From Gemmatimonadales bacterium (GTDB taxonomy: Bacteria > Gemmatimonadota > Gemmatimonadetes > Gemmatimonadales > GWC2-71-9): a stretch of 64,000 nucleotides of DNA. The notes under the pieces are model-generated. The model was not told where the DNA came from and made no database searches. It saw only the letters and a list, made by a program, of their open reading frames with translations. Below are positions 1 through 64,000 of the stretch, piece by piece. The DNA lies in contig DATIYM010000007.1 in the NCBI GenBank assembly GCA_035517615.1, positions 166,402 to 230,401 of the forward strand, read 5' to 3'. How positions within the stretch are numbered: the first letter of the stretch is position 1; each line of letters opens with the position of its first letter. The translations under genes were made by a program, and so were the position numbers.

Positions 1-1109
<1,109 letters not shown>

Positions 1110-2150
1110 TTAGAGGATCGCCATCGCATCGCCGTACGAATAGAACCGGTACCCCAGCTCGACCGCTGCGCGGTAGGCGTGCATCACGCGCTCGTACCCG
1201 CCGAACGCGCACACGAGCATGAGGAGCGTCGAACCGGGAAGATGAAAGTTGCTGACCAGGGCATCCACGGCGTGGAACGTATACGGGGGATGAATGAACA
1301 GCGCGGTTTCGCCGCTGCGTGGATGGACCACGCCGTCAGGGGTGGCAACGGTTTCGAGCGTGCGCACCGTAGTTGTCCCGACTGCCCAGATCCGCCCGCC
1401 GCGTGCGCGCCGTTCGTTGATCGTGTGCGCGCTTTCTCCTGACACCTCATAGGCCTCGGCGTGCATCACATGATGGCTGAGCTCGTCGTGCTCGACAGGT
1501 TTGAACGTTCCCGGACCCACGTGCAGATCGATGCGGGCCAGAGCGGTGCCGCGCGCTTGCAGTCCGCTCAAGAGCTCCGGGGTAAAGTGCAGGCCGGCCG
1601 TGGGTGCCGCGACACTTCCTTCGCGAGTCGCGTACACCGTTTGGTAGCGCTCCCGGTCTTCGCGGTTTGGCGGTCGGCGGATATACGGCGGGAGCGGCAC
1701 TTCGCCGTACTTCTCGAGCGTGCGCCGCGCGTCGAGCGAGCCGACGAAGCGGATGCGCCGCAGGCCGCCGCCCAGCACTTCGACGATTTCCGCCGCCGCA
1801 TCGCCTCCGAACGTGACGCGCCGTCCCGGTTTGAGCTTGCCTCCCGGATGCCCCAGCGCCAGCCAGGTTCCGTCGGCCGTCTCCCGCACGAGCAGTAGCT
1901 CGCTATCCCGCTCACCACTCCCGTCTCCGGCCTTCCGGGTTCCGCGCAGTCGCGCGGGAATGACGCGCGACGTATTGAGCACCACCACGTCCCTCGGCTC
2001 GACGAGCGACGCGAAATCGGAAAACACGCCATGGCGCATCGCCCCCGTGTCGCGCTCGAGGATGAGGAGCCGGCTCGCGGCGCGGTCCGCCAGCGGGAAC
2101 TGGGCGATCTGGGAGCGGGGGAGCTCGTAAGAAAAATCGGAGAGTTTCAT
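1110..2150 (-). CDS. queA: S-adenosylmethionine:tRNA ribosyltransferase-isomerase
   Basis: 346-aa ORF MKLSDFSYELPRSQIAQFPL... with a typical QueA N-terminus and length. Its stop lies 6 nt upstream of the tgt start. Confidence 0.93.
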   Translation of the reverse strand: MKLSDFSYELPRSQIAQFPLADRAASRLLILERDTGAMRHGVFSDFASLVEPRDVVVLNTSRVIPARLRGTRKAGDGSGERDSELLLVRETADGTWLALGHPGGKLKPGRRVTFGGDAAAEIVEVLGGGLRRIRFVGSLDARRTLEKYGEVPLPPYIRRPPNREDRERYQTVYATREGSVAAPTAGLHFTPELLSGLQARGTALARIDLHVGPGTFKPVEHDELSHHVMHAEAYEVSGESAHTINERRARGGRIWAVGTTTVRTLETVATPDGVVHPRSGETALFIHPPYTFHAVDALVSNFHLPGSTLLMLVCAFGGYERVMHAYRAAVELGYRFYSYGDAMAIL

Positions 2151-2238
2151 CGAACGCGGAACGCGGAAATCGGAGCGCGGAACCTAAATGGAGATCCCAT
2201 GCTGGAAGACCGACGGACGCGTACTCTGCTGTTCCGCG

Positions 2239-3342
2239 TTATCCGTCAAAGATCGTCTGCTGCTCACTCTTCCGCGGCGGGGTGAAGCCGAAGTGCCGGT
2301 AGGCCGCTCCCGTGGCACAGCGGCCCCGGGGCGTGCGAGTCAGAAATCCCTGCTGCATCAGGAACGGCTCGTACACCTCTTCCAGCGTTTCCGGGTCTTC
2401 GCCGACCGCCGCGGCGACCGTGGCCACACCCACGGGGCCGCCGTCGAACTGCTCAATGATCGCCTTGAGAATGCGGGCATCCATGTCGTCGAGTCCGAAC
2501 TCGTCGACATCGAGTCGTTTGAGCGCTTCGGCGGCCACTCGGGCGGTAATCGCTCCGTCGGCGCGCACCTCAGCGTAGTCGCGCACCCGGCGGAGCAGCC
2601 GGTTGGCCACCCGCGGCGTGCCGCGGCTGCGGCGCGCGATCTCCGTCGTGCCGGCCGGATCCATCGCGATGCCCAGGATCCGCGCCGAACGGCTGAGGAT
2701 CCGCGCGAGATCATCGGGCGGATAGTAATGCAGCCGCTCCACGAGCCCGAAGCGGGCGCGCATGGGAGCGGTGAGCAGGCCGAACCGCGTGGTCGCGCCA
2801 ATGAGCGTGAATCGCTCGAGACTCAAGGGCAGGGTCTGCCCTCGCGGGCCGTCGCTGACGCGGACGTCGACATGGAATTCCTCCATGGCCGGATAGAGAA
2901 ACTCCTCGAGCGCCGGTCTGAGCCGGTGCACCTCGTCGATGAAGAGGATATCGCCCCGCTTGAGCGCGGTCAGCAGGCCGAGCAGATCGCCGGGGCGCTC
3001 GAGCACCGGTCCCGACGTCGTGCGGATGCTCACGCCCAGCTCCCGCGCCATCAGCAGGGCGAGCGTGGTCTTGCCCAGTCCCGGGGGGCCGAAGAACAAC
3101 GTGTGGTCGAGGGGCTCGCCCCGCCGTTTCGCGGCATCGATTGCGATCTGGAGCGAGTCCTTCACCTTCGCCTGGCCCACGAACTCGTCGAGCCCCGATG
3201 GACGCAGTGCCGTGTCGGCCGATGCTTCGTCGCCCAGGGGACCCGGGGTGGTGATCTCGGATCGCGGTCGCGTCACGCCAGCGCCCGCGCTTTCCAGCGA
3301 ACCGGCCGCGAATCGAGCTCCACCACGTGCGGTGTGTGACAC
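2239..3342 (-). CDS. ruvB: Holliday junction branch migration helicase RuvB
   Basis: [12 protein letters not shown] motif and Walker [10 protein letters not shown], with a RuvB-type C-terminus. The longest ORF starts at 3342. An in-frame GTG at 3276 forms a GTGA overlap with the stop of the upstream micro-ORF and is the more likely start. Confidence 0.93.
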
Positions 3343-3446
3343 GTCACGCAGACATCCTCAGTGCGCCGCGTGCCCTCGGGAACGAGCTTGCGGTTCGTGG
3401 CGCCGCAGCGCGTGCAATTCCACTCCGCGGTCTCGGCGGTGATCAC
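3273..3446 (-). CDS. 57-aa zinc-ribbon protein nested between ruvA and ruvB
   Basis: The last 57 codons of track ORF 3273..4397 read V(M)[56 protein letters not shown]. The GTG start shares GTGA with the ruvA stop, and the stop shares GTGA with a ruvB in-frame GTG. There are two CxxC knuckles, and third codon positions are mostly G/C. Confidence 0.55.
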
Positions 3447-4030
3447 GTTTGCGCCAGAATCACGAGGGCCCGCCGCACGAGCGCATCGGCCGTGTCGCCG
3501 TTCCCGTGCACCGCGACGGCTTCGCGCACCGCGCGGTCGGCCTCCGCCGCGCTGTAGCCCAGCCCCTCGAGCGCCTTGCGTGCGGTGCCCGCGGCGCCGC
3601 TCAACGGCTCGGGGGCTGTCGTGAAATCGCGCACCTTTTCCGCGAGCTCGAGGACCAGCCGTTCGGCCGTTTTCTTCCCAATTCCCGAGACTGACGATAG
3701 CACGGCAATGTCGCGGTCCAAGATGGCGCGCGCCGCGCGAGTGACGCCCAGGGCCGACATGAGCGACACCGCGAGACGCGGTCCCACCCCGGAGACACTG
3801 GTCAGGCGCTGGAAAAACTGCCGCTCGGTAGCATCCGAGAACCCGTAGAGCGACCAGCCGTCCTCGCGCACCACGAGCTCGGTCGAGACCGTCACGTCCG
3901 CGCCCACCGCGGGGAGTCGTTCCATCACGCCCAAGGGCACCACAATCTCGTAGCCCACGCCGCCTGGTGTCTGCACGAGGATTCGGTCTCCGTGTTTCGC
4001 CGCGAGGCGGCCACGAACTTCGGCAATCAC
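3443..4030 (-). CDS. ruvA: Holliday junction DNA helicase RuvA
   Basis: MIAEVRGRLAAKHGDRILVQTPGGVGYEIVVP (OB fold) and the HhH motif SVSGIGKKTAERL. The GTG start overlaps the ruvC stop (GTGA). Confidence 0.93.
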   Translation of the reverse strand: MIAEVRGRLAAKHGDRILVQTPGGVGYEIVVPLGVMERLPAVGADVTVSTELVVREDGWSLYGFSDATERQFFQRLTSVSGVGPRLAVSLMSALGVTRAARAILDRDIAVLSSVSGIGKKTAERLVLELAEKVRDFTTAPEPLSGAAGTARKALEGLGYSAAEADRAVREAVAVHGNGDTADALVRRALVILAQT

Positions 4031-4494
4031 GCCCGCAGAATATGCGTGAGCGCCACGGCGACCCCGTCCGCGGCGTCGGAGGGTTCGGGTGCGCGAGACA
4101 GCTGGAGCAGCCGCGCCACCATCGTGGCCACCTGTTCTTTCCGGGCCGCTCCCGCGCCGCCCACGGTCCGCTTGATCGTGGCCGGAGGATATTCGAACAC
4201 GTCGAGATCGGCGCGCGCGGCGGCGAGCATGACGACGCCTCGGGCATGCCCCAGGACGAGCGCGGTCCGCACGTTCTTGTGGTAAAACGCGTCTTCAAGG
4301 GCCAGCGAATCCGGGTGGTGGCGGGCAATGAGGGCGGCAATGCCGTCGTGCAACGTCCGCAGCCGCTTGGCCAGAGGGTCGCGGCGGTCCAGCGCAATCG
4401 TGCCGCATTCGACGAGTCTCCCGAGGGGGGCGGCGACGTCGACCACGCCGTAGCCCGTGACCTGAGTGCCCGGGTCTACCCCCAGCACCCTCAC
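4027..4494 (-). CDS. ruvC: crossover junction endodeoxyribonuclease RuvC
   Basis: RVLGVDPG, LEDAF and DAADGVAVAL motifs. The longest ORF (to 4623) runs into yebC. The GTG at 4494 (alternative 4488) directly precedes the conserved N-terminus. Confidence 0.9.
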   Translation of the reverse strand: MRVLGVDPGTQVTGYGVVDVAAPLGRLVECGTIALDRRDPLAKRLRTLHDGIAALIARHHPDSLALEDAFYHKNVRTALVLGHARGVVMLAAARADLDVFEYPPATIKRTVGGAGAARKEQVATMVARLLQLSRAPEPSDAADGVAVALTHILRA

Positions 4495-4495
4495 G

Positions 4496-5245
4496 TCATC
4501 CGGTGACCGCAGCCATCGCCTCGGCGTCGACGTCGAAGTTCGAGTTGACCTTGGCCACGTCGTCGAGCTCTTCCAGCGCCTCCACCAGACGCAGCAAATT
4601 CGCCGCTTCCTTGCCTTCCACACGGACGCTGCTCTTCGGAAGCATCGCGATTTCCGCGCTCTGCACCGGAATCTTCGCGGCCTTGAGCCGATCCTGGACC
4701 GAGTGGAGCAGGGCAGGTGGCGCCGTGATGAGCAGTGTGTCGCCGTCCCGGACGACGTCCTCGGCCCCGGCGTCGAGCGCGGCCTCGAGCGTCGCGTCTT
4801 CGTTCGCGGTGGTCGCGTCGACCGTGATCTGAGCCTTGCGATCGAACATCCAGGCCACGGAGTTCGACGCCCCCAGATTGCCGCCGTGGCGCGTGAAGAT
4901 GTGGCGGATCTCGGCGACGGTACGGGTCGAATTATCGGTGGTGGCCTCGATCAGGATCGCCGCGCCACCCGGGCCATACCCTTCATAGGTGACTTCCTCG
5001 TACTGCACGCCCTCGAGCTCACCAGTGCCCTTCTTGATGGCGCGATCGATGTTCTCGAACGGCATGTTCTCGGCCCGCGCCGCCTCGATGGCGGTGCGGA
5101 GCCGGGGGTTACCGGCGGGATCGCCGCCGCCCGCCCGCGCCGCTATGGTGATTTCGCGAATCAGCTTGGTGAATGCCGCCCCGCGCCGGGCGTCGGTGAC
5201 CGCCTTCTTGCGCTTGATCTGCTTCCATTTGCTATGACCGGCCAT
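4496..5245 (-). CDS. yebC: YebC/PmpR family DNA-binding transcriptional regulator
   Basis: Hallmark N-terminus MAGHSKWKQIKRKK. The track start at 5308 is a TTG 21 codons upstream, inside a repeat-rich leader. Confidence 0.92.
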   Translation of the reverse strand: MAGHSKWKQIKRKKAVTDARRGAAFTKLIREITIAARAGGGDPAGNPRLRTAIEAARAENMPFENIDRAIKKGTGELEGVQYEEVTYEGYGPGGAAILIEATTDNSTRTVAEIRHIFTRHGGNLGASNSVAWMFDRKAQITVDATTANEDATLEAALDAGAEDVVRDGDTLLITAPPALLHSVQDRLKAAKIPVQSAEIAMLPKSSVRVEGKEAANLLRLVEALEELDDVAKVNSNFDVDAEAMAAVTG

Positions 5246-5386
5246 AAACGACTCCAGAAAGGCGTTGCACGACGCCACGTTGCCACGACGCCACGCGAAT
5301 TCGTGCAACTTGGCGTCGTGGCGTCGGGTAACGTGTCATAGTATAGCTTGACCCGGTCTCCACGCCACAGCTAGCATTGCGATTCC

Positions 5387-5833
5387 ATGCCGCGCTCGTT
5401 GCCCCTCGTGCTGCTCGCTATGTGTCTTTCGTGCGATCGTCCCGCGGAACAAACGAAAGAGCGACAGTTCGCGGCGCGGCTGATGGAAGGTCTGCTGGCA
5501 TACCCCCGTTCCACGCTCGTCAACATCGCGACGGGAACCGATGCGGCTCAGGTCACGCTGACCGCGCCGGCGCCGGCGCCGAAGGTCGCGGAATGGTATC
5601 ATCAGGTGCTACGGCTGAACGGCTGGGATCTGCAGAACGATGCGACGGGAACGGACGCAAGCATGACGATCTACGCGGAAAAGGGCCGGCGGCCGCTGTG
5701 GATCATGCTCAAGCCCGACGGGCCAACGGCGACGCGATATACCCTGATCGGCGCGGAGCTGCCGAAGGACACCACAGGGACCGCGGCTCAGCGATCGGGG
5801 TCGAGCATGTCCTCAAACCGCATCCAGCGCTGA
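5387..5833 (+). CDS. putative lipoprotein, unknown function
   Basis: Signal peptide with a Cys-containing lipobox-like end (LLAMCLSC). 148 aa with no recognisable domain. The last ~15 codons overlap the convergent DnaB-like gene. Confidence 0.65.
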   Translation: MPRSLPLVLLAMCLSCDRPAEQTKERQFAARLMEGLLAYPRSTLVNIATGTDAAQVTLTAPAPAPKVAEWYHQVLRLNGWDLQNDATGTDASMTIYAEKGRRPLWIMLKPDGPTATRYTLIGAELPKDTTGTAAQRSGSSMSSNRIQR

Positions 5834-6660
5834 TAGAAGTACAGGTCGACGAACCCGGTCGGTCCATTCCGGTTTTTCGCCACCAGCAGTTCGGTCGCCC
5901 CATCCACACCGCTCTTCGGGTTGTACATGTCCTCGCGAAACACCGCGAGCACGACATCGGCATGCTGCTTGACCGCGCCCAGATGCCCGAAGTCGTCGAG
6001 CGTGGGCCGGCGGTTCTCGCGGTCGGCGCCGAATCGCGGCAGCTGGGAAATCACGAGCAACGCGACCTGCCGCTCGAGCGCCATCGCCTTCAGGCGGCGG
6101 AGGATGAGCGCCGTGTCCTCATCCTGCGTCTGTCGCGAAATGTCGCGCGGAGCGGGCACGAGCTGCAGATAATCCATCACGACGAGCGAGAGCTGCCGGA
6201 TCGCGGACAGCCGCTCGGCAACAGCCTCGAGATCGGTGGCGGCGAGCGGCACGACGTGCAGCGGCAGTCCCCTGAGCCGCACGGCTGCCGCTCCGACGCC
6301 GGCGCGCGCCTGCTCGTTCAACGTCGCGCTCCGCAACTCGTCCACCGCCACCCGGCCCTCGATCGCGAGTGCCCGCTCGATCAGCCGCTCTTCGTCCATT
6401 TCGCCTGAAACGTAGGCGACGCCCTGGCCTTGCTGCGCCACGCGCAATGCGATGCCCAGCGCCAGCGCCGACTTGCCGGAGCCGACATCGCCGCCCAGCA
6501 CGATCAAGTCGCGGCGCCGCACCCCGCCGCCGAGCAGCCTGTCGACGGACGGGAAGCCCGTGGGAATCGTGTCGCCGGTGATCTCGCCGGGACGTTGCTG
6601 GTCGACACGCTCGACCAGCGACTCGGGCGAAGGGGGCTTGGGGAGTCGTCGGGAGGTCAC
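5788..6660 (-). CDS. DnaB-like helicase C-terminal (RecA-fold ATPase) domain protein lacking the DnaB N-terminal domain
   Basis: 290 aa. Motifs seen: IPTGFPSVDRLLGGG, Walker A GGDVGSGKSALAL, Walker B LVVMDYLQLV, the ISQLPR...RRPTLDDF arginine-finger region, and AKNRNGPTG...F C-terminus. All are typical of the DnaB C-terminal domain. Confidence 0.85.
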   Translation of the reverse strand: MTSRRLPKPPSPESLVERVDQQRPGEITGDTIPTGFPSVDRLLGGGVRRRDLIVLGGDVGSGKSALALGIALRVAQQGQGVAYVSGEMDEERLIERALAIEGRVAVDELRSATLNEQARAGVGAAAVRLRGLPLHVVPLAATDLEAVAERLSAIRQLSLVVMDYLQLVPAPRDISRQTQDEDTALILRRLKAMALERQVALLVISQLPRFGADRENRRPTLDDFGHLGAVKQHADVVLAVFREDMYNPKSGVDGATELLVAKNRNGPTGFVDLYFYQRWMRFEDMLDPDR

Positions 6661-6691
6661 GGCCTATTATTGCGAACGATGCGGCCGCTGG

Positions 6692-7084
6692 TCAATTCTC
6701 GTTGACCTTGGTGAACCAGTTCCCGAATGTGTAGAGGCAGATGACGGTCACCGCCACGCCGGTGACCAGAAACGCGGTCTTCGGTCCGTCCGGGACTCTG
6801 ATCGCGCGTACGTCGGCGAGGGCGATTGCCAAGCGCTTCGTGGAGTCGGGATGCGCGGGCAGGGACTCGAAGTGGGGCGGCACGTGCCCTACGAGACTGT
6901 CGCCTACAATCACCGGATCGTCGATCGTGATAATTGATCCATCGGTGACTTTGACGGCATAGTGCTCGGCGTGATGCTGGGGCGTGAATTTACTCGGCTC
7001 GAGAGGGACAGGGCGCCAAGTCGTGCAGCACGACAGCGTCAGCGCGACGGCGGTCAGCGGCAGGCGGCGGCGGTGCACGCTCAT
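6692..7084 (-). CDS. lipoprotein with C-terminal TM helix (paralog A)
   Basis: Lipobox LTLSCC, a central beta-rich segment VKVTDGSIITIDDPVIVGDSLVGHV, and a C-terminal hydrophobic helix FLVTGVAVTVICLYTF. Confidence 0.7.
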   Translation of the reverse strand: MSVHRRRLPLTAVALTLSCCTTWRPVPLEPSKFTPQHHAEHYAVKVTDGSIITIDDPVIVGDSLVGHVPPHFESLPAHPDSTKRLAIALADVRAIRVPDGPKTAFLVTGVAVTVICLYTFGNWFTKVNEN

Positions 7085-7118
7085 CGGTAACCGCGAGACC
7101 TCAAGCGGAATTCAAGAC

Positions 7119-7460
7119 CTATTGCGGTATCGATGCGTCGTCGCCCTTCATCATCTCATACTCCATCAACCCCATCGCGCCGATCATTCCCACCGCCAGG
7201 ACGGCTGTTTTTCCGGGAGCGGCTTTGCGGATGGTCAGCACGCCTTCAGGTGTCAGGATGAAATGCTCGCGGACGCCGCCCACGAGTCCGATCAGTGTGT
7301 CGCCGTGCAGTTCGGGCGAAACGATCTCGACTGTCGAATGATCCGGCATGGTCAACCAGACCTTCGGGAGCGGCTGCGTCGCCGTGAGTCGCTCGCGCGG
7401 CACGCGCTCCACAGACTGGCACGACGCGAGTAGGAGGAGCAAGGCGGTAGACAGTCGCAT
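7119..7460 (-). CDS. lipoprotein with C-terminal TM helix (paralog B)
   Basis: An internal ATG of track ORF 7119..7826 gives MRLSTALLLLLASCQS (lipobox). LTMPDHSTVEIVSPELHGDTLIGLV and the helix AVLAVGMIGAMGL align with the neighbouring gene. Confidence 0.65.
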   Translation of the reverse strand: MRLSTALLLLLASCQSVERVPRERLTATQPLPKVWLTMPDHSTVEIVSPELHGDTLIGLVGGVREHFILTPEGVLTIRKAAPGKTAVLAVGMIGAMGLMEYEMMKGDDASIPQ

Positions 7461-7521
7461 AGTGATCACAGGTTCACCTCGACGATTTTTCTTGTCGTTT
7501 CTTTCTTGACGCCTTTCGTTC

Positions 7522-7902
7522 TCACGCCGCCTTCTCTCTTGCGTTCCGCGCCGCCAGCGCCACCGCGTCCGCCGCATCGGCTCCCAGGACATCCCGCGCC
7601 GGCGCCACGAGCTGCGAGAGTACCACGACCGCGCACTCTCGAGTGGCGGGCTCGAGCTGGATCCGCGCCGCGTTGAGCGCCCGACGCAGCGGCGGGGGGA
7701 TCGTGAGCGTCGCCATCCGGCTGTCGAGCGCCTGCAGCCGCCGCCGGTGGTTGCGCGCGTCGAGTGGGGCCCTGCCAAGCACGCCCTCGGCCGCGCGAAC
7801 GACGAGCCAGAGCGCGAACAACCCATCGCGCTTCGGCCCCCGGGCCGCCGCGGTGATCAGCTCGATCAGGCGATCCTCGGCTGGCGTCGTCGCTTCGATC
7901 AT
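7522..7902 (-). CDS. hypothetical protein (126 aa)
   Basis: C-terminal part of track ORF 7522..8901, starting at MIEATTPAEDRL. The ATG forms an ATGA overlap with the stop of the GT9 gene. Alpha-helical composition with no recognisable motif. Confidence 0.55.
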   Translation of the reverse strand: MIEATTPAEDRLIELITAAARGPKRDGLFALWLVVRAAEGVLGRAPLDARNHRRRLQALDSRMATLTIPPPLRRALNAARIQLEPATRECAVVVLSQLVAPARDVLGADAADAVALAARNAREKAA

Positions 7903-8906
7903 GCGACCAGCCGTTCCACCGCTCGCGCCACCATCGCCGGCTCGAGATCCGTCATGCAGCGATGATGATCCAGCGGGCATGCGGCGGTGCCGCTCGCGGA
8001 GCACGGTCGGCAGCCGAGGTCGCATTGCAGCACGGCCGACGACGAGCGGTACGGGAAGAAGCCGAACCGTTCCACGGTTGGGCCAAACAGCGCCACTACC
8101 GGTGTGCCCACGCCCGTGGCCATGTGCATGACCCCCGTGTCGCCCGACACGAGGACACGGGCGCGCTCGATCAGCGCGCCCGTCTCCTGCAAGGAGAACT
8201 CGCCCGCGCTCGAATCGGGGGCGCCCGCGGCCGCGAGCTGCTGCGCGGCACCGCGATCGTCCGACCCGCCGACGATCACGGGCGTGAAGCCCGCCCGTCG
8301 CAGCTCCTCCGCCAGCGCGATCCAGTGCGCCACGGGCCAGCGTTTCGTTGCGTGGGCGGCGCCCGGTGCCAGCGCGGCGAGGGATCGGGTTTCGAGATCG
8401 CGTTCGGCGAGCCACTGGGCCACGCGGTCCCGCGCGCCGAGTGCCAGATGAAACTCGGGCGGCCCGCCATCCGGGTGCACGTCGAGATGCCGGGCAGCCT
8501 CGAAGTATCGCTCCGCCACGGGCTCGCGTGCGTGCGTGCCATACAGATCGACGCCGACGGAGATCAGGGTCGAGCGTGCCAGTTTGCGCTTGCCGTAGCC
8601 ACTCCAGCGGCATCGCACCAGCAGCCGCAGCACCGCGCTCCGCAGGCTGCCGTGCAAGTCGAGCCCGTGGGTGGGGGTGGGTCCCTGCGTCCGGACCCGG
8701 CGGGCAAACTCGCCCAGCGACTCGTTCGGCTCGAGCGCCAGCACCTGCGAGACGTGGGGATTCTCGGAGACGAGCGGCGCCATCCCTCGTTTCGTGACGT
8801 AGACCAGCCGGGCATTGGGATGCCGGTGCGCGATGGCGCGCAGGAGCGGCGTAGTGAGCAGGATGTCGCCGATGGAGCTGAACCGCACGAACAGGATACA
8901 CAACAC
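7899..8906 (-). CDS. glycosyltransferase family 9 (LPS heptosyltransferase-like)
   Basis: VLCILFVRFSSIGDILLTTPLLRAI N-terminus, KRWP motif, and GDTGVMHMATGVGTPVVALFGPT C-terminal motif. The track ORF extends to 9296, antisense into the response-regulator gene. The GTG at 8906 fits. Confidence 0.85.
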   Translation of the reverse strand: MLCILFVRFSSIGDILLTTPLLRAIAHRHPNARLVYVTKRGMAPLVSENPHVSQVLALEPNESLGEFARRVRTQGPTPTHGLDLHGSLRSAVLRLLVRCRWSGYGKRKLARSTLISVGVDLYGTHAREPVAERYFEAARHLDVHPDGGPPEFHLALGARDRVAQWLAERDLETRSLAALAPGAAHATKRWPVAHWIALAEELRRAGFTPVIVGGSDDRGAAQQLAAAGAPDSSAGEFSLQETGALIERARVLVSGDTGVMHMATGVGTPVVALFGPTVERFGFFPYRSSSAVLQCDLGCRPCSASGTAACPLDHHRCMTDLEPAMVARAVERLVA

Positions 8907-8963
8907 GCGGGCAATGTTAGCCTTGCGTTGCCCGGGTTCGCCAGTCGGAATTAGGTTACGGCG

Positions 8964-10544
8964 ATGCCTCGTCCCAAGAGCATACTCTGGGTCGATGATG
9001 AGATCGAGAGTCTCGTAGCCCACCGGCGATTCCTCGAAGAGCAAGGGTTTGCGATCGAGCAGGCCGCACACGGTGACGACGCGCTCGCGCTGTTGCGCCG
9101 CCAGCCGTACAGCGTCGTGCTGCTCGACGAGCAGATGCCCGGCCGCCGCGGACTCGAGCTGCTCGCCGAGATTCGCGCCATTGATCCGTCGATGCCGGTC
9201 GTGATGGTCACGAAGAGCGAAGACCAGGGCACCCTGCGCGAGGCGATCGGATTCGACGTCGCGGACTATCTCGTGAAGCCGGTGCACCCGCGGCAAGTCC
9301 TGTCAGTGGTGACCCGGCTGCTCGAGGGCGACCGGATCCGCCAGCAGCGGCTCGCACGCGATTTCGTGTCGCGCTTCCGCGAGCTCGAAGGCCGGCGCGG
9401 CGCGAACCTCGGCTGGCGCGAGTGGATCGAGCTCGTGGTCGAGTTGGTGCAATGGGATGTGCGGCTCGCCGCCGCGCAGGAGCCCGGCCTCTCCGAGGCG
9501 CTCCGCACGTTGCAGCACAGCCTCCGCAAGGACTTCGCGACCTACGTTGCCCGGAACTATCCCCGCTGGCTTGCGAATCCGGACGCCGATCGGCCGCCCT
9601 TGTCCGTGGACGTCGGCGCCGAGTTTCTCGTGCCCGCCTTCAAGACACGCGGGCGGATGCTGCTGCTCGTGATCGACTGCCTGCGGCTCGATCAATGGGA
9701 GGTGTTGCGAGAGCTCGTGTCGCCGCTGTTTGAAATCGAGGAGTCGCACTACTTCAGCATTCTACCCACGGCCACGCCGTTCGCCCGCAACGCAATTTTC
9801 AGCGGACTGTTTCCGCTGGAGCTGGCGGCGCGGCATCCCGCCTGGTGGGGCCAGGCGTCGGACGAGGCGAGTCTCAACGCGCACGAAGACGAGCTCCTGT
9901 CTGAGCAGCTGGCCGAGCTCGTCGGCCGACCGGTGCCGGTCCGCTACGAGAAGCTGTTCAGCTCCGTCGATGGGGCGGAGCTGCTGCGGCGGCTGCCCGC
10001 GCATCTCGCCCAGGAGGGCGTGACGGCGCTGGTGTTCAACTTCATCGACCAGCTCACCCACGGACGCTCGGAGAGCGCCATTCTATATGAAGTCGCGCGG
10101 GATGATGCCGCGCTGCGCAGTCTCACGCGCACCTGGTTCGAGCGCTCCCCGGTGCTCGCGGCGCTGCAGGAAGCCGAGCGCCGCGGCGTGTCCGTGCTGC
10201 TCACGACCGATCACGGGTCGATTCATTGCGCCACGCCGGCGACCGTGTTCGCGAAGCGCGATGCGAGCGCCAACCTCCGCTACAAATTCGGCGAAGACCT
10301 GCGCGTCGAGGACTCCGAAGCCGCGATCACCGTGTCCGATCCCCGGGCGTTCGGCCTGCCCCCCATGCCGCTCGGCGTACGACTCCTGATCGCGACCGCG
10401 GACCGATTCTTCGTGTATCCCACCAAGCTCAGGGAATACCAGGCGCGGTATCGCGGCTCGTTTCTGCACGGCGGCGCGACGCCGGAAGAAATGATCTTGC
10501 CGGTGGTGCTGCTGACACCCCGCGGCAGCGCCCGGGTGAGCTAG
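8964..10544 (+). CDS. PorX-like response regulator: CheY receiver + PglZ (alkaline-phosphatase superfamily) domain
   Basis: Receiver motifs ILWVDDE, VLLDEQMPG, VMVTKS and LVKP. PglZ-type motifs LLLVIDCLRLDQW, FNFIDQLTH and LLTTDHGS. 526 aa, similar in size and architecture to PorX. Confidence 0.85.
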   Translation: MPRPKSILWVDDEIESLVAHRRFLEEQGFAIEQAAHGDDALALLRRQPYSVVLLDEQMPGRRGLELLAEIRAIDPSMPVVMVTKSEDQGTLREAIGFDVADYLVKPVHPRQVLSVVTRLLEGDRIRQQRLARDFVSRFRELEGRRGANLGWREWIELVVELVQWDVRLAAAQEPGLSEALRTLQHSLRKDFATYVARNYPRWLANPDADRPPLSVDVGAEFLVPAFKTRGRMLLLVIDCLRLDQWEVLRELVSPLFEIEESHYFSILPTATPFARNAIFSGLFPLELAARHPAWWGQASDEASLNAHEDELLSEQLAELVGRPVPVRYEKLFSSVDGAELLRRLPAHLAQEGVTALVFNFIDQLTHGRSESAILYEVARDDAALRSLTRTWFERSPVLAALQEAERRGVSVLLTTDHGSIHCATPATVFAKRDASANLRYKFGEDLRVEDSEAAITVSDPRAFGLPPMPLGVRLLIATADRFFVYPTKLREYQARYRGSFLHGGATPEEMILPVVLLTPRGSARVS

Positions 10545-12356
10545 ATGGACAAGCCGCGGCGTGGGGCCAAGCTGCTCCGGTTGCTCCGTCCCTACACGCC
10601 CCTCTTCGTTCTCAACATCATCGCGACGCTGCTCGCGTCCGTCCTGGACGGCGCGACGTTCGTGCTCCTGATCCCGTTCCTGCGCGCGCTGTTCGGGCAG
10701 CAGGCGTTTCAGGGCGCGGGGTCGATGGTGGAACACGTCCTCGATTTCGCGGCGGGGCCGCTGATCGCGGGCGGCGGCTCGCCGCACGCGGCGCTGCGCA
10801 ATGTGGTGGTCGTGCTCGTCATCGCGCTGATCTTGAAGAACCTGCTGAGCTACGGCGCCGCCGTGGCCAGCGTGGCCATTCAGGAAGGGGTCGTGCGAGA
10901 CCTGCGCGTCCGGCTGTTCGATCACCTGCAGACCTTGCCACTCGGCTACTTCCAGCGGACCCGCGGGGGCCAGGTGCTGGCCCGGCTCGTGACCGATACG
11001 GATCAGGTCAAGAGCGCGATCACGGCGGCGCTCGCATCGCTGCTGCAGAACGTGAGCCTCATGCTCGTGTATGTCGCCATTCTCTTCAGCCTCTCCTGGC
11101 AGCTCACGCTCATCGCGCTCATCTCGGCGCCGCTGCTCGCGGCAATCGTCAAGCCGCTCATCGGCAAAGTACGGCGGCGCTCCCGTGATCTGGCCGAAGA
11201 ACGCGGCGAGCTGACGAGTCTCGTGAGTGAGATGGTGTCGTCCGTCAAGCTGGTGCGCGCGTACGTGGCCGAGTCGTTCGAGTCCGAGCGGTTTCGCCGT
11301 CTCGCGGATCGCTGCCGCAAGAGCGTGCTGCGCGCCCAGCGCTACGCGCTCGTCACGAGCCCGGTGAGCGAAGTGTTCGCCGGGATCGTCGTCCTCGTGA
11401 TTTTTTCGATCGGCACGGAGCTCGCCCTCGGCTCCCACGGGACGCTCAGGCCGGAAGTGCTGATCGCGTTCGTGGCCCTGGCGCTCCGGCTCATGTCGCC
11501 CGTCAAGTCGGTCGCGAATTATCCCACCGTCATGGCCGGCGCCCTCGCGGCCGCCGACCGCGTGTTCGATGTACTGGACCTCCCCGGTGGCGAAGGCGAT
11601 CGGCCCGACGAGAGCGACGCGCACTTCGAGCGCTCGATCGAATACCGCCTCGTGTCGTTCTCGTACAACGGTCAGGGAAGCGTGCTGGACGGCATCGAGA
11701 TGTGTGTCGATCGCGGGCAGATCGTCGCGGTGGTCGGACCCTCGGGCGCCGGGAAGACGACGCTGGTCGATCTGCTGCCACGGTTCTACGAGCCCACGGG
11801 CGGCTCCATTCTCATGGATGGCGTGCCGCTCACGAGGCTCAAGCGGCACAGCCTGCGCCGGCTCATGGGCATCGTTTCTCAGGAAACGATTCTCTTGAAC
11901 GACACCGCGTTTGCGAACATCGCCTACGGGCGCCGGGATTTCTCGCTCGAGCAAGTCGAGGCGGCCGCCCGGGCCGCGAACGCACACGAGTTCATCCGCC
12001 AGCTGCCGAACGGCTACGACACCCTGCTCGGTGAGCGGGGCACGCGGCTCTCGGGGGGCGAGCGGCAGCGGATCGCGATCGCGCGGGCGCTGCTCCGCGA
12101 TCCTCCGATTCTCATTCTCGACGAGGCGACGAGCGCGCTCGACACGGAATCGGAGCGGCTGGTACAGGAAGCCATCGATCGCCTGATGGAGCACCGCACC
12201 GTCCTCGTGATCGCCCACCGCCTGGCGACGGTGCGGCACGCGGACCTGATCGTGGTGCTCGCCGACGGCCGAATCGTCGAGCGGGGGACGCACGAGGCCC
12301 TGTTCGCGTCGGGCGGCCTGTACCGGCGCTTCTACGACATGCAATTCAAAGTGTGA
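10545..12356 (+). CDS. msbA: ABC transporter permease/ATPase, MsbA-like lipid/LPS exporter
   Basis: Six-TM N-terminal half, Walker A GPSGAGKTT, signature LSGGERQR and Walker B ILILDEATSALD. The start directly abuts the upstream stop (TAGATG). Confidence 0.85.
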   Translation: MDKPRRGAKLLRLLRPYTPLFVLNIIATLLASVLDGATFVLLIPFLRALFGQQAFQGAGSMVEHVLDFAAGPLIAGGGSPHAALRNVVVVLVIALILKNLLSYGAAVASVAIQEGVVRDLRVRLFDHLQTLPLGYFQRTRGGQVLARLVTDTDQVKSAITAALASLLQNVSLMLVYVAILFSLSWQLTLIALISAPLLAAIVKPLIGKVRRRSRDLAEERGELTSLVSEMVSSVKLVRAYVAESFESERFRRLADRCRKSVLRAQRYALVTSPVSEVFAGIVVLVIFSIGTELALGSHGTLRPEVLIAFVALALRLMSPVKSVANYPTVMAGALAAADRVFDVLDLPGGEGDRPDESDAHFERSIEYRLVSFSYNGQGSVLDGIEMCVDRGQIVAVVGPSGAGKTTLVDLLPRFYEPTGGSILMDGVPLTRLKRHSLRRLMGIVSQETILLNDTAFANIAYGRRDFSLEQVEAAARAANAHEFIRQLPNGYDTLLGERGTRLSGGERQRIAIARALLRDPPILILDEATSALDTESERLVQEAIDRLMEHRTVLVIAHRLATVRHADLIVVLADGRIVERGTHEALFASGGLYRRFYDMQFKV

Positions 12357-13228
12357 GCGTGCTCTCCGGGTTCACGATCGTGCGCAACGCCGTCACGCTC
12401 GACTACCCGATTGTTCCCGCCATCCGCTCGATTCTGCCGATCTGCTCCGAAGTTGTCGTGAATGTCGGGCGGTCGGATGACGGCACCCGCGAGCTCATCG
12501 CGGGGATCGGCGATTCGCGGATCCGGATCCTCGATACCGTATGGGATGAATCGAGCGGCGGCGCCACGCTCGCGCGCGAGACGAACCGCGCGATGGCCGC
12601 GTGCCGCGGCCGCTTTGGACTGTACATCCAGGCTGACGAAGTGCTGCACGAAACCGGCGCCGAGCTGCTCGCCGATCGCGTTCGCACCTGGGACCGAGAC
12701 GCTCTGCTCGAGGGCCTGCTCGTCGACTACCGTCACTTTTACGGCGATTTCCACACCCTGGCCACGAATCGCCACTGGTATCGCCGCGAAGTGCGCGTCG
12801 TGCGGCTGGGCTCGTCCGACATTCGCGCGTTTGGCGATGCGCAGGGGTTTCGCGTCGGGGAGGGCCTGCGCCGGGTCCGGGCCCGCGTGACCGGAGCGAT
12901 GATGTTTCATTACGGCTGGGCCCAGCCTCCGGCAGTGCTGCGCCAAAAACACGAAGCGTCCAAGGCGCTGTTCGGGGAGCATCAGGGGAAGCTCGAGCAG
13001 CGCGCGCAGGCTCCCGCGCTCGAGTGGACACCCGGATTGCGCCGCTTTACCGGCGCGCACCCCGCGGCCGCGGCCGCCTGGGTGGCTGACCGAAGTGGCG
13101 GGTCCAACGGACGCGCGCTCGGCCCCCGGCGGATCAGGCCCGGCGATATCCGGTTCTATCTCTCCGACTGGATCGAGCGGGCCACCGGCGTCCGGTTGTT
13201 CGAATACCGGAACTACGTGCTCGTATGA
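12353..13228 (+). CDS. glycosyltransferase family 2-like protein
   Basis: The N-terminus FTIVRNAVTLDYPIVPAIRSILPICSEVVVNVGRSDDGT is typical of a GT2 subgroup. The GTG start overlaps the msbA stop (GTGA). Confidence 0.75.
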   Translation: MSVLSGFTIVRNAVTLDYPIVPAIRSILPICSEVVVNVGRSDDGTRELIAGIGDSRIRILDTVWDESSGGATLARETNRAMAACRGRFGLYIQADEVLHETGAELLADRVRTWDRDALLEGLLVDYRHFYGDFHTLATNRHWYRREVRVVRLGSSDIRAFGDAQGFRVGEGLRRVRARVTGAMMFHYGWAQPPAVLRQKHEASKALFGEHQGKLEQRAQAPALEWTPGLRRFTGAHPAAAAAWVADRSGGSNGRALGPRRIRPGDIRFYLSDWIERATGVRLFEYRNYVLV

Positions 13229-13971
13229 CCGTGACCGCCGCCGCGCGTCCGCGCGCGCGGGAGCTGACGTCGCGAAACACGCATGCGGTCGTGGCGCGGC
13301 TGCTCGCTCGTGAGCCCGCGGCGAGGCGGGTGCTCGATATCCCCTGTGGAGAAGGCGCGTTCCTCGAGCGCGTGCGCGCGCTGGGTCGCGCGGCACATGG
13401 AGCGGACATCGTGAATCGCGCGGCGCTCGCACCCGCCGAGTTCACCGCCGCCGACATGAATGCCCCACTGCCGTTCGACGACGCCTCGTTCGATGCGCTG
13501 GTGTGCATCGACGGCATCGAGCACCTGGAACGACCCTTCGATTTCGTCCGGGAGTGTCGCCGGGTGCTGGCCGCGAACGGTGTGCTGATCGTTTCGACTC
13601 CCAACATCACCGCGCTCCGCTCCCGCTGGCGGTATCTGCTCACCGGATTTCACAACAAAGGCAAGGTGCCGCTCGATGAACGTGATCCCACGCCGTGGCA
13701 TCACGTGAACCTGTTGTCGTTCCCGGCGCTGCGATATCTGCTGCATCGGAACGGCTTTCGCGTGAGTCGCATCGCGACCAATCGCATCAAGCCGATCAGC
13801 TGGCTCTATCTGCCGCTGTGGCCGGTTTCGCTGCTCGCGACCAGCCTCTCCATGCGCCGCTGGGAATCCGATCCCGCACAGCGCGAGCGGAACAAGGAGA
13901 TTCTGCGGCAGATGCACACGTCGTGCATCGCGTTTGGGGAGACAATGATCGTGAAAGCAACGCGGGAGTGA
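13225..13971 (+). CDS. class I SAM-dependent methyltransferase
   Basis: Motif I VLDIPCGEGAF, motif II region FDALVCIDGIEHL, and GVLIVSTPN. ATGA overlap with the upstream gene. Confidence 0.85.
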   Translation: MTVTAAARPRARELTSRNTHAVVARLLAREPAARRVLDIPCGEGAFLERVRALGRAAHGADIVNRAALAPAEFTAADMNAPLPFDDASFDALVCIDGIEHLERPFDFVRECRRVLAANGVLIVSTPNITALRSRWRYLLTGFHNKGKVPLDERDPTPWHHVNLLSFPALRYLLHRNGFRVSRIATNRIKPISWLYLPLWPVSLLATSLSMRRWESDPAQRERNKEILRQMHTSCIAFGETMIVKATRE

Positions 13972-14915
13972 CGGCGTTTGACGGCCTCCGTGTCATCCTC
14001 GCGGCGGCGTTCAATACGCGCTACCACAGAAGCGGCCTCGCCCTCGCTTCGGCCCTCGAATCCCTCGGCTGCGAGGTGCGGCGCTGCGAGCTGCGCGAGC
14101 GAGGGCTCGCGCGGATACTTCGCAGGCCGCTGCCGCGGAGACTCGGCGCGATGCTGCGCCGGCCGGTCGACCTCGTGCTGGTCTTCAAGGGGAGCAACCT
14201 CTCCCGCGACGTCGTCGCCCAGCTTCGCCGGCAGTCCCGCGCGCGCTGGGCCTGCTGGTTTCCCGACGATCCGCACGAGATCGACGTCTCACTGAAAATC
14301 AGCCCCGCGTATGATTGGTTCTTCACGCATGACTCCTCGAGCCTCGACCGGCACCGCGGCTCGGGCGCCAAGGCGTACTATCTCGCGTTCGGTTGTGATC
14401 CCGCGTATCTCACGCCTCCCCTTCTGCCCAACGCGAACGGACACGCGCCGCTCGGGTTCGTCGGATCGCGCGACCCGATCCGGGAGCGCGCGCTTTCGGA
14501 CATTCGGGACCTGGGCCTCGAAACGTGGGGACCCGGCTGGCCCGCCGGCGCCGTCTATGGCAGGAAATTCGTGGCCGCGCTGGCGGGCGCGGTGGTGGGG
14601 ATCAACATGCACCAGCAATTCGGGAGTGCGGACCCCGATCGCTACGGCACGGGGGCGAACATGCGCGTGTTCGAGCTGGCGGCGGTCGGCACTCCGCAGC
14701 TGTGTGACGCCAAGGCCGACATTCGCCGGCACTTCACGCCCGACCGGGAAATCGTGCTGTATCGCAGCGTCGCTGAATTGCGGGAGCGGGCGCGGGCCCT
14801 GCTCGACGACGAATCGTTGCGTCGCTCGCTCGCGACACGTGCGCGCGAGCGTGCCCTGCGCGAGCATACCTGGGCGATTCGGCTCGCCGAGCTACTGGAC
14901 GTGAGCCTGCGCTGA
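13968..14915 (+). CDS. CgeB-like glycosyltransferase (DUF3880 / Glyco_trans_1_2-like)
   Basis: The C-terminal region NMRVFELAAVGTPQLCD...LYRSVAELRERARALLDDESLRRSLA is typical of the CgeB family. The GTG at 13968 forms GTGA with the upstream stop. The track ORF start at 13695 lies inside the methyltransferase gene. Confidence 0.7.
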   Translation: MTAFDGLRVILAAAFNTRYHRSGLALASALESLGCEVRRCELRERGLARILRRPLPRRLGAMLRRPVDLVLVFKGSNLSRDVVAQLRRQSRARWACWFPDDPHEIDVSLKISPAYDWFFTHDSSSLDRHRGSGAKAYYLAFGCDPAYLTPPLLPNANGHAPLGFVGSRDPIRERALSDIRDLGLETWGPGWPAGAVYGRKFVAALAGAVVGINMHQQFGSADPDRYGTGANMRVFELAAVGTPQLCDAKADIRRHFTPDREIVLYRSVAELRERARALLDDESLRRSLATRARERALREHTWAIRLAELLDVSLR

Positions 14916-15848
14916 GTAGTACGGGGTCGGCTGACCGGCGACGAGCGCGCCCGTGTCGAGCAGCGCGCGATACATCCGGACGTACGCCGCGGCCATCGCG
15001 AGGTGACTGAAGTACCGTGTGGCGTGCTCGCGGCAGACTGCTGAGCTGCGCGTGTGAATGGTCGCTGCGGCTCGGACCATGTCATCGAGGGTCGCGCACA
15101 GGGCGCCGACTTCGGGGGTGACGAGTTCCGGCAGCGACCCGCGATACGTGGTGAGCACGGGCGTACCGGAGAACAGGGCCTCGATCGTCGTCAAGCCAAA
15201 CTGCTCGTCCCAGAGCGCGGGCATCCAGAGACAGCGAGCGCCGGCCAGGAGCGCGATTTTTTTTTCCTGATCCACCTTCCCGAGAAACTTGATTCCAGGC
15301 CGAAAGGTGGGGCGCCAGCCTCCCACGAGCAGCAGACGGTGTCCCGCCCGCCGCGCGCCCTCGATCGCCCAGCGGTAGCCCTTGACTCGATGCAGCCGGC
15401 CGAGAAACAGGTCGTAATCGTCTTTGTCGTCGCGATAAAGAAAGTCGGCGGGATCGAGGCCGTTGTAGACGAACGTTTCACTGCCGTGCCGCCGCGCGTG
15501 GTTATGAGAAAGGAAGATGGCATACGGCGGCACCGGGGCTCCGGGCCGCATCTCGCCGTGCACGGTCCACACGCACGGCACCGACGGCGGACGCAGCAGC
15601 GGGAAGTGCGTGTGCAGGATATCGGCGTCCTCGGGCACCAGCGCACCGAGATCGGTAGCGGCGCTCGTCAACGTCTCGGCCGGCACCTCGACGACCGTTG
15701 CTGCGTCGAGCCGCGTGCCCGGGGCGGCGAGCAGCGTGACCCGGTGTCCCTGCGCCGCGAGGCCGCGCGCCAGCGCGACCACCACGCGCTCCGTCCCGCC
15801 GTAGCGCCGTACCGGAAGCCGGTAATGCGATGCGAGTACCACGTGCAT
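14892..15848 (-). CDS. glycosyltransferase family 4 (GT-B), tandem paralog 1
   Basis: YGGTERVVVALARGLAAQGHRVTLL N-terminus and EQFGLTTIEALFSGTPVL (E-x7-E-type) motif. 318 aa. Confidence 0.85.
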   Translation of the reverse strand: MHVVLASHYRLPVRRYGGTERVVVALARGLAAQGHRVTLLAAPGTRLDAATVVEVPAETLTSAATDLGALVPEDADILHTHFPLLRPPSVPCVWTVHGEMRPGAPVPPYAIFLSHNHARRHGSETFVYNGLDPADFLYRDDKDDYDLFLGRLHRVKGYRWAIEGARRAGHRLLLVGGWRPTFRPGIKFLGKVDQEKKIALLAGARCLWMPALWDEQFGLTTIEALFSGTPVLTTYRGSLPELVTPEVGALCATLDDMVRAAATIHTRSSAVCREHATRYFSHLAMAAAYVRMYRALLDTGALVAGQPTPYYSAQAHVQ

Positions 15849-15851
15849 GGG

Positions 15852-16814
15852 TCAGTCGCCTGCCGCGGACCGGCCGGCGGGCAGGTCGCCGTGCGCCAGG
15901 AGATGCCGGTACATCCGCACGTATTCCGCCGCCATGACGAGGTGGGTGAAGTGGCGTTCGGCATGCGCACGACACTGGGCGGGCTCGCGCGTGTGAATTG
16001 ATTCCGCTGCGGCGATCATCTCGTCCATGGTATCGCACAGCGCGCCAACGTCGGGCGTGATCAGCTCCGGAAGAGCCCCGCGGCGTGTGCCGAGCACGGG
16101 GGTTCCCGAGAGCAACGCTTCGATGGTGACCAGACCAAACGGCTCGTCCCACTCGGCGGGATTCCACAGGCAGCGCGCGCGGGCGAGCAGTGCGGCCTTG
16201 GTCCAGCCGTCCACCTCTCCCACGTACTTGACCGATCCGGTGAAACTCGGCCGCCAGCCGCCGGCCACGATGAGACGGTGACCGGTCCGCTTGGCGGCTT
16301 CGATGGCCCAGTGGTAGCCCTTGGCCCGGTGCAACTTGCCGAGAAACAGGTCGTACTGCTCCGGCCGCTTGGGAAACCGGCGCGCGAAGTATTCCGCGGG
16401 ATCGAGTCCGTTGTAGACGAACACCTCGCTGCCGTGCCGGCGCGCATGGTCGCGCGAGAGGAAGATCGTGTTCGGAAACAACGCCGCCCCCGACTTCAGG
16501 TTGCGGTGAATTGTCTGCACGAACGGCAGGGCGTCGAACCCGCGCGCCAGCGCGAAATGCGCGTGGACGATATCGCTCCCGGCGGGGACGTATGGGACGA
16601 GCCGGCGCGGCTCGTCGAATTCGCGTGCGGGAACCTCGACCACCGCGGCTTCCGGGACGCGCGTCGGGCCGGGAGCGAGCACGGTGACGCGATGTCCCAG
16701 GGCCGCGAGCCCACGAACCAGCGCCACCACGACCCGTTGCGGTCCGCCGTAGCCTTTGGCCGGAAGCGGTTGCTGCGACGCGACGACGACGCTGAGCGAG
16801 GCGGCCGCGCTCAC
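15852..16814 (-). CDS. glycosyltransferase family 4 (GT-B), tandem paralog 2
   Basis: YGGPQRVVVALVRGLAALGHRVTVL and EPFGLVTIEALLSGTPVL, collinear with the neighbour along the whole length. The GTG at 16814 makes GTGA with the deacetylase stop. The track start at 17015 is inside the deacetylase gene. Confidence 0.85.
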   Translation of the reverse strand: MSAAASLSVVVASQQPLPAKGYGGPQRVVVALVRGLAALGHRVTVLAPGPTRVPEAAVVEVPAREFDEPRRLVPYVPAGSDIVHAHFALARGFDALPFVQTIHRNLKSGAALFPNTIFLSRDHARRHGSEVFVYNGLDPAEYFARRFPKRPEQYDLFLGKLHRAKGYHWAIEAAKRTGHRLIVAGGWRPSFTGSVKYVGEVDGWTKAALLARARCLWNPAEWDEPFGLVTIEALLSGTPVLGTRRGALPELITPDVGALCDTMDEMIAAAESIHTREPAQCRAHAERHFTHLVMAAEYVRMYRHLLAHGDLPAGRSAAGD

Positions 16815-17542
16815 ACGTAGTGCAGCCAGCGGAGCCGCATCAGCGTCCAGCGCAGCCGCGAGATCGTCATGCGATAGTCGATCGAAATCCGGGTGAGGCG
16901 AAAGGGATCCGTCCGCACGGAGTTCATCCGGCGCCGGGCGATCACGCCGGCCTGGAATCCCGCGTCGCGCGCCAGCGCCCGCACGGTGGCATTCTGCTTT
17001 CCGTAGGGATAGCACAGCACGCTGACAGGCAAGCCAAGCAGCCGTTCGAGCTCGGCGCGCGACGTGCGAAGGTCAGCGAGCACCCGTTCGGGTGCAAGCG
17101 TCGTCAATGCGGGATGCGTGTGCGAGTGCGACTCGAATTGGATTCCCGCGTCACGCATCGTCGTGATCTCCGATGCCGCGAGCAGCGGCTCCGCGGCGGT
17201 TCCCGGGTTGTCCCATGCGTTCGTTTTCCCGATCAAGCTCGAAATCAGGAACACGGTCGCGCTGAACCCGAACTGACGCAGCAGCGGCCAGGCGTGCTCC
17301 CACACCGAACGGTAGCCATCATCGAACGTAAGAATGATCGGGCGCGCCGGAATGGGATGCCCGTGCTCCCGGTACTCGAGCCATTCCGTAAATGAAATCG
17401 TCTGATATCCGAGACTCGCAACCAGCTCGAGCTGCGCGCCGAAATCGCCGGGTGGGACGTAATTCCGGGGCGAGCGCGCCCCCGGGGGCATCCGATCCAC
17501 GGCATGATACATCAGGATGGGAAGCCTGATCCGGGGTCTCAC
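16811..17542 (-). CDS. polysaccharide deacetylase (NodB/CE4 family)
   Basis: LMYHAV, LTFDDGY, and the HSHTHP histidine motif. The GTG at 17542 makes GTGA with the upstream GT2 stop. Confidence 0.88.
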   Translation of the reverse strand: MRPRIRLPILMYHAVDRMPPGARSPRNYVPPGDFGAQLELVASLGYQTISFTEWLEYREHGHPIPARPIILTFDDGYRSVWEHAWPLLRQFGFSATVFLISSLIGKTNAWDNPGTAAEPLLAASEITTMRDAGIQFESHSHTHPALTTLAPERVLADLRTSRAELERLLGLPVSVLCYPYGKQNATVRALARDAGFQAGVIARRRMNSVRTDPFRLTRISIDYRMTISRLRWTLMRLRWLHYV

Positions 17543-18297
17543 GCCGCCGCGGGCTTTTCCGAGAGGTCCCACAGGTAGGCGTACTTGAGAAATGCCGAAT
17601 ACGCCGACAGCGCCGACGTGACAAAGCCGAAGCGCCCATCGAGAAAGCTGCCCGAGAGAGCGTACTCACGGACGAAGCGCCAGCCGGGGCGGGCAACGAG
17701 GTCGAGCAGCGTCGCACGCCTCCCTCGGGCGTGCAGATCTTCCGCGCCCCAGCGCGCATAGGCGGCGATCTTCTGGAGGTGGTGGGTCAAGTCGCGATAC
17801 GGGATGTGGCGAATCGTGCCCTCGAGCGTGCCGGGGTTCGCGACCGGCTCGAGCCGCTCGTGAACTCGATCCTCCACGAAGCGGCGGGTGCGGGGGAAGA
17901 GCCGGACGTGCCAGTCGCGTGCCCAGCGCCCGCGGCGCCGTTCCCGGCCGAGGTAAATGTTCTCGAACCGGACCTGATATGCGGCGTGCGCGGGAGCGGC
18001 GAGCACCCGGGCGATCTCCTCGCGCAGGGCGTCGCTGGCCCGTTCGTCGGCGTCGAGCGCCAGCACCCACTCGTTTCGCGCCGCGGCGATCGCGGCGTTG
18101 CGCTGCGCGGCGATCGTCCGGTCCGGCACACGGAGCACCGTGGCGCCGTGTGTCTTCGCGATCTCGACCGTGGCGTCGGTCGACCCTCCGTCCGCGACGA
18201 TGACCTCGTCCACCCAGAAGAGCGCGTCGAGCGCCGCGCCGATCTGGGCTGCTTCATTGAGCGTCGGTATCACGACCGTGAGCGGCAGTGGTGCCAT
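17539..18297 (-). CDS. glycosyltransferase family 2 (LPS core type)
   Basis: LTVVIPTLNEA, VIVADGGSTD, and the DADE (DxD) motif. 252 aa. Confidence 0.88.
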   Translation of the reverse strand: MAPLPLTVVIPTLNEAAQIGAALDALFWVDEVIVADGGSTDATVEIAKTHGATVLRVPDRTIAAQRNAAIAAARNEWVLALDADERASDALREEIARVLAAPAHAAYQVRFENIYLGRERRRGRWARDWHVRLFPRTRRFVEDRVHERLEPVANPGTLEGTIRHIPYRDLTHHLQKIAAYARWGAEDLHARGRRATLLDLVARPGWRFVREYALSGSFLDGRFGFVTSALSAYSAFLKYAYLWDLSEKPAAA

Positions 18298-18350
18298 GGC
18301 GTCGATGCTCCTGATAAGGCCGGTGAGCGGCGCGACGACTATTATATAGC

Positions 18351-19574
18351 GTGCCCCTTCCCGTCGAGCGCGTCCGGCTGCTCATCGCGCACGACTTCCC
18401 GCCGCTGGGTGGCGGCATCGCCCGGCTGCACGGCGAGCTGGCGCGGCGCTTCGCGCCCGGCGAGCTGATTGTTTCGACCCCGCAGGATCCCGACGCATCC
18501 GAAGTCGATCCTCACTTCCCGGGTCCCATCGATCGCCTGCCCGTTTCCCGCCGGCGCTCGAAAAGCTTGCCGGGGCTCCTGCTCTGGTCGCGGCGAGCGT
18601 CGAAGCTCGCCCGCGAGCACCACGCGCGTTTCGTGTATTGCGGGAACATCAAGCCCGCGGGGTATCCCACCCGCTGGGTGCACGAGCGCACCGGCATTCC
18701 CTACGCGGTGTTTCTCTTCGGTGCCGACCTGTTGAGCGAACAGCACAAGTATCACCACTCGGCGTTCAAGCGCCGCTCGGGCCGGGCGATTCTCGGAGGC
18801 GCGACCGCCCTCATCGCGATCAGCAACTGGACGCGTGACCAGGCGCTCACCGTGCTCGGTGAGCTGGGACTCGACGGGCATGGACAAAGGCTGCGGGTGC
18901 TGCACCTCGGCACCGATCCGCTTCGGTTTCGCCCGAATGGCGACAGCGCCAAAGCCCGCGAACGGTTCCATCTGCCCGCCGGGCGCCGCTGGCTCATCAC
19001 AGTGGCGCGGCTTGAGCCGCACAAGGGCGTCGACACGGTCATCAAGGCGCTGCCCTCCATCATGGAGCGGGCCCCCGACGTCGGATATCTGGTGGTCGGC
19101 AGCGGGCCCGCGAAGGAACGGCTCGAGAAGCTGGCGCAGAAGACGGGCGTCGCCGACCGCGTGCGACTGCTCGGCGAAGTGACCGACGACGACCTGCCTC
19201 TCGCCTACAATCTCGCGACCGCGTACGTCGGCGTCTCGCGCCGGGCCGACATGATCGGCGTGGAGGGGTTCGGGATTTCGTTCGTCGAAGCTTCGGCGTC
19301 GGGATTGCCGATCGTGGCGGGGAATTCAGGCGGCGTGCCCGATGCGGTACGCGACGGCGAGACCGGTTTCCTGGTGGAGCCCGAAGATCCGGCCGCCGTC
19401 GCCGAGCGCGTGACGGAGCTGCTCGCCAACCCGAACCTTGCGCGCACGATCGGCCAGGCGGGCCGGCGCGCGGTCGAGACCTACTACAACTGGGACAGAG
19501 TGATGAAGGACCTGCGGGCCATCGAGGCCGAGGTGATCGATCCGGTCAGCTCGCGGCTCCTCGAGCGCGCGTAA
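18351..19574 (+). CDS. glycosyltransferase family 4 (GT-B)
   Basis: GGIARLHGELARRF N-terminus, VARLEPHKGVD, and EGFGISFVEASASGLPIVAGNSGG motif. Confidence 0.88.
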   Translation: MPLPVERVRLLIAHDFPPLGGGIARLHGELARRFAPGELIVSTPQDPDASEVDPHFPGPIDRLPVSRRRSKSLPGLLLWSRRASKLAREHHARFVYCGNIKPAGYPTRWVHERTGIPYAVFLFGADLLSEQHKYHHSAFKRRSGRAILGGATALIAISNWTRDQALTVLGELGLDGHGQRLRVLHLGTDPLRFRPNGDSAKARERFHLPAGRRWLITVARLEPHKGVDTVIKALPSIMERAPDVGYLVVGSGPAKERLEKLAQKTGVADRVRLLGEVTDDDLPLAYNLATAYVGVSRRADMIGVEGFGISFVEASASGLPIVAGNSGGVPDAVRDGETGFLVEPEDPAAVAERVTELLANPNLARTIGQAGRRAVETYYNWDRVMKDLRAIEAEVIDPVSSRLLERA

Positions 19575-20670
19575 CGGTCGTGGGTCTCGCGCTGATCGCG
19601 TAGGTCGGGCAGTGGCGGATGAATCCGCCATCCATCGGCGACCAGATCTGCTCTGGCTCCGTCACGACCGCCTTGCCCTGCGCGTCGAGCACGAACATCC
19701 CCGGCGGACCCTGCACGAGACACGATCCGCACCCGATGCAGCGCTCGCGTTGGACGCGAACGGTGACCTGCCTCCGCGGATACACGCCTTCGGAATCGCG
19801 GCGCGGCCAATCCTCGGGATGCTCGAGGGCCGCGACGGCTTCGCGGTACCCCTCCTCGACCAGCTCCCGCAGGTGATCGAACGAGAAGAGTGAGATGTGC
19901 TCGACCCGCGGGTGCATGAAGTAGACGGGCGGCGTGGTCCAGTGTTGCATCCGGAGCTCGAGCGCGGACTGCATGGCGATTTCCGTGGCCCGTGAGAAGA
20001 TCGCCGCGAATCCCTCTTCCTGCGTGTCTTCCCGGAGCGCGCTCGACGCCGAGACGTCCACCGCGATGACGACCTCGATGTCCATGGTCCGCGCGGTGGC
20101 GAGTGGGAGATTGTCGATCGTGGCGCCGTCGACGTAGTACCGTCCGCGGATTTCGCGCGGCGGCAGGTAGCCGGGCATGGCGCAGGATGCGAACACGGCG
20201 TCGGCGACGCGCACGTCGTCCAGCCCCTCGAGTCCCCAAAACACCTGCATCCCCGAGTTGAGATCGATGGTGTTCACGATCAGCGGCCGCTCGAGCTCAC
20301 GAAACGAGAGGTCGCCCACGAGCTTATGCAGCAGGAGATCGAGCGGCTCCCGGCGGAACAGGGCGGGCGAGCGCATCCGCTTGAACGCCATGTCGCCATG
20401 GGCGACCACGAAGATGTCCTTGCGCCGCAGGTTGACGGCGATGTCGCGCAGTGCCTCGGGATCATGGCCCGCGGCCCAGGCCGCGCCCACGAGCGCGCCG
20501 ACACTCGTGCCGATCACGCAGGTGGGGGCGAGGCCGCGCTCACTCAGGGCCTGCAGCACGCCGATGTGCGCCAGGCCCTTCATGCCGCCGCCGCCGAGCA
20601 CGAGACTGAAACGAGTATTGCTATCCACTACCGCTTGCCCGCGAGGTGAACTCGCGAGTAACGTAGTCAT
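19546..20670 (-). CDS. patatin-like phospholipase fused to a C-terminal single-cluster ferredoxin-like domain
   Basis: Patatin motifs LGGGGMKG (oxyanion hole), GTSVG (nucleophile elbow) and YVDGA (catalytic Asp). The C-terminal 70 aa contain CIGCGSC...HCP, the CxxCxxC...CP pattern of Fe-S ferredoxins. Confidence 0.85.
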   Translation of the reverse strand: MTTLLASSPRGQAVVDSNTRFSLVLGGGGMKGLAHIGVLQALSERGLAPTCVIGTSVGALVGAAWAAGHDPEALRDIAVNLRRKDIFVVAHGDMAFKRMRSPALFRREPLDLLLHKLVGDLSFRELERPLIVNTIDLNSGMQVFWGLEGLDDVRVADAVFASCAMPGYLPPREIRGRYYVDGATIDNLPLATARTMDIEVVIAVDVSASSALREDTQEEGFAAIFSRATEIAMQSALELRMQHWTTPPVYFMHPRVEHISLFSFDHLRELVEEGYREAVAALEHPEDWPRRDSEGVYPRRQVTVRVQRERCIGCGSCLVQGPPGMFVLDAQGKAVVTEPEQIWSPMDGGFIRHCPTYAISARPTTVTRARGAAS

Positions 20671-20693
20671 TGCTCCTACTTCCGCGCCACTCG

Positions 20694-21881
20694 ATGACCG
20701 AAATCGCCTACCATCCCACGCGTCTCCGCGCCCTGCGCGAGAGTTTTCGTGCGTTGCGCGCCGCGGAATTTCCCTGGACCGCCGACACCGTCTATCTGAA
20801 CAACGCCTCGATCGGCCCGATTCCGGAGCGCACCCGTCGCGCGCTCGACGAATTCACCGCAAAACGTACCGCTCCTCATCTGCTGCCCGACCGCGATTTG
20901 CAGGGCGGATTGCAGAGCGCGCGCGAAGCGGTGGCGCAGCTCATCAACGCGGACACGGGAGAAATCGCGCTCACGACAAATACCGGCTTCGGGCTGCACG
21001 TCGCGGCGCGCGCGCTGCCGCTCAAGGCCGGCGACGTAGTGCTCGTCTCGGATCGGGAGTTTCCGGCAAACGTGTATCCCTGGATGCTGCTCAAGAAGCA
21101 GGGCATCGAGGTGGAGCTTGCCCCGTGCACGCCGGAGGGCTGGCCGGACGAGGATTATCTCGTCGAGCGGCTCGGCGATCCGCGCGTGCGCGTGCTCGCC
21201 GTGTCGTGGGTGCAGTTCTCAAACGGGTATCGCGTGGACCTGGGTCGGCTCGGCGCGGCCTGTCGCGCCAACGGCACGTTTCTCGTCGTCGACGCCATTC
21301 AGGGCGTCGGCAATTGCGTGCTCGACGTGCGCGAGACGCCCGTCGACCTCCTCGCCTGCGGTGGGCAGAAGTGGCTCCTGTCGCCCTGGGGCTCGGGGTT
21401 TCTGTACGTACGGCGCGAGCTGGTTCGCGTGCTCGAGCCGGCCGTGACCGGGTGGATGGCGTTCGAGGGAACGGACGATTTCTCGAGGCTCACCGAGTAC
21501 AACCCGACCTTCCGCTCCGATGCCCGCCGCTTCGAAATGATCACGCTTCCCTATCAGGACTTCTATGGAATGACGAGCTCGGTGCGGATGGTGGCGGAGC
21601 TCGGGGTTCGGGACATCGCCGAGCACACACGAGCGCTGCACGAGCCGGTGATCAGCTGGGCGCGGGACCACGGCGTTCGCATCGCCTCGGCCGACCACGA
21701 CGCGCATCGCTCGGCCATCATCTGTCTCGCGCCCGAGCGCGCGGCGGAAGCGTATCACGCGGTCAAACGCAGCCACATCGTCTGCTCGCTCCGCGAGGGC
21801 GCGATCCGGCTGTCGCCCCATTGCTACAACACAGTGGAGGAGATGGAGCGGGTGCTGGATGTGCTCGATGGAATGGGGTGA
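20694..21881 (+). CDS. class V aminotransferase / cysteine desulfurase-like PLP enzyme
   Basis: LNNASIGP, GDVVLVSDREFPANVYPW, and CGGQKWLLSPWGSGFLY (PLP Lys region). ATG at 20694; the track start at 20670 is a TTG. Confidence 0.8.
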   Translation: MTEIAYHPTRLRALRESFRALRAAEFPWTADTVYLNNASIGPIPERTRRALDEFTAKRTAPHLLPDRDLQGGLQSAREAVAQLINADTGEIALTTNTGFGLHVAARALPLKAGDVVLVSDREFPANVYPWMLLKKQGIEVELAPCTPEGWPDEDYLVERLGDPRVRVLAVSWVQFSNGYRVDLGRLGAACRANGTFLVVDAIQGVGNCVLDVRETPVDLLACGGQKWLLSPWGSGFLYVRRELVRVLEPAVTGWMAFEGTDDFSRLTEYNPTFRSDARRFEMITLPYQDFYGMTSSVRMVAELGVRDIAEHTRALHEPVISWARDHGVRIASADHDAHRSAIICLAPERAAEAYHAVKRSHIVCSLREGAIRLSPHCYNTVEEMERVLDVLDGMG

Positions 21882-21900
21882 GGCGTCGCCGGTTACCGCG

Positions 21901-22590
21901 CTAACGCGGCAGCGGTTTACTCGGTGACGCCTCACCCGGCAACGTGGTATCCCTGTGCCTATCCGCCCACCACGCCAAGGCCACGAATAACCAGCCGAAG
22001 ATTATTCCCCCGATCGCGAGCGCTTTGATGTTGCCGGGCGGAGGACTGAAGAGCGATCCCACGTAGCTGAGCGCGAGTAGCACGAGCAAGGCCCACACGC
22101 CGTAGCGGCCGATGCGGTCGCGCGCCCGTGTCGCGGTCATGTAGAGGCCAATCCCCCCCACGAACATGAGTAGCTCGATGACGACGGTCGCGGGGGCGAA
22201 GCGCCACAGGCCGAGTCCGACCTTCGGTCCTCCGGGATAGAGCGGCAGGTCAGGGATGTGGACGATCCAATCGAGCACCCAGTGGCTGAACACGAGTAAT
22301 CCCACCACCAGCGCGCCCTGCGCGTATCCCGTCTTCATCTTATAGAGCGCGCCCACTAGGAGCCCCCAACCGGCGAGTGTCACGAGGCTATGCGAGATCG
22401 GGTAGGAATCGAAGGCGAGTGTGAGGAACGGATTCGTGCCGCCGGCAACGCTCACGCGCTCCCACCCGAGCAGGAGGAAGACGGGCCAGATCAGGTCGGC
22501 GAACGTCGGCGCGGCGATGAGCGTGCCCAGCGAGGTGCGGGGGGCGAGGCGTTTGGCGGCGAGCCCGAGCGCGTAATGGCCGATGAACAT
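21901..22590 (-). CDS. integral membrane protein, unknown function
   Basis: MFIGHYALGLAAKRLAP followed by about 6 hydrophobic helices. The internal ATG at 22590 avoids overlap with tyrS. Confidence 0.65.
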   Translation of the reverse strand: MFIGHYALGLAAKRLAPRTSLGTLIAAPTFADLIWPVFLLLGWERVSVAGGTNPFLTLAFDSYPISHSLVTLAGWGLLVGALYKMKTGYAQGALVVGLLVFSHWVLDWIVHIPDLPLYPGGPKVGLGLWRFAPATVVIELLMFVGGIGLYMTATRARDRIGRYGVWALLVLLALSYVGSLFSPPPGNIKALAIGGIIFGWLFVALAWWADRHRDTTLPGEASPSKPLPR

Positions 22591-22595
22591 GGCTC

Positions 22596-23861
22596 TTAGC
22601 TCTCCACTCTTAGTAACGCGTAATTTTTCTTGCCACGGCGAAGCAGCAGCGTGCTGCCGTCCACCCAATCGTCCGCTTGCACCTGCTCGTCGACATCTTC
22701 AACGCGACGCGTGTTCAGGTAGACGCCGCCCTGCTGAATGAGTCTGCGCGCCTCGCTCTTCGATTGTGCAAGCTTCGCCGCCACGAGCGCGTCGACCACC
22801 GTTGCCGGCCGGATCTGAACGAGCGTGGTGGGCGCGCTCTGTCTCATGACGTCCAGCGTTCCCTTCAAGTCGGTCGACACGGCGATCTCGCCAAACGCGG
22901 ACGCGGCAGCGCTGATCGCTGCTCTCGTGGCTTCCAGGCCATGGATCCGCTCGGTGATTTCAGCCGCCAGCGCCCGTTGTGCCTCCCGCTTGGATGGATC
23001 GCGGCGACTCGATGCGATGAGCGCCTCGATCTCCGCGCGCGGCTGGAGCGAAAACAGCTTCAGATACTTCTCGACGTCTCGGTCGTCAACGTTGATCCAG
23101 TACTGGTAGAGCTGATAGGGAGACGTCAAAGCCGGGTCGAGCCAGATCGCCCCGCCCTCTGTCTTCCCGAACTTCGCTCCGGATGACGTCGTCAGGAGCG
23201 GAGCCACGAGTCCGTGCGCTTCGCCGCCTGCGACTCGGCGGATGAGGTCGATGCCGGCGGTGATGTTGCCCCACTGGTCGCTGCCGCCGACCTGGACGGT
23301 CGAGTGATACCGCCTGTCGCTGAACAGATGCAGGAAGTCGTATGCCTGGAGCAGCATGTAACTGAACTCAGTGTACGAGATGCCCGTCTCGAGCCGCGCC
23401 TGCACCGATTCTTTCTGCATCATGATGTTCACGCTGAAATGCTTGCCGATGTCGCGCAGGAAATCCACGAGCGACTGCTGCTCGAGCCAGTCGGCGTTGT
23501 TCACGACGAGCGCGCCGGTGTGCCGGTCGTCGAAATCGAGCAGATGGGCCATCTGATCGCGCTGGCGGTGCAGGTTCTCGCGAATCTGCTCGCGCGAGAG
23601 CAGGGGGCGCTCGTTGCGCTTGCCGGACGGGTCGCCGATTAGTCCCGTACCGCCGCCCATCACGATGATCGGACGGTGGCCGCCCAGCTGCAGCTGCTTG
23701 AGCAGCATGAGCGGCATGAGATTGCCGAGCTGGAGGCTTGGCGCGGTCGGGTCGAACCCGCAGTAAATCGCACGGCGCTCGGCGCGCAGATGCGCCGCGA
23801 GCTCCGGGGTGGCCTGCTGCACGAAGCCACGCCACTCGAGTTCGGCAAACACGTCGGGCAT
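22596..23861 (-). CDS. tyrS: tyrosine--tRNA ligase
   Basis: YCGFDPTAPSL, GGGTGLIGDPSGK, KFGKTEGG (KMSKS equivalent) and a C-terminal S4 domain. The HIGH motif reads QLGN. Confidence 0.92.
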   Translation of the reverse strand: MPDVFAELEWRGFVQQATPELAAHLRAERRAIYCGFDPTAPSLQLGNLMPLMLLKQLQLGGHRPIIVMGGGTGLIGDPSGKRNERPLLSREQIRENLHRQRDQMAHLLDFDDRHTGALVVNNADWLEQQSLVDFLRDIGKHFSVNIMMQKESVQARLETGISYTEFSYMLLQAYDFLHLFSDRRYHSTVQVGGSDQWGNITAGIDLIRRVAGGEAHGLVAPLLTTSSGAKFGKTEGGAIWLDPALTSPYQLYQYWINVDDRDVEKYLKLFSLQPRAEIEALIASSRRDPSKREAQRALAAEITERIHGLEATRAAISAAASAFGEIAVSTDLKGTLDVMRQSAPTTLVQIRPATVVDALVAAKLAQSKSEARRLIQQGGVYLNTRRVEDVDEQVQADDWVDGSTLLLRRGKKNYALLRVES

Positions 23862-23930
23862 GGCGCGGAATCGTAAGAGTCGGTGGAACTGCTGGCAAGC
23901 GCGCGGTCGCCTTACTAGGTTGTAGCCAGC

Positions 23931-26102
23931 ATGGCTTCAGTTCCGGCGCCTGTTCCTTCCCCGATCGCGCCTCGGTTTCCTTCTCTCGCATGGTGGAACG
24001 AGCCCAGGACTCGCAACCGGCTCTTGGGCGTTCTCGTGCTCGGCGTGGCCTACGTGTTCGGGGTTTCCTACGGCTCGTGGACGCGCGTCTGCGCCGCGGA
24101 GCGTTGCCCCAGCATCTCGCGCCTGGTTTCTGGTCCGGGCCCCCAGCAGACGTCGAAGGTCTATGCCGCAGACGGCCGGCTCATCACGGAGCTCGGACTC
24201 GAGCGGCGCACCGTGATGCCGCTGTCGGAGATCCCGCCGTCGGTGCGCGAAGCCTTCATCGCGACCGAAGACAAGCGGTTCTATTCGCACCACGGAATCG
24301 ACTACTGGCGCATCTTCGGCGCCATCAAGGCCGACATCTTCTCGATGTCGTGGGCGCAAGGCTTCTCGACCATCACGATGCAGCTGGCCCGGAACATTTT
24401 CCCCGAGGAGATCTCGCGCCAGAAACAGATCACGCGAAAGCTCAAGGAAGCGCGGGTCGCGGTCGAGATCGAGCACAACTTCCCGAAGGATTCCATTCTC
24501 CAGCTGTATCTGAATCAGATCGATCTGGGCGCGGGGGCGCACGGCGTCGAAGCCGCGTCGCAGGTGTACTTCGGCAAGTCGGCACGCCAGCTCAACGTCG
24601 CCGAGGCCGCGATGCTCGCCGCGCTCCCCAAGGCGCCGGCCACCTACAATCCGCGCACCCATCCCGATCGTGCCGTGCAGCGCCGCAACTCCGTGCTCAG
24701 TCTCATGCGCGATCAGGGCTATCTCACTCCCGAGGACGCGGAGCTGTGGAAGGCATACCCGCTCGTTCTCACGGCGAATCGCACCAATTACGGCGACGTC
24801 GCCCCGTATTTTGTCGAGTGGCTGAGGCAGCAGCTCGACGCACGGTTCGGCCGCGACTTGTATGAAGGCGGCCTGCGCATCTACACGACGCTCGATCTCG
24901 ACATGCAGGAATCGGCCGAGCGCGCGCTGCAGTCGCAGCTCGACGCGATCGAGGCGGGCGTGTACTCGAACGGCAAGCCGCCCGGTCGCGTGAACTATCG
25001 CGACTACATCGAATCGCAGAAAACGTCGGGAGAAGATCACGGGTCGTTCACGCCCTATCTGCAGGGCGCGTTCGTGGCGCTCGAGGCCAACACCGGCAAC
25101 ATCCGCGTGATGATCGGTGGTCGAGACTTCGACGACTCGAAGTTCAATCGCGCCACGCAGGCGATTCGCCAGCCGGGCTCCACGTTCAAGCCGTTTGTGT
25201 ACTCCGCCGCCATTCGCGCCGGGCATCCGGTCACCGAGATCCTCGACGACTCGCCGCTCAATCCGCCGGTGATTCAGCTCGACAGCTCGCTCTGGACGCC
25301 AAAGGACGACGACGACACGACGCTCGGCCGCATCCCGATGCGCGAGGCGCTCTACCTCTCACGCAACCTCGCGACGATCAAGCTGGGCATGCAGCTCGGC
25401 GAGCAGACGGTGATCGGCGAGGCGCGGCGCTATGGCATCACGACGCCGCTCCGGCCGTATCCGTCGCTGCACATCGGCGCGAACGGCGTGATCCCGCTCG
25501 AGATCATTGCCGCGTACACCGCGTTCGCGACGCTCGGCACACGCGCCTATCCCCAGGGCATCCTCCGCGTCGAGGATGCGCACGGCAATATCCTCTGGCA
25601 GCCGGCGGTGCGCCGCGAGCAGGTAATGGACCCGGAGCATTCCTGGCTACTCGTCGACGTGATGAAGGATGTGATCCGGCGCGGCACGGCCTACAGCGCC
25701 GTCTGGAAGGCGGGATTCACTCTGCCGGCCGCCGGGAAGACGGGCACCACGGACGACTACACGGACGCGTGGTTCATTGGCTACACGCCCGAGCTCGTGG
25801 CCGGTGTGTGGATCGGATACGATCTGCAGCAGCGCATTCTCGACCACAACGCGGGCGGCGGCCGGATTACCGCGCCCGCGTGGACGGCGTTCATGCGCGA
25901 CGTATACGACCGGCGTCCGGCGCCCGCTGACTGGACCCGGCCCGACTCGCTCGTCACCCGTGAGGTGGACTGGAGCAACGGCTTCCTGGCCACGCCCTAC
26001 TGCCCGCTCGAAGTGCGGCATTGGGATTGGTTCTATCCCGGCACGGAGCCGACCGAGGCGTGTCCGGTGCACACGCCGTTTGGGATCGGCGTGACCCCGT
26101 AA
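23931..26102 (+). CDS. mrcA: penicillin-binding protein 1A (bifunctional transglycosylase/transpeptidase)
   Basis: GT51 motifs EDKRFYSHHGID and RKLKEA. Transpeptidase motifs STFKP, SRN and KTGTT. N-terminal TM anchor. Confidence 0.92.
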   Translation: MASVPAPVPSPIAPRFPSLAWWNEPRTRNRLLGVLVLGVAYVFGVSYGSWTRVCAAERCPSISRLVSGPGPQQTSKVYAADGRLITELGLERRTVMPLSEIPPSVREAFIATEDKRFYSHHGIDYWRIFGAIKADIFSMSWAQGFSTITMQLARNIFPEEISRQKQITRKLKEARVAVEIEHNFPKDSILQLYLNQIDLGAGAHGVEAASQVYFGKSARQLNVAEAAMLAALPKAPATYNPRTHPDRAVQRRNSVLSLMRDQGYLTPEDAELWKAYPLVLTANRTNYGDVAPYFVEWLRQQLDARFGRDLYEGGLRIYTTLDLDMQESAERALQSQLDAIEAGVYSNGKPPGRVNYRDYIESQKTSGEDHGSFTPYLQGAFVALEANTGNIRVMIGGRDFDDSKFNRATQAIRQPGSTFKPFVYSAAIRAGHPVTEILDDSPLNPPVIQLDSSLWTPKDDDDTTLGRIPMREALYLSRNLATIKLGMQLGEQTVIGEARRYGITTPLRPYPSLHIGANGVIPLEIIAAYTAFATLGTRAYPQGILRVEDAHGNILWQPAVRREQVMDPEHSWLLVDVMKDVIRRGTAYSAVWKAGFTLPAAGKTGTTDDYTDAWFIGYTPELVAGVWIGYDLQQRILDHNAGGGRITAPAWTAFMRDVYDRRPAPADWTRPDSLVTREVDWSNGFLATPYCPLEVRHWDWFYPGTEPTEACPVHTPFGIGVTP

Positions 26103-27299
26103 ATGCTCCGGATTCGCGCGGGTCGTATGCACCCGGTGACGGCGCCGCCCATCGAGGACGGCGCCGTTCTCATTCGGGGGGGCGAAATCGCGGCATTCGG
26201 ACCGAATGCATCCGTTCCGTCGCCCGAAGGCATCGAGCAGTTGAGCTTTCCATCTGACGCACTCGTGCCCGGGCTCGTCAACTGTCATACGCATCTCGAG
26301 CTGACGGACCTCGCCGGCCAGGTGCAGGAACCGGACTTCGCGGCGTGGATCAGGCAAATCCGCACGCTGAAGGACGGAATGATGCCAGAGCAGTTCTGCC
26401 GGGCGGCGGAGCAGGGCCTGAGGCTGTCTTGGGCCAGCGGCGTGACATGTGTCGCCGAGACGGGCAGCACGGGCGCGGCGTTCGAAGCGCTGCATGCACT
26501 CGGCGGTCGCGGCGTCTACTACCAGGAAGTGTTCGGGCCGGATCCCACCATCCGCGACGCGAGCCTGGCGGAGCTCAAGCGGGCAATCTCGCGCCTCGGA
26601 CCCCGCGCAACCGAGGACGTGCGACTCGGTGTCTCGCCGCATGCGCCATACACCGTGAGCGCGCCGTTGTATCGCGCGGTCGCGGAGTTTGCCCGTACCG
26701 AAGGGCTGCCACTCGCCGTCCATATCGCCGAATCACCCGCCGAAACCGACTTCGTGCGCGACGGCACCGGTCCATTCGCCGATGCCCTCCGTGCCCGTGG
26801 CATTCCGATCGAGCCGCACGGCGTAACGCCGGTCGAGTACCTCGCGCAACTTGGCGTCTTGCAACGTGACCTCCTCTGCATTCACTGTGTGCAGGTGAAT
26901 GACCGCGACATCGACCTGCTGAAGCATTCGGGCGCCACGGTCGCGCACTGTCCCCGGTCGAACACGGCGCACGCCCACGGCCGCGCCCCACTCGCGAAAT
27001 TCCGCGCCGGCGGAATTCCGGTCGGCTTGGGCACCGACTCGATCGTCTCGACCGGCGATCTCGACCTGGGGCGCGAAGCCGCAGCGGCGGGCCTGAGTGG
27101 TGAAGCGGCGCTCCAGATGCTGACGCTCGCGGGCGCGCGCGCGCTCGGACTCGACTCCAAGATTGGTTCGATCGAGGTGGGGAAGCAGGCGGATCTCGCC
27201 GTGTTTCGATCCGCCGCTTTACCATCAGCCGCCTCATCATCAGCCGCTGTGACAGTCGTCGCCGGTCGCATCGTCCACCGCTACATTGGAACCGCATGA
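26103..27299 (+). CDS. amidohydrolase family protein (nucleobase/aminofutalosine deaminase-like)
   Basis: Metal-binding NCHTHLE, SPHAPYT, VHIAES, HC and GTDS motifs. TAAATG junction with the PBP gene and ATGA overlap with argR. Confidence 0.8.
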   Translation: MLRIRAGRMHPVTAPPIEDGAVLIRGGEIAAFGPNASVPSPEGIEQLSFPSDALVPGLVNCHTHLELTDLAGQVQEPDFAAWIRQIRTLKDGMMPEQFCRAAEQGLRLSWASGVTCVAETGSTGAAFEALHALGGRGVYYQEVFGPDPTIRDASLAELKRAISRLGPRATEDVRLGVSPHAPYTVSAPLYRAVAEFARTEGLPLAVHIAESPAETDFVRDGTGPFADALRARGIPIEPHGVTPVEYLAQLGVLQRDLLCIHCVQVNDRDIDLLKHSGATVAHCPRSNTAHAHGRAPLAKFRAGGIPVGLGTDSIVSTGDLDLGREAAAAGLSGEAALQMLTLAGARALGLDSKIGSIEVGKQADLAVFRSAALPSAASSSAAVTVVAGRIVHRYIGTA

Positions 27300-27757
27300 A
27301 GACCCAGCGGCACGCTGCCATTCTCCGCATCATTCGCCAGGCACATGTGGCGAATCAGGAGCAGTTGCGCGAGCTGCTCCGGGCCGAGGGGATCGATGTG
27401 ACGCAGGCCACGCTGTCGCGCGACATCCGCGAGCTCGGTCTGGCCAAGGTGGCCGTCCCGGAGGGCGGCTCGCATTACGAGGCTCCCGCGGATGGCGGCC
27501 GTGCGATCCGGCCGAACTTGGAGCAGCTGCTTCCTTCCATGCTGGTCGCGGTCGACAGTGTGGGACCGCTCGTCGTGCTCAAGACGCCGGCCGGGGCGGC
27601 GCAGTCGCTCGGGGTCGCGGTGGACGGAGCCGGGTGGAGTGAGATCATCGGCACGATTGCGGGGGATGACGCGGTGCTCGTGATTACGCGCAGCGAGCGG
27701 GCGCGACGGGCGGTGGAAGTTCGTCTCAAGGAGCTGGCGGGACTCGGCGCGTCGTAG
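27296..27757 (+). CDS. argR: arginine repressor
   Basis: MKTQRHAAILRIIRQAHVANQEQLRELLRAEGIDVTQATLSRDIRELGL (winged HTH) plus the C-terminal oligomerisation domain GTIAGDDAVLV. Confidence 0.92.
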   Translation: MKTQRHAAILRIIRQAHVANQEQLRELLRAEGIDVTQATLSRDIRELGLAKVAVPEGGSHYEAPADGGRAIRPNLEQLLPSMLVAVDSVGPLVVLKTPAGAAQSLGVAVDGAGWSEIIGTIAGDDAVLVITRSERARRAVEVRLKELAGLGAS

Positions 27758-27776
27758 TCCACGGTCGTGCTCCCCA

Positions 27777-27805
27777 TTGACACGCCGCCCGGCCTTTGTA
27801 TTTTT
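27777..27805 (+). promoter_or_regulatory. putative sigma70-type promoter of argGH
   Basis: TTGACA (27777-27782), a 16-nt spacer, then TATTTT (27799-27804), about 35 nt upstream of the argG ATG. It overlaps the ARG boxes. Confidence 0.45.
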
Positions 27806-27830
27806 ATGCATCCTCTTGCATAAAGGTACA
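27797..27830 (+). promoter_or_regulatory. tandem ARG boxes (ArgR operator)
   Basis: TGTATTTTTATGCA-tcctct-TGCATAAAGGTACA. These are two 14-nt AT-rich imperfect palindromes in inverted orientation, resembling the ARG box TNTGAATWWWWATTCANW. They sit between argR and argG. Confidence 0.6.
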
Positions 27831-27838
27831 GGACCAAC

Positions 27839-29068
<1,230 letters not shown>

Positions 29069-30478
29069 ATGAGCGAGCCGCGCGTAGAATCCCCCACACA
29101 CCAAATGTGGGGCGGGCGGTTCGCCCTCGGCCCCAACGAAGCGCTCGATGCTCTGAACCGCAGCCTGCCCGTGGACCACCGGCTCTGGCCGCAGGATGTC
29201 GCCGCCAGTAAAGCCTGGGTCCACGCGCTCGGCCGGGTGGGCGTGCTGAATCCCACAGAAGAGAGTCAACTGCTCGAAGGGCTCGACCGTGTGGCCGAAC
29301 GACTGGCGGACGGCGCGGCCGTCGGCGCGCCGGACGAGGACGTGCACACGCTGGTAGAACGGCTGCTGTACGAGGAAGTCGGTCCGGTCGCGGGAAAGCT
29401 GCATACCGGTCGCTCGCGCAATGATCAGGTCGCGACGGATCTGCGGCTCTGGACACTCGAGGCAATCGATCAGATCGACGCCGACCTCGCTGCGTTCGGA
29501 CGCATGCTCGTCGCGCGCGCGCGCGAAGGCATTGACGAGCTCTTGCCCGGCTACACGCATTTGCAGCGCGCGCAACCGGTTCGCTGGGGCTACGTGCTCC
29601 TGGCCCACGCCTGGCCGCTCGTGCGCGACCGCCAACGCCTCGCCGACGCCCGGCGGCGCGTCGCCGAGTTGCCGCTCGGCTCCGGCGCGCTCGCGGGCTC
29701 CGGGTTCCCGGTCGACCGCGTGCTCCTGAAGGAAGCGCTCGGGTTCCGCGCGGTCTCGGCCAATGCGCTGGACGTGACGGGTGATCGCGACTTCGTGGCC
29801 GAAATGCTGTTCGCGCTCACGCTGGTCGGAGTGCATCTCTCCCGGCTCGCCGCCGAGATCGTGACCTACGCGAGCGCCGAGTTCGGGTTCGTAAAGCTGG
29901 CGGATGAGTTCTCGACCGGCTCGAGCCTGCTGCCGCAGAAACGCAATCCCGACGTGTTCGAGCTGACGCGCGCCAAATCGGCGCGGGTGCTGGGCGATCT
30001 GGTGGCGCTGCTCGCGACCTTGAAGGGTCTGCCGGCGGGTTACAGCAAGGACATGCAGGAAGACAAATCACTGCTGTTCGACGCCTTTGACACGCTCACC
30101 CTCGTGCTGCCCGCGCTCACCGGAGCCGTCGCCACGCTCACAGTCGATGGCGCGCGGATGCGCGCCGCGCTCGATTCCTCGCTGCGCGCGACGGATCTGG
30201 CCGATTTGCTGGTCGAAGCCGGCGTGCCGTTCCGCGAGAGCCACACGGTTGTCGGACGCCTGGTGCGTGAGGCGGAACGGACCGGCGTCCCGCTCGATCG
30301 GGTTTCGACCGTCATTGCGGGACAGATCCACCCGGCTCTCGTGCCCGCCCTGACCCAGCTCGGGAGCTGGGAAGACTCGGTCGAGAGCCGCGCTACGGCC
30401 GGCGGCTCGTCCCGGCAGTCGGTGGAGGATCAGCTGGAGGAGTTGCGGAAGGCGTTTGCGCCGGGAGTGTTAGCCTAG
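29069..30478 (+). CDS. argH: argininosuccinate lyase
   Basis: WGGRF N-terminus and the fumarate-lyase signature GSSLLPQKRNPD. The start abuts the argG stop. Confidence 0.95.
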   Translation: MSEPRVESPTHQMWGGRFALGPNEALDALNRSLPVDHRLWPQDVAASKAWVHALGRVGVLNPTEESQLLEGLDRVAERLADGAAVGAPDEDVHTLVERLLYEEVGPVAGKLHTGRSRNDQVATDLRLWTLEAIDQIDADLAAFGRMLVARAREGIDELLPGYTHLQRAQPVRWGYVLLAHAWPLVRDRQRLADARRRVAELPLGSGALAGSGFPVDRVLLKEALGFRAVSANALDVTGDRDFVAEMLFALTLVGVHLSRLAAEIVTYASAEFGFVKLADEFSTGSSLLPQKRNPDVFELTRAKSARVLGDLVALLATLKGLPAGYSKDMQEDKSLLFDAFDTLTLVLPALTGAVATLTVDGARMRAALDSSLRATDLADLLVEAGVPFRESHTVVGRLVREAERTGVPLDRVSTVIAGQIHPALVPALTQLGSWEDSVESRATAGGSSRQSVEDQLEELRKAFAPGVLA

Positions 30479-30510
30479 CGCGAGTTTACGGTCTTCTTGA
30501 CGTCTTTTTC

Positions 30511-31095
30511 TTGACGTCGTCATGTCCCGCTAAGTATCATACCCTCGTGCGCTGCCTCGCACTCAACGCGTCCTTCGAGCCGCTGACCATGGTGCCCGTG
30601 CGCCGGGCCCTTCGCCTCGTGATCGACCGCAAGGCCGAAATCGTCGAGGCCGACGGCTCGCTCGTGCACAGCGAACGAATGCAAATACCGCGACCTGCGG
30701 TCATTCGGCTCGTCAAGTTCGTGCACGTTCCCCGTCGTTTCCGCCGTCAAGTCACCAACACATTCCTCTTCGCCCGCGACAACTACCGCTGCCAGTTCTG
30801 CGGCCGCACGCAAGCCGAGCTCAAGACCCGTGAGTGCCTTACGCGCGACCATTTGGTGCCGCTCTCGCGCGGCGGGACGAACGCGTGGACCAACGTGCTC
30901 ACGGCGTGCTCGAGCTGCAACACGCGCAAGGGTAATCTGCTGCCCGAAGAAGCGGGCATGCATCCGTTGCGTGCGCCGGTCGAGCCGCACTTCGTGCATC
31001 TCGCGTGGGCCGTGCGCCGGCTGACGTCGATTCAGTCGAAGTACATCCGCACGTTCTACGGCGCGGACGTGCTGGCCACGCTCGAAACGCTGTGA
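30511..31095 (+). CDS. HNH endonuclease
   Basis: LALNASFEPL N-terminal region, then CQFCGR...DHLVPLSRGG...N..TACSSCNTRKG (HNH/CCCC Zn finger). The track start is TTG at 30511. GTG at 30547 (VRCLALNASFEPL) is an equally plausible start. Confidence 0.85.
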   Translation: MTSSCPAKYHTLVRCLALNASFEPLTMVPVRRALRLVIDRKAEIVEADGSLVHSERMQIPRPAVIRLVKFVHVPRRFRRQVTNTFLFARDNYRCQFCGRTQAELKTRECLTRDHLVPLSRGGTNAWTNVLTACSSCNTRKGNLLPEEAGMHPLRAPVEPHFVHLAWAVRRLTSIQSKYIRTFYGADVLATLETL

Positions 31096-31493
31096 AAAAC
31101 CGGACTCCCTGGGTGGTCGCGGGCGTAGCCGCGCTCGCACTCGGATTCTTGTTGCTGCGCCCGAAAACCGGCCACACCGTCGTCCATCCCGAGCCTCGGC
31201 CCGGGGTCACGAGCGACCACGTGCTGCCGTCGGGAATGGTGCCTCATGCCTCGCAGGCGCTCGAGGCGTACGAGGCCGCGCGTCGCAATCCCCAGCTGCT
31301 CGACGGGCTCTACTGTCACTGCGAGTGCAGCAAGTACTTCGGGCATCGTTCACTGTTGACCTGCTTCGAGTCGAATCACGGCGGGAACTGCGACATCTGT
31401 ATGGGTGAGGCGATTCTCGCGACCCAGCTCGCCGCCCGCGGCAACTCTCTCGCCCAGATCCGTCAAGCGATCGACGCGCAGTTCGGCAGTTAG
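31092..31493 (+). CDS. membrane-anchored Cys-rich protein, PCYCGC-motif-like
   Basis: The GTG at 31092 makes GTGA with the HNH stop. N-terminal TM WVVAGVAALALGFLLL. LYCHCECSKYFGHRSLLTCFESNHGGNCDICMGEA resembles the PCYCGC family pattern. Confidence 0.65.
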   Translation: MKNRTPWVVAGVAALALGFLLLRPKTGHTVVHPEPRPGVTSDHVLPSGMVPHASQALEAYEAARRNPQLLDGLYCHCECSKYFGHRSLLTCFESNHGGNCDICMGEAILATQLAARGNSLAQIRQAIDAQFGS

Positions 31494-32113
31494 CTTCCCT
31501 CGAGGGATCCGGATCGCGCTTCGAGCGTGAGCCGCGGCAGCCCGGCAATCCGTACCAGCACTCGTTGAGCACCCCGCACGACCGCATCACCCAGGTCGCC
31601 TTTTCCCGCGGCTGCGGGTGAGACGTCGCCTTTCAACCAGTGCTCGATCTCCTGCAGGTCCGTATCGTTCAGCGTGGAGACCTCGAGTCGGACCAGGTAG
31701 TAGAACGTCCCCGAGCCACGTACCGGAAGACTCACCTTGAACGGAATCGCGAGGGCCTGCGCCAGCTCGTCCCCCGTGGCGTAACGCCGGCTCACCCCCC
31801 CGGTGCGAATCAGGACGAAATCGTCGGCGAGCGGATCGTAGTGCGCCACCACGTCCCACGCGGTTTCGCTGACGTGCTCGTCGAACCACGTGGGGCGGCT
31901 GCGCCACAGCTCGAGCCGGTAGTGCAGCCGCAGCGGAAACCCCGAGCGCAAAAGCGCGAGAAATTTTCCGTCCGCGAGGAGATCGCTCGCCTGCACGCGC
32001 GGCACGCCCGCCTGGATTGTGATCGAGAGCGTGGCCGCGGGGGCCGCCGCAAGCATACCGGCCGACGGGATCGCGAACCCGAGCGAGACGAGAAACGCGA
32101 GCCGCGTCCGCAC
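31490..32113 (-). CDS. DUF4390 domain protein
   Basis: Signal peptide, then LRLHYRLELWRSRPTWFDEHV...FYYLVRLEVSTLNDTDLQEIEHW, which resembles DUF4390 proteins found next to NtrY/NtrX-type systems. Confidence 0.65.
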   Translation of the reverse strand: MRTRLAFLVSLGFAIPSAGMLAAAPAATLSITIQAGVPRVQASDLLADGKFLALLRSGFPLRLHYRLELWRSRPTWFDEHVSETAWDVVAHYDPLADDFVLIRTGGVSRRYATGDELAQALAIPFKVSLPVRGSGTFYYLVRLEVSTLNDTDLQEIEHWLKGDVSPAAAGKGDLGDAVVRGAQRVLVRIAGLPRLTLEARSGSLEGS

Positions 32114-32114
32114 T

Positions 32115-33857
32115 TCAGAACCGATGGTCGAGGCGCAGCGTGACGCGAACCGGCTCGCCCGACGTCACGGCCTTCGCGACATAGATCCCGAACCCACCCC
32201 AGTCGATTCCGAACCCCAGGTCGCCGATCCAGCTCCCGAGTGTCGGCAGCTTGTCGCTTGGGATGTGTCCGGGTCCGTGCCCCACGAGCCAGCCCTGCCC
32301 GGCGTCCCCGAGGACCACGAAATCCGGACCCGCGAGCGAGGCGAAGATCGATTTCGAGCCTTCATCCTCCGGGTGTGAGGCCCCGTACGCCCAGTGCAGC
32401 GATAGATGGCCGCGATACTCGACCTGGGTCAGGATCACGCGATCGCACGCCGCCACCCGCGTGTGCGCAAACGCCGAATCAACGATGTCGGCGCTGCACG
32501 ACGTGGCGCGGAAGCCGTAACCCGGAAGCGGATCGGGTCCGCCCATCGAGAGCCGCTGCTGCAGCGGCAACGGATCACCGCCCAGCCAGCCACCCGCGAG
32601 AAATCGCAGGTTGACGCGCCCCGACATGCTCACACGCGTGTAGCGCCGCACGTCGAACATCATGCGGCTGAATGCGTACGAGCCGTCGATGGGAATGGCG
32701 CGCCGCACCGACGCTGGGAGGGTCTGTGGCGACACGTCGTCGCTCCAGCTCTGCGACACCTCGGCATGCACCAGCCAGCCGGAGGTGGGCTGATCGTGAT
32801 CGTTGCGGGTGTCGAACGTCACGCTGCCAAGCAGCGTCGTATAGTGCCCCTGATCAATCGGGGGATTGGGCCGCCAGGGCACCGTATTGCGGAACACGGT
32901 CCACGGGTCGCGGGCCGGCACGCTTGTCTGCCATTCGCGCGACAGGTCGAGCGACAGGCCCAGCGGCCGCGTGGGCTGCGCGAAGAGCCGCCCGCCGATC
33001 CCGCGATTCATGTAGTAGTCGCGGTAATCGCGCTGGAACAGGAAGCTGGCCCACCCGACTTCATCGTCGTGGAGGCCCCACCGCTCGACCGGTGAGACCA
33101 CGCTATATCCGTTCAATCCGACACCGACGCCGGACCGGGCCCCGGTCCGGAGCTCGGTCCGAACGATGTAGCCCAGGTTCCCTGGTTCCCCGCCCACGTC
33201 GCCCACGGTGCGCGCGACCCCGAGGGCGTCGAGACGCAGCCGCATGTCGCCGTTCACGCCCCAGTCGAACTGCGGCCCCAGCACGATCGGGAGGCCTTCC
33301 ACGCGATTGAACGTCCCGCCCGTCGCGATCGTCAGCGTGGAACGCGACTCGGCGTTCTGCCAGCTCTTGTGAGCGCCGAAGAACGGCAGGTGGCGGCGAA
33401 ACGAGCGATCGAGCGCGATTTCCTCGCCGTTCGTGGTATACGCCAGCAGATCCCTGTAATGCCGCACTTGCCCGCCGACGCGGGCGCCGGGCGCCTGCAC
33501 GAGGCTCCCGCCGATGACCGTGAGATCGCCGGACACCTGGGCCGACGAATCGAGCGTCGCATCGCCGTTGATCACGAGCAGACTTCCCTGCACGCGACCC
33601 GCGAGCGTGACCGAGCCGTTGCGGATGGCCACATCGCCGCGCCATTCATTGCCCCGCGGCAGCGAGGTGCGGCCCACGAGCCGCGTGGTGCTGGGCGCAT
33701 TGAAAAGACGGATGGCTTCTTCGGCGGTCGCTTCGGCAAGCCCCGTGGTGGCGGTCGCGGCGAAGCTGTCCGGGTTGATGACGATCGCCGTATCCTGCGC
33801 GCGCGCCACGGCGGGCACGAGCGCGAGCAGCAGCAACGCGGGCGCACGCATGGTCAT
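32115..33857 (-). CDS. outer-membrane protein: N-terminal bactofilin-like beta-helix repeats + C-terminal Omp85/surface-antigen-like beta-barrel
   Basis: The ATG at 33857 (MTMRAPALLLLALVPAVARAQ signal peptide) makes ATGA with the regulator stop. GDVAIRNGSVTLAGRVQGSLLVINGDATLDSSAQVSGDLTVIGGSL are polymer-forming-cytoskeletal-type repeats. The long beta-rich C-terminus ends in RLDHRF (terminal Phe). Confidence 0.75.
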   Translation of the reverse strand: MTMRAPALLLLALVPAVARAQDTAIVINPDSFAATATTGLAEATAEEAIRLFNAPSTTRLVGRTSLPRGNEWRGDVAIRNGSVTLAGRVQGSLLVINGDATLDSSAQVSGDLTVIGGSLVQAPGARVGGQVRHYRDLLAYTTNGEEIALDRSFRRHLPFFGAHKSWQNAESRSTLTIATGGTFNRVEGLPIVLGPQFDWGVNGDMRLRLDALGVARTVGDVGGEPGNLGYIVRTELRTGARSGVGVGLNGYSVVSPVERWGLHDDEVGWASFLFQRDYRDYYMNRGIGGRLFAQPTRPLGLSLDLSREWQTSVPARDPWTVFRNTVPWRPNPPIDQGHYTTLLGSVTFDTRNDHDQPTSGWLVHAEVSQSWSDDVSPQTLPASVRRAIPIDGSYAFSRMMFDVRRYTRVSMSGRVNLRFLAGGWLGGDPLPLQQRLSMGGPDPLPGYGFRATSCSADIVDSAFAHTRVAACDRVILTQVEYRGHLSLHWAYGASHPEDEGSKSIFASLAGPDFVVLGDAGQGWLVGHGPGHIPSDKLPTLGSWIGDLGFGIDWGGFGIYVAKAVTSGEPVRVTLRLDHRF

Positions 33858-35236
33858 TCCGAGATCGCGCGCGGCGGCTCGAGTCCCAGCCGGCGCATGC
33901 GGCGGTACAGATTCGCCCGATCGGTCGCGAGCTTGCGCGCGGCTTCCGCCACGTTGCCACGCGCGGCGGACAGTGCCCGGGCAATCAGGATGCGCTCGTA
34001 CTGGTCGAGCGCGCTGGTCAATTCGGTATCCTGCCACTCTTGCTCCGGGTTGCCCTCGGCCTGAAGGCGCCCGTTGTGCGGCAGTACGCGGGCCACGTCA
34101 TCCGCGCCAATCACGGGGGCGATCGCGAGGATAGCCATGCGCTCGACCACATTGGCCAGCTCGCGGACGTTGCCGGGCCATGGGTAGGAGACCAGCAGCT
34201 CGAGCGCGCCGGTATCGAAGCGCACTTCGCGGCCGAGCCGCGCTTCCTGTTTGGCCACGAAGTGCTCGACCAGCGGCGCCACATCTTCGGGTCGCTCGCG
34301 CAGCGGCGGGATGCTGATCGGGATGACGTTGAGACGGAACAGCAGGTCCTCGCGGAATTGCCCCTGGTGGGCGGCGCGCAGCAAGTCCTTGTTGGTCGCG
34401 GCAATCACCCGGACGTCCACGGTTGTCACCTTCTCGCTTCCCAGCCGCTCGATCACGCCGGTTTCGAGCGCGCGGAGCAGCTTGGCCTGCGCGTCCGGGC
34501 CAAGATCGCCGACTTCGTCGAGGAGCAGCGTCCCGCCGTCCGCCAGCTCGAACCGGCCCAGCCGCCGCTCCGTCGCGCCCGTGAAGGCGCCGCGCTCGTG
34601 GCCGAACATCTCCGATTCCACGAGGTCCTTCGGGATGGCGGCGCTGTTCACGCACACGAACGGTCCCCGGGCGCGGGCGCTGTGGCGGTGAATGGCGGAA
34701 GCCACGAGCTCCTTGCCGGTGCCCGATTCGCCGGTGATGAGCACGCGCGCTTCAGTCGGGGCAATGCGCGCGATCAGCGCGCGCAGCCGCTCGATCGCGG
34801 GGCTCGCGCCGACGAGCGGGTCGCCATGGCCGAGCGCATCGTGCAACCGTCGATTCTCCGCGCGGGTTCTGGCCAGCTCGAGGGCGCCTCGCAGCGCCAC
34901 GAGCACCCCTTCAGGCGTGAGTGGCTTCTCGAGAAACTGAAACGCGCCGAGCCTCGTCGCGCGCACGGCGTCGTTCAACGTCGCCTTGCCGCTCATCATC
35001 ACGACCGGAATGTCGGGCGCCCGCTGCCGCAGCGATTCGAGGGTCTGCATGCCATCCGGTCCCGGTGGCATCAGGAGGTCGAGCAGGACAGCGTCCGGCG
35101 GGCGGTCGGCCACCGCATGCAGCGCAGCGGTTCCATTCGCGGCCAGGTCGGTTTCGAACCCTTCGGCGCCGAGCAGTGCGCTCAGCATGCGCCGGATATT
35201 GGGTTCATCATCAACCACGAGGACGCGCGGACTCAT
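33854..35236 (-). CDS. sigma54-dependent response regulator (NtrC/NtrX-like)
   Basis: Receiver motifs VLVVDDE and LLDLLMPP. AAA+ motifs GESGTGKE and GAFTGA. C-terminal Fis-type HTH GNVAEAARKL. Confidence 0.92.
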   Translation of the reverse strand: MSPRVLVVDDEPNIRRMLSALLGAEGFETDLAANGTAALHAVADRPPDAVLLDLLMPPGPDGMQTLESLRQRAPDIPVVMMSGKATLNDAVRATRLGAFQFLEKPLTPEGVLVALRGALELARTRAENRRLHDALGHGDPLVGASPAIERLRALIARIAPTEARVLITGESGTGKELVASAIHRHSARARGPFVCVNSAAIPKDLVESEMFGHERGAFTGATERRLGRFELADGGTLLLDEVGDLGPDAQAKLLRALETGVIERLGSEKVTTVDVRVIAATNKDLLRAAHQGQFREDLLFRLNVIPISIPPLRERPEDVAPLVEHFVAKQEARLGREVRFDTGALELLVSYPWPGNVRELANVVERMAILAIAPVIGADDVARVLPHNGRLQAEGNPEQEWQDTELTSALDQYERILIARALSAARGNVAEAARKLATDRANLYRRMRRLGLEPPRAISE

Positions 35237-36444
35237 GCAGGAAAAGTGAGGGTGAACGTCGCGCCGCCGCCCGGCGTTTCGCCCGCGTCGATCGACGCGC
35301 CATGCGCCTCGAGGGTCTGCCGCACCAGCGCGAGCCCCAGCCCCGTCCCGTCGGTTTTCGTGGTGAAGTATGGCTCGAATACCCGTTGGCGCAGATCGGA
35401 GGGGATGCCCTCACCGTGATCGGAGATCGTCACGATCAGCGGATGCGTGGAGATCCCTCCCGGGGTTCCGTTGCCAGTCACGGTGATGTCGATAGCTCCC
35501 TGGCCATGCATGGCTTCAGACGCGTTACGCAGCAGATTCGAGAACGCGCGCCGCAACGGATCGTAGTGACCCAGAAGCGAACGGCGAGCACCCTGCGCCT
35601 GCACGTTGACCTTCACGCCGTCGGGCACCGCTGTCTGTCCCAGCTCGAGCAGCAGCTCGACCACATCAACCTCACTCCGCGGTCCCTCGGCCAGCCGCCC
35701 GAAATCCGCGAATTCACGCGCCATGCGTTCCAGTCGTTCCGTCTCTGCCCCGAGCACCTCGATTGCCACCTCGGTGCGCTGGTCGGCCGGTCCACCGCTC
35801 CGCCCGAGCTGATCCACCGCGATCCGCATCGCCGTCAGCGGATTCTTGATCTCATGCGCGACCCGCCGCGCCACCTCGCGAAACGCCTTGAGGCGCTCCG
35901 CTTCAAGTTCCCGGACACGAGCGGTCTCGATCGCGGAGGCGAGGTCGCGCAGCGCTTGGCGCAACGCTTCGAATTCCGGCGCGCCGCGCGGTGGCGGGCC
36001 CTCGGGCAGTGGAAGGCGTCGTCTGATCAGCCGGGTCCAGCCCACGAGTCCATCGATCGGGCGCGACAGCTGCCGCGAGAGGTGTCCGGCGAGCCGCACG
36101 GCGGCGAACAACATCATGGCCCCCAGCAGTACGATGACCGCGAGGAAGCCGCCGGCGTAATAGCGAAAGTACGTTTCCGCCCGGCGCGCGAGACTGAGTG
36201 AATTCGACACCAGATCCAGATGCGCGCGCACAGCCGCCCGGCCGCTCGCATCGAGCGCGGTCGTGTCTACGTGCTGCAGCATCCGTCGCGTGGAGCCCGC
36301 GACTTCTTCCAGAGAAGCGCGGGCACCTGCCGCGGGCGCATTGACTCGGGCGGCCAGCGCCCATCCGATGACGGCAAGGAGGGTTGGCACCGCCGTCACC
36401 GCCGCAAGCACGAGGAAAATCCGCTGGCGGAACGAGAGCGGCAT
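35233..36444 (-). CDS. sensor histidine kinase (NtrY-like: 2 TM, HAMP, HisKA, HATPase)
   Basis: H-box VAHEIKNPLTAM, N-box NLLRNASEA, and G-boxes DHGEGIP / GTGLGLALV. ATGA overlap with the regulator. Confidence 0.9.
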   Translation of the reverse strand: MPLSFRQRIFLVLAAVTAVPTLLAVIGWALAARVNAPAAGARASLEEVAGSTRRMLQHVDTTALDASGRAAVRAHLDLVSNSLSLARRAETYFRYYAGGFLAVIVLLGAMMLFAAVRLAGHLSRQLSRPIDGLVGWTRLIRRRLPLPEGPPPRGAPEFEALRQALRDLASAIETARVRELEAERLKAFREVARRVAHEIKNPLTAMRIAVDQLGRSGGPADQRTEVAIEVLGAETERLERMAREFADFGRLAEGPRSEVDVVELLLELGQTAVPDGVKVNVQAQGARRSLLGHYDPLRRAFSNLLRNASEAMHGQGAIDITVTGNGTPGGISTHPLIVTISDHGEGIPSDLRQRVFEPYFTTKTDGTGLGLALVRQTLEAHGASIDAGETPGGGATFTLTFPA

Positions 36445-36505
36445 ATTGTGGCCATCAATCTAGGGTTAAAGTCAGGGTGCGACAATTCGACACAGGGGGC
36501 ACAGG

Positions 36506-36925
36506 ATGAAGTCGCATACGCACTATCTCTGGTTCACAACGAAGCAACGTCAGGAAATCATTGACGTTACAGAGAGCGTCGAGGAGCAGGTGCGGCACAG
36601 CGGCGTGGCCGAGGGATTCGTGCTCGTCTCCGCCATGCACATCACCGCATCGGTGTTCGTGAACGACCACGAGTCAGGCTTGTGGAGTGATATCCTGCGC
36701 TGGCTCGAGCAGACGATCGCCCCGTGGGACCCCGGTCGGTACCGCCACAACGAGACCGGCGAGGACAACGCCGCGGCACACCTCCGCAGCCTGACGATCG
36801 GTCACGAAGTGATCGTCCCGATCACCAAGGGCAACCTCGACCTCGGCCCCTGGCAGCGGGTGTTCTATGGCGAATGGGATGGCCAGCGCAAGAAGCGCTT
36901 GATAATCAAGGTGTTGGGCGACTAA
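36506..36925 (+). CDS. yjbQ: YjbQ/UPF0047 family secondary thiamine-phosphate synthase-like protein
   Basis: FVLVSAMHITASVFVNDHESGL and GPWQRVFYGEWDG motifs. 139 aa. Confidence 0.85.
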   Translation: MKSHTHYLWFTTKQRQEIIDVTESVEEQVRHSGVAEGFVLVSAMHITASVFVNDHESGLWSDILRWLEQTIAPWDPGRYRHNETGEDNAAAHLRSLTIGHEVIVPITKGNLDLGPWQRVFYGEWDGQRKKRLIIKVLGD

Positions 36926-37259
36926 CCCCCTTGTTCATTTGACTGCAAGTTGTTTATTATCAAGGTACTGAAGATGCGGGGTTGCATGGCTGGAGCTTCA
37001 ACATCAGGCAGCGCTTGGCCCACCGGCATGGAGCCGGATGATGTCGTGGCGCGCCGCGGTGAGATCGGCGTCCTGCCCGCAGTCCCTGCCGCACACAACG
37101 AGATGGGCGACAAGTAATTGAAACGCGTTCCAACGCGAAAGCAGTCGCCATTCACAACTTGCCCGAACTGACGGGCTCCCGCCGTTCTCCGGCTGTCGTA
37201 CACAGCTGGAGCGAGGTCGGGGTCTGCTCTGTTTGCGCACTCCGAATCGAGCATAACAC

Positions 37260-39173
37260 ATGATCCAACCGCCGCAGGGTCATTTGGTCCGGCCAGCCTA
37301 CAAGGAGCCGCCCGCCCATGCCCCCAACGCCGCCCTGCTGATCGACTTCGACAATGTCACGATGGCCATCCGGTCCGACCTGCAAACGGAGCTCAAACGA
37401 TTGCTGCAGTCGGAGATTATTCGCGGCAAAGTCGCGGTGCAACGCGCCTACGCCGATTGGCGTCGCTATCCCCAGTACATCGTCCCGCTCTCCGAATCAT
37501 CGATCGACCTGATCTTCGCCCCAGCGTACGGCGCCAACAAGAAAAACGCCACCGATATTCGCCTCGCGATCGATGCGCTCGAGCTGGTATTCACCCGGCC
37601 GGAAATCGGCACGTTCATTCTGCTGTCGGGCGACTCGGATTTCTCCTCGCTCGTGCTCAAGCTCAAGGAGTACGGGAAGTACATCATCGGCGTGGGAATC
37701 CGCGAATCGTCGAGCGATCTGCTGATTCAGAATTGCGACGAGTACTACTCCTACAACGAGCTTGCGGGCCTCACGAAGGAGTCCGAGGCCGTCTACGAAA
37801 CGCGTGATCCGTGGGAGCTCGTGGTCGAAGCGGTGAAGCAGATGACGGCGCACAACGACGTGATGCGGTCCGATCGCCTGAAGCAGGTAATGCAGGAAAT
37901 CGATCCCTCGTTCAACGAGAAGGACTCGGGCTACTCGCGCTTCAGCAAGTTCGTGACCGAGGCTGCCCATCGCGGGCTCGTCACGCTGACCAAGCTCGAC
38001 AACGGGCAATACGAGATCGCGCTCGGACCTCAGGTCGCGGGCGCGGCGGCGCAGCCCGCGTCGCGCACGGCTCCGGCCGTCCGTGAGTCCGAACCGCACC
38101 GGGAGCGGCACAGCGACCGGCGTCGCGGTGCACCGCCGGCGATCTCGCCTGCGGCTCCCGCGGCTGCGCAGGCAACCCCTCCCGCCCCGGCCGCGGCGAA
38201 TAGCGGTTTCTCCTTGAGCGATGCCTTTGGCGCGATGAGGCAGGCGCTGAGCCGGCTAGGCGCGGCCGATCGCCCGGTAGATGCGGAAGAAGTGCGTGAG
38301 ACGATGGCGAACATGGCCGGGGGTGAAACCGGCGAGCTCGAGCCCGATCGCTTCCCCAAGCTGCTGCGCGAGGCGCAGGACGCGAACGTGATCGATGTAT
38401 CGCAGGAGAGTGGTGGCGCGTACGTCAAGCTACACGAGTCGGCGGAAACACCCTCGCATGAAGCGACGCACTCCGCAGCGCATGCCTCCGCGAGCGCCGT
38501 ACCCAGTTCGAGCAGTGGAGAGGCATCCAGAGCGGCTTCCGCCCCGTCGCGCAGCGCGCGCTTCCGCCGTGGCTCGCGGGGTCCGCGCGTGGCTGCCCCG
38601 GACATCCCGAGAATCGGGATCGTCGAGATGGACCCCAATTTCCGGCCCCGGGCCGAGCCTGCGCCCACCCCGCCGCCAGCCGAGCCGATAGCGGCCGAGG
38701 CCGATGCTCCGGCGCACGAGGAGCGCCATGACGAACGGCCGTCGAGAGGGCGCGGTGGTCGCGGTGGACAGCGTAACGAACATGGCGAGGGTCGCGGTAC
38801 CGGTTCGCGCGAGCGTAACGGTGGCGATCGGGGCGAGCGTAACGGCGGCGGCGAAGCTGGCCCGCGCCGCTCGCGCCGTGGCGGTCGCGGTCGCGGTGGC
38901 CGATCGCGCCGGCCCGAGGGGAGCGAGCGCTTCGAAGCACGCGACCCGCAGCGCCACGAATCCCACGCGACTCATGTCACGCCGGCCACGCCCGCCGCGG
39001 TGTCACCAGCGCATGAGCCGGGCGAGCGCGTCGATAACGAATCGCGACGACCCGAACATTCCCAACGCCCTCCCTCCCCGTCTCCCTCCGAGGCGGCGCA
39101 GGATGACGGTGGCACCGGGGAGTCGTTCTGGTCCAGGGTCAAACGCGGGCTGACGGGAGGGAGCGGCGCCTGA
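37260..39173 (+). CDS. NYN (LabA-like PIN nuclease) + OST-HTH/LOTUS protein with a long RGG/Pro/Ala-rich disordered tail
   Basis: NYN motifs ALLIDFDN, NATDIRLAIDA and ILLSGDSDF. LOTUS segment WELVVEAVKQM...YSRFSKFVTEAAHRGLVTL. From about residue 255 onward the sequence is low complexity, with RGRGGRGGQRNEHGEGRGTGSRERNGGDRGERNGGGE. Confidence 0.85.
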   Translation: MIQPPQGHLVRPAYKEPPAHAPNAALLIDFDNVTMAIRSDLQTELKRLLQSEIIRGKVAVQRAYADWRRYPQYIVPLSESSIDLIFAPAYGANKKNATDIRLAIDALELVFTRPEIGTFILLSGDSDFSSLVLKLKEYGKYIIGVGIRESSSDLLIQNCDEYYSYNELAGLTKESEAVYETRDPWELVVEAVKQMTAHNDVMRSDRLKQVMQEIDPSFNEKDSGYSRFSKFVTEAAHRGLVTLTKLDNGQYEIALGPQVAGAAAQPASRTAPAVRESEPHRERHSDRRRGAPPAISPAAPAAAQATPPAPAAANSGFSLSDAFGAMRQALSRLGAADRPVDAEEVRETMANMAGGETGELEPDRFPKLLREAQDANVIDVSQESGGAYVKLHESAETPSHEATHSAAHASASAVPSSSSGEASRAASAPSRSARFRRGSRGPRVAAPDIPRIGIVEMDPNFRPRAEPAPTPPPAEPIAAEADAPAHEERHDERPSRGRGGRGGQRNEHGEGRGTGSRERNGGDRGERNGGGEAGPRRSRRGGRGRGGRSRRPEGSERFEARDPQRHESHATHVTPATPAAVSPAHEPGERVDNESRRPEHSQRPPSPSPSEAAQDDGGTGESFWSRVKRGLTGGSGA

Positions 39174-39781
39174 CTTCGCTCGCTGCTTCGTTCTACGCGC
39201 GACCGGCTGAAACGGTCGCGCGTCGGCTTTTGGGCCATATCGTGATCAGCACCATCGGCGGGCAGCGAGTGTCAGGCCGCATCGTCGAGACCGAGGCATA
39301 CGTGGGCCCGCATGACCCGGCGTGCCACGCCTTCGGCGATCGGCGCACCGAGCGGACGCGGTGCCTGTATGGGCCGCCAGGCATTGCCTACGTCTATTTC
39401 ACGTACGGGATGCATTGGTGCCTGAACGCGGTCACCTGCCGCGAAGGCTATCCGGCCGCGGTGCTAATCCGCGCACTCGAACCGCTCGACGGGTTGCCGG
39501 TCATGCGGCGGCGCCGTGGTGACGTGCCTGATACGGAGCTCTGCGCGGGCCCGGGACGATTGTGCGAGGCCCTGGGGATCACGGGGAAGTGGAATGGCGT
39601 GCCCTTGCAGCGCGGACCGCTCCGCATTGTCCGGAGTGGGGGGGGCGGGGCGGGGAAGATCCGGGTGGTTCGCACCCCGCGCATCGGCGTCACGGCCGCG
39701 CGCGACTGGCCGTTACGCTATGTCGTCGCGCAGACCCGCTGGGCGTCCCGACCGTCGCGGCGCCTCAGTGTTGCTCGGTAA
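39170..39781 (+). CDS. mpg: DNA-3-methyladenine glycosylase (Mpg/AAG family)
   Basis: FYARPAETVARRLLG, VETEAY, GIAYVYFTYGMHWCLN, VLIRALEP and GPGRLC motifs. The conserved N-terminus lies upstream of the only canonical start (TTG 39230). The 5' end is set provisionally at the in-frame CTG at 39170, which overlaps the upstream stop. Confidence 0.8.
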   Translation: MTSLAASFYARPAETVARRLLGHIVISTIGGQRVSGRIVETEAYVGPHDPACHAFGDRRTERTRCLYGPPGIAYVYFTYGMHWCLNAVTCREGYPAAVLIRALEPLDGLPVMRRRRGDVPDTELCAGPGRLCEALGITGKWNGVPLQRGPLRIVRSGGGGAGKIRVVRTPRIGVTAARDWPLRYVVAQTRWASRPSRRLSVAR

Positions 39782-40997
39782 TATCCTCGCGCGAGCTGCC
39801 GAAGCTGTACCGTAGGCCACCCTGGATCGTGTGCGTCACGCCGTTGATCAGGTACCCCGAGGCTCCCGACTGCAGGATGTAGTGCCCATACAGCGTCAGC
39901 CGTCCCTGGCGAGCTTCGATCCCGCCCATGAGCCAGAAGAACGCTTTGGTCGCCGCGGAGAACGTTGCCTGCTGGAGAATCTGCGCGTCAGACGCGGTGC
40001 AGCCGGTGCAGGTCACGGTGGGATGCAGGATCTCCATGATCGAGAACCCGGCGCCAGCAAACGGTTGCACGGGTTTCTGTACGGGGAACGCGACCAAGCC
40101 GGCCATGATGCGGCGGATGTCTTTGAATGCGACGTTGCTGGGCTCGATAGTGCCGTCGGGATGCGCGATCGTCGCGTGCCGGTCGGTCAACGCGAATACC
40201 TGGTCGTAGGCGATGTACATTGCCGTCCGCTTGCGCGTAATGAGCCAATGGCCGCCGAGCACGGGCTCAGCCGAGATGCCGTCGTCGGTGTTCATGACCA
40301 TGACCCCGCCCTGCGCTCCCCAGAACCACTGCTGTGCCCAACCGGCTCCACTTTCGACAAACTGCTTGTTGGACGCCGGCTGGGGCACCGTCCCCCCGGC
40401 GGCCAGAATCGAGTCACGCTGTTCCTTGGTGAGTTCCGGCGCGGCTTGGGTTTTGTGACCGTGGTTTCCCATCACGATCGAGAGACCTGCGTTGCCAACG
40501 TAATTGAGAGGATGGGTCGTAGTACCCGGGCTTGTCGGCGCGTAGTACACGCCTGCTTCGAGCCGCAGCGCGAGAAAATCGTTGAAGAAGATCCGGTCCC
40601 CGATGGCGCCATGCACCGCGTTGAGCCCGATCGCATAGGGACTCGCCGATCCCATACTGAGTCGGGAATATCCGCCGAGCACGTAAAGAATGTTGTGCTC
40701 CCCGCCGGAGTTCAGGATCAGATTGATGTCGCCCGGCCGGACCGGCGTCGTAGCCGTCGTGGGCGCGCCGGCCTTCGGCGTTGCGGTGGTCTGGCCCCCT
40801 GAGACTTCGATGCCGAAATAGTCGTTCAGGAAATACCCGAACCGGCCGCCCCAACCCACTCCATCCTTCAGGTTCCAATATGGATCGAACCGCGTATACT
40901 GTCCGAACAGACCCAGCTCGAAGTTATGAGCGTGCTGGGCGCTGAGAGCTTGTGCGGCGCCACAGAGCGCCACGGCGCAAATCGTGAGAACCCGCAT
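39765..40997 (-). CDS. outer-membrane beta-barrel protein, unknown function
   Basis: Signal peptide MRVLTICAVALCGAAQALSAQ, alternating beta-strand pattern, and an aromatic-rich C-terminal region LRYSF near the end. Confidence 0.7.
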   Translation of the reverse strand: MRVLTICAVALCGAAQALSAQHAHNFELGLFGQYTRFDPYWNLKDGVGWGGRFGYFLNDYFGIEVSGGQTTATPKAGAPTTATTPVRPGDINLILNSGGEHNILYVLGGYSRLSMGSASPYAIGLNAVHGAIGDRIFFNDFLALRLEAGVYYAPTSPGTTTHPLNYVGNAGLSIVMGNHGHKTQAAPELTKEQRDSILAAGGTVPQPASNKQFVESGAGWAQQWFWGAQGGVMVMNTDDGISAEPVLGGHWLITRKRTAMYIAYDQVFALTDRHATIAHPDGTIEPSNVAFKDIRRIMAGLVAFPVQKPVQPFAGAGFSIMEILHPTVTCTGCTASDAQILQQATFSAATKAFFWLMGGIEARQGRLTLYGHYILQSGASGYLINGVTHTIQGGLRYSFGSSREDITEQH

Positions 40998-41068
40998 CGA
41001 CTACTCCTCGATGGAGACCAGACCGACCAGGAGGCTCCCGAAACGCACCGAAAATAGGAAATGATGGC

Positions 41069-41121
41069 AAAAAAGGCGATAGCTGAAACTTCTTGGTGGC
41101 AGGGATTTAAGCCACTGCGCC
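41069..41121 (-). terminator. possible intrinsic terminator downstream of kbl
   Basis: On the minus strand: GGCG...GTGGC-cttaaatccc-GCCAC...CGCC nested stems followed by TTTTTT (complement of the 41069-41074 A-run), about 53 nt after the kbl stop. Confidence 0.3.
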
Positions 41122-41173
41122 TTGAAATTACTTGAGGTGGACGCCGGAAACCCCGAAAGAACACCGATAAACG

Positions 41174-42367
41174 CTAGATCAGCCGCAGCTTTCTACCCAC
41201 GTCCTGGAAGCCGCGCAGCGCGAAATCCAGGTCAGCCCGCGTATGCGCGGCGGATATTTGGCAGCGCACTCTCGCATGTCCTTGTGGGACAACTGGATAG
41301 CCAAATCCAGTGACGAACACTCCCTGAGCGAGCAAGAGATCACTCATCTCGATCGCCTTGGCCGTGTCGCCGAGGATCACGGGGATGATTGGCGTCTCGC
41401 CCGGAAGCGGTTTGAACCCCAACCCACGCAACGCGTCTCGGAAGTATCGGGCGTTGTCGCGCAGCGTGCCAACCAGCTCGGGATGCGACTCGAGATGCTC
41501 GACCGACGCGAGCGCGCTCGCGGCAACAGTAGGAGGAAGGGCGTTGCTGAACAGCTGCGGCCGGGAGCGCTGGGTCAGGTAATCGGTAAGCAGCGCCGAT
41601 CCGGCGGTGAAACCCCCGGCGGCGCCGCCCAACGCCTTTCCCAATGTCGAGGTGATGATCTGGACCTCGCCGAGCAAGCCAAAGTGCTCTGCGGTTCCGC
41701 GCCCATGCTCCCCCAAGACTCCGGTGGCGTGTGAATCGTCGACCGCGACGATGGCGTCATACTGTTTCGATAGTGCTATGATGTCCGGGAGGTTAGCGAT
41801 ATCCCCTTCCATCGAGAACACCCCGTCCGTGAAGATTAGCCGGAGCCTCGAGTCCTGCGAGGCCCGCAGTTTGTCCTCCAGGTCTTTCATGTCCGAGTGC
41901 CGGTACACCGCCGACTGGCACTTGCCAATGCTCTTGGCCAGTCGGATCGAGTCGATAATCGAGGCATGATTCAGCTGATCGGAAATAACGATGTCCGATT
42001 CGCCGAGCAGTGTCGCGCACAATCCCTCGTTCGCGTTCCAGCAGCTCACGTAGCTGAGCGCCGCCTCGCACCCTACCAAGCGGGCCAGCGCTGCTTCGAG
42101 CTCGCGATGAATCGTGAAGGTCCCGCAGATGAATCGGACCGACGCCGTGCCGGCACCGTAGCGGTCGAGGGCGCGTTTTCCCGCGGCAACCACGTCAGGG
42201 GCGTTGGCGAGCCCCAGATAATTGTTGGATGAGAGAATCACGACTTCGCCGCGCCCTTCCATTTGGACGCGGGGCCCCTGCGGGGAGGCGAGATAATTGA
42301 GCCGCTTGTACACGCCTTCCGCGCGAAACTGCTGGAGTTCGCGGCGCAGCCGATCGTCCAGGCTCAC
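41174..42367 (-). CDS. kbl: glycine C-acetyltransferase (2-amino-3-ketobutyrate CoA ligase)
   Basis: SNNYLGLA, and the PLP-lysine region TLGKALGGAAGG. The GTG start overlaps the tdh stop (GTGA). Confidence 0.93.
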   Translation of the reverse strand: MSLDDRLRRELQQFRAEGVYKRLNYLASPQGPRVQMEGRGEVVILSSNNYLGLANAPDVVAAGKRALDRYGAGTASVRFICGTFTIHRELEAALARLVGCEAALSYVSCWNANEGLCATLLGESDIVISDQLNHASIIDSIRLAKSIGKCQSAVYRHSDMKDLEDKLRASQDSRLRLIFTDGVFSMEGDIANLPDIIALSKQYDAIVAVDDSHATGVLGEHGRGTAEHFGLLGEVQIITSTLGKALGGAAGGFTAGSALLTDYLTQRSRPQLFSNALPPTVAASALASVEHLESHPELVGTLRDNARYFRDALRGLGFKPLPGETPIIPVILGDTAKAIEMSDLLLAQGVFVTGFGYPVVPQGHARVRCQISAAHTRADLDFALRGFQDVGRKLRLI

Positions 42368-43392
42368 GCGATTTCCAGAATGACTTTCCCGGCATCGCCC
42401 GAGCGAATCACCGTGAGTGCCTGGTCGATCTCCTGCAGGGGAAATTCGTGCGTGATCACGGGACGGGGGTCGAACAACCCAGCCGAGAGATAGCGTCGCA
42501 TCTGATTCCAGGTTTCGTACATTCGCCGCCCGATCACGCCGTACACCGTGATTCCCTTGAAGATGATGTCCCGTGCGAAGTCGATCGGGACCTCACCGTC
42601 GGGAATGCCGAGCAGCTGGAGCCTGCCGCCTAATCGCACCGATGCGAACGCCTGGTGCAGCGCCGACGGCACACCGGACATCTCGCACACCACGTCGGCG
42701 CCTTCACCGGCGGTTTCCCGCCGGACGGCGGCGACCACGTCTTCCCGTGCCGCGTCGATCAGGACGTGCGCACCCATCCGTTCCGCGAGAGCCAATCGCT
42801 TGGGATTCACGTCTGAGGCGATCACCTTGACCGCGCCTGCCGCGCGGGCGATCCCGACGGCAAAGCAACCGATCGGGCCACAACCCACGATAAAGACCGT
42901 CGAACCGGGAATGTCAGCGGTGAGCACCGTGTGGAACGCGTTTCCCATGGGGTCCATGATGGCGCCGATCACAGTGGGAATACCGTCCAGCGGAAGGACA
43001 TTCGTTTCGGGCATGACGATGAACTCTGCGAACGCTCCATCGCGGTCCACGCCGATGATCTGCGTCCGGCGGCAGATATGCCCGTTGCCCGTGCGGCATT
43101 GCAGGCAATGTCCGCACACGATGTGACCCTCCGCCGTGACCAGCTGACCCGGCTTGATTTCGGTCACACGCTCGCCGACGGCTACAACTTCACCGGCGAA
43201 CTCGTGTCCGATCGTGAGCGGTGGACAGACGCGGCCCTCGGCCCAGCTGTTCCAGTCCGCGATATGGAGGTCGGTTCCGCACACACCGGCGTGCCGGACG
43301 GCGATCAGTACTTCGCCCGGTCCCGGGCCGGGTTCCGCGACGGCGGTTACCGCGAGGCCTTTGGCCCGGCGTTCTTTGCGGATGGCTTGCAT
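42364..43392 (-). CDS. tdh: L-threonine 3-dehydrogenase
   Basis: Zn-ADH motifs GVCGTDLH, GHEFAGEV, CGHCLQCRTGNGHIC and GCGPIG. The pairing with kbl supports the call. Confidence 0.93.
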   Translation of the reverse strand: MQAIRKERRAKGLAVTAVAEPGPGPGEVLIAVRHAGVCGTDLHIADWNSWAEGRVCPPLTIGHEFAGEVVAVGERVTEIKPGQLVTAEGHIVCGHCLQCRTGNGHICRRTQIIGVDRDGAFAEFIVMPETNVLPLDGIPTVIGAIMDPMGNAFHTVLTADIPGSTVFIVGCGPIGCFAVGIARAAGAVKVIASDVNPKRLALAERMGAHVLIDAAREDVVAAVRRETAGEGADVVCEMSGVPSALHQAFASVRLGGRLQLLGIPDGEVPIDFARDIIFKGITVYGVIGRRMYETWNQMRRYLSAGLFDPRPVITHEFPLQEIDQALTVIRSGDAGKVILEIA

Positions 43393-43729
43393 GAGGCCGG
43401 CTGGAAGATAGCTCCCGGCCGGCCGGATCTGCCTCAGGCTGGATGGGGATCGATTGGCAGCGCGAGATGCGGCGGCGCACCGGCGTCATCCTCGTCGGCG
43501 CACCAGCAATACGCCCAAATGCGCGCGGGCCGCAGCAGCTTACGACCGGCGCTCAGGATAATGCCGAGCGGTTCTTCGTCGAGTACCAAGGGCAGGCTCG
43601 TCATGACGATTCCAAGACAGGAGACGAGGCTTGAGTCAGGCAAAACACCTGCCAGTTAGTGATCGCATGCAAGTACTTGTATTTAGCTGGTTTATAAGTG
43701 CGCCTGCGGCGCGAACTACGTCGAATTAG

Positions 43730-44599
43730 CTAGTCCGACACGTTCGCTTGTGTGTCGATATGACGCGCTGGCTTTGTCGCGACGAACCCATCACCGCGGC
43801 GTGCTCGCTTGCGCCGCACGATTTCCCAGTCCGCGTACTGCGTCTGCAGCGTTTCCGCGGCCAGCGGAATGACTTCGGGATTTGCATTCGTCGGCAGAAC
43901 GAGGTGCACGCCGCCCGGCGGTGTCCGCATCTGGAGACCGGTGATGACGCTGCTCCGATCGCGGCCCGCGAGCGGCGCCAGCGCCGCCGGGTCGATCACC
44001 GCCAGATCGGGCGCGACGTCGGGAAGCCAGCCGCCCAGCTGTATCACGAGCGCGTGAAACCGGCCGGCGAGCTGTTCCGAAACCGCGCGGCTTTCGGCCG
44101 CTTCGATGGCCCCGAGGTTCTGATCGAGGAACAGCACCTCGGCGTCGTGCGCCGCAAGGAACAGGGCGCCCGCAAGCGCGCCCGCTCCCACGATCACGAC
44201 CGTATCGCCCGGCTCTACCCGCCGCGCCAGGGTCGCTAGCGGCGCGTCGCGGTCGAGTCCCCAGTGCGCAGCCTCGCGCTGCGAGATCCGGAGATTGCGG
44301 TAGCGCTGGCGCCAACGGGGGAACGCCGGCAACCGCAACCGCCGCGCGATCACCCGATCGACGTGCTCGAGCAGCAACACTTCCGTCAGGAAATACTGTC
44401 CCGCGGCGTTCGTCTCGAGCTCGCGCACGGCCTCGTCGCCGATCTCGAGCAGCTCTCCGCGCGAAAGGGAGTTCTTGTACGCCTCGATCCGCTGGAGCAT
44501 GAACTCTTCGTATTCCTGCTTCAGGGAGCGTGGCGGGCGCCGGACGCCGCGCGGCGCCGCGGCCGCATCGGACAGGGGCGGAGGAGCGGCGCTCAGCAT
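43730..44599 (-). CDS. hypothetical protein with Rossmann/methyltransferase-like fold
   Basis: An internal ATG at 44599 (MLSAAPPPL) overlaps the CDF gene stop by 7 nt. GDTVVIVGAGALAGALFLAAHDAEVLFLD is a dinucleotide/SAM-binding-like glycine-rich loop. Confidence 0.6.
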   Translation of the reverse strand: MLSAAPPPLSDAAAAPRGVRRPPRSLKQEYEEFMLQRIEAYKNSLSRGELLEIGDEAVRELETNAAGQYFLTEVLLLEHVDRVIARRLRLPAFPRWRQRYRNLRISQREAAHWGLDRDAPLATLARRVEPGDTVVIVGAGALAGALFLAAHDAEVLFLDQNLGAIEAAESRAVSEQLAGRFHALVIQLGGWLPDVAPDLAVIDPAALAPLAGRDRSSVITGLQMRTPPGGVHLVLPTNANPEVIPLAAETLQTQYADWEIVRRKRARRGDGFVATKPARHIDTQANVSD

Positions 44600-45489
44600 G
44601 GTTCCACGTGCACGACCACTTCCCGGAGGTGGAGATCCTGTTTTAGGCGTTCCTCGACCTCGTCCGCGATCGCGTGCGCGTCGGCGACGTTGGCGCCGCG
44701 ATCCACGGCAATTGTGACCTCGGCGTACCGAACCGGGATCGTTCCGCGAGAGCGGATGCCGTAGGCGCTCCTCACCCCGCTCACCGCCTCCGCGCGCTCC
44801 TGGATCGTGCGGGGTGGGAGTGCGCGCTGGTCCACGAGCACGGGCACGGCACGCGACAGAGTCCCCCAAGCGACGCGGAGAATGAGGAGAGCCACAACGA
44901 TTGCCACAACAGGATCGGCCCACCACCAGCCATGCCGCGCCAGCAGCACGCCGGCGATGATGCCGACCATTACGAACGCGTCGACCCGCGTGTGGGCGGC
45001 GTCCGCGATCAGCAGCTGGCTGGACAGTTCGCGGCCACGGCGTTGCTCGTACCAGGCCACCACGCCCCCCACGCCGAGGGTCAGTGTCAACACCGCGAGC
45101 TGCAGGTCGCTGGCGACAACGGGATGGCCGCCGGTGATGAGATGGTGGATCGCGTCGCGCAGCAGCTCGAAGCAGCTCACGAATAGAAACGCGACCACCG
45201 CGATCATCCCCAGCGTTTCGAATTTGTCGTGACCATACGGGTGGTCCTCGTCGGGTGCCTTGGACGCAATGCGCACCAGAAACATTCCGAGCCCGTTGTT
45301 GAGCGCGTCGACCGCCGAATCGAGGGCGCCGCCCATGATGGCGAGCGAATTCGCGGAGATGCCGATGGCCAGTTTGACGGCCACAACGGCGAGGTTCGCC
45401 GCCAGCAGGCTCAAGAGGACCCGGCGGACGAGGATGAAGCGTTCGAGCGGTTGCGAGGACTGAGGGACGGGGGCGCTCGCCGTGCTCAT
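44593..45489 (-). CDS. cation diffusion facilitator family transporter
   Basis: Six TM helices with SLAIMGGALDSAVD and HPYGHDKFE motifs, and a C-terminal cytoplasmic domain ending VVHVEPC. Confidence 0.9.
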   Translation of the reverse strand: MSTASAPVPQSSQPLERFILVRRVLLSLLAANLAVVAVKLAIGISANSLAIMGGALDSAVDALNNGLGMFLVRIASKAPDEDHPYGHDKFETLGMIAVVAFLFVSCFELLRDAIHHLITGGHPVVASDLQLAVLTLTLGVGGVVAWYEQRRGRELSSQLLIADAAHTRVDAFVMVGIIAGVLLARHGWWWADPVVAIVVALLILRVAWGTLSRAVPVLVDQRALPPRTIQERAEAVSGVRSAYGIRSRGTIPVRYAEVTIAVDRGANVADAHAIADEVEERLKQDLHLREVVVHVEPC

Positions 45490-45516
45490 GAGTGCAAGCT
45501 TGTGAAAGACAGGGCT

Positions 45517-46680
45517 TTAGTCAACGGCTCGGAGCGACACCCCCTTGAGGTAGCCGCTTTCCGGAACATTGAGGATCTCCGGGTGGTCCGGTGCAGCGCC
45601 GGTCCAATCCACTAGCTGCATGCGGCGCCCGCTGTCGTGCGCGGCATCCGCCAGCATGTCTCCGAATACCGCCCGGTTCACGTGATACGAGCAGGAGAAC
45701 GTGAACAACAGCCCGCCGGGAGCGAGCAGCCGCATCGCCCGGAGATTGATCTCCTTGTATCCGGCGACGGCCCGCGTGACGTTGTCTTTCGTCTTCGCGA
45801 ACGCGGGCGGATCAAGCACAATCAAGTCGAACCGCTCGTCCTGACGTTCCAACTCGCGCAGTAGATCGAACGCGTTCGCTTCGCGCCACACAATGTTTTC
45901 CAGACCGTTCAGCGCCGCGTTGTCGCGGCCCCGGGCGAGCGCCTCGGCGCTCGAATCCACGGCCAGGACGCTGGCGGCGTGTCGCGCGAGATGCATGGCA
46001 AACGAGCCATGGTAGGTGAACGCATCGAGCGCGCGGCCCTCGGGGCGCATGCGCTCCCCCGCGATTTGGCGATTCACACGCTGATCGAGAAACGCGCCGG
46101 TCTTCTGCCCGGTCCAGGGTGCCGCGACATACCGCACCCCGCCTTCGCGCACTTCGACAGTCTCGGGCACGGATCCGTACGCCGCCACGACTTCGAGCGG
46201 GAGACGCTCGTGCCGGCGGATCGCTGCGTCATTGCGAAGCAGTACCCCTTCGGCCTTAAGCGCCGCGCGGATCGCCGCCGTCACGTCGTTGCGCAGTGCG
46301 TCGAGCCCGGCGGAGAGCAGCTGTGCCACGACCCAGGGGCCATAGCGATCGACGATCAGGGACGGCAGCCCGTCGCCTTCCGCGTGGACGACGCGGTACG
46401 CGGAGTCGGGAATCGTACCGCGCCGTGCGAGCGCGGCAGCGATACGCGCCGTCCACCATTCGGCGTCGATTGGCTCGTCGCCCCGCGTGAGGAGACGCAG
46501 GCGGATTTCCGACTTGGGCGAATAGAGCGCCTGTCCCAGCAGTTTGCCGCGTCGGTCCGTGACGTGAACCAACCCAGCCTGGTCGCGGGGCTCGGCATAG
46601 ACGTCCGAGCGGTAGATCCACGGATGGCCTGCGTTCCACCGTGCCGCGCCTCGTGCCGAGACGACGGCGGTCCGTTTCAC
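45517..46680 (-). CDS. rlmI: class I SAM-dependent 23S rRNA (cytosine-C5) methyltransferase RlmI-like
   Basis: N-terminal PUA-like GHPWIYRSDV, AEGDGLPSLIVDRYG, and the methyltransferase core LDAFTYHGSFA / LDPPAFAK. Confidence 0.85.
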   Translation of the reverse strand: MKRTAVVSARGAARWNAGHPWIYRSDVYAEPRDQAGLVHVTDRRGKLLGQALYSPKSEIRLRLLTRGDEPIDAEWWTARIAAALARRGTIPDSAYRVVHAEGDGLPSLIVDRYGPWVVAQLLSAGLDALRNDVTAAIRAALKAEGVLLRNDAAIRRHERLPLEVVAAYGSVPETVEVREGGVRYVAAPWTGQKTGAFLDQRVNRQIAGERMRPEGRALDAFTYHGSFAMHLARHAASVLAVDSSAEALARGRDNAALNGLENIVWREANAFDLLRELERQDERFDLIVLDPPAFAKTKDNVTRAVAGYKEINLRAMRLLAPGGLLFTFSCSYHVNRAVFGDMLADAAHDSGRRMQLVDWTGAAPDHPEILNVPESGYLKGVSLRAVD

Positions 46681-47045
46681 CGGCTGCGATCGGGTCTGAG
46701 CTGGGCCGCGCCGCGGAGATAGATATGTTTCAGGTCGCGCGGCGGCTTCGATGTGTAGAGATGCAGCAGCAGGCGGACGCAGCGGGGTAACCCGCTCGGC
46801 ACGCCCACTTCGCTTGCGCCGAGCAGCGGAACCGAATCCCAGCCGAGGCGGCGCGCGGCGCGGGCAGGATACTCCGCCGTCAGATCGGGCGAAGACGTAA
46901 AGATTGCGCTCTCCACGTCGTCCGGCTCGAAGCCGTTCGCGTCCTGGAGCGCGCGGATCAATTCCTCAGTTGCCTCGAGGATTGCTTCCGAAGTGTTCGC
47001 CGCGGCGGTCGTCGCGCCGCGCAACCCACGCAGGACCTTGGTCAT
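46677..47045 (-). CDS. aroH: chorismate mutase, AroH type
   Basis: LRGLRGATT hallmark N-terminus, IFTSSPDL and RLLLHLY motifs. The stop overlaps the rlmI GTG start (GTGA). Confidence 0.88.
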   Translation of the reverse strand: MTKVLRGLRGATTAAANTSEAILEATEELIRALQDANGFEPDDVESAIFTSSPDLTAEYPARAARRLGWDSVPLLGASEVGVPSGLPRCVRLLLHLYTSKPPRDLKHIYLRGAAQLRPDRSR

Positions 47046-47673
47046 GGGAATCCGGGATCAGGTGCGCTTGATGGTGCTCACGGACGCCTTGTTATGGAAG
47101 GGGCGTGATGCGGTCGAGTTGTGCCGGGCGGCGGTGTCTGGAGGGGCAACCGCCATCCAGGTTCGCGTCAAACCCGCCTCCCCGCTCGAGCTCGCCGAGC
47201 TGGGCCGCTCACTTGTCGCGGCTCTGCCCGTTCCCGTACTGATCAACGATCGGGTGGACGTGGCCCTGGCGATCGGGGCGGCCGGCGCGCATCTGGGGCA
47301 GGACGATCCGCCGCTCGACGTCATGCGGTCTCTCGTGCCGCCCGGTTTCCTGCTTGGCATATCGGTCGGCTCAGCGGACGAGGTTGCTCGCGTCGCGCAT
47401 TGGCCGGCCGATTACTGGAGCATTGGCCCGTGTTTCGCCACTTCGCATAAGTCCGATGCCGGGCCGCCGCTCGGGGCGGGGGGTTTCGCGGCACTGGCCC
47501 GCCGCGCGCCGGCGGGGATGCCCGTCATTGGGATCGGCGGAATCACCACCGCCAACGCCGCCGAGATCGCGCGCGCCGGGGCGGCGGGCGTCGCAGTGAT
47601 TGGAGCGGTCTGGGGAGGCGACGCTACGGACCCGGCCGGGGCCGCGCGCGCGCTGCGCTCTGCATTCGCTTGA
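47044..47673 (+). CDS. thiE: thiamine-phosphate synthase
   Basis: LMVLTD, IQVRVK, LINDRVDVALA, GAHLGQDD, GISVG and IGGI motifs. The ATG at 47044 would overlap the divergent aroH start by 2 nt. ATG at 47071 (MVLTD) or GTG at 47062 are alternative starts. Confidence 0.88.
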   Translation: MGIRDQVRLMVLTDALLWKGRDAVELCRAAVSGGATAIQVRVKPASPLELAELGRSLVAALPVPVLINDRVDVALAIGAAGAHLGQDDPPLDVMRSLVPPGFLLGISVGSADEVARVAHWPADYWSIGPCFATSHKSDAGPPLGAGGFAALARRAPAGMPVIGIGGITTANAAEIARAGAAGVAVIGAVWGGDATDPAGAARALRSAFA

Positions 47674-48676
47674 CCTTCGCGATCGCCAGCTCATGTTCGG
47701 CGAATGTGGTCGAGAAAATGTGCTTCCCGTCGGGTTGCGCCACGAAGTACAGAAACGGAACCTGGGCCGGATACAGCGCCGCGATCAGGCTGGTTTTCCC
47801 TGGTTGGGCGATCGGTCCGGGAGGCAGTCCCGCGTGAATGTAGGTGTTGTAGGGAGACCGGACCTCGAGGTTCTTTTCCCACACCCGCTTGAGCCGATGA
47901 CCGTAGGCATAAACCACCGTCGGATCGGCATCGAGCTTCATGCGTCGGTCGAGCCGATTGTGGTAAACGGCTGAGACAAACGGCCGATCGGGATCGTAGC
48001 GCACCTCCGCTTCGACGATCGAGGCCAGCGTAACAAGCTGGTGCCGCGTCAGCCGCAAGGTATCGAGCCGTGCCTGCCACTCGGGCTGCCATTGAGTGAG
48101 AAACTCTCGAACCATGAACCCCACCAGCTCCCGCGCCCCGGGGTGGAGCGGGATCACGTAGGTGGTGGGGAAGAGGTACCCCTCCAGGGTCGTGACCTCG
48201 CGCGGGAGCCCGAGCTCACGGCGTAGCCCCGAGTCCCGGGCGGCGATGAGGAATGAATCGCGTGGGATTCCAAGATCCGCGTGTGCGAGGTCGGCGACCT
48301 CGGTGAGCATCAATCCCTCGGGGACGGTCCAGCGCGTCTCGACCCCGCGCCCGTGCTCGAGCGCCGTAACCGTTTCACCCCACGGGGCGTCTTCCGCGAA
48401 CAGGTAGTCGCCGCTCTTCAATGAGCGCCGCAGCCCGCGAATTCTGGCGTACAGCCGGAACAACGTGGGCGAGCGGATCACACCGTGCCCGGCGAGCGAG
48501 TCGACCGCACCTTCGAGGGTCGCGCCGGGGGGAATGGTCACGGGAACCCGGTCCGCGCTGGGGTGCCCGGAACAGGCGGTGGTTAGCGAGAGCAGAAATG
48601 CGAGACCGCGGATTCGACGCGCGGAGGCCCAGTCCGCAACCCGCAATCCACAATCCACCACCCTATCGGCGCGCAT
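47624..48676 (-). CDS. mltG: endolytic murein transglycosylase MltG (YceG-like)
   Basis: LEGYLFPTTY, ASIVEAE, VYHNRL, LDADPTV and SPYNTY motifs. ATG at 48676. The 3' end overlaps convergent thiE by 50 nt. Confidence 0.9.
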   Translation of the reverse strand: MRADRVVDCGLRVADWASARRIRGLAFLLSLTTACSGHPSADRVPVTIPPGATLEGAVDSLAGHGVIRSPTLFRLYARIRGLRRSLKSGDYLFAEDAPWGETVTALEHGRGVETRWTVPEGLMLTEVADLAHADLGIPRDSFLIAARDSGLRRELGLPREVTTLEGYLFPTTYVIPLHPGARELVGFMVREFLTQWQPEWQARLDTLRLTRHQLVTLASIVEAEVRYDPDRPFVSAVYHNRLDRRMKLDADPTVVYAYGHRLKRVWEKNLEVRSPYNTYIHAGLPPGPIAQPGKTSLIAALYPAQVPFLYFVAQPDGKHIFSTTFAEHELAIAKVKRMQSAARARPRPGP

Positions 48677-49093
48677 CCATGTACTGCTGCAGTACCAGGG
48701 CCGCCGCCATCGCATCCACGTCGTGCTTGCGGTCTCGCGTGGTCTCCCCCATTTCGCGCACCGAGCGCAGCACCCGGGCAGTCGTAAAGCGTTCGTCCTG
48801 GAAATCTACAAAAACGCCGGACCGCGAGGTGATTTGGTTTCCGAGCAGTCGGACTTCCCGCGCGGCGTTCCCTTCCGAGCCGTCGGATTCGAGTGGCAAT
48901 CCGAGCACGACGCCGACGGCATGGTGTTCGTGAATGAGCGTGAGCAGCGTCTGCAATGGAAACCGCTTGCCCCGCCGGCGAGTGAGCGTGGTGTGCGGGG
49001 AAGCCAGAATCTGGTGTTCGTCGGACAGGGCGATGCCGATCCGGCGTTCGCCCCAGTCCACACTGATGAGCCGCCCAGCCTTGGGCGGCTCAC

Positions 49094-49097
<4 letters not shown>
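48663..49097 (-). CDS. ruvX: Holliday junction resolvase-like RNase RuvX (YqgF)
   Basis: [17 protein letters not shown] and VVLGLPL motifs. The GTG start overlaps the rho stop (GTGA). Confidence 0.9.
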
Positions 49098-50347
<1,250 letters not shown>

Positions 50348-50455
50348 TTGTGCGTTGGCTCCGTTGTACGCTACGGCGGGCGGACCCCGGGTGTGCGGGA
50401 ATGAGCGCGTCGAAAGTGATGAGAACTAGGGAATTAACAGACGTGCGAGCGATTT

Positions 50456-50484
50456 ATAGTAGAGCGCGCTTCTATTTCAGTCAA
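50456..50484 (-). promoter_or_regulatory. putative sigma70-type promoter of rho
   Basis: On the minus strand: TTGACT (50484-50479), exactly 17 nt, then TACTAT (50461-50456). This leaves a leader of about 100 nt before the rho ATG. Confidence 0.45.
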
Positions 50485-50492
50485 GAGCGCTC

Positions 50493-51602
50493 GTGAGCCT
50501 TACCAGGTTCCTGATGGCGTGGCGCACGACCGTCCTTCCCGACCGGGAAGTCGTTGATGCGCTTGTACATCCATCGTACACCCACAGCTCTCCCGAGCTG
50601 ACTCAGGCGCTCGCGGATTGGCCTGGCGTGCATTACTGGTCGCGTGAGGTCGACGGGACTCACCTGATCCTGACGCGTCATTTGGGTCGTCCACGCCGCG
50701 AGCGGTGGGTGCTTCACGGACTGCTGTTCCTCGCGACGCTGTTGACCACCACCTTCGCTGGCGCCGTCCTCGCCGGCGCCATTCCGCTCGAGAACATTCT
50801 CGACGCGCTGAGTGGCGCAACTCGCGTGCCTTCACTCGCGGCCGAGTGGGCGAGAGGACTGCCTTTCTCCGTCCCGCTGCTTGTCATTCTGCTGTGCCAC
50901 GAAATGGGTCACTACATCACGGCACGGCGCTACGAGCTGGACGTTTCACCTCCCTACTTTATCCCCGTCCCGTTATTCCCCTGGACTCCCGTGGGCACGC
51001 TCGGCGCCTTCATCCGGCTGCGTACGCTGATGAGCGACCGCCGTCAGCTGCTCGACGTGGGGGCCATGGGGCCACTTGCCGGCTTCCTCGTAGCCGTGCC
51101 GGTGCTGTGGTTGGGATTGTTGGGAAGCCATCCGCTCCCCGGTCACGGTCCGCTGGCAGGAATGCTGGTGTCGATCGGCGGGATGGATTGGGCCCTGGGT
51201 GACTCGCTCGTTACCCTGGTACTTCGTCATCTCGTGCATCCGGGAGCGCAGGCAGTGCTCATGTCGCCGCTGGCATTCGCGGGCTGGTTCGGCCTGTTCG
51301 TGACCATGCTCAACCTGCTTCCGATGGCGCAGCTCGATGGCGGACACATTCTGTATGCCGCTCTGCCACGCTGGCATCGGCGTATCGCGGTGGCGATTCT
51401 CATACTCATTCTCGCATTGGGATGGCTCTGGAGCGGCTGGCTGTTGTGGGGAACGCTGGTGCTGCTGCTGTCCCGTGGACGGCTTGGTCATCCGCCAGTG
51501 CTCGACAGCTACCGACCGCTGCCCCGGTCGCGGACCCTGCTCGCCCTGGGTTCTCTGCTCCTGTTCGTCATCACCTTTGCGCCGGTGCCGTTTCGCATCT
51601 AG
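50493..51602 (+). CDS. M50 family (site-2 protease-like) membrane metalloprotease
   Basis: HEMGHY zinc motif and NLLPMAQLDGGH motif in a polytopic membrane protein. GTG start at 50493; ATG at 50514 is an alternative. Confidence 0.88.
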   Translation: MSLTRFLMAWRTTVLPDREVVDALVHPSYTHSSPELTQALADWPGVHYWSREVDGTHLILTRHLGRPRRERWVLHGLLFLATLLTTTFAGAVLAGAIPLENILDALSGATRVPSLAAEWARGLPFSVPLLVILLCHEMGHYITARRYELDVSPPYFIPVPLFPWTPVGTLGAFIRLRTLMSDRRQLLDVGAMGPLAGFLVAVPVLWLGLLGSHPLPGHGPLAGMLVSIGGMDWALGDSLVTLVLRHLVHPGAQAVLMSPLAFAGWFGLFVTMLNLLPMAQLDGGHILYAALPRWHRRIAVAILILILALGWLWSGWLLWGTLVLLLSRGRLGHPPVLDSYRPLPRSRTLLALGSLLLFVITFAPVPFRI

Positions 51603-51707
51603 GGGGCGTTCCCCCTGACCTTGCATGATCCGCCTATTTGCCGATCCGCCAGTATTGCACTGGCCTTTCTCTGTTATATCTTTGCCCAAACCAGCCCAGG
51701 GCACCGC

Positions 51708-51992
51708 ATGCCCGCACAGCCGGCGCGCTACAGCAGTCCCGATTCACCGGACATCGTCGTTCACGATCTTCCCCCAATTCGATTTGACGGACAACTCATT
51801 GCCGTACGGCTGCTCGTGCGCCGCTCAGAGGAAGGCGTCTGGCGCGGTCGGATGATGTACGGCGCGCCGGACACCGAGGCGGAGCGATCGACCGCTGAGA
51901 TTTTCTGCGCCGGCACCGAGCAGGACCTCTGGCAGTCGGTACGCGACCTGCGGGATCATCATCTTCGCGACCTGTATCGCTCACTGCTGTAA
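51708..51992 (+). CDS. hypothetical protein (94 aa)
   Basis: An internal ATG of track ORF 51621..51992 gives MPAQPARYSSPDSP.... There is a 1-nt TAATG junction with the next gene. No recognisable motif. Confidence 0.5.
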   Translation: MPAQPARYSSPDSPDIVVHDLPPIRFDGQLIAVRLLVRRSEEGVWRGRMMYGAPDTEAERSTAEIFCAGTEQDLWQSVRDLRDHHLRDLYRSLL

Positions 51993-52201
51993 TGGCCGGT
52001 GATGCGCAGGAGGAGCAGCTGCGGGCCCGGCTCCGGAAGTTCCGCCACGACCTCTCGAATCCGCTGGCGGCCATTCTGGCGGAAACGCAGCTACTGCTGC
52101 TCTCGCCGGAGCAGTTCAATCGGGAGTCGCTCGACAGTTTGAAGCAAATCGAAACCCTAGCACGGAGGATGCGGCAGATCCTGGACGACGCTACGGCGTG
52201 A
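51992..52201 (+). CDS. stand-alone HisKA/DHp (dimerisation-histidine phosphotransfer) domain protein, 69 aa
   Basis: The H-box FRHDLSNPLAAILAETQLLL is followed by a second helix SLKQIETLARRMRQILDD. There is no sensor, HAMP or ATPase domain. Confidence 0.65.
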   Translation: MAGDAQEEQLRARLRKFRHDLSNPLAAILAETQLLLLSPEQFNRESLDSLKQIETLARRMRQILDDATA

Positions 52202-52293
52202 AGCGCCCGCACCCCCCTCGCGTCTCTCCCGTTTCCCGCTGGTGGGCGGGTCGCCTTCCCCGGCGACTCGGGTTCGTCCGGGTCCCCAGGTGG

Positions 52294-54114
52294 TTACGCT
52301 GGCCCCGCACGCTGCGGCGCTTCCCGATCTGAGCCGCCGTTTTTCAAGTAGAGGAAAAGGAAAAGGACACTCGCCGCGCTCGCCGCGAATTTGTAGGGAG
52401 CGGCCGCGTCGCTCGCCGACAGCAACCCCTCGATCAATCCGGCAAGCACGAGCAGAGTCACCGTCGCCCCGACCATGCGGATGGCGGCGTGCCCCTCGAT
52501 GACCAGTGCATCCGCCCGGCTCCAGTCTCCCGGTGCGATCAGCGCACGGGCAATCCGGAGCCCGGCGCCACCCGCGATGAAGATGGCGGTCAACTCGAGA
52601 ATGCCGTGGCCGGCCACGAACGTGAGCAGCCAGTTCGCCACGTGGTAGTTCGCGAACAGGCCGAGTACCGCGCCGAAGAACAGTCCATTCGTGATCAGCA
52701 GGGTGAGCGTGCCGATTCCCGCGGTGATACCGAAGGCGAAGGCGAAGAATGCGACCTGCACGTTGTTCGTGATGATGCGCGACGCGACCACGGGCAGATA
52801 GAGAGAAGGGGCCTCGGCGTAGCCGACGCCTTCTTGCTGAGCGTGCGGCCCCATCCGCGCCCGCTCCACCATTTCCCCCGGGAGAATCTCCTCGCCGAGC
52901 GTGGGGTTTTCGCGCAGCAGGAGATATCCGGTGACCGCGGGAAGAGCGAACGCGAGCAGCGCGACCAGCACGTAGGGCCGCGATTGGATCACGGCGGCCG
53001 GAAACGATCTGAAAACCAGGTTCCACACCCGCACCGGCGTGAGCCTCGGCACGCCATATAGCGCATTGTGCCCGGCGCTCACGAGCCGTTCGAGATATTC
53101 GAGTACCCGTGGATCGACGCCGTAGGTGCGAGCGCGTGCGAGGTCGGCGGCGACCTCGCGATACTGCGACGCGAATCCCGGCAGGGCTTGAGCGCCCAGC
53201 TGTTCGAGACCGGTACGCTCCGCCTGGGTCGCCACGACGCGAAACGACTCCCACCGATCCCGTTTTTGCGCGATGAATCGCTCCGCGGTCACGGTGCTGC
53301 GGCCGATCCCGTCGACCTGTCGTGTCGCCAGCCGGCCACGGCGCCGTGATAACTCGTTCTCGTGGACCCCGGCGAGATAGAGCAGTGGGTCGGTGTCACG
53401 GCGCGGCACGCGCGGCTCGAACCGCGCCGCCAGCTCCGAGGTGAATCGGTCTCTGAGTCGCGGATCGAGCTGGTCGGCGCGCTCGATGAATTCGTCGAGC
53501 AGGCGGAACTCGTCGTCGGAAAGCTCAGGCGGCCCGAGGTCCAGGGCCTGCTGGGGATCGCCGGGCGGCGGAGCCGCGCTCGCGAGCTGCAGCTCGTCCG
53601 GCCGATCGCGCACGACCACGGTGCCCGCCACGATGTCGCCCAGGCGGCGGTTTTCGCGGTGCAACAACACGAAGGCGAGTCCCACGATGTAGAAGAAAAC
53701 CGGCTGCGCATCGACGACGCGCACAAGGTTGCGGACCGCGGCCGCGGAAAACGTGAGGGGGTGACCAGTATCCATCACCACCCGAATTCCGAGCAGCTGC
53801 TTGCCAGGCGTGCGTCCCCGGTGCAATCCCTCGAACAGGAGGAAGTAGCCCCAGAACAGCGTAAACGCGGCGAGCGTGATGACCACCGTGACGAGGGTGC
53901 CCGAGAGCCGCGCGTCGGCCTGCGGCAGCACCGCGCCGACGCCCACGACCAGCGCGAAGGCGAGAAACGCGAGGATCGCGGCGTCGCACAACGCGGCAAG
54001 GATTCTCGAGCCCAGCCCCGCGAGCTCGAGCTCGAGGACGACATGCTCGGGAGTCTCGATGTCCAGGCGCCTCGCAAACGAGGCGCCGGCCGGTACTCGC
54101 GTGGCAGGCGTCAC
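52294..54114 (-). CDS. RDD domain + SpoIIM/DUF95-like membrane protein fusion
   Basis: N-terminal RDD-type region RILAALCDAAILAFL...GRTPGKQLLGIRVV...RRLGDIVAGTVVV, a cytoplasmic linker, then a SpoIIM-like region NNVQVAFFAFAFGITAGIGT...GHGILELTAIFIAGGAG. Confidence 0.8.
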   Translation of the reverse strand: MTPATRVPAGASFARRLDIETPEHVVLELELAGLGSRILAALCDAAILAFLAFALVVGVGAVLPQADARLSGTLVTVVITLAAFTLFWGYFLLFEGLHRGRTPGKQLLGIRVVMDTGHPLTFSAAAVRNLVRVVDAQPVFFYIVGLAFVLLHRENRRLGDIVAGTVVVRDRPDELQLASAAPPPGDPQQALDLGPPELSDDEFRLLDEFIERADQLDPRLRDRFTSELAARFEPRVPRRDTDPLLYLAGVHENELSRRRGRLATRQVDGIGRSTVTAERFIAQKRDRWESFRVVATQAERTGLEQLGAQALPGFASQYREVAADLARARTYGVDPRVLEYLERLVSAGHNALYGVPRLTPVRVWNLVFRSFPAAVIQSRPYVLVALLAFALPAVTGYLLLRENPTLGEEILPGEMVERARMGPHAQQEGVGYAEAPSLYLPVVASRIITNNVQVAFFAFAFGITAGIGTLTLLITNGLFFGAVLGLFANYHVANWLLTFVAGHGILELTAIFIAGGAGLRIARALIAPGDWSRADALVIEGHAAIRMVGATVTLLVLAGLIEGLLSASDAAAPYKFAASAASVLFLFLYLKNGGSDREAPQRAGPA

Positions 54115-54143
54115 CCCGCCATGTTAATCACGGCAAAGGACTC

Positions 54144-54908
54144 GTGGCCAGCATTCCGCTTCGTCCCATGTCGACGGGAGAGATCCTCGATGCGTCGTTC
54201 GCTCTGCTGCGGCGCCACGCCGGGGTGTTTTTCGGCGTCGCCATCGTGTGCCAGGGTCCACCGACGGCCCTGCAGCTGTTCGTGCAATTCGGCGGCGGCG
54301 TGGGGGCCCACTTTGGGTTGTTCGTCTTCGCCCGCCTCCTGAACGGCCTGGGCTACCTGTTGATTACCGCCGCCTGCATTCGCGTGGTGTCGCAGGCGTA
54401 TCTGGGTCAGGAGCCGGGCATGGGGGAGGCGCTCGCGTTCGCCTGGCAGCGGGTGTGGCGAACGCTCAGCGCGGCGCTCTCGGCCGTTTTCCTCGCGACG
54501 CTGGCCGCATTCCTGCTCGTCGTACCCGGAATCATCGTCGCGTGCGGTTTTGCCGTGGCGGTGCAGGCGGCTGTCCTGGAATCCCTTCACTCGGGGAGCG
54601 ACGGGCTCGGGCGCTCCTGGGTGCTCACTCGCGGATACAAGTGGAAGGCGTTCGGGCTGTACGTGGTGGTGGGGATCATCGCCACCATTGTGCTGTTTGG
54701 ATTGAGTGTCGTCGGCGCAATCGCGACGGCGCTCTTCCCCCCGCTGCTCGTGCCCGTCGTCGTCAGCTTCGCGCTCGTCTTTCTGTTCGCCTATCCGTTC
54801 GTCAGCTGTGTCTTCACGCTGTTCTATTACGATCTGCGCGTGCGCCGAGAGGCGTTCGATCTCGAGCTGCTTGGACGGCATCTGGGTGTGGCCGTCGCGC
54901 CGGTGTGA
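54144..54908 (+). CDS. polytopic membrane protein (GDPD-membrane-domain-like), unknown function
   Basis: STGEILDASFALLRRH N-terminus and 5-6 TM helices, ending FYYDLRVRREAFDLE. This pattern is typical of membrane proteins found beside DUF4129/MoxR clusters. Confidence 0.7.
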   Translation: MASIPLRPMSTGEILDASFALLRRHAGVFFGVAIVCQGPPTALQLFVQFGGGVGAHFGLFVFARLLNGLGYLLITAACIRVVSQAYLGQEPGMGEALAFAWQRVWRTLSAALSAVFLATLAAFLLVVPGIIVACGFAVAVQAAVLESLHSGSDGLGRSWVLTRGYKWKAFGLYVVVGIIATIVLFGLSVVGAIATALFPPLLVPVVVSFALVFLFAYPFVSCVFTLFYYDLRVRREAFDLELLGRHLGVAVAPV

Positions 54909-55522
54909 CGGTCGCGCTTCAGCGCATCGATCCAGACAGCATTCGAGCGGCCCTGCGGACGGTGTTCGCGGGGCGCGAGTATCGCTGGCGGGGAACGAGC
55001 AGCGCGTGGCTGTGGGTGACGGACCACCTGTTGCGCGCGCTCGAGTGGCTCAGAGAGCTCCGGATTTCCTCGCCGTTCCGCTACTACCTGCTCGTGGCGT
55101 CGCTCACCATCATCCTCGGAGCGCTGCTGGTGCAGCTCGCCACCGTGGTTCGTCGCTCGGTTCGTTCGCGAGCGCCGGGGCCCACCGCGCCCCGAGACGT
55201 TCCCGCGCGTGACGCGCGCTGGCATCTCGCGGAGGCCGCGCGGGTTCTCGCGGCCGGCCAAATCGGCGAAGCGTTGGCGCACCGGTTCATCGCGATGCTC
55301 CTCGAGCTCGATGAGCGCGGCTTGATCACCTTCGACATCGCGAAGACGCCGGCCGAGTACGTCGCCGGGGCAAAGCTCGATCCGCGTACCCGTGCCGAGC
55401 TCGAGCAACTCGTCGACAGTCTCTACAGGCATCTGTTCGGCGCGGCCCCCGCCGACCTGACCACCTGGCAATCCTTCGACCGGAGGGCGGCGACGCTCGT
55501 GACCGATGCTCAAGCGGGGTGA
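54905..55522 (+). CDS. DUF4129 domain protein
   Basis: The GTG at 54905 makes GTGA with the upstream stop. One TM (YYLLVASLTIILGALLV), then ARWHLAEAARVLAAGQIGEALAHRFIAMLLELDERGLI...KTPAEY...LYRHLFG, the DUF4129 pattern. Confidence 0.7.
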   Translation: MTVALQRIDPDSIRAALRTVFAGREYRWRGTSSAWLWVTDHLLRALEWLRELRISSPFRYYLLVASLTIILGALLVQLATVVRRSVRSRAPGPTAPRDVPARDARWHLAEAARVLAAGQIGEALAHRFIAMLLELDERGLITFDIAKTPAEYVAGAKLDPRTRAELEQLVDSLYRHLFGAAPADLTTWQSFDRRAATLVTDAQAG

Positions 55523-56732
55523 ACGGGCGCTGGTCGGCGCTGCGGTGGGGGCGATTGCGGTTGCCGCGATTCTTGGCACCGTGCTCGCGCCCGCATCGAG
55601 CCTCACCGACCGGCGTCTGTCGACCTATCTCGCGGGTCCGTATGGCGCCAAAGGGCTGGGTCAGACATTGGCGCATCTCGGTGCGGAGGTCGTCCGCTGG
55701 CGCAAGCCATACTACATGCTTCCCGACAGCGCGCACCCGGACACCACGCGGTTGTTGGCATTTCTCGACGTTTCACTGCCGCGGACAGGACTCGAGACGG
55801 CAACGATCCGGGGCTACGTGGCCAACGGGGGACGCGTGTTCATCGCAGGCGTCGAGGGCATTGACGCATGCTTCGGATTCAAGACGCGGTTTGTCCGAGA
55901 CAACGCGTCGGGCGCCCTCAGGAATCCTGATGTTCGCCACCTGTACGCGGCGCGCCGCGTGCTCGAGCCCGTCAGTCCTGAGTCCCTCGCGCGGGCGCAT
56001 CCCGTCAGGCCCGGAGGCGAGCGTGCGTGCGTACCGCGTCCGGCCACGCGGGTGGATACGCTTCTCGTGACCAATGCGGGTGAGCTCGTCGCGGTACGCA
56101 TCAGGTGGCCCGGATCGGGCACGGCGACCCTCCTTGCCGACGAGCATTTCCTCACAAACCGCAGTCTCAAGGAAACGGATGCCGGAATCGTCGTGATTCC
56201 CTGGATTCTCTCGGGCGGCATTCGTAAAGTGGTGTTTGACGAATATCATCTCGGGTTTGGGAGCGGCGGATCGCTCGTCTCGGTATCGTGGGACTGGCTG
56301 CTCGACCATCCGCTGGGCTGGGCCATTCTGCAGGGTGTCGGCGTCGCTATCCTTGCGCTGGCCGTTCAGGCCGTGCGCTTCGGTCCAGTGCGGTGGCGGC
56401 GCGAACGCCGGCGCCGCTCCGCGCTCGAGCACGTAGACGCACTCGCGGCGGGGCTCGAACGATCCCACGGTGAAGATGTCGCGATTCAGATGATGATTTC
56501 AGGCCTGCGCCGGCGTTTGTCACCAGCCGGCCGCTCGAACACGGACAGCGCGCGCGAATGGATCGAGCGCCTCGAGGATGCGATGGTGAAGCCCGAGGGC
56601 CGCGCGGCCGCGCACCGTCTCCTGACGGCAATGATGGCTCCGGACATTCCGGACCGCCTGCTCATGGTCGCAACATCCGTGGAGGAAGTATGGGAGGAGC
56701 TTCGACCGCCCACGACGCGCAAGCCGTTCTGA
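55506..56732 (+). CDS. DUF4350-like protein
   Basis: N-terminal TM, then a periplasmic domain (GAKGLGQTLAHLG...GGRVFIAG), a second TM region and a cytoplasmic tail. The position between DUF4129 and MoxR matches the conserved cluster order. Confidence 0.6.
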   Translation: MLKRGERALVGAAVGAIAVAAILGTVLAPASSLTDRRLSTYLAGPYGAKGLGQTLAHLGAEVVRWRKPYYMLPDSAHPDTTRLLAFLDVSLPRTGLETATIRGYVANGGRVFIAGVEGIDACFGFKTRFVRDNASGALRNPDVRHLYAARRVLEPVSPESLARAHPVRPGGERACVPRPATRVDTLLVTNAGELVAVRIRWPGSGTATLLADEHFLTNRSLKETDAGIVVIPWILSGGIRKVVFDEYHLGFGSGGSLVSVSWDWLLDHPLGWAILQGVGVAILALAVQAVRFGPVRWRRERRRRSALEHVDALAAGLERSHGEDVAIQMMISGLRRRLSPAGRSNTDSAREWIERLEDAMVKPEGRAAAHRLLTAMMAPDIPDRLLMVATSVEEVWEELRPPTTRKPF

Positions 56733-57646
56733 CCGCTCTCGACCGGGTCGTGCTCGGTCAGGGCCGCGCCACGGGCGAGGCGCTCATCTGTCTGCTCGCG
56801 CGAGGCCACGTCCTGCTCGAGGGCGTCCCCGGCACGGCGAAGACGCTGCTCGTGCGGACGCTGTCGCTCGCGCTCGATGTCCGGTTTCAGCGCATTCAGT
56901 TCACGCCGGACTTGATGCCCGCCGACATTACCGGCGTCTCGCTGCTCTCGGGAACCCACGAATTCACGTTTCGCCCGGGACCCCTGTTCGCGGATCTCGT
57001 GCTGGCCGACGAGATCAACCGGGCGCCCGCAAAAACGCAGGCGGCGCTGCTCGAGGCGATGCAGGAACGTACAGTAACGGTCGACGGTGTGGCGCATCCG
57101 CTCTCGCGCACCTTTACCGTGTTCGCGACCGAGAATCCGGTCGAATTCGAAGGCACCTATCCACTCCCGGAAGCCGAGCTCGACCGATTCATGATGAAGG
57201 TGATGATCGACTATCCGTCGGCCGAGCTCGAGCAGGCGCTGCTCACGCGCTACAGCGAGGGATTCGAGGCCGACCGTCCGGACACCTACGGCGTCACTCC
57301 GCTCGCCGATGCCGCGGCGCTCGAACAGCTGCGGCGCGCGGCGGACGGGGTGCGGGTCGAGCCCCGGATCATCGAATACATCACCGCGATCGTCCGGGCC
57401 ACACGCACCGCCCCGGCCTTCACGCTGGGCGCGAGTCCGCGCGCGAGCGTGGCGTTGTTCAAGGCCGTGCGCGCCGCCGCGCTGCTCGAAAATCGGGACT
57501 ACGTCATTCCTGACGATGTGAAGCGGCTCGCTCCGGCTGTCCTGCGCCATCGCGTCGCCGTGGCTCCCGAGCTCGAGCTCGAAGGGACGACCCCGGATCT
57601 CGCGCTGCGCGCGCTGCTCGAGCACACTAAGGTCCCGACAGCCTGA
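56690..57646 (+). CDS. MoxR family AAA+ ATPase
   Basis: HVLLEGVPGTAKT (Walker A), LADEINRAPAKTQAALLEAMQE (Walker B/sensor), and FATENP. An internal ATG at 56690 overlaps the upstream gene by 43 nt. Confidence 0.9.
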   Translation: MGGASTAHDAQAVLTALDRVVLGQGRATGEALICLLARGHVLLEGVPGTAKTLLVRTLSLALDVRFQRIQFTPDLMPADITGVSLLSGTHEFTFRPGPLFADLVLADEINRAPAKTQAALLEAMQERTVTVDGVAHPLSRTFTVFATENPVEFEGTYPLPEAELDRFMMKVMIDYPSAELEQALLTRYSEGFEADRPDTYGVTPLADAAALEQLRRAADGVRVEPRIIEYITAIVRATRTAPAFTLGASPRASVALFKAVRAAALLENRDYVIPDDVKRLAPAVLRHRVAVAPELELEGTTPDLALRALLEHTKVPTA

Positions 57647-57648
57647 CG

Positions 57649-58980
57649 ATGCCGTACGTGTTTCCGCTGCCCACGCGAGCGGCGCTCGCCGTGGCCGCGG
57701 CATTCGCCGTCGTCGCGCTCGGCGGCATCTGGTTTGCCTCGGCCCTGAATCTGCTCCTCTTCTTCGATATCCTCCTGCTCCTCGGGGTCTGGTTCGATGC
57801 GCTCCGCGCGCCCCAGCCCGCACCGTATGCAATCACCGTCGAACGCGAATCCGCTCCGACGTTCACCGTGGGCCACGAGAGCGTGGTGACCTACCGCTGG
57901 GCGAACCAGGCACACCGCACGGCCCGGCTGCGTGTGCGGGAGGTGCGTCCCGACATTCTGGGCGGCGTCTTGCCTCCGCGCATCCTCGAGATCCCAGCTG
58001 GCGCCGAGCTGGTCGAGACCTCGCGCGTCGTACCGGTCTCGAGAGGCCGAGCCCACGGCGGGGCGTTCGTGGTCGAGAGCGTGGGGCCGTGGAGGCTCGG
58101 CCGGAGCCGGTCCCAGGTGCCGCTTCCCTGGGAGGCCACGGTGTATCCCGCGTCACCTCTGCGCGCGCGGCACGGCGCCGTTTCCGGCGTGCAACGGCGC
58201 CGCGAGCCCGGATCCGCGGCCGCGCGCAGACTGGGCGAAGGGCGCCTGTTCGAATCGCTGCGCGACTTCGTTGCGGGAGATGATCCGCGGCACATCGACT
58301 GGAAAGCCACCGCCCGGCGCCGCAAAGTCATCGCGCGCCAGTTCCAGGCGGAGCGGCGCCAGCATGTTCTCCTCGTACTCGATTGCGGCCGGCTCTTGAG
58401 CGCCGAGCTCGCGGGGCGCGCCGCGCTCGAGTACGCGGTGCAGGGAGCCGTCGAGCTGGCCCACGCGGCCATTCGGCAGGACGACGACGTCGGCGTGATG
58501 GCCTTCTCGGACGGCGTGCATCACTATGTCCCGCCACAGCGCGGCCGGCGCGCGCTGCGCGAGATCATGGATGTCCTCGCTCGCGTCGAGCCGCACCTCG
58601 TCGAGTCGGACTACCCGGGAGCCTTTCGCTACCTCGCCGTGCGCAATCGCAAGCGGGCGCTGACCGTGGTATTCACGGACGTCATCGACCGATTTGCGTC
58701 CGATGCCCTCGTTGCCAACGTCGCGAGTCTCAGACCACGGCATTTGCCCCTTGCCGTGACGCTCAGAAACCCCGATCTGGACCGGGCCGCGTTCCACCTC
58801 CCGCGCGACCGGCACGACGCTTTTCAGATTGCCGCGGCGCTCGAGCTGCTCCGCGCTCGCGGCGAGGCGCTCCTCCACATGCGTCGGGCCGGGGTCATGG
58901 TGTTGGACGTTCCCCCGGCCCGCGCCGCGCAAGCTGCGGCCGCACAATATCTTGAGTTGAAGCGTCGCGGCAGGCTCTAG
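57649..58980 (+). CDS. DUF58 (vWA-like) protein, MoxR partner
   Basis: Two N-terminal TM helices, then GDDPRHIDWKATARR (DUF58 hallmark) and a vWA-like VLLVLDCG...FSD...VVFTD pattern. Confidence 0.88.
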   Translation: MPYVFPLPTRAALAVAAAFAVVALGGIWFASALNLLLFFDILLLLGVWFDALRAPQPAPYAITVERESAPTFTVGHESVVTYRWANQAHRTARLRVREVRPDILGGVLPPRILEIPAGAELVETSRVVPVSRGRAHGGAFVVESVGPWRLGRSRSQVPLPWEATVYPASPLRARHGAVSGVQRRREPGSAAARRLGEGRLFESLRDFVAGDDPRHIDWKATARRRKVIARQFQAERRQHVLLVLDCGRLLSAELAGRAALEYAVQGAVELAHAAIRQDDDVGVMAFSDGVHHYVPPQRGRRALREIMDVLARVEPHLVESDYPGAFRYLAVRNRKRALTVVFTDVIDRFASDALVANVASLRPRHLPLAVTLRNPDLDRAAFHLPRDRHDAFQIAAALELLRARGEALLHMRRAGVMVLDVPPARAAQAAAAQYLELKRRGRL

Positions 58981-59046
58981 AGCGGTGCTGTTGGACCGGG
59001 AAACCCCGTCCTTTAGATTGGGGCCCGCTTTTCCCCGGGAAAATGG

Positions 59047-60663
59047 ATGGCACCGAAGGGTGTCGCGGCCGCCGCGGTCTGTCTCGTCGTCTCTCTCGCA
59101 GCCTGCGTGTATCCGGCCGAGCGGGATGCGGACGTGCATGTCACGCTCACCCCCCTCCACATCCTGCTGCGCGGCGGCGATACCGTGGCGACGGCTCGGG
59201 CATGGCAGATGATGGGCACGAACGACTCGGCGCCGATCTCAAACGTCGTGTTCACGTGGACGTCGAGTGATCCCGGAATCGCGACCGTAGATGCAAGTGG
59301 CCGCGTCGTGGGCGTCAATTCCGGTGTCGTCGTCATCACTGCCGCGGCGGCCAATTACGATCGGGAGTCGCGCGCCGCAAGCGAAACGCTGCGTGTCTCC
59401 GCGCCGCTCGAAATCGACAGTATCCGACCGAAAACGGTGCAGTACGGCCAAATGGTTGCGATCTACGGCGTGGGAGTGGATTCCATTTTTTCCGCGACGC
59501 TGAGCGGCGCCCCGCTCATCCCGGTGCCCTATTCGGACACGGTGTATGCCGGCGGTACCGCGCGATCGAGATGGTGGGTCCCGCCGCCGGCACGCACTGA
59601 CTCATTGTTTTTCCTCGGCATCTCGGGAGGGAACGGCATCTTCGGGTACGTGCACGGCGACACCACGAACGTCCTCGAGCGCGATCTCTACGAGCCGAAT
59701 GACACGAATTTCCAGCTGCTCGACCTCGACGCCCCGCCACCGTTTCCTCAATACCCGGCCCTCGTGTTCTACAACCCGGCCCTCGCATTCGAAGTCCTAG
59801 GGCGGACCCAGAAGTCGGGAGCCGACTGGTATCGTCTGAAGCAGGCCGAGCAGCGCGATGTCACAGTCATCCTGTCGGCGCCCGATATCGCGGGCACGTT
59901 CGTCACCTACCTCACCGATTCACTGGGGTGGAGCAGCGCCGGGCAGAAGTTCGTGATCGGGCATGACTCCTGGACGTTCGGTCCCGGTATTCACGCCTGC
60001 CACGGACTGCCGTTCACACCGAGCGAAGCGATTGCCGACTCGACGGTCGTCGCGTTCAAGGCGCTTCGGGCGGGGACGCTCGACGCGCTCGCAGTCTACG
60101 CGAAAGCGGGGCGCTACGGCCTCGGCATCATCGCGGGGTACCAGAGCGAGCTCCCGGCCGATGCGCATGAAGACGACAATTCCTGCAATGCCGCGGACCT
60201 GCGCGGCGTTGCCGCTACGCCTTTCCGCGATACCCTGACGATCGAGAACCCGCACGACATGGACTGGATCCGGTTCCACTATACGAATCCGGGCCTGGGA
60301 TACACGGCGCAAATCCGCATGCACGCGTTCACCGGAATCCATCCCGACTCTCTCAAGGACCTGGATCTGTATGTGTTCGCGGTTCCCAACCCCGGCGATG
60401 TCGCGCTGCAGCTGCAGGCGGCCGATACGTCAGCGGGATCGGACGTAAATCTGCGACCCAATCTCGCCACAGGCGACTATTACCTGGCCGTCGTGGATTA
60501 CGCGGGGACCGCGACGACGTATGAGGTGTGCGTCGCGCCGGTGAACACGCTACTCGGCAACGGATCGTGCGCCGCGACGGGATTCCCCGCGCCTCCCGAG
60601 CGTGCGGCAATCAAGTCCGCAGTACGGCGCGCCGCCGCGCCGCGACTGCCACTCGCCCGATGA
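59047..60663 (+). CDS. lipoprotein with Big_2-like, IPT-like and two PPC (pre-peptidase C-terminal)-like modules
   Basis: Lipobox SLAAC. FTWTSSDPGIATVDASGRVVGVNSGVVVITA (Big_2). YEPNDT...ADWYRL and EDDNSCNAADL...DMDWIRF...GDYYLAVVDY (PPC-like). Confidence 0.75.
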   Translation: MAPKGVAAAAVCLVVSLAACVYPAERDADVHVTLTPLHILLRGGDTVATARAWQMMGTNDSAPISNVVFTWTSSDPGIATVDASGRVVGVNSGVVVITAAAANYDRESRAASETLRVSAPLEIDSIRPKTVQYGQMVAIYGVGVDSIFSATLSGAPLIPVPYSDTVYAGGTARSRWWVPPPARTDSLFFLGISGGNGIFGYVHGDTTNVLERDLYEPNDTNFQLLDLDAPPPFPQYPALVFYNPALAFEVLGRTQKSGADWYRLKQAEQRDVTVILSAPDIAGTFVTYLTDSLGWSSAGQKFVIGHDSWTFGPGIHACHGLPFTPSEAIADSTVVAFKALRAGTLDALAVYAKAGRYGLGIIAGYQSELPADAHEDDNSCNAADLRGVAATPFRDTLTIENPHDMDWIRFHYTNPGLGYTAQIRMHAFTGIHPDSLKDLDLYVFAVPNPGDVALQLQAADTSAGSDVNLRPNLATGDYYLAVVDYAGTATTYEVCVAPVNTLLGNGSCAATGFPAPPERAAIKSAVRRAAAPRLPLAR

Positions 60664-62225
60664 CGAGCAGCACGATGGAATGCATTCAGTGCCATACGCC
60701 GGTGCCGGCCAACAGCCGGTACTGCTCCGCGTGCGGAGCCGATCAGACGGGCGGTGGGGCAGCGCCGAATACCACGAATGCCGCCGCGCTCGAAGTGAGG
60801 TTGCAAGCCATCGTGCAGGGGAAGTACAAGATCGCGCGCATACTGGGGAAGGGCGGGATGGGCACCGTGTATCTCGCGCACGATATCACCCTCGAACGCG
60901 AAGTCGCGATCAAGGTCCTCCCACCTGATATCGGGCAGGATGAGCAAATTATCCGGCGCTTTCAGCAGGAGGCCAAGACGGCCGCGAAGCTCGACCATCC
61001 CAACATCATCCCGATCTATCGCGTCGAGAGCGAAGGTGGACTCAACTACTTCGTGATGAAGTACGTCTCGGGCACATCGCTTGAAGACGTGCTCGAAACG
61101 CGAGAACCGCTGGCGCTCGACTACATCCAGCGCGTGCTCTGGGAAGCCGGCTGTGCCCTGGGCCACGCGCATCAGCGCGGCGTGGTGCACCGGGATGTGA
61201 AGCCGGCCAACATCATGTTCGATCATGACGGTCGCGTGATGTTGGCCGACTTTGGAATCTCCAAAGCCTTGCAGGCCGCCACGGGATTCACCGCGACCGG
61301 AATGATCATCGGTACGCCGCACTACATGGCCCCGGAGCAGGCGAAGGGAACGCCGGTCGATGGGCGGGCCGACCAGTACTCGCTGGGCGTGGTTGGCTAC
61401 CGGATGATCACGGGTGAGCTGCCGTTCAGCGGCGACTCGATTCACACGATCCTCTACAAACAGATCTTCGAGCCCGTCCCGACCCCGAAGGCGCTGCGCG
61501 CCGAAATCCCGGGATTCCTTTCCGCCGCGATCACCCGGGCCATGTCCAAGGACCCGGAGCTGCGGTTTCCGACGATGGAGGCGTTCGCGACGGCGGTCTG
61601 GCCCGAGCAGCCGGTGTCGGCCGTGGCGACCACCACACCACAGCGCCCCATTCGCGGCCCCGGCACCCGCGCGGCGGCGGATGCGCCGACCCAGGTTTCG
61701 GTGCCGCCCGCCTATGCGGCGACCACGCCGCTGCCGGCCGCGCGTCAGCCGATCGCTCCCCCACCCAGACGCCGCTCGCATGCTGGTGTGATTGGTGTCG
61801 CGCTCGCTGCCGTTCTCGCGATCGGCGGCTACCTCGTGTTCGGACGTGGCGCAGAGCCTCAGGCTGCCACGCCAACGGTTCCCACGCATGTGGACACCGT
61901 GCGTTTGGCGGACACGGTCCGTGTTCCCGCCTCACCCTCCACCTCCCCGCCTCCCGCAGCACAACATCCGCGAGTGCGTGTGGCGCCGGTCGTGACGGCT
62001 CCCACCGACGCGCAGGGATATCTCACGGTCAATGCCGACCCCTACGGCGAGCTGTACGTGGATGGCATCGACGTGGGGCCCACCCCCGTGGTGCGGTACG
62101 CGGTACCGCGAGGTGGCCACACGATTCGCATCGTCCGCGAGGGATATCGGAGTATTACGGACCACGTACAGGTCGAGGCGGGAAACACCGTTCCCAAGCG
62201 GTATACGCTCATTCCCGAGGGATGA
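60660..62225 (+). CDS. Ser/Thr protein kinase with N-terminal zinc ribbon, TM helix and C-terminal PEGA domain
   Basis: The ATG at 60660 makes ATGA with the upstream stop. CIQCHTPVPANSRYCSACG. Kinase motifs GKGGMGTVY, VAIKVL, HRDVKPANI, DFG and APE. TM VIGVALAAVLAIGGYLVF. PEGA-like YLTVNADPYGELYVDG...GGHTIRIVREGY. Confidence 0.9.
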   Translation: MTSSTMECIQCHTPVPANSRYCSACGADQTGGGAAPNTTNAAALEVRLQAIVQGKYKIARILGKGGMGTVYLAHDITLEREVAIKVLPPDIGQDEQIIRRFQQEAKTAAKLDHPNIIPIYRVESEGGLNYFVMKYVSGTSLEDVLETREPLALDYIQRVLWEAGCALGHAHQRGVVHRDVKPANIMFDHDGRVMLADFGISKALQAATGFTATGMIIGTPHYMAPEQAKGTPVDGRADQYSLGVVGYRMITGELPFSGDSIHTILYKQIFEPVPTPKALRAEIPGFLSAAITRAMSKDPELRFPTMEAFATAVWPEQPVSAVATTTPQRPIRGPGTRAAADAPTQVSVPPAYAATTPLPAARQPIAPPPRRRSHAGVIGVALAAVLAIGGYLVFGRGAEPQAATPTVPTHVDTVRLADTVRVPASPSTSPPPAAQHPRVRVAPVVTAPTDAQGYLTVNADPYGELYVDGIDVGPTPVVRYAVPRGGHTIRIVREGYRSITDHVQVEAGNTVPKRYTLIPEG

Positions 62226-63274
62226 GAGCCATGCGATCAGTGCTCGGCCGGAGTCTGCTGCTCATGCTGGTGTGTTGGGGGCCTCTCGCCCCTCGACCAG
62301 GGGCCGCACAGACGCGAACCATGTTGCGTCAGGCGCAAGACGCGTACGATGCACTCGATTTCTCCCGCGCCGCGGTGCTCGCGCGGCGCGCGTTGACGGA
62401 ACGTTTGAGCGCCGCCGACCAGACACGGGCATATGAGCTGCTCGGCTTCTCGTACAGCGCGATCGATTCCCAGATCAAGGCGGTCGACGCGTTCAAGCAG
62501 ACGATTCTCCTCGATCCCGACCATCAGCTCGACGCGAACAAGGTCTCGCCCAAGATCACGAGCCTGTTCTATTCGGCGCTCGGGCAGGTACTCGTGGTCA
62601 GGCAACTGCGGGTCGACAGCGCAAAGTTCGTCAGCGGGCAGGGAGCCGTTCCGATCCGGTTCACGGTGACCAGCCCGGCGCGCATCCGCGTGCGCGCGGT
62701 CAACGCGAATACGTCGCTGGCCGTGGACTCAGCGGTGGGAACCGGTCAGTACACCGTCCGCTGGCCGGCGCAGCTTCCGAGCGGCGGCCCCGTGGGCGCC
62801 GGAACGTGGCTCCTCATTGTGGACGCGACCGCGGCGCAGACCACTTTCTCCGCCTCGCAGGCGGTGAACGTGAGCTATGGGGCCGTCGACACGTTGCCGC
62901 ATCTGACGAGCCTGCCCGGATACCAGGAGCTCCCGGAGATCGAGTATCCGCCGCAGAGCTGGCGACCGCTCGGTCTCTCGTTCCTCCTGGCGAGCGGCGC
63001 GGCGGTTGGGGCGTACGCGCTCAATAACGGCTCGCTCGGCTCGCCGCCAACGCGTGAGCTTGCCGTCGCGGCGAGCGCGGCGTTGATCACCGGGCTCATC
63101 ATGACCTTGCGGAAACCGGCGCCGCGCCCGGCCGAAGCCAACATCCGGTACAACCGATTGCTGCACGAACAGCTCTCCGGTCGTAACGCGGAGATCGCGA
63201 CCGAGAACGCGCGCCGCCGCCAGCAGGTGATGCTCGCGATCGTTCCGCAACGGCGGGAGACGGCCACCCGGTGA
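62222..63274 (+). CDS. secreted/membrane protein with TPR-like and FlgD-Ig-like regions and two C-terminal TM helices
   Basis: Signal peptide, TPR-like segment QAQDAYDALDFSRAAVLARRAL...AYELLGFSY, an Ig-like beta segment, and TM helices. ATGA overlap with the kinase gene. Confidence 0.65.
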   Translation: MRAMRSVLGRSLLLMLVCWGPLAPRPGAAQTRTMLRQAQDAYDALDFSRAAVLARRALTERLSAADQTRAYELLGFSYSAIDSQIKAVDAFKQTILLDPDHQLDANKVSPKITSLFYSALGQVLVVRQLRVDSAKFVSGQGAVPIRFTVTSPARIRVRAVNANTSLAVDSAVGTGQYTVRWPAQLPSGGPVGAGTWLLIVDATAAQTTFSASQAVNVSYGAVDTLPHLTSLPGYQELPEIEYPPQSWRPLGLSFLLASGAAVGAYALNNGSLGSPPTRELAVAASAALITGLIMTLRKPAPRPAEANIRYNRLLHEQLSGRNAEIATENARRRQQVMLAIVPQRRETATR

Positions 63275-63912
63275 GGCACGCCTCGGTTCTGGTTCTCCTC
63301 GCCGTATCCTGGGCCGCGCCGGCGGGCGCCCAGCACGCGAGCATCGGCCCCGCATTCGTATTCGCGGATTACCGGGAGGTCTCGCCCGATCTGCGATATG
63401 AAGGGGTCGGGCCCGGCGTCATCGCGCACTTCAGTTTCCACAGTGTCAGCCTCGAAGGGGGAGCGGCGTGGCTCGCGATGAGTCCGCACGGCGGGCTCGC
63501 AACGTCGGGGTTCCAGGCCGTGCAGCTCGATGGATGGCTCCGGTGGAAGGCAACCGATTACCTGTCGCTCGAAGCGGGTCTTACACATCAAGCGCCGGAC
63601 GATGAATTCGCGGCGCAGTCATTCGGCGCCGTCCGGATCGGGGCCCTGACGCAACACGCCCTCGGGCACGGCGCCACGATTGCGTTGCGGGGAGACTATC
63701 TCGGTGGCGCGCACTTCTCCGGAGGCGGAGAGGCGCCCCTCGCGATCGAGCTCGGGCTCATGGTGAACTGGGCGTTTTCGAGTCATGTGACGGCGCTCGT
63801 CGATTACGCCTTTCAGCGGCTCGACCGGACGACGCATCCGGGAGGCGGTCCCGAAACCGATGCGCCGCTCGAACAGTCGCGGGGGCGCATGGGGCTGGTC
63901 ATCGGGTTTTAG
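63271..63912 (+). CDS. small outer-membrane beta-barrel protein
   Basis: Signal peptide VLVLLAVSWAAPAGAQ, amphipathic beta strands, and C-terminal GLVIGF (terminal Phe). The GTG start makes GTGA with the upstream stop. Confidence 0.7.
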   Translation: MRHASVLVLLAVSWAAPAGAQHASIGPAFVFADYREVSPDLRYEGVGPGVIAHFSFHSVSLEGGAAWLAMSPHGGLATSGFQAVQLDGWLRWKATDYLSLEAGLTHQAPDDEFAAQSFGAVRIGALTQHALGHGATIALRGDYLGGAHFSGGGEAPLAIELGLMVNWAFSSHVTALVDYAFQRLDRTTHPGGGPETDAPLEQSRGRMGLVIGF

Positions 63913-64000
63913 CGTCTTAGGTTTTGGTCCTGAGCATTCGCGTGCCGGGGACCGAGCCTTTGTTGCCACTATGACGCTCCGTAGGACGATTTTCGTCGGA

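What the first reader, a model, noticed from the sequence alone, without database searches (positions are those of the whole stretch)
8964..10544. Orphan PorX-like response regulator (receiver + PglZ) embedded in the LPS/outer-membrane glycan locus
A CheY receiver with all phospho-acceptor positions (DDE, D in LLDEQMP, T, K) is fused to a PglZ/alkaline-phosphatase-fold domain (VIDCLRLDQW, TTDHGS). This is the PorX architecture known from type IX secretion regulation in Bacteroidota. Here it has no adjacent kinase. It is divergent from a GT9 heptosyltransferase (57-nt intergenic, 8907-8963) and abuts an MsbA-like exporter (TAGATG), followed by 8 glycan-modifying genes. That placement suggests enzymatic or regulatory control of lipid A-core or surface glycan export rather than T9SS, which has not been described.
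Basis: partly seen in the sequence, partly recalled or inferred. Interest (0 to 1): 0.6.

Follow-up and report, generated by a model that had tools for sequence, protein, structure and literature searches.

The report
PorX regulator heading an LPS-export operon

Summary
ORF 8964-10544 (+) encodes a 526-aa receiver + PglZ protein. It passes NCBI's PorX equivalog model (528.6 bits, cut-off 300) and aligns end to end with the solved PorX structures. All phospho-acceptor and zinc-site residues are intact.

The genome is Gemmatimonadales. It has one PorX, an SprA translocon homologue, two PorV/PorQ-family proteins and one protein with a T9SS C-terminal sorting domain. PorK/L/M/N were not detected, but those negatives are weak.

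The gene order GT9 <- | -> porX -> MsbA-like ABC is conserved. The porX stop and the ABC start are a median of 1 nt apart across class Gemmatimonadetes. In the other classes of the phylum, porX still sits among GT9 or other glycosyltransferase genes. No PorX locus from another FCB phylum has this arrangement.

Across 121 genomes of the phylum:
- 113 have PorX and 97 have SprA.
- Seven genomes lack both. One lacks only PorX, probably because of a contig break.
- In the six PorX-less loci that could be read, the ABC gene remains and porX is cleanly absent.
- 17 genomes keep PorX without a detectable SprA. In one such genus its dN/dS is 0.06.

So this is an orthodox PorX in an undescribed, conserved LPS context. 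It is tied to secretion by its loss pattern, and the exporter does not need it.

The parts
7899..8906 (-). GT9 LPS-core heptosyltransferase-like gene, divergent from porX
   Evidence: Pfam PF01075, E 8.8e-29. TIGR02195 heptosyltransferase II 129 bits, just under its cut-off of 134.6, aligned 4-334 to 2-338 of the model. The divergent GT9/porX pairing is kept in most Gemmatimonadales loci and in families f10 and f12 of the other classes.
8907..8963 (.). 57-nt divergent spacer with a conserved promoter-like motif: TTGCCC (8928-8933), 18 nt, TAGGTT (8952-8957), ending 6 nt before the porX ATG
   Evidence: Sequence read. The motif block CGTTGCC...CGCCAG...TAG.TT is conserved in 11 close relatives. 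The consensus promoter scan did not call it. The promoter reading and a leaderless porX mRNA are inference only.
8964..10544 (+). porX: receiver (7-116), helical linker, PglZ/alkaline-phosphatase-fold domain (about 226-520)
   Evidence: NF052313 T9SS_RR_PorX 528.6 bits against a cut-off of 300, over the full length. PDB 8TED/8P6F E about 6e-114 and 7PV7 E 1e-109, end to end. D11, D12, D55, T83, K105, D238, T271, D362, H366, D416, H417 and H502 are invariant in 83 PorX sequences. Single copy in the genome.
10545..12356 (+). MsbA-like ABC half-transporter (TMD+NBD); its start abuts the porX stop (TAGATG)
   Evidence: ABC_membrane + ABC_tran. Best NCBIfam model is TIGR02203 MsbA_lipidA at 514.7 bits (cut-off 602), then the HepA family at 508. 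The best half-transporter hits in the PDB are MsbA, about 348 bits. Two paralogues elsewhere in the genome score similarly on the MsbA model.
12353..13228 (+). Conserved 291-aa protein of unknown family; overlaps the ABC stop by 4 nt
   Evidence: No Pfam, NCBIfam or PDB match. An orthologue (47-67% identity) is present in most Gemmatimonadales loci.
13225..13971 (+). SAM-dependent methyltransferase
   Evidence: Methyltransf_23/11/25.
13695..14915 (+). CgeB-like glycosyltransferase (Glyco_trans_1_2). The true start is probably near the methyltransferase stop, not 13695.
   Evidence: PF13524, E 1e-28, at residues 264-402.
14892..19574 (.). Rest of the glycan block: GT4 (14892-15848, -), GT4 (15852-17015, -), CE4 deacetylase (16811-17572, -), GT2 (17539-18297, -), GT4 (18351-19574, +)
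   Evidence: Pfam scans.

Best explanation
The gene encodes the Gemmatimonadota orthologue of PorX. PorX is a response regulator without a DNA-binding domain. Its receiver is phosphorylated on an aspartate (D55 here), and its PglZ domain is a two-zinc phosphodiesterase (nucleophile T271; metal ligands D238, D362/H366, D416/H417, H502).

Shown here:
- family membership, with all catalytic and phospho-acceptor residues invariant;
- vertical inheritance within the phylum;
- porX is the first gene of a conserved, translationally coupled operon with an MsbA-like lipid exporter, inside an LPS-core/surface-glycan locus;
- the genome has at least the outer-membrane part of a type IX-like system (SprA, PorV/PorQ family, one CTD protein);
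- PorX is missing almost only from genomes where SprA was also not found;
- the exporter persists without PorX.

Inferred: PorX keeps the mechanism described for P. gingivalis and F. johnsoniae. In that mechanism, an unlinked kinase phosphorylates the receiver, zinc and phosphorylation drive dimerisation, and the protein cleaves oligonucleotide signals and/or docks on a partner. Its main role is in SprA-type secretion and surface assembly. The operon link to the exporter and the core glycosyltransferases would then co-express the secretion signalling protein with the LPS supply, which in known T9SS is the anchor for secreted proteins. PorX is not a required subunit of the exporter.
For: Identity:
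- NF052313 528.6 bits against a cut-off of 300.
- Full-length alignments to 8TED, 8P6F and 7PV7.
- Residues equivalent to Pg D58, T272 and D361/H365 (PMC9757075) are present and invariant in 60 Gemmatimonadota and 23 other FCB PorX.
- Gemmatimonadota PorX form one clade, SH-aLRT 100.

T9SS parts in this genome:
- SprA, 2037 aa, 495.8 bits on TIGR04189, E 7e-26 to 6H3I.
- PorV_fam 151.9 and 115.9 bits against a cut-off of 90.
- A Por_Secre_tail domain on a 1311-aa protein immediately upstream of a PorV-family gene.

Phyletic pattern in 121 genomes:
- PorX+SprA+ 96, PorX+SprA- 17, PorX-SprA+ 1, PorX-SprA- 7. Fisher p = 3.8e-5, not corrected for phylogeny.
- The joint absences fall in at least four genera of three families.
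- The single PorX-SprA+ genome has its ABC gene 296 nt from a contig end.

The exporter is independent of PorX: in six of the seven PorX-/SprA- genomes the ABC orthologue (47-55% identity; paralogues 35-39%) and YebC/DnaB_C/GT9 remain, with no porX remnant. The seventh (G099) has only split ABC fragments and was not fetched.

Operon: the gap between the porX stop and the ABC start has a median of 1 nt, and about 40 of 54 loci fall within -8 to +6 nt. The scan found no terminator-like site in 7500-15500.

Literature: PorX is reported as restricted to the FCB group and present even in species with only a core subset of T9SS parts (PMC9757075). T9SS cargo is anchored on A-LPS (PMC8545088).
Against: - PorK, PorL, PorM and PorN were not found, so a complete, canonical T9SS is not shown.
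- Only one CTD-bearing protein was detectable.
- 17 of 121 genomes, including three closed or nearly closed genomes of one genus, keep PorX with no detectable SprA. PorX there has dN/dS of about 0.06 and all catalytic residues. This points to a function that does not need SprA.
- The phylum-wide placement beside LPS-core genes fits a direct LPS role as well as it fits mere co-expression.
- No expression, interaction or enzymatic data exist for any Gemmatimonadota PorX.
Confidence: 0.55

Rival explanations
1. In Gemmatimonadota, PorX has been rewired to the envelope-lipid pathway. Phospho-PorX, or the oligonucleotide signal it destroys, directly controls the co-translated MsbA-like flippase or the core glycosyltransferases. 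Its link to type IX secretion is secondary or absent.
For: - porX->ABC is translationally coupled across the class.
- porX is flanked by GT9 or other GT genes in the other classes.
- No such linkage exists in 27 PorX loci from other FCB phyla.
- PorX (113/121) is more widespread than SprA (97/121).
- PorX is kept under purifying selection (dN/dS 0.06) in a genus whose closed genomes have no detectable SprA.
- PorK/L/M/N were not detected, so the known PorX partner PorL may be missing.
Against: - The ABC orthologue and its neighbours persist after clean loss of porX in at least four lineages, so the exporter works without it.
- Every well-supported PorX absence coincides with SprA absence.
- The genome does carry SprA, PorV-family proteins and a CTD protein.
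- The ABC is not uniquely MsbA. Two paralogues score equally on the MsbA model, and none reaches the equivalog cut-off.
Confidence: 0.2
2. Historical accident. PorX is purely a secretion regulator. Its position at the head of the msbA-like operon is inherited gene order with no functional meaning beyond sharing a promoter. PorX lingers in SprA-less genomes because deleting the first gene of an operon that carries an important exporter is hazardous.
For: - Unrelated housekeeping neighbours (YebC, DnaB_C-like) are conserved in the same block, which shows general synteny inertia in this order.
- The arrangement is confined to one phylum.
- The ABC gene survives porX deletion.
Against: - The pairing with LPS-core genes survives between classes, where PorX identity is only 48-55% and the YebC/DnaB_C neighbours are gone.
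- The 0-4 nt coupling is maintained rather than drifting.
- dN/dS of 0.06 in SprA-less genomes means the protein itself is under selection, not just its DNA as an operon leader.
Confidence: 0.2

Closest known systems
PorX of Porphyromonas gingivalis (PGN_1019; PDB 7PV7/7PVA/7PVK), response regulator of the PorXY-SigP cascade
   Same: Same three-part architecture and length (526 against about 518 aa). Full-length alignment, E 1e-109. The residues equivalent to D58, T272 and D361/H365 are identical. Orphan gene with no adjacent kinase. FCB-group organism with a Sov/SprA homologue.
   Different: About 40% identity. Here it is the first gene of an operon with an MsbA-like exporter in an LPS-core locus. 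PorL, PorM, PorK and PorN, the partners or regulon members in P. gingivalis, were not detected. PorY and SigP counterparts were not identified.
PorX of Flavobacterium johnsoniae (PDB 8TED, 8TEF, 8P6F)
   Same: Best PDB match (E about 6e-114, residues 7-520 aligned to 9-520). The PTAT nucleophile motif and all metal ligands are conserved.
   Different: In F. johnsoniae the receiver is proposed to act on the GldL motor (PMC10951265, abstract seen). No GldL-like gene was found here.
BREX PglZ proteins (BREX-3 and BREX-2 types)
   Same: Shared PglZ/alkaline-phosphatase-fold domain. NF033449 gives 81 bits over residues 151-515.
   Different: Far below the BREX cut-offs (250 and 200 bits). BREX PglZ has no receiver domain. 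No BREX genes lie nearby. This gene is not a defence system.
MsbA lipid A-core flippase (E. coli and Salmonella; PDB 3B5W, 5TV4, 6BPL), for the downstream gene
   Same: TMD+NBD half-transporter. MsbA is its best NCBIfam model and its best half-transporter match in the PDB. It sits next to a heptosyltransferase and core-type GTs.
   Different: Below the MsbA equivalog cut-off (514.7 against 602). The HepA-family glycolipid exporter model scores almost the same (508). Two paralogues in the genome score 492 and 517 on the MsbA model.
T9SS-LPS coupling in P. gingivalis (A-LPS anchoring by PorU/PorZ; porR and porS as LPS genes; LpxE activity dependent on T9SS)
   Same: A documented functional link between type IX secretion and LPS (PMC8545088 and PMC12704123). 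It gives a rationale for co-expressing PorX with LPS genes.
   Different: That link is biochemical and acts at the cell surface. No genetic linkage of porX to msbA or core GT genes is described there.

Membership tests
PorX (NCBIfam NF052313, T9SS response regulator signal transducer) | Whole-protein score above the curated equivalog cut-off, with full-length coverage | tested here: met
   528.6 bits against a cut-off of 300; residues 6-520 aligned to model positions 2-513 of 513.
PorX | N-terminal CheY-like receiver with acidic pocket, phospho-acceptor Asp (Pg D58), and conserved Thr and Lys | tested here: met
   D11, D12, D55, T83 and K105 are present and invariant in 83 sequences.
PorX | C-terminal PglZ domain with Thr nucleophile (Pg T272) and zinc ligands (Pg D361/H365 and partners) | tested here: met
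   T271, D362/H366, D238, D416/H417 and H502 are present and invariant.
PorX | Helical bundle between receiver and PglZ; total length 500-530 aa; no DNA-binding domain | tested here: met
   526 aa. Residues 117-230 align to 8TED and 7PV7 with at most single-residue gaps. No other Pfam domain. The fold itself was not modelled.
PorX | Occurs in FCB-group bacteria together with core T9SS parts (Sov/SprA, PorV) | tested here: met
   Gemmatimonadales. SprA and two PorV/PorQ-family genes are in the same genome. 96 of 113 PorX-positive genomes of the phylum have SprA.
PorX | Phosphotransfer from PorY; binding to SigP and PorL/GldL; zinc-dependent phosphodiesterase activity on oligonucleotides | not testable with these tools
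   Needs biochemistry. No PorY, SigP or PorL counterpart could be named from sequence here.
Complete type IX secretion system (for the genome) | SprA/Sov translocon | tested here: met
   C32:3497-9610, 2037 aa, 495.8 bits summed against a cut-off of 200; E 7e-26 to PDB 6H3I.
Complete type IX secretion system (for the genome) | PorV shuttle / PorQ | tested here: met
   PorV_fam subfamily model: 151.9 bits (C13:115097-116224) and 115.9 bits (C62:7964-8965), cut-off 90. The PorV and PorQ equivalog models are not reached.
Complete type IX secretion system (for the genome) | PorK/PorN ring and PorL/PorM motor | tested here: inconclusive
   GldM (TIGR03517, PF12081): no hit. GldK (TIGR03525): only a generic 292-aa FGE-sulfatase-domain protein with no KLMN context. 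A membrane-topology screen for an L/M-like gene pair found nothing. The same models also failed in a Bacteroidota, an Ignavibacteria and Latescibacterota genomes that carry PorX, so the negatives are weak.
Complete type IX secretion system (for the genome) | Cargo with C-terminal sorting domains; PorU sortase | tested here: inconclusive
   One Por_Secre_tail hit (23.7 bits, cut-off 23) on a 1311-aa protein just upstream of a PorV-family gene. jackhmmer finds no further copies. No PorU model or PDB hit.
MsbA (TIGR02203), for the downstream ABC gene | Score above the equivalog cut-off, and the only such gene in the genome | tested here: not met
   514.7 bits against a cut-off of 602. Paralogues at C57 (517) and C7:108762 (492) score alike. 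The context and the ranking of PDB hits still make it the best MsbA candidate.
BREX phage-defence PglZ | PglZ protein of at least 600 aa within a brx/pgl gene set | tested here: not met
   81 bits against a cut-off of 250. 526 aa with a receiver domain. The neighbours are LPS and glycan genes.

The most novel reading that the evidence does not exclude
In Gemmatimonadota, PorX has a role that does not need the SprA translocon. It would be a phosphorylation-gated, oligonucleotide-cleaving regulator of lipid A-core or surface-glycan export, acting on or with the MsbA-like flippase with which it is co-translated. Type IX secretion would then be one of two outputs of an ancestral envelope-assembly signalling protein. 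This reading would explain three observations: PorX is more widespread than SprA in the phylum; it stays under strong purifying selection in closed genomes with no detectable SprA; and it sits at the head of LPS-core gene clusters in all classes sampled.
Probability: 0.2. Interest if true: 0.75.

Novelty: new variant of a known kind. Interest (0 to 1): 0.5.

Why it matters
PorX has been studied only in Bacteroidota, and what its phosphodiesterase domain does in the cell is still unclear.

A phylum in which porX is fixed to an LPS-export and core-glycan operon offers a natural experiment on how secretion signalling and outer-membrane lipid supply are coordinated. In this phylum PorX is almost never missing unless SprA is also undetected, yet it is sometimes kept without SprA.

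The question can be tested in cultured Gemmatimonas strains with ordinary genetics (deletion, D55A and T271A alleles), LPS profiling and secretome analysis.

The result also warns against reading 'PorX present' as 'canonical T9SS present' in genome annotation outside Bacteroidota.

Tried and rejected
- **GldM models.** TIGR03517 and PF12081 gave no hit in the own genome. TIGR03517 also gave none in 11 other PorX-carrying genomes, including a Bacteroidota MAG. These negatives are treated as uninformative.
- **GldK model.** TIGR03525 found only generic FGE-sulfatase-domain proteins, here and in the outgroups.
- **Latescibacterota GldK-like hit.** I followed it as a possible seed for K/L/M/N queries. 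The downstream ORFs I first chose were spurious frames of a high-GC genome, and the real neighbours are unrelated. Lead dropped.
- **Topology screen.** A whole-proteome search for a gldL/gldM-like gene pair returned only unrelated genes, such as a PfkB kinase and BatA-like proteins.
- **More CTD cargo.** jackhmmer from the single CTD found nothing else.
- **PorU candidate.** A PDB search of the 1311-aa protein gave no hit.
- **Conserved unknown 12353-13228.** A PDB search gave only noise.
- **Promoter and terminator scan of 7500-15500.** Nothing was called.
- **BREX/defence reading of the PglZ domain.** Rejected: scores are far below the cut-offs and the context is wrong.
- **Naming the ABC gene as MsbA from its HMM score alone.** Rejected, because two paralogues score the same.
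Full report
**1. The observation**

The ORF at 8964-10544 (+) is open and encodes 526 aa. Pfam finds a receiver domain (7-116, E 6.3e-25) and a PglZ domain (231-424, E 1.9e-16).

The upstream gene 7899-8906 (-) is a GT9 heptosyltransferase-like gene that starts with GTG at 8906. The porX stop and the start of a 603-aa ABC exporter form TAGATG at 10542-10547.

Downstream lie a conserved unknown, a methyltransferase, a CgeB-like GT, two GT4, a CE4 deacetylase, a GT2 and a GT4. No kinase is adjacent.

**2. What the protein is**

It is a PorX orthologue, not merely PorX-like.
- It scores 528.6 bits on NCBI's PorX equivalog model (cut-off 300) over the whole length.
- It aligns end to end with the crystal structures of F. 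johnsoniae PorX (8TED/8P6F, E about 6e-114) and P. gingivalis PorX (7PV7, E 1e-109).
- The residues shown experimentally to matter in P. gingivalis PorX are D58 (phospho-acceptor), T272 (nucleophile) and D361/H365 (zinc) (PMC9757075). They correspond here to D55, T271 and D362/H366.
- Together with D11, D12, T83, K105, D238, D416, H417 and H502, these residues are invariant in 60 Gemmatimonadota and 23 other FCB PorX sequences.
- The genome has a single copy.
- Gemmatimonadota PorX form one clade apart from Bacteroidota, Ignavibacteria, Latescibacterota and KSB1 sequences (SH-aLRT 100). This indicates vertical descent.
- A public near-identical protein is annotated only as 'bifunctional response regulator/alkaline phosphatase family protein'.

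**3. The organism and its secretion genes**

Relatives identify the genome as Gemmatimonadales. It is 3.12 Mb and 98.8% complete.

It encodes:
- an SprA homologue of 2037 aa (495.8 bits summed on TIGR04189; E 7e-26 to PDB 6H3I);
- two PorV/PorQ-family outer-membrane proteins above the subfamily cut-off;
- one 1311-aa protein with a T9SS C-terminal sorting domain. It lies directly upstream of one PorV-family gene and is followed by GWxTD-domain proteins.

I could not find PorK, PorL, PorM or PorN. The same models also found nothing in PorX-bearing Bacteroidota, Ignavibacteria and Latescibacterota genomes, so these negatives carry little weight.

A BLAST-level survey reported a similar subset (Sov, PorU, PorV, PorQ, PorX and others, without PorKLMN) for the incertae sedis class of Bacteroidetes (PMC7323717). 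A review lists Gemmatimonadetes among FCB phyla that may have T9SS (PMC11285876).

**4. Synteny**

I compared the window's proteins by tblastn with 80 PorX loci.
- In about 50 Gemmatimonadales loci (PorX identity 57-83%) the order is YebC <- DnaB_C-like <- GT9 <- | -> porX -> ABC -> glycan genes.
- None of 27 PorX loci from other phyla has an ABC exporter or a GT9 gene within 10 kb.

Twenty further loci were fetched by coordinate.
- porX->ABC is kept in six families of the class (f1, f2, f6-f9).
- In the other classes porX is flanked by two GT9 genes (f10), lies between GT9 and an ABC gene 2.5 kb downstream (f12), or heads GT4/GT2 genes (f11).
- The gap between the porX stop and the ABC start has a median of 1 nt. 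About 40 of 54 loci fall within -8 to +6 nt.

The linkage to LPS-core-type genes is therefore phylum-wide, and the translational coupling to the exporter is class-wide.

**5. Is the exporter MsbA?**

Its best family model is MsbA_lipidA (514.7 bits, below the cut-off of 602), closely followed by the HepA glycolipid-exporter family. Its best half-transporter matches in the PDB are MsbA structures.

Two paralogues elsewhere in the genome score 492 and 517 on the same model. One of them resembles ABCB10/ABCB8 more closely.

Context makes the window gene the best MsbA candidate, but 'MsbA-like' is as far as the data go.

**6. Phyletic test**

I searched an even sample of 121 Gemmatimonadota genomes for PorX and SprA.

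| | SprA+ | SprA- |
|---|---|---|
| PorX+ | 96 | 17 |
| PorX- | 1 | 7 |

- 113 genomes have PorX and 97 have SprA. Fisher p = 3.8e-5, uncorrected for phylogeny.
- The seven joint absences fall in at least four genera of three families.
- In the one PorX-SprA+ genome, the ABC gene begins 296 nt from a contig end. PorX was probably cut off by the assembly.
- PorX loss is therefore nested within SprA loss.
- I fetched the ABC locus of six of the seven genomes lacking both. The ABC orthologue (47-55% identity; paralogues 35-39%) and YebC/DnaB_C/GT9 are still there, porX is absent, and no remnant is detectable. In the seventh (G099) only split ABC fragments were found, and it was not fetched.
- In two family-f1 genomes, GT9 and the ABC gene now face each other directly.

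The exporter does not need PorX, and PorX appears to become dispensable only when SprA is gone.

**7. The counter-current**

Seventeen genomes have PorX and no detectable SprA.
- Three of them are closed or nearly closed genomes of one genus.
- There the porX->ABC pair is intact and all catalytic residues are present.
- PorX dN/dS within that genus is 0.06. It is 0.04-0.05 in family f1 loci close to the window (whose SprA status was not checked) and 0.18 in an SprA-positive pair of family f7.

There are two possibilities. SprA may be too divergent there to be found, although the same model detects it in a sister genus of the family. Or PorX may have a function that does not require SprA.

**8. 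Reading**

The best-supported account is an orthodox PorX: a receiver-gated zinc phosphodiesterase and adaptor whose indispensable role is tied to SprA-type secretion.
- It is transcribed from a promoter in the 57-nt spacer. A conserved TTGCCC-N18-TAGGTT motif ends 6 nt before the ATG. The promoter function is inferred only.
- It is transcribed as the first gene of an operon with an MsbA-like exporter and core-glycan genes.
- In known T9SS, secreted proteins are anchored on LPS, and even lipid A remodelling depends on the T9SS (PMC8545088, PMC12704123). Co-expression of the signalling protein with the LPS supply is therefore a reasonable purpose for the link.

Each is contradicted in part by the data in sections 6 and 7.

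**9. Known or new**

The protein family, its fold and its chemistry are known.

The library searches found no paper that describes porX linked to msbA or LPS-core genes, or T9SS in Gemmatimonadota in any detail.

Earlier unchecked AI notes from this same scan report the porX-msbA pairing in at least seven other Gemmatimonadota genomes, and one describes this same locus. My synteny results agree with them.

This report adds:
- the SprA, PorV and CTD inventory for this genome;
- the nested loss pattern of PorX within SprA loss;
- the clean-deletion loci that keep the exporter;
- the purifying selection on PorX in an SprA-less genus.

**10. Limits**

- Genes were called with a simple GC3-based caller, so exact starts are approximate.
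- The phyletic test is not corrected for phylogeny.
- Absence calls rest on a filtered search.

Noticed in passing
own genome C13:107553-119397 (locus L099 3554-15398), outside the window: Candidate surface-assembly cluster. It holds a 1193-aa TonB-dependent-receptor-like protein (CarboxypepD_reg + Plug), a 1311-aa protein with no recognisable domain except a T9SS C-terminal sorting domain, a PorV/PorQ-family protein, two GWxTD-domain proteins and a 370-aa unknown. The 1311-aa protein sits where PorU sits in Bacteroidota, but it matches no PorU model or PDB chain. No paper in the library mentions GWxTD.
   Followed up: partly
own genome C62:6914-8965 (locus L100 1915-3966), outside the window: The second PorV/PorQ-family gene is followed, 39 nt downstream on the same strand, by a receiver-GGDEF diguanylate cyclase. 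This may be relevant because P. gingivalis PorX was crystallised with pGpG, the linear breakdown product of c-di-GMP, bound in its active site.
   Followed up: no
window 8928-8957: A promoter-like motif, TTGCCC-N18-TAGGTT, is conserved in 11 close relatives and ends 6 nt before the porX ATG. It would give a leaderless or nearly leaderless porX mRNA. The consensus promoter scan did not call it.
   Followed up: partly
window 14892-17015 (-): Two adjacent GT4 glycosyltransferase genes that cross-hit each other in every relative (tandem paralogues). Their copy number varies between relatives.
   Followed up: no
window 32115-36444 (-): A separate two-component module: a histidine kinase (35233-36444) and a sigma-54 NtrC-type regulator (33854-35236), followed by a 640-aa protein with an Omp85-superfamily domain. 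It is about 23 kb from porX, and nothing links it to porX.
   Followed up: no
window 37260-39173 (+) and 52294-54114 (-): A 637-aa protein with only an N-terminal NYN nuclease domain, and a 606-aa fusion of RDD and SpoIIM domains. Both are uncharacterised architectures.
   Followed up: no
loci L130-L132 (family f10 of another class of the phylum): In three genomes porX lies 14-20 kb from sprA on the same contig. Between them are GT9, EngB, Lon, an Mla-type lipid-transport ABC set, an anti-sigma/STAS/PP2C module and an NtrC-type regulator.
   Followed up: partly
own genome C7:108762-110519 and C57:1707-3737, outside the window: Two further full-length MsbA-like ABC half-transporters. The C57 copy resembles mitochondrial ABCB10/ABCB8 more than MsbA.
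   Followed up: partly

What the first reader, a model, noticed from the sequence alone, without database searches (positions are those of the whole stretch)
50493..63912. 13-gene envelope signalling/remodelling neighbourhood flanking the MoxR module
From the rho promoter onward, every gene is envelope-associated or signalling-related:
- M50 site-2 protease (HEMGH, LDG)
- a 94-aa unknown protein
- a 69-aa DHp-only protein
- the MoxR module
- a translationally coupled four-gene operon: Big_2/PPC lipoprotein, Zn-ribbon Ser/Thr kinase with PEGA, TPR/FlgD-Ig membrane protein and an OM beta-barrel, with ATGA/ATGA/GTGA junctions at 60660, 62222 and 63271

Regulated intramembrane proteolysis, His-phosphotransfer, Ser/Thr phosphorylation and an AAA+/vWA machine are packed into 13.4 kb without any housekeeping gene. 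This is unlikely to be random and may represent one stress-response system spanning both membranes.
Basis: inference. Interest (0 to 1): 0.6.

Follow-up and report, generated by a model that had tools for sequence, protein, structure and literature searches.

The report
Four separate envelope modules, juxtaposed
The 13 genes are real and mostly envelope-related, but they are four independently inherited units that sit side by side in one branch of a Gemmatimonadales family, not one stress-response machine.

Summary
All 13 genes, their domains and the ATGA/ATGA/GTGA junctions are there. Structure prediction confirms the TPR/Ig membrane protein and the 10-stranded outer-membrane barrel.

Comparison with about 230 Gemmatimonadota genomes splits the block into four separable units:
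- **M:** the M50 protease.
- **U:** u94-DHp69. M and U belong to a housekeeping backbone, aroH/thiE-yceG-rho|M50-u94-DHp69, kept in every genome that has this M50.
- **R:** RDD-SpoIIM | membrane protein-DUF4129-DUF4350-MoxR-DUF58. This is the known, uncharacterised mycobacterial Rv3689-Rv3695 type of cluster.
- **T:** lipoprotein-Ser/Thr kinase-TPR/Ig-barrel, a four-gene operon almost confined to this family.

The full order M-U-R-T occurs only in one subclade. There it was broken at least seven times: R missing or elsewhere three times, T moved or lost three times, and R-T moved away once. In the sister clade M, R and T are all unlinked. Outside the family, M50 and R are never neighbours.

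T has its own promoter-like element. The density of envelope genes is ordinary: 16% of 10-gene windows in this genome are as rich.

A single 13-gene system is therefore not supported. A link between R and T, as in the bifidobacterial PFNA cluster, remains possible but untested.

The parts
47624..50347 (-). Context: yceG (47624-48715) and rho (49094-50347). These are the housekeeping backbone to which M50 and u94-DHp69 are attached.
   Evidence: Pfam YceG 2.5e-75 and Rho domains. yceG-rho lies next to M50 in 35 of 35 genomes. aroH/thiE are also syntenic.
50455..50484 (.). Divergent rho / M50 promoter region. TTGACT-N17-TACTAT lies on the minus strand. The overlapping TATAGT (50455-50460) on the plus strand ends 32 nt before the M50 GTG.
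   Evidence: Promoter scan and sequence. The plus-strand -10 is an inference.
50493..51602 (+). Unit M: M50 site-2 metalloprotease, 369 aa, without a PDZ or CBS domain.
   Evidence: Peptidase_M50 7.7e-23. HEMGH at 136 and LDG at 287. RseP models score far below cut-off. The gene is absent from at least 10 family genomes that keep u94-DHp69.
51708..51992 (+). Unit U, gene 1: conserved 94-aa cytoplasmic protein of unknown fold. A -10-like TATCTT lies at 51677.
   Evidence: ORF. Orthologues in relatives, including genomes without M50. No family hit.
51992..52201 (+). Unit U, gene 2: free-standing DHp (HisKA) protein, 69 aa. TAATG overlap with u94.
   Evidence: HisKA 5.3e-7, over cut-off. The H-box His is invariant in 30 genomes.
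52294..54114 (-). Unit R: RDD-SpoIIM fusion membrane protein, divergent from the MoxR operon across a 29-nt gap.
   Evidence: RDD 1.8e-22 and SpoIIM 7.1e-29. It always accompanies the MoxR operon.
54144..58980 (+). Unit R: five-gene operon with overlapping or abutting junctions. Genes are mem254 (54144-54908), DUF4129 (54905-55522), DUF4350 (55506-56732), MoxR AAA+ (56690-57646) and DUF58/vWA (57649-58980).
   Evidence: Pfam. Junctions. Intact in all 80+ loci examined. Counterpart of Rv3689-Rv3695.
58991..59019 (+). Promoter-like element of unit T: TTGGAC-N17-TAGATT. The -10 lies 33 nt before the Big2 ATG.
   Evidence: TAGATT is the most enriched hexamer (22.8x) upstream of genes in this genome. 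Similar -10-like boxes precede Big2 in relatives, whether linked or unlinked. No terminator or significant fold in the gap.
59047..60663 (+). Unit T, gene 1: lipoprotein (lipobox LAAC) with a Big_2 domain and a weak PPC-like region.
   Evidence: Big_2 5.6e-6. PPC E = 0.078. Orthologues 26-91% identical.
60660..62225 (+). Unit T, gene 2: Hanks-type Ser/Thr kinase with an N-terminal Zn ribbon, a TM segment and a periplasmic PEGA domain.
   Evidence: Pkinase 1.1e-49 and PEGA 1.3e-10. VAIK, HRD, DFG and APE are all present.
62222..63274 (+). Unit T, gene 3: signal peptide, TPR-like repeat, Ig-like (FlgD-type) sandwich, two TM helices and a long C-terminal helix.
   Evidence: AF2 pLDDT 81. Foldseek matches. 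979+ homologues; every organism name among the listed hits is Gemmatimonadetes/Gemmatimonadales. Paralogues always lie next to a kinase paralogue.
63271..63912 (+). Unit T, gene 4: 10-stranded outer-membrane beta-barrel, 213 aa, with a C-terminal Phe.
   Evidence: AF2 pLDDT 86, pTM 0.77. OpcA, OmpT and OmpG matches.

Best explanation
The block is a juxtaposition of four separately inherited and separately usable units. It is not one machine.

**M and U.** The M50 intramembrane protease (M) and the u94-DHp69 pair (U) belong to a family-wide backbone, aroH/thiE-yceG-rho|M50-u94-DHp69. M50 presumably cleaves an unidentified membrane-anchored regulator. u94-DHp69 is a small cytoplasmic pair with its own likely promoter. 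It probably acts by His-phosphotransfer or by docking on a histidine kinase.

**R.** This is the widespread MoxR-DUF58 membrane module of the mycobacterial Rv3689-Rv3695 type. In it the AAA+ ATPase is thought to remodel the vWA/DUF58 protein and its membrane partners (DUF4350, DUF4129, RDD, SpoIIM).

**T.** This is an operon almost confined to this family, in which an outer-membrane barrel, a surface or periplasmic lipoprotein and an inner-membrane TPR/Ig adaptor most likely feed a signal to the PEGA domain of a Hanks kinase, which then phosphorylates cytoplasmic targets.

**History.** R came to lie beside the rho backbone in the ancestor of the family. T was added behind R in the ancestor of one subclade. 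Since then the order has been inherited passively and broken often.

**Basis.** The gene identities, the unit boundaries and the evolutionary history are shown by the data. The biochemical roles are inferred from family knowledge.
For: **Linkage across genomes**
- yceG-rho|M50-(u94)-DHp69 is kept in 35 of 35 genomes that carry this M50. aroH/thiE upstream are kept as well.
- M50 is missing from at least 10 family genomes that keep rho|u94-DHp69|R.
- R is intact in every locus. It lies by rho in most of the family. It lies elsewhere in G008, G014, G015, G047, G052, G057, G064, G117, G118 and G141.
- Outside the family R has another internal order (RDD-SpoIIM after DUF58). It is never near M50: 0 of 16 genomes that have both.
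- T is intact everywhere but sits in at least three contexts:
  - behind DUF58, in the own subclade;
  - directly behind DHp69 or M50, with R absent or elsewhere (G003, G042, G052);
  - alone (G004, G014, G019, G047, G057, G064, G040, G103, G169, G182).

**Tree**
- A tree of yceG+rho+M50 places the full order only in one clade (SH-aLRT 99), with at least 7 disruptions among its sampled members.
- The sister clade has M, R and T all apart. A third clade has M-R without T.

**Soft boundaries**
- In one genus, 1.9-9.6 kb of other genes are inserted between DHp69 and R.
- The two histidine kinases that follow the barrel in this genome are absent from relatives.

**Independent transcription of T**
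- T has its own -10-like TAGATT, the most enriched upstream hexamer in the genome.

**Internal coherence of T**
- The kinase-TPR pair recurs as adjacent paralogous pairs.

**Prior knowledge of R**
- R is co-regulated as a unit in Mycobacterium chelonae (PMC8191103).
- DUF4350+MoxR+vWA is predicted to be a secretion or membrane-remodelling complex, and SpoIIM homologues are noted to neighbour vWA and AAA+ genes (PMC5898192).

**Gene density**
- Envelope-gene density is not unusual.
Against: - Within the own subclade, R and T are adjacent, co-oriented and only about 40-150 nt apart in roughly 20 of 22 genomes across at least 6 genera. No terminator is visible in the gap. Co-transcription or functional wiring in this lineage therefore cannot be excluded.
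- A precedent exists for a Ser/Thr kinase clustered with MoxR-DUF58 and phosphorylating MoxR (PFNA, PMC8430577).
- The adjacency of R to rho-DHp69 is old (family-wide). That could reflect function rather than inertia.
- Most genomes are fragmented MAGs, so some 'unlinked' calls rest on contig assignments. Several, however, come from single-contig or few-contig genomes (G057, G042, G169, G182).
Confidence: 0.75

Rival explanations
1. R and T are functionally wired in this subclade. The PEGA kinase, informed by the barrel, lipoprotein and TPR proteins, phosphorylates MoxR or the cytoplasmic face of DUF58 and so gates the AAA+/vWA module. This would be analogous to the PFNA cluster of Bifidobacterium.
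For: - R-T adjacency with a short co-oriented gap is kept in about 20 of 22 subclade genomes.
- No terminator is found in the 66-nt gap.
- In PFNA, Pkb2 phosphorylates the MoxR ATPase.
- Two relocated R modules have another kinase gene as immediate neighbour (G047, G052).
Against: - The adjacency arose once.
- T works without R (G003, G019, G042, G169, G182), and R works without T in most of the phylum.
- Where both exist in the sister clade they are unlinked (G014, G047, G057, G064, G118).
- Kinase genes are not enriched near R: 6 in 744 kb of flanks of 58 loci, against 5.7 expected.
- T carries its own promoter-like box.
Confidence: 0.15
2. All 13 genes form one integrated envelope stress system. 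Regulated proteolysis by M50, His-phosphotransfer, Ser/Thr phosphorylation and the AAA+/vWA module would act in one pathway.
For: - The whole order is conserved in at least 6 genera.
- All products but three are membrane or secreted proteins.
Against: - Each unit occurs without the others.
- There are at least 7 break-ups in the one clade that has the order.
- The units are fully scattered in the sister clade.
- Housekeeping flanks are at least as syntenic.
- There are three strand switches and several promoter-like sites.
- Envelope-gene density is ordinary.
Confidence: 0.04
3. The backbone units (M50 and/or u94-DHp69) are functionally tied to R. For example, M50 processes a membrane component of R, or DHp69 relays its state. 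This would explain why R has stayed beside rho-DHp69 through most of the family.
For: - The convergent DHp69/RDD-SpoIIM pair is found in three separate clades of the family, including genomes without M50.
Against: - When R moves, u94-DHp69 stays with rho (G008, G014, G015, G047, G057, G064).
- M50 and u94-DHp69 occur without R in at least 9 genomes.
- Outside the family M50 and R are never linked.
- Several kb of other genes are inserted between them in one genus.
Confidence: 0.06

Closest known systems
Mycobacterial Rv3689-Rv3695 cluster (membrane protein, DUF4350, MoxR2, DUF58, SpoIIM, RDD). The archaeal DUF4350 + MoxR + vWA neighbourhood predicted to be a secretion or membrane-remodelling complex (Makarova et al. 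2015, PMC5898192) is related.
   Same: It has the same domain set as unit R (DUF4350, MoxR AAA_3, DUF58/vWA, SpoIIM, RDD, extra membrane protein). It is co-regulated as a block in M. chelonae (PMC8191103).
   Different: - Here RDD and SpoIIM are fused in one 606-aa protein, and a DUF4129 protein is present.
- The function is unknown in both.
- The vWA MIDAS position reads DxGRxxT.
PFNA cluster of Bifidobacterium (pkb2-fn3-aaa-atp[MoxR]-duf58-tgm; PMC8430577)
   Same: A membrane Ser/Thr kinase with a variable outer region lies next to MoxR and DUF58, together with an Ig/FN3-type surface protein. The kinase phosphorylates MoxR.
   Different: - PFNA is a single operon with the kinase first.
- It has no outer-membrane barrel, TPR adaptor, DUF4350, RDD or SpoIIM, and it has a transglutaminase.
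- Here the kinase operon is separable from the MoxR module and has its own promoter-like site.
TagQRST-PpkA threonine-phosphorylation pathway of the Pseudomonas aeruginosa H1-T6SS (from my own knowledge, and suggested in earlier notes)
   Same: The logic is similar: an outer-membrane lipoprotein and periplasmic partners activate a bitopic Hanks kinase. The TPR region gives a sub-threshold hit to the TssQ lipoprotein family (1.1e-5).
   Different: - No T6SS, FHA or PP2C phosphatase gene is found in or beside the block.
- The components are not homologous (PEGA rather than a vWA ectodomain; there is a barrel protein).
RseP / SpoIVFB site-2 proteases (regulated intramembrane proteolysis)
   Same: The M50 catalytic core is present, with HExxH and LDG motifs in TM helices.
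   Different: - There is no PDZ or CBS domain.
- RseP equivalog models score 18.6 bits against cut-offs of 147-477.
- No anti-sigma or sigma gene is adjacent.
- The constant neighbour is rho.

Membership tests
Single operon / one functional gene system (13 genes) | The genes co-occur: they are present or absent together across genomes. | tested here: not met
   Among 81 relatives, M50 is in 38, R in 38 and T in 23, and every combination is seen. u94-DHp69 occurs without M50.
Single operon / one functional gene system (13 genes) | Adjacency is kept beyond the depth at which neighbouring unrelated genes stay syntenic. | tested here: not met
   The full order is found only in one subclade, with at least 7 break-ups. 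aroH/thiE-yceG-rho stay linked to M50 more widely than R or T do.
Single operon / one functional gene system (13 genes) | Co-transcription or shared regulation. | not testable with these tools
The sequence shows three strand switches and promoter-like boxes before M50, u94 and Big2.
Peptidase M50 (site-2 protease) | HExxH and NxxPxxxLDG motifs in a polytopic membrane core, and a Pfam score over cut-off. | tested here: met
   81.4 bits against a cut-off of 27.2. HEMGH at 136 and LLPMAQLDGGH at 281.
RseP-type RIP protease | PDZ domain(s), and an equivalog score. | tested here: not met
   No PDZ domain. TIGR00054 scores 18.6 bits against a cut-off of 147.6.
Histidine kinase | A DHp domain with the phospho-accepting His, plus a HATPase_c catalytic domain. 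| tested here: not met
   HisKA scores 30.0 bits and the His is invariant. The protein is only 69 aa and has no HATPase_c. It is a free DHp, not a kinase.
MoxR-DUF58 module of the Rv3689-Rv3695 type | An AAA_3 MoxR ATPase next to a DUF58/vWA gene, with DUF4350, SpoIIM and RDD membrane proteins. | tested here: met
   AAA_3 1.4e-59, DUF58 1.6e-30, DUF4350 6.4e-12, SpoIIM 7.1e-29 and RDD 1.8e-22. The mycobacterial counterpart is listed.
PFNA cluster | One operon in the order pkb2-fn3-MoxR-duf58-tgm. | tested here: not met
   The kinase lies downstream in a separable operon. There is no FN3 or transglutaminase hit. T and R are unlinked in many genomes.
MoxR-vWA-beta-propeller ternary (conflict) systems / anti-phage defence | A bpMoxR-type ATPase with vWA and beta-propeller partners, or specific PADLOC system hits. 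| tested here: not met
   bpMoxR scores 39 bits against 200 bits for AAA_3. There is no propeller. PADLOC gives only generic kinase-domain hits (PD-T4-6) and nothing for the other proteins.
Hanks-type Ser/Thr kinase (active) | VAIK Lys, HRD, DFG and APE motifs. | tested here: met
   All four are present, at residues 82, 177, 197 and 224. Pkinase scores 169.6 bits.
Outer-membrane beta-barrel protein | A signal peptide, an even number of antiparallel amphipathic strands closing a barrel, and a C-terminal aromatic residue. | tested here: met
   The AF2 model has 10 strands and pLDDT 86. There are 127 Foldseek matches with E <= 0.001; all 50 listed are OM barrel proteins or barrel domains, with OpcA best. 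The protein ends in ...VIGF.
TagQRST-PpkA pathway | Linkage to a T6SS, an FHA substrate and a PP2C phosphatase. | tested here: not met
   None of the 13 products, nor the three checked downstream genes, carries such domains.

The most novel reading that the evidence does not exclude
The four-gene T operon is an undescribed trans-envelope receptor-kinase complex. In it an outer-membrane barrel, a surface lipoprotein, a TPR/Ig inner-membrane adaptor and a PEGA Hanks kinase act together. In this subclade its output is the neighbouring MoxR-DUF58 module, so a Ser/Thr phosphorylation signal from the outer membrane switches an AAA+/vWA membrane-remodelling machine.
Probability: 0.12. Interest if true: 0.6.

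Novelty: new member of a known kind. Interest (0 to 1): 0.25.

Why it matters
The result shows that a striking run of envelope and signalling genes in a Gemmatimonadales genome is inherited gene order, not a super-operon. It also gives correct unit boundaries for annotation.

Three points of modest value remain:
- The lipoprotein-kinase-TPR/Ig-barrel operon is a coherent module, almost confined to this family, with hundreds of metagenomic homologues and no described function.
- The free DHp protein with its 94-aa partner is a strictly conserved small signalling pair attached to rho.
- The MoxR/DUF58/DUF4350/RDD-SpoIIM module behaves as a discrete cassette that can be lost or moved cleanly. This could help in working out its still unknown role, including in mycobacteria.

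Tried and rejected
- **Kinase-TPR 'Rosetta stone' fusions.** Long open frames suggested fusions. On inspection they are adjacent genes in different frames, not fusions. They still show a recurrent gene pair.
- **Kinase enrichment next to relocated MoxR modules.** G047 and G052 looked suggestive. Over 58 loci the count equals expectation, 6 against 5.7.
- **Repeats or attachment-like sites at the edges of the R cassette.** Alignment of the empty sites (G003, G042) with the two G000 junctions showed only a shared sequence after DHp69 and no flanking repeat.
- **A terminator between DUF58 and Big2.** None was found, and the fold is no better than shuffles.
- **Defence-system reading.** PADLOC gives only generic kinase hits.
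- **G144 (another family).** R and T lie on one contig about 8.5 kb apart with unrelated genes between them, so this is not an independent juxtaposition.
- **Sequence similarity of the paralogous cassette's 215-aa third gene to the barrel.** None was found.
- **First gene caller.** The first crude version was too strict and was replaced.


Full report
**Observation**

The window lies in a 3.1-Mb Gemmatimonadales MAG (contig C7). ORF listing and Pfam/NCBIfam scans confirm the gene list:
- rho at 49094-50347, minus strand, which borders the finding on its left.
- M50 protease at 50493-51602.
- A 94-aa ORF at 51708-51992. The start is one base earlier than I first took it to be.
- A 69-aa HisKA-only protein at 51992-52201.
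- An RDD-SpoIIM fusion on the minus strand at 52294-54114.
- A five-gene plus-strand operon at 54144-58980: membrane protein, DUF4129, DUF4350, MoxR, DUF58.
- A four-gene plus-strand operon at 59047-63912.

The quoted junctions ATGA/ATGA/GTGA at 60660, 62222 and 63271 are exact.

Two products had no family hit, so I modelled them.
- The 350-aa protein folds (pLDDT 81) into a signal peptide, a TPR-like helical repeat, an Ig sandwich, two TM helices and a long helix. Foldseek matches TPR domains, FlgD/hook-cap and Fn3/Ig domains. A few of its 979+ homologues carry PF13860, FlgD_ig.
- The 213-aa protein folds (pLDDT 86, pTM 0.77) into a 10-stranded barrel. The best matches are OpcA, OmpT and OmpG.

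The kinase has all catalytic motifs, and M50 has HEMGH and LDG. The PPC call is sub-threshold.

**Is the clustering more than chance?**

I called genes crudely over the whole genome (2,434 genes). I flagged proteins with a TM-like or signal-like hydrophobic segment. By this measure 47% of genes qualify. 16% of all 10-gene windows are as rich as this block (at least 7 of 10), against 12% after shuffling. The 13 genes also fall into only four or five transcription units, so the number of independent draws is small. The argument that the run is 'unlikely to be random' fails.

I located M50, RDD-SpoIIM, the TPR/Ig protein and the lipoprotein in 81 relatives. I located DUF4350, M50 and the TPR/Ig family in an even sample of 151 genomes of the phylum. 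I fetched about 130 loci and mapped all 15 proteins on them by tblastn. Four units emerge.

1. **M and U backbone.** yceG-rho|M50-(u94)-DHp69 is present in all 35 genomes with this M50 for which a locus was fetched. aroH/thiE upstream are kept too, even in a genome of another family.
2. **M50 is separable from U.** At least 10 family genomes have rho|u94-DHp69 with no room for M50.
3. **R is always intact.**
   - Inside the family it mostly sits convergent to DHp69.
   - It is elsewhere in G008, G014, G015, G047, G052, G057, G064, G117, G118 and G141.
   - Outside the family RDD-SpoIIM lies after DUF58, and the module is never near M50 (0 of 16 genomes that have both).
4. **T is always intact.** It occurs:
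   - behind DUF58 in the own subclade;
   - directly behind DHp69 or M50 where R is missing or elsewhere (G003, G042, G052);
   - at unrelated places (G004, G014, G019, G047, G057, G064, G040, G103, G169, G182).

A maximum-likelihood tree of yceG+rho+M50 places the full order in one clade only (support 99). Within that clade it was disrupted at least seven times:
- R is missing or relocated in G003, G042 and G052.
- T is moved or lost in G004, G009 and G059.
- R-T moved away from M in G015.

The sister clade has all three units unlinked, including the single-contig genome G057. A third clade has M-R without T.

In one genus, 1.9-9.6 kb of other genes are inserted between DHp69 and R. The two histidine kinases that follow the barrel beyond the window end are not found in relatives. 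A highly conserved sigma-70 gene further on follows the barrel in G111 and G042, and follows M50 in the outgroup G033. R and T therefore look like inserts in a housekeeping backbone.

**Transcription units**

The block has three strand switches. TAGATT is the most enriched hexamer (22.8-fold) in the 60 nt upstream of genes in this genome. One copy lies 33 nt before the lipoprotein ATG, preceded by TTGGAC at a 17-nt spacing. Similar boxes (TAGATT, TAAGTT, TATTGT) precede the lipoprotein gene in relatives, whether T is linked to R or not. A TATCTT lies 31 nt before u94, and a TATAGT lies 32-38 nt before the M50 start. No terminator or stable fold lies in the 66-nt DUF58/lipoprotein gap, so read-through cannot be excluded.

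**What the units are**

- **R** matches the mycobacterial Rv3689-Rv3695 cluster, which is co-regulated in M. chelonae. It also matches the DUF4350 + MoxR + vWA neighbourhood predicted to be a secretion or membrane-remodelling complex. The same paper notes SpoIIM homologues next to vWA and AAA+ genes.
- **T** is almost confined to this family: in the phylum sample its orthologues are 27 genomes of the family plus one of another. Its kinase-TPR/Ig core recurs as adjacent paralogous pairs in relatives. One of these has a coupled third gene of barrel-like size, and others have a lipoprotein in front. This argues that the four T proteins work together. The likely flow is barrel and lipoprotein to TPR/Ig adaptor to PEGA ectodomain to kinase.
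- **DHp69** keeps an invariant H-box in 30 genomes.

**The surviving link**

The only part of the 'one system' idea that remains open is a link between R and T. The adjacency is well kept inside the subclade. The bifidobacterial PFNA cluster is a precedent in which a kinase phosphorylates MoxR. Against this:
- The juxtaposition arose once.
- Each unit works alone elsewhere.
- Kinase genes are not enriched beside R modules in general: 6 in 744 kb of flanks, against 5.7 expected.

I give this link about 15%.

**Verdict**

The block is made of new members of known kinds, and its interest is low to moderate.

Earlier notes of this scan describe the same T operon in other genomes in other contexts. 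They agree with this reading, but I treated them only as leads.

Noticed in passing
window 59014-59019, 51677-51682, 63918-63923; whole genome G000: TAGATT is the most over-represented hexamer (22.8x) in the 60 nt upstream of genes in this genome. TAGGTT, TAGCTT and TATATT follow. It sits about 30-35 nt before start codons, so it looks like the local -10 consensus (TAGnTT) with short leaders.
   Followed up: partly
window 57649-58980 (DUF58, residues 245-251): The vWA domain of DUF58 has DCGRLLS where a MIDAS DxSxS would be expected. DxGRxx[TS] is conserved in all MoxR modules of the phylum that were examined, so metal-ion-dependent adhesion chemistry may be absent.
   Followed up: partly
window 52294-54114: The RDD-SpoIIM fusion is phylum-wide in Gemmatimonadota (34-68% identity over nearly the full length). 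In mycobacteria the two are separate genes (Rv3695, Rv3694c). A PADLOC kinase model (PD-T4-6, PDLC04051) matches the RDD part, so kinase-RDD fusions exist elsewhere.
   Followed up: partly
window 51708-52201; loci L090, L116, L121, L128: The u94-DHp69 pair stays next to rho in family genomes that have lost M50. The H-box LRHDLSNPL is invariant in 30 genomes. This is a strictly conserved free DHp protein with a 94-aa partner of unknown fold.
   Followed up: partly
G000 contig C7 beyond the window end (window-equivalent 63971-70995): The barrel gene is followed by a CHASE3-PAS histidine kinase, a hybrid GAF-PAS kinase-receiver and a sigma-70 gene that is 96-98% identical in relatives. The two kinases are absent from relatives. 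The sigma-70 gene is the conserved right flank.
   Followed up: partly
locus L056 (G052) 6286-8674; G000 C11:78625-79686: The genome has a second, divergent rho-like gene (46% identity). In G052 the relocated MoxR module lies directly beside such a rho paralogue. The move may therefore have involved recombination between rho copies.
   Followed up: no
loci L002 386-1132, L068 3654-4406, L034 7825-9341: Some relatives carry a second copy of the 254-aa membrane protein, either between M50/DHp69 and RDD-SpoIIM or in tandem. The G000 copy is closer to that extra copy (46%) than to the canonical one (34%).
   Followed up: no
loci L061 2319-5978, L062 66-8210: Relatives carry paralogous cassettes of the kinase operon. 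One is (small protein)-kinase-TPR/Ig-215-aa secreted protein with overlapping junctions. Another is a tandem pair of kinase-TPR/Ig genes preceded by a 768-aa lipoprotein.
   Followed up: partly
locus L033 (G054) 1-2075 and L051 5-2750: In G054 the kinase gene appears to follow DUF58 after about 250 nt, with no lipoprotein gene between them. The lipoprotein may therefore be dispensable, or may lie at a contig break.
   Followed up: no

What the first reader, a model, noticed from the sequence alone, without database searches (positions are those of the whole stretch)
52294..58980. Conserved-but-uncharacterised envelope module: RDD-SpoIIM fusion | membrane protein - DUF4129 - DUF4350 - MoxR - DUF58
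Six genes form a tight unit. The 606-aa RDD/SpoIIM-like protein is divergent from a five-gene plus-strand operon, with only 29 nt (54115-54143) between the two start codons. The five plus-strand genes are translationally linked: a GTGA overlap at 54905, a 17-nt overlap at 55506, a 43-nt overlap at 56690 and a 2-nt gap at 57649.

MoxR (GVPGTAKT, LADEINR) paired with DUF58 (DWKATARR, vWA-like) is a known chaperone/partner pair whose substrates are mostly unknown. DUF4129 is otherwise known as the C-terminal domain of TgpA-type membrane transglutaminases, which also follow MoxR-DUF58 pairs. No transglutaminase core is present here. No component has an established function in this context. The domain mix (AAA+ remodeller, vWA, four polytopic or bitopic membrane proteins) suggests an ATP-driven membrane-protein assembly or quality-control machine.
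Basis: partly seen in the sequence, partly recalled or inferred. Interest (0 to 1): 0.72.

Follow-up and report, generated by a model that had tools for sequence, protein, structure and literature searches.

The report
Conserved MoxR–DUF58 membrane module, function unknown
This Gemmatimonadales bacterium carries six tightly packed genes for an ATP-driven chaperone and five membrane proteins; the same set occurs together in at least nine bacterial phyla, including mycobacteria, and nobody yet knows what it does.

Summary
All six ORFs, their overlaps and all the domain calls were confirmed: RDD plus SpoIIM, DUF4129, DUF4350, MoxR/AAA_3 and DUF58.

The unnamed membrane protein (g2) is a diverged GPDPase_memb/DUF975-like protein. 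The linker in the fusion protein is Pfam DUF8413.

The adjacency is not chance. 45 of 45 assessable Gemmatimonadota loci carry the full set. The same set also occurs in Chloroflexota, Planctomycetota, Poribacteria, Myxococcota, Alpha- and Gammaproteobacteria and Actinomycetota; the literature places Rv3689-Rv3695 of M. tuberculosis in the same set.

Two independent gene fusions argue for physical complexes: RDD–SpoIIM in Gemmatimonadota, and g2–DUF4129 in Gammaproteobacteria. RDD plus SpoIIM is a core pair that also occurs without the MoxR operon.

The module's DUF58 lacks the canonical metal-binding (MIDAS) serines and has a conserved DxG[R/K/H] instead. The DUF4350 ectodomain models as a GldG/IFT52-like (GIFT) fold.

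No experimental function exists. Makarova et al. (2015) already noted parts of this neighbourhood.

Best reading: a cytoplasmic MoxR–DUF58 motor remodels a SpoIIM/RDD-centred inner-membrane complex that acts on the envelope. This is an inference, not a demonstration.

It is a genuine open problem, but not a discovery specific to this window.

The parts
52294..54114 (-). g1: 606-aa RDD–DUF8413–SpoIIM fusion, a polytopic inner-membrane protein
   Evidence: ORF. Pfam RDD and SpoIIM. A 100% identical database protein, P0121, carries PF06271, PF28475 and PF01944 and is named 'stage II sporulation protein M [Gemmatimonadales bacterium]'. The fusion is present in 62/66 Gemmatimonadota loci; the rest are cut by contig ends.
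53623..54024 (-). RDD domain of g1 (aa 31-164), three to four transmembrane helices
   Evidence: PF06271, E 1.8e-22, full-length match 1-137/137. Hydropathy. AF2 helices at 34-62, 65-97, 119-135 and 140-151, with only low to moderate confidence.
53056..53517 (-). Cytoplasmic helical linker of g1 (about aa 200-353), equal to Pfam DUF8413. It is the N-terminal extension that stand-alone SpoIIM homologues of this module also carry.
   Evidence: PF28475/DUF8413 is precomputed on orthologues. AF2 gives long helices at 200-353 with pLDDT mostly above 90. The custom 'mid' HMM hits next to SpoIIM in the great majority of loci from every phylum sampled (87 ORF hits; not called for Arthrobacter L006 or the end-truncated L073).
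52417..52962 (-). SpoIIM (DUF95) domain of g1 (aa 385-566), a five- to six-helix transmembrane bundle with invariant polar residues
   Evidence: PF01944, E 7e-29, match 1-162/163. Residues invariant across phyla: N451, N476, H503, G504, E507, R533, E562 (alignments). High-confidence AF2 helices at 363-598.
54115..54143 (.). 29-nt spacer between the divergent start codons of g1 and g2
   Evidence: Sequence. No sigma-70-like promoter match in the region. The divergent arrangement is conserved in Gemmatimonadota.
54144..54908 (+). g2: 254-aa polytopic membrane protein, a diverged GPDPase_memb/DUF975/UPF0259-like family member
   Evidence: No significant Pfam hit on its own; best is PF10110 at E 0.059. 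Its Nonomuraea homologue (phmmer E 6e-10) hits PF10110 at E 6e-11 and DUF7847 at E 1.6e-7. The L008 orthologue has weak UPF0259/DUF975 hits. The Actinomadura orthologue hits DUF7847 and GPDPase_memb. In Gammaproteobacteria it is fused to DUF4129 (hhalign 96.4%).
54905..55522 (+). g3: 205-aa single-pass membrane protein with a C-terminal cytoplasmic DUF4129 domain
   Evidence: PF13559, E 1.7e-6, above the gathering cut-off. One transmembrane helix at about 58-82, followed by RRSVRSR. Orthologues in all full modules.
55506..56732 (+). g4: 408-aa bitopic DUF4350 protein. It has an N-terminal signal anchor, a periplasmic alpha/beta (GIFT-like) domain, a transmembrane helix and a cytoplasmic helical tail.
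   Evidence: PF14258, E 6e-12. AF2 pLDDT 84.6: helix 4-27, alpha/beta domain 49-251, transmembrane helix 269-291, helical tail 307-399. Best Foldseek hits are the IFT52 GIFT domain, the GH164/beta-galactosidase accessory domain and OST48/Wbp1, at E about 1e-3.
56690..57646 (+). g5: 318-aa MoxR-family AAA+ ATPase (MRP-type), cytoplasmic
   Evidence: AAA_3 E 1.4e-59 and AAA_lid_2 E 2.6e-22. Closest solved structure is 2R44, E 1.8e-67. Walker A GVPGTAKT and Walker B LADEINR are intact. No transmembrane segment.
57649..58980 (+). g6: 443-aa DUF58 protein. It has an N-terminal transmembrane hairpin and a cytoplasmic vWA-like domain in which DxG[R/K/H] replaces the MIDAS DxSxS; the ~140 residues between them are uncharacterised.
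   Evidence: PF01882 E 1.6e-30 and VWA_2 E 6.7e-6. Transmembrane hairpin at 9-54. Conserved 'D.GR' against 'DVSGS' in a Bat-type DUF58. No solved relative by sequence.

Best explanation
The six genes encode one inner-membrane machine that is inherited as a unit.

A cytoplasmic MoxR AAA+ ATPase (g5) works with DUF58 (g6). DUF58 is a vWA-like partner that lacks the MIDAS serines and is tethered to the membrane by an N-terminal hairpin.

Together they use ATP to assemble, or conformationally switch, a complex of the other membrane proteins:
- the single-pass DUF4129 protein (g3), whose helical domain is cytoplasmic;
- the GPDPase_memb-like polytopic protein (g2);
- the bitopic DUF4350 protein (g4), with a GIFT-type ectodomain in the periplasm and a helical tail in the cytoplasm;
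- the RDD–SpoIIM pair (g1), with its cytoplasmic DUF8413 helical domain.

The three cytoplasmic helical domains are the likely handles for the ATPase. The output is extracytoplasmic: control of an envelope process centred on the SpoIIM-family membrane core. Most likely this is cell-wall or surface-polymer remodelling, by analogy with SpoIIM in the DMP complex, and with the Bat and TgpA modules.

Shown here: gene content, order, domain identities, topology predictions, cross-phylum co-inheritance and the two fusions.

Inferred: physical complex formation, which proteins are the ATPase's clients, and the envelope target.

The confidence of 0.5 is for the whole statement. That the genes form one co-inherited functional module is about 0.9; the specific mechanism and envelope target are about 0.35-0.4.
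For: Tight translational coupling of the five plus-strand genes.

Co-inheritance:
- Full set in 45/45 assessable Gemmatimonadota loci.
- The same set in Anaerolineaceae L076, Poribacteria L081, Planctomycetota L084 and L077, Myxococcota L086, and Methylophaga L087, Lysobacter L088 and Catenovulum L007.
- Also in Rhizobium L001, Paracoccus L091, and Nocardia L004, Nonomuraea L005 and Actinomadura L093.
- The mycobacterial Rv3689-Rv3695 orthologues are listed with these annotations in PMC8191103.
- No eighth family recurs across phyla.

Rosetta-stone fusions:
- RDD–SpoIIM.
- g2–DUF4129 in Gammaproteobacteria: hhalign 96.4% and 98.7%.
- A possible DUF4350–MoxR fusion, P0078.

Topology:
- MoxR is soluble.
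- Positive residues follow the DUF58 hairpin, the DUF4129 transmembrane helix and the second DUF4350 transmembrane helix, which places those domains in the cytoplasm.
- The DUF4350 ectodomain has a GIFT-like fold, in line with the GldG similarity reported in PMC5898192.

Envelope link from related systems and data:
- SpoIIM scaffolds the peptidoglycan hydrolases SpoIID and SpoIIP (PMC5898192, PMC9600426).
- Rv3694c and Rv3695 co-purify with the divisome protein Rv0954, alongside PbpA and LamA (PMC8093794).
- The Bat/RL3499-3502 MoxR–DUF58 operons give envelope defects (cited in PMC5700661).
- The PA2875-PA2874-tgpA operon encodes an essential periplasmic transglutaminase (PMC3507681).
- In Melainabacteria the RDD/SpoIIM pair lies next to a Beta-lactamase2/Peptidase_S11-like gene.
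Against: - There are no experimental data for any component in this context.
- The phenotypic hints are anecdotal. Rv3691 was needed for slow growth in a TraSH screen (PMC2685279). An Rv3690 SNV occurred in one double-mutant D-cycloserine-resistant strain (bioRxiv 10.1101/114116).
- RDD–SpoIIM occurs without any MoxR operon within 10 kb in Melainabacteria, Blastocatellia and Arthrobacter. Haloarchaeal DUF4129–DUF58–MoxR–DUF4350 clusters lack RDD/SpoIIM. The two halves can therefore function apart.
- The SpoIIM/RDD model has no structural relative in the PDB, so nothing constrains its activity.
- The GIFT-fold match is marginal: E about 1e-3, TM-score about 0.4 on the target.
- No peptidoglycan enzyme is consistently linked to the module.
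Confidence: 0.5

Rival explanations
1. The module is a secretion or surface-protein export apparatus, as Makarova, Galperin and Koonin proposed in 2015 for the archaeal DUF4350–MoxR–vWA neighbourhood. In this view the GldG-like DUF4350 ectodomain is part of the conduit or a substrate-handling subunit.
For: PMC5898192 section 3.2. The DUF4350 ectodomain resembles the GIFT domains of GldG and IFT52 and also OST48/Wbp1, which are subunits of large membrane transport or glycosylation machines. In Gemmatimonadota a Big_2 surface-type protein follows DUF58 in 19/30 loci. The haloarchaeal cluster includes DUF1616 and a CARDB protein.
Against: No candidate channel, secretin or substrate gene recurs across bacterial phyla. 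The Big_2 neighbour is restricted to Gemmatimonadota. MoxR ATPases are known as maturation chaperones, not translocation motors (established knowledge; PMC3893208 abstract). The bacterial module contains SpoIIM/RDD rather than the archaeal S-layer-like proteins.
Confidence: 0.12
2. The RDD–SpoIIM pair is a transporter or ion-translocating unit, for example a cation/proton antiporter or small-molecule flippase. The MoxR–DUF58–DUF4129–DUF4350 set assembles or gates it.
For: An RDD protein from Halobacillus andaensis was reported to act as a Na+(Li+,K+)/H+ antiporter (PMC5996927). SpoIIM has invariant polar residues inside its transmembrane helices (N451, N476, H503, E507, R533, E562), which suggests a binding or catalytic site rather than a passive scaffold. 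The pair persists without MoxR in some lineages.
Against: The B. subtilis RDD protein SppI showed no salt or pH phenotype and instead acts as a protease regulator (PMC7568657). Foldseek found no transporter-like relative (best E 0.4). SpoIIM in Bacillus is described as a scaffold for hydrolases.
Confidence: 0.15
3. Two independent units lie side by side: an RDD–SpoIIM membrane pair and a MoxR–DUF58–DUF4350–DUF4129 operon. They are linked only by synteny, not by function.
For: The pair occurs alone in Melainabacteria (L070, L071, L079), Blastocatellia or Acidobacteriota (L078, L080, L083) and Arthrobacter (L006). The archaeal MoxR/DUF4350 cluster lacks the pair. In the window, g1 is on the opposite strand.
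Against: Adjacency is retained despite rearranged order and orientation in eight phyla or classes. This includes collinear single-strand operons in Planctomycetota, Myxococcota, and Gamma- and Alphaproteobacteria. Synteny alone does not survive such distances. The flanking genes (Rho, M50, kinase) are not conserved outside Gemmatimonadota.
Confidence: 0.06
4. The module is an anti-phage or conflict system of the MoxR–vWA type.
For: MoxR–vWA ternary systems have been proposed as conflict systems (Kaur et al. 2020, cited in PMC12067865). g5 gives a secondary bpMoxR Pfam hit of 39 bits. g1 has a weak hit (E 2.9e-6) to the C-terminal part (model positions 381-473 of 476) of PADLOC PD-T4-6.
Against: No PADLOC system matches. 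There is no beta-propeller or effector domain. The locus is present and syntenic in every assessable Gemmatimonadota genome, next to rho, which is the pattern of a housekeeping locus rather than a defence island. AAA_3 scores 200 bits against 39 for bpMoxR.
Confidence: 0.02

Closest known systems
Mycobacterial Rv3689–Rv3695 locus (moxR2 region) and its orthologues in Actinomycetota
   Same: The same gene set: membrane protein (GPDPase_memb-like), DUF4129-type protein, DUF4350, MoxR, DUF58, SpoIIM and RDD. The five-gene order is also the same (PMC8191103; L004, L005 and L093).
   Different: In Actinomycetota, RDD and SpoIIM are separate, divergently oriented genes. In the window they are one 606-aa polypeptide. 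The mycobacterial locus is equally uncharacterised.
Archaeal arCOG01314 (DUF4350)–MoxR–vWA neighbourhood, the 'predicted secretion or membrane remodelling complex' of Makarova, Galperin and Koonin 2015 (PMC5898192)
   Same: A DUF4350 protein with an ectodomain and a C-terminal transmembrane helix, a COG0714 MoxR ATPase and a DUF58/vWA protein lie together. DUF4129 is also present in the haloarchaeal example L092.
   Different: The archaeal clusters carry S-layer-like or Ig-like proteins (DUF1616, CARDB) and have no RDD/SpoIIM. The bacterial module has SpoIIM/RDD and a GPDPase_memb-like protein. The same paper notes in one sentence that bacterial SpoIIM homologues neighbour vWA and COG0714 genes.
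Bat (Bacteroides aerotolerance) / RL3499-RL3502 type MoxR–DUF58 operons
   Same: An MRP-type MoxR is followed directly by DUF58 and then by membrane proteins. Envelope or stress phenotypes are reported.
   Different: The Bat operons continue with DUF4381, BatA and BatB (transmembrane vWA), TPR proteins and BatD. Their DUF58 is short (about 290-316 aa), and in Parabacteroides it keeps the DxSxS MIDAS motif. None of BatA, BatB or BatD, and no TPR protein, is present here; g4 has only a sub-threshold DUF4381 hit (E 0.00039, 21.2 bits against a cut-off of 27.2).
TgpA module of Pseudomonas aeruginosa (PA2875–PA2874–tgpA)
   Same: An upstream gene pair is co-transcribed with a polytopic membrane protein that exposes a periplasmic domain (PMC3507681). 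That PA2875 and PA2874 are MoxR and DUF58, and that TgpA-type proteins end in DUF4129, is my own knowledge and the Pfam description, not tested here. The gammaproteobacterial g2–DUF4129 fusion has a comparable architecture, with a multi-transmembrane N-terminus and a C-terminal DUF4129.
   Different: No transglutaminase core and no DUF3488 is present here. The periplasmic domain is supplied by a separate DUF4350 protein.
SpoIIM of the Bacillus DMP engulfment complex
   Same: The same Pfam family, PF01944, with a full-length match.
   Different: No SpoIID or SpoIIP partner was detected: no extra family recurs in the flanks. The organism is a non-sporulating Gemmatimonadales. This subfamily carries an extra N-terminal cytoplasmic DUF8413 domain and is paired or fused with RDD.
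Bifidobacterial PFNA cluster (Ser/Thr kinase – FN3 – MoxR – DUF58 – transglutaminase)
   Same: MoxR–DUF58 lies adjacent to an Ig-like surface protein and a Ser/Thr kinase. In the window, a Big_2 protein and a kinase with zinc-ribbon and PEGA domains follow DUF58.
   Different: The gene order and the membrane partners differ. The kinase association holds only within Gemmatimonadota (20/30 loci).

Membership tests
MoxR AAA+ ATPase (MRP-type) | AAA_3 core with intact Walker A and B motifs, plus the AAA_lid_2 domain | tested here: met
   AAA_3 E 1.4e-59 (1-131/131) and AAA_lid_2 E 2.6e-22. GVPGTAKT and LADEINR are in the translation. 2R44 matches at E 1.8e-67.
MoxR AAA+ ATPase (MRP-type) | The gene is immediately followed by a DUF58/vWA partner gene | tested here: met
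   g6 (DUF58) starts 2 nt after the g5 stop. The same pairing holds in all loci that have MoxR.
DUF58 (PF01882) / vWA superfamily | Pfam DUF58 match above the gathering score | tested here: met
   106.3 bits against a cut-off of 23.4.
DUF58 (PF01882) / vWA superfamily | Canonical MIDAS motif DxSxS for metal-dependent ligand binding | tested here: not met
   The window has LDCGRLL. The module-type DUF58 proteins from all the phyla aligned share D-x-G-[R/K/H]. A Bat-type Parabacteroides DUF58 has DVSGS.
SpoIIM / DUF95 (PF01944) | Full-length Pfam match | tested here: met
   E 7e-29, profile positions 1-162 of 163.
SpoIIM as a DMP-complex subunit (sporulation engulfment) | Partnership with the SpoIID and SpoIIP peptidoglycan hydrolases in a sporulating organism | tested here: not met
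   No additional family recurs in the +/-10 kb flanks of the 22 loci compared, plus the window. No SpoIID or SpoIIP Pfam hit appears among the neighbours scanned. The organism is a Gemmatimonadales MAG. The rest of the genome was not searched.
RDD family (PF06271) | Full-length Pfam match to the three-transmembrane RDD domain | tested here: met
   E 1.8e-22, profile positions 1-137 of 137.
RDD family as Na+/H+ antiporter | Cation/proton antiport activity | not testable with these tools
   Reported only for one Halobacillus protein (PMC5996927). B. subtilis SppI showed no such phenotype (PMC7568657).
DUF4129 (PF13559) | Pfam match above the gathering score, C-terminal to a transmembrane helix | tested here: met
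   28.4 bits against 24.8, at aa 128-193, after the transmembrane helix at about 58-82. The Nonomuraea orthologue scores E 5.6e-12.
DUF4350 (PF14258) / GIFT-like ectodomain | Pfam match, with a signal anchor, an ectodomain and a C-terminal transmembrane helix | tested here: met
   46.6 bits against 30.4.
DUF4350 (PF14258) / GIFT-like ectodomain | Structural similarity to the GldG/IFT52 GIFT domain | tested here: inconclusive
   The top Foldseek hits are 5fms and 5fmr (IFT52 N-terminal domain), with E 1e-3 and TM-score 0.39 on the target. This is consistent with the HHpred result in PMC5898192 but is marginal on its own.
GPDPase_memb / DUF975 / UPF0259-like membrane proteins (g2) | Pfam match above the gathering score | tested here: inconclusive
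   g2 itself reaches only E 0.059. Assignment is transitive through orthologues: Nonomuraea PF10110 at E 6e-11, and Actinomadura with DUF7847 and GPDPase_memb.
Bat aerotolerance operon | BatA and BatB (transmembrane vWA), BatC and BatE (TPR), BatD and DUF4381 downstream of MoxR–DUF58 | tested here: not met
   None of these families passes its Pfam cut-off in the six products or their neighbours; g4 has only a sub-threshold DUF4381 hit at E 0.00039, 21.2 bits against 27.2.
TgpA-type transglutaminase module | Transglut_core (PF01841) and a DUF3488 N-terminal membrane domain | tested here: not met
   No such Pfam hit in any product.
MoxR–vWA conflict/defence systems | A beta-propeller or effector third component, or a match to a defence-system model | tested here: not met
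   PADLOC gave only weak partial hits. No beta-propeller is present.

The most novel reading that the evidence does not exclude
The DUF8413-SpoIIM/RDD pair is not a passive scaffold. It is an intramembrane enzyme or lipid-linked-precursor handler, with invariant Asn/His/Glu/Arg residues in the transmembrane core. The MoxR–DUF58–DUF4129–DUF4350–GPDPase_memb set switches its activity by ATP-driven remodelling. On this reading the seven-domain module is a near-universal, previously unrecognised bacterial envelope-homeostasis machine, active in monoderms and diderms alike, including M. tuberculosis.
Probability: 0.2. Interest if true: 0.8.

Novelty: new variant of a known kind. Interest (0 to 1): 0.45.

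Why it matters
MoxR–vWA pairs are among the most widespread AAA+ chaperone systems, yet most have no known client.

This variant keeps a fixed set of five membrane partners over at least nine bacterial phyla, including the tuberculosis pathogen (Rv3689–Rv3695). It probably performs a basic envelope-related task that is absent from current models.

The comparative results here give concrete handles for experiments:
- two natural fusions that predict which subunits touch;
- a DUF58 signature that lacks the MIDAS serines;
- a core RDD–SpoIIM pair that can stand alone;
- a short list of invariant membrane-embedded residues to mutate.

The window itself adds only one more, typical, example of the module.

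Tried and rejected
1. Homology between the DUF4129 domain and the cytoplasmic tail of DUF4350. Both gave weak DUF4381 hits, but hhalign probability was only 15.6%. Rejected.

2. Fold search of the RDD–DUF8413–SpoIIM model against the PDB. The best E was 0.4, so there is no meaningful relative.

3. Sequence searches of DUF58 and DUF4129 against solved structures found nothing.

4. NCBIfam found no family for five of the six proteins, and only distant chelatase or GvpN hits for MoxR.

5. tblastn of the DUF4350 protein against plasmids found no match. The family is too divergent for single-sequence search.

6. The first six-sequence SpoIIM alignment was too divergent for the genome scan. A five-sequence alignment worked.

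7. A search for an eighth conserved partner in the flanks found only antisense shadow ORFs and generic response regulators.

8. The promoter and terminator scan of the locus was uninformative.

9. The defence-system reading was checked with PADLOC and rejected.

10. The profile search with diverse SpoIIM sequences returned only Streptosporangiales in its top 120. It was useful for the AF2 alignment but not for taxonomic breadth.

11. The co-regulation of the M. chelonae orthologues (log2 change -6 to -8 over a contiguous block that includes glpFK) was not used as functional evidence. It may reflect a regional effect.

Full report
**1. What is in the sequence**

The region is 66-70% G+C. It holds six real genes among many high-GC shadow ORFs:
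- g1, 52294-54114 (-), 606 aa.
- g2, 54144-54908 (+), 254 aa.
- g3, 54905-55522 (+), 205 aa.
- g4, 55506-56732 (+), 408 aa.
- g5, 56690-57646 (+), 318 aa.
- g6, 57649-58980 (+), 443 aa.

There are 29 nt between the divergent starts, a GTGA overlap at 54905, a 17-nt overlap at 55506, a 43-nt overlap at 56690 (with GGAGGA upstream of the ATG) and a 2-nt gap at 57649. The internal starts chosen for g3 and g5 agree with ortholog lengths (206 and 318 aa).

The flanks are:
- Rho, 49094-50347 (-).
- An M50 peptidase, 50493-51602 (+).
- A Big_2 protein, 59047-60663 (+).
- A Ser/Thr kinase with zinc-ribbon and PEGA domains, 60528-62225 (+).

The window comes from a Gemmatimonadales MAG. The 100% identical database copy of g1 carries that label.

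**2. Domain calls**

Pfam confirms every call:
- RDD (E 1.8e-22) and SpoIIM (E 7e-29) in g1.
- DUF4129 in g3 (E 1.7e-6, above the gathering score).
- DUF4350 in g4 (E 6e-12).
- AAA_3 (E 1.4e-59) and AAA_lid_2 in g5.
- DUF58 (E 1.6e-30) with a weaker VWA_2 hit in g6.
- No transglutaminase core anywhere.

The g1 linker is Pfam DUF8413 (PF28475), precomputed on orthologues.

g2 has no significant hit of its own. Its Nonomuraea homologue (phmmer E 6e-10) is GPDPase_memb (E 6e-11) and DUF7847. The Actinomadura and L008 orthologues carry GPDPase_memb/DUF7847 and weak UPF0259/DUF975 hits. So g2 is a diverged member of that polytopic membrane superfamily.

NCBIfam has no models for five of the six proteins.

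**3. Topology and structure**

Hydropathy and charge distribution and the cross-phylum alignments give the following picture.
- MoxR is soluble.
- DUF58 has an N-terminal transmembrane hairpin (aa 9-54). Arg-rich sequence follows it, so the roughly 390-aa remainder is cytoplasmic.
- The DUF4129 protein has one transmembrane helix followed by RRSVRSR, so the DUF4129 domain is cytoplasmic.
- DUF4350 has a signal anchor, a roughly 230-aa ectodomain, a transmembrane helix followed by RFGP...RRERRRR, and a roughly 110-aa cytoplasmic tail.
- g1 has an RDD membrane domain, a roughly 220-aa charged cytoplasmic linker and a five- to six-helix SpoIIM bundle.

AlphaFold2 on g4 gave pLDDT 84.6. The model shows an alpha/beta ectodomain (aa 49-251), a transmembrane helix (269-291) and a helical tail (307-399).

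Its best PDB matches are the IFT52 GIFT domain, the accessory domain of GH164 and beta-galactosidases, and OST48/Wbp1. These matches are marginal (E about 1e-3). They agree with the GldG and flavodoxin-like similarity reported by HHpred in PMC5898192.

AlphaFold2 on g1 gave pLDDT 76. It predicts long cytoplasmic helices for DUF8413 and a confident SpoIIM bundle. Foldseek found no PDB relative.

The MoxR is closest to structure 2R44. DUF58 and DUF4129 have no solved relatives by sequence.

**4. Is the adjacency meaningful?**

Yes. The genome scan was anchored on the DUF8413-SpoIIM part and returned 80 loci. I scanned these, plus plasmid loci and one metagenomic locus, with HMMs built from the module proteins.

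Within Gemmatimonadota:
- 45 of the 45 loci with at least 5 kb of upstream sequence have the complete set, in the same order as the window (DUF58, MoxR, DUF4350, DUF4129 and g2 on one strand, divergent from RDD-DUF8413-SpoIIM).
- 62 of 66 loci show the RDD–SpoIIM fusion. The remaining four are cut by contig ends.

Outside the phylum the full set is adjacent, in varying order and orientation, in:
- Anaerolineaceae (L076).
- Poribacteria (L081).
- Planctomycetota (L084, and L077 cut by the contig end).
- Myxococcota (L086).
- Methylophaga (L087), Lysobacter (L088) and a Catenovulum plasmid (L007).
- Rhizobium phaseoli (L001) and Paracoccus aminovorans (L091) plasmids.
- Nocardia, Nonomuraea and Actinomadura (L004, L005, L093).

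An M. chelonae RNA-seq table lists the same annotations for the orthologues of Rv3689, Rv3691, Rv3692, Rv3693, Rv3694c and Rv3695 (PMC8191103).

The flanking genes of the window (Rho, M50, Big_2, kinase) are conserved only within Gemmatimonadota, in 19-29 of 30-44 assessable loci, and nowhere else. No eighth family recurs across phyla.

So the unit is these seven domains: RDD, DUF8413-SpoIIM, GPDPase_memb-like, DUF4129, DUF4350, MoxR and DUF58.

**5. New details from the comparison**

(a) RDD and SpoIIM are separate, adjacent genes everywhere outside Gemmatimonadota. The fusion in the window is lineage-specific and acts as a Rosetta stone for an RDD–SpoIIM interaction. An exhaustive HMMER search found 3,646 50%-identity clusters of this SpoIIM subfamily, 2,352 of them at E <= 1e-10. 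Many of the top hits are about 570-640 aa with the match in the C-terminal half, as expected for fusions.

(b) In Gammaproteobacteria, one protein of about 520 aa replaces g2 and g3. Profile-profile comparison shows that it is a g2–DUF4129 fusion: 96.4% probability for residues 19-255 against g2, and 98.7% for residues 306-506 against g3. This is a second Rosetta stone.

(c) In Alphaproteobacteria, DUF805 membrane proteins sit where g2 would be.

(d) The RDD–SpoIIM pair also occurs with no MoxR operon within 10 kb. This is the case in Melainabacteria/Obscuribacterales, Blastocatellia and Arthrobacter. Conversely, a haloarchaeal cluster has DUF4129 (on a 716-aa MG4-domain protein), DUF58, MoxR, DUF4350 and DUF1616 but no RDD or SpoIIM. 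The system is therefore modular. It combines a MoxR–DUF58–DUF4350–DUF4129 driver set with an RDD–SpoIIM core.

(e) The module's DUF58 is a long form of about 430-480 aa. It has a conserved D-x-G-[R/K/H] where vWA domains have the DxSxS MIDAS motif. A Bat-type Parabacteroides DUF58 retains DVSGS. Classical metal-mediated ligand capture by this vWA domain is therefore unlikely.

(f) SpoIIM has invariant polar residues within its helices: N451, N476, H503, G504, E507, R533 and E562. This pattern suggests a functional site.

**6. What is known**

Full-text searches found no functional study of this gene set.

Makarova, Galperin and Koonin (2015, PMC5898192) described the archaeal DUF4350–MoxR–vWA neighbourhood as a predicted secretion or membrane-remodelling complex. 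They also remarked that bacterial SpoIIM homologues neighbour a vWA protein and a COG0714 ATPase.

Incidental data on the mycobacterial orthologues:
- Rv3694c and Rv3695 co-purify with the divisome-associated Rv0954, together with PbpA and LamA (PMC8093794).
- Rv3691 was required for, and induced at, slow growth in BCG (PMC2685279).
- An Rv3690 SNV appeared in one double-mutant D-cycloserine-resistant strain (bioRxiv 10.1101/114116).

Related MoxR–DUF58 modules point to the envelope:
- the Bat and RL3499-3502 operons;
- the PA2875-PA2874-tgpA operon with an essential periplasmic transglutaminase (PMC3507681);
- the bifidobacterial PFNA cluster, in which MoxR is a kinase substrate.

For RDD proteins, one is reported as a Na+/H+ antiporter (PMC5996927) and another, SppI, as a regulator of the SppA protease (PMC7568657).

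**7. Most likely mechanism**

The best-supported reading is a single inner-membrane machine. The cytoplasmic MoxR hexamer and its membrane-tethered, MIDAS-less DUF58 partner act on the cytoplasmic helical domains of the membrane subunits: DUF4129, the DUF4350 tail and DUF8413. By doing so they assemble or switch a complex whose extracytoplasmic face is the DUF4350 GIFT domain and the SpoIIM/RDD loops. That face acts on the envelope.

Gene content, topology, co-inheritance and the fusions are shown. The contacts, the clients and the envelope target are inferred.

The rivals are a secretion apparatus, a MoxR-controlled transporter, two independent neighbouring units, and a defence system. PADLOC found no defence-system match, and the locus behaves as a syntenic housekeeping region.

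**8. Verdict**

The window's locus is a typical Gemmatimonadota member of a very widespread module. That module is annotated in many genomes and was partly noted in the literature, but it is functionally unknown.

Relative to characterised MoxR–vWA systems (RavA–ViaA, Bat, TgpA) it is a distinct variant with its own membrane partners. The interest lies in the module as an open problem, which includes its M. tuberculosis copy. It does not lie in anything peculiar to this window beyond the RDD–SpoIIM fusion.

Noticed in passing
window 59047-62225: A 538-aa Big_2 (Ig-like) protein and a Ser/Thr kinase with zinc-ribbon and PEGA domains directly follow DUF58. The pair is found next to the module in 19-20 of 30 assessable Gemmatimonadota loci and in L008, but in no other phylum. 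It recalls the bifidobacterial PFNA cluster (kinase–FN3–MoxR–DUF58–transglutaminase), in which MoxR is a kinase substrate (PMC12067865). As listed, the two ORFs overlap by 136 nt, so the kinase start is probably downstream of 60528.
   Followed up: partly
window 49094-51602: Rho (-) and an M50 site-2-type peptidase (+) lie on the g1 side of the module. They are conserved there in about 60% of Gemmatimonadota loci (27/44 and 26/44). This fits a vertically inherited chromosomal region.
   Followed up: partly
L070 11061-12176 (also L071, L074, L079): In Melainabacteria/Obscuribacterales the RDD/SpoIIM pair has no MoxR operon nearby. It is followed by a Beta-lactamase2/Peptidase_S11-like gene (E 2.8e-62) and two very large proteins of unknown family. 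This is a possible hint of a peptidoglycan link, but it is single-lineage synteny.
   Followed up: partly
L093 15840-18993; L005 2317-2997; L076 2349-3053: In Actinomadura the module is divergent from a gene trio with Pfam domains Response_reg/Trans_reg_C, HAMP-HisKA and LpqB_N, which looks like mtrA-mtrB-lpqB. OmpR-type response regulators also sit divergently upstream of the g2 homologue in Nonomuraea and in an Anaerolineaceae MAG.
   Followed up: no
P0078: A 695-aa database protein combines DUF4350 with the MoxR domains (PF14258 plus AAA_3 and AAA_lid_2). The two genes overlap by 43 nt in the window. P0078 may therefore be a real fusion or a frameshift artefact in a 6.5-kb contig.
   Followed up: no
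L003 5400-12340 (Curtobacterium flaccumfaciens plasmid pCff1): The module is present but fragmented. SpoIIM, the g2–DUF4129-type protein, MoxR and DUF58 each give several short hits, and the record is annotated as small hypothetical proteins. It looks like a decaying (pseudogenised) plasmid copy.
   Followed up: no
L092 2066-12266 (Halogeometricum borinquense pHBOR01): This haloarchaeal variant has a tubulin/FtsZ-family gene, DUF1616, a 716-aa MG4-domain protein ending in DUF4129, DUF58, MoxR and DUF4350, with a CARDB protein nearby. DUF4129 thus caps different extracytoplasmic proteins in different lineages.
   Followed up: partly
window 53362-54342 (+), 54111-54881 (-), 56486-57832 (-), 58153-59160 (-): Long antisense ORFs of 250-450 aa overlap the real genes. 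Their homologues in other loci are simply the antisense of conserved genes, so they are high-GC shadow ORFs and not genes.
   Followed up: yes
literature, PMC4694148: The M. smegmatis SigF regulon contains a different MoxR–DUF58 operon, MSMEG_6606-6612, made up of four hypothetical genes plus DUF58 and MoxR. I did not establish whether it is related to this module.
   Followed up: no
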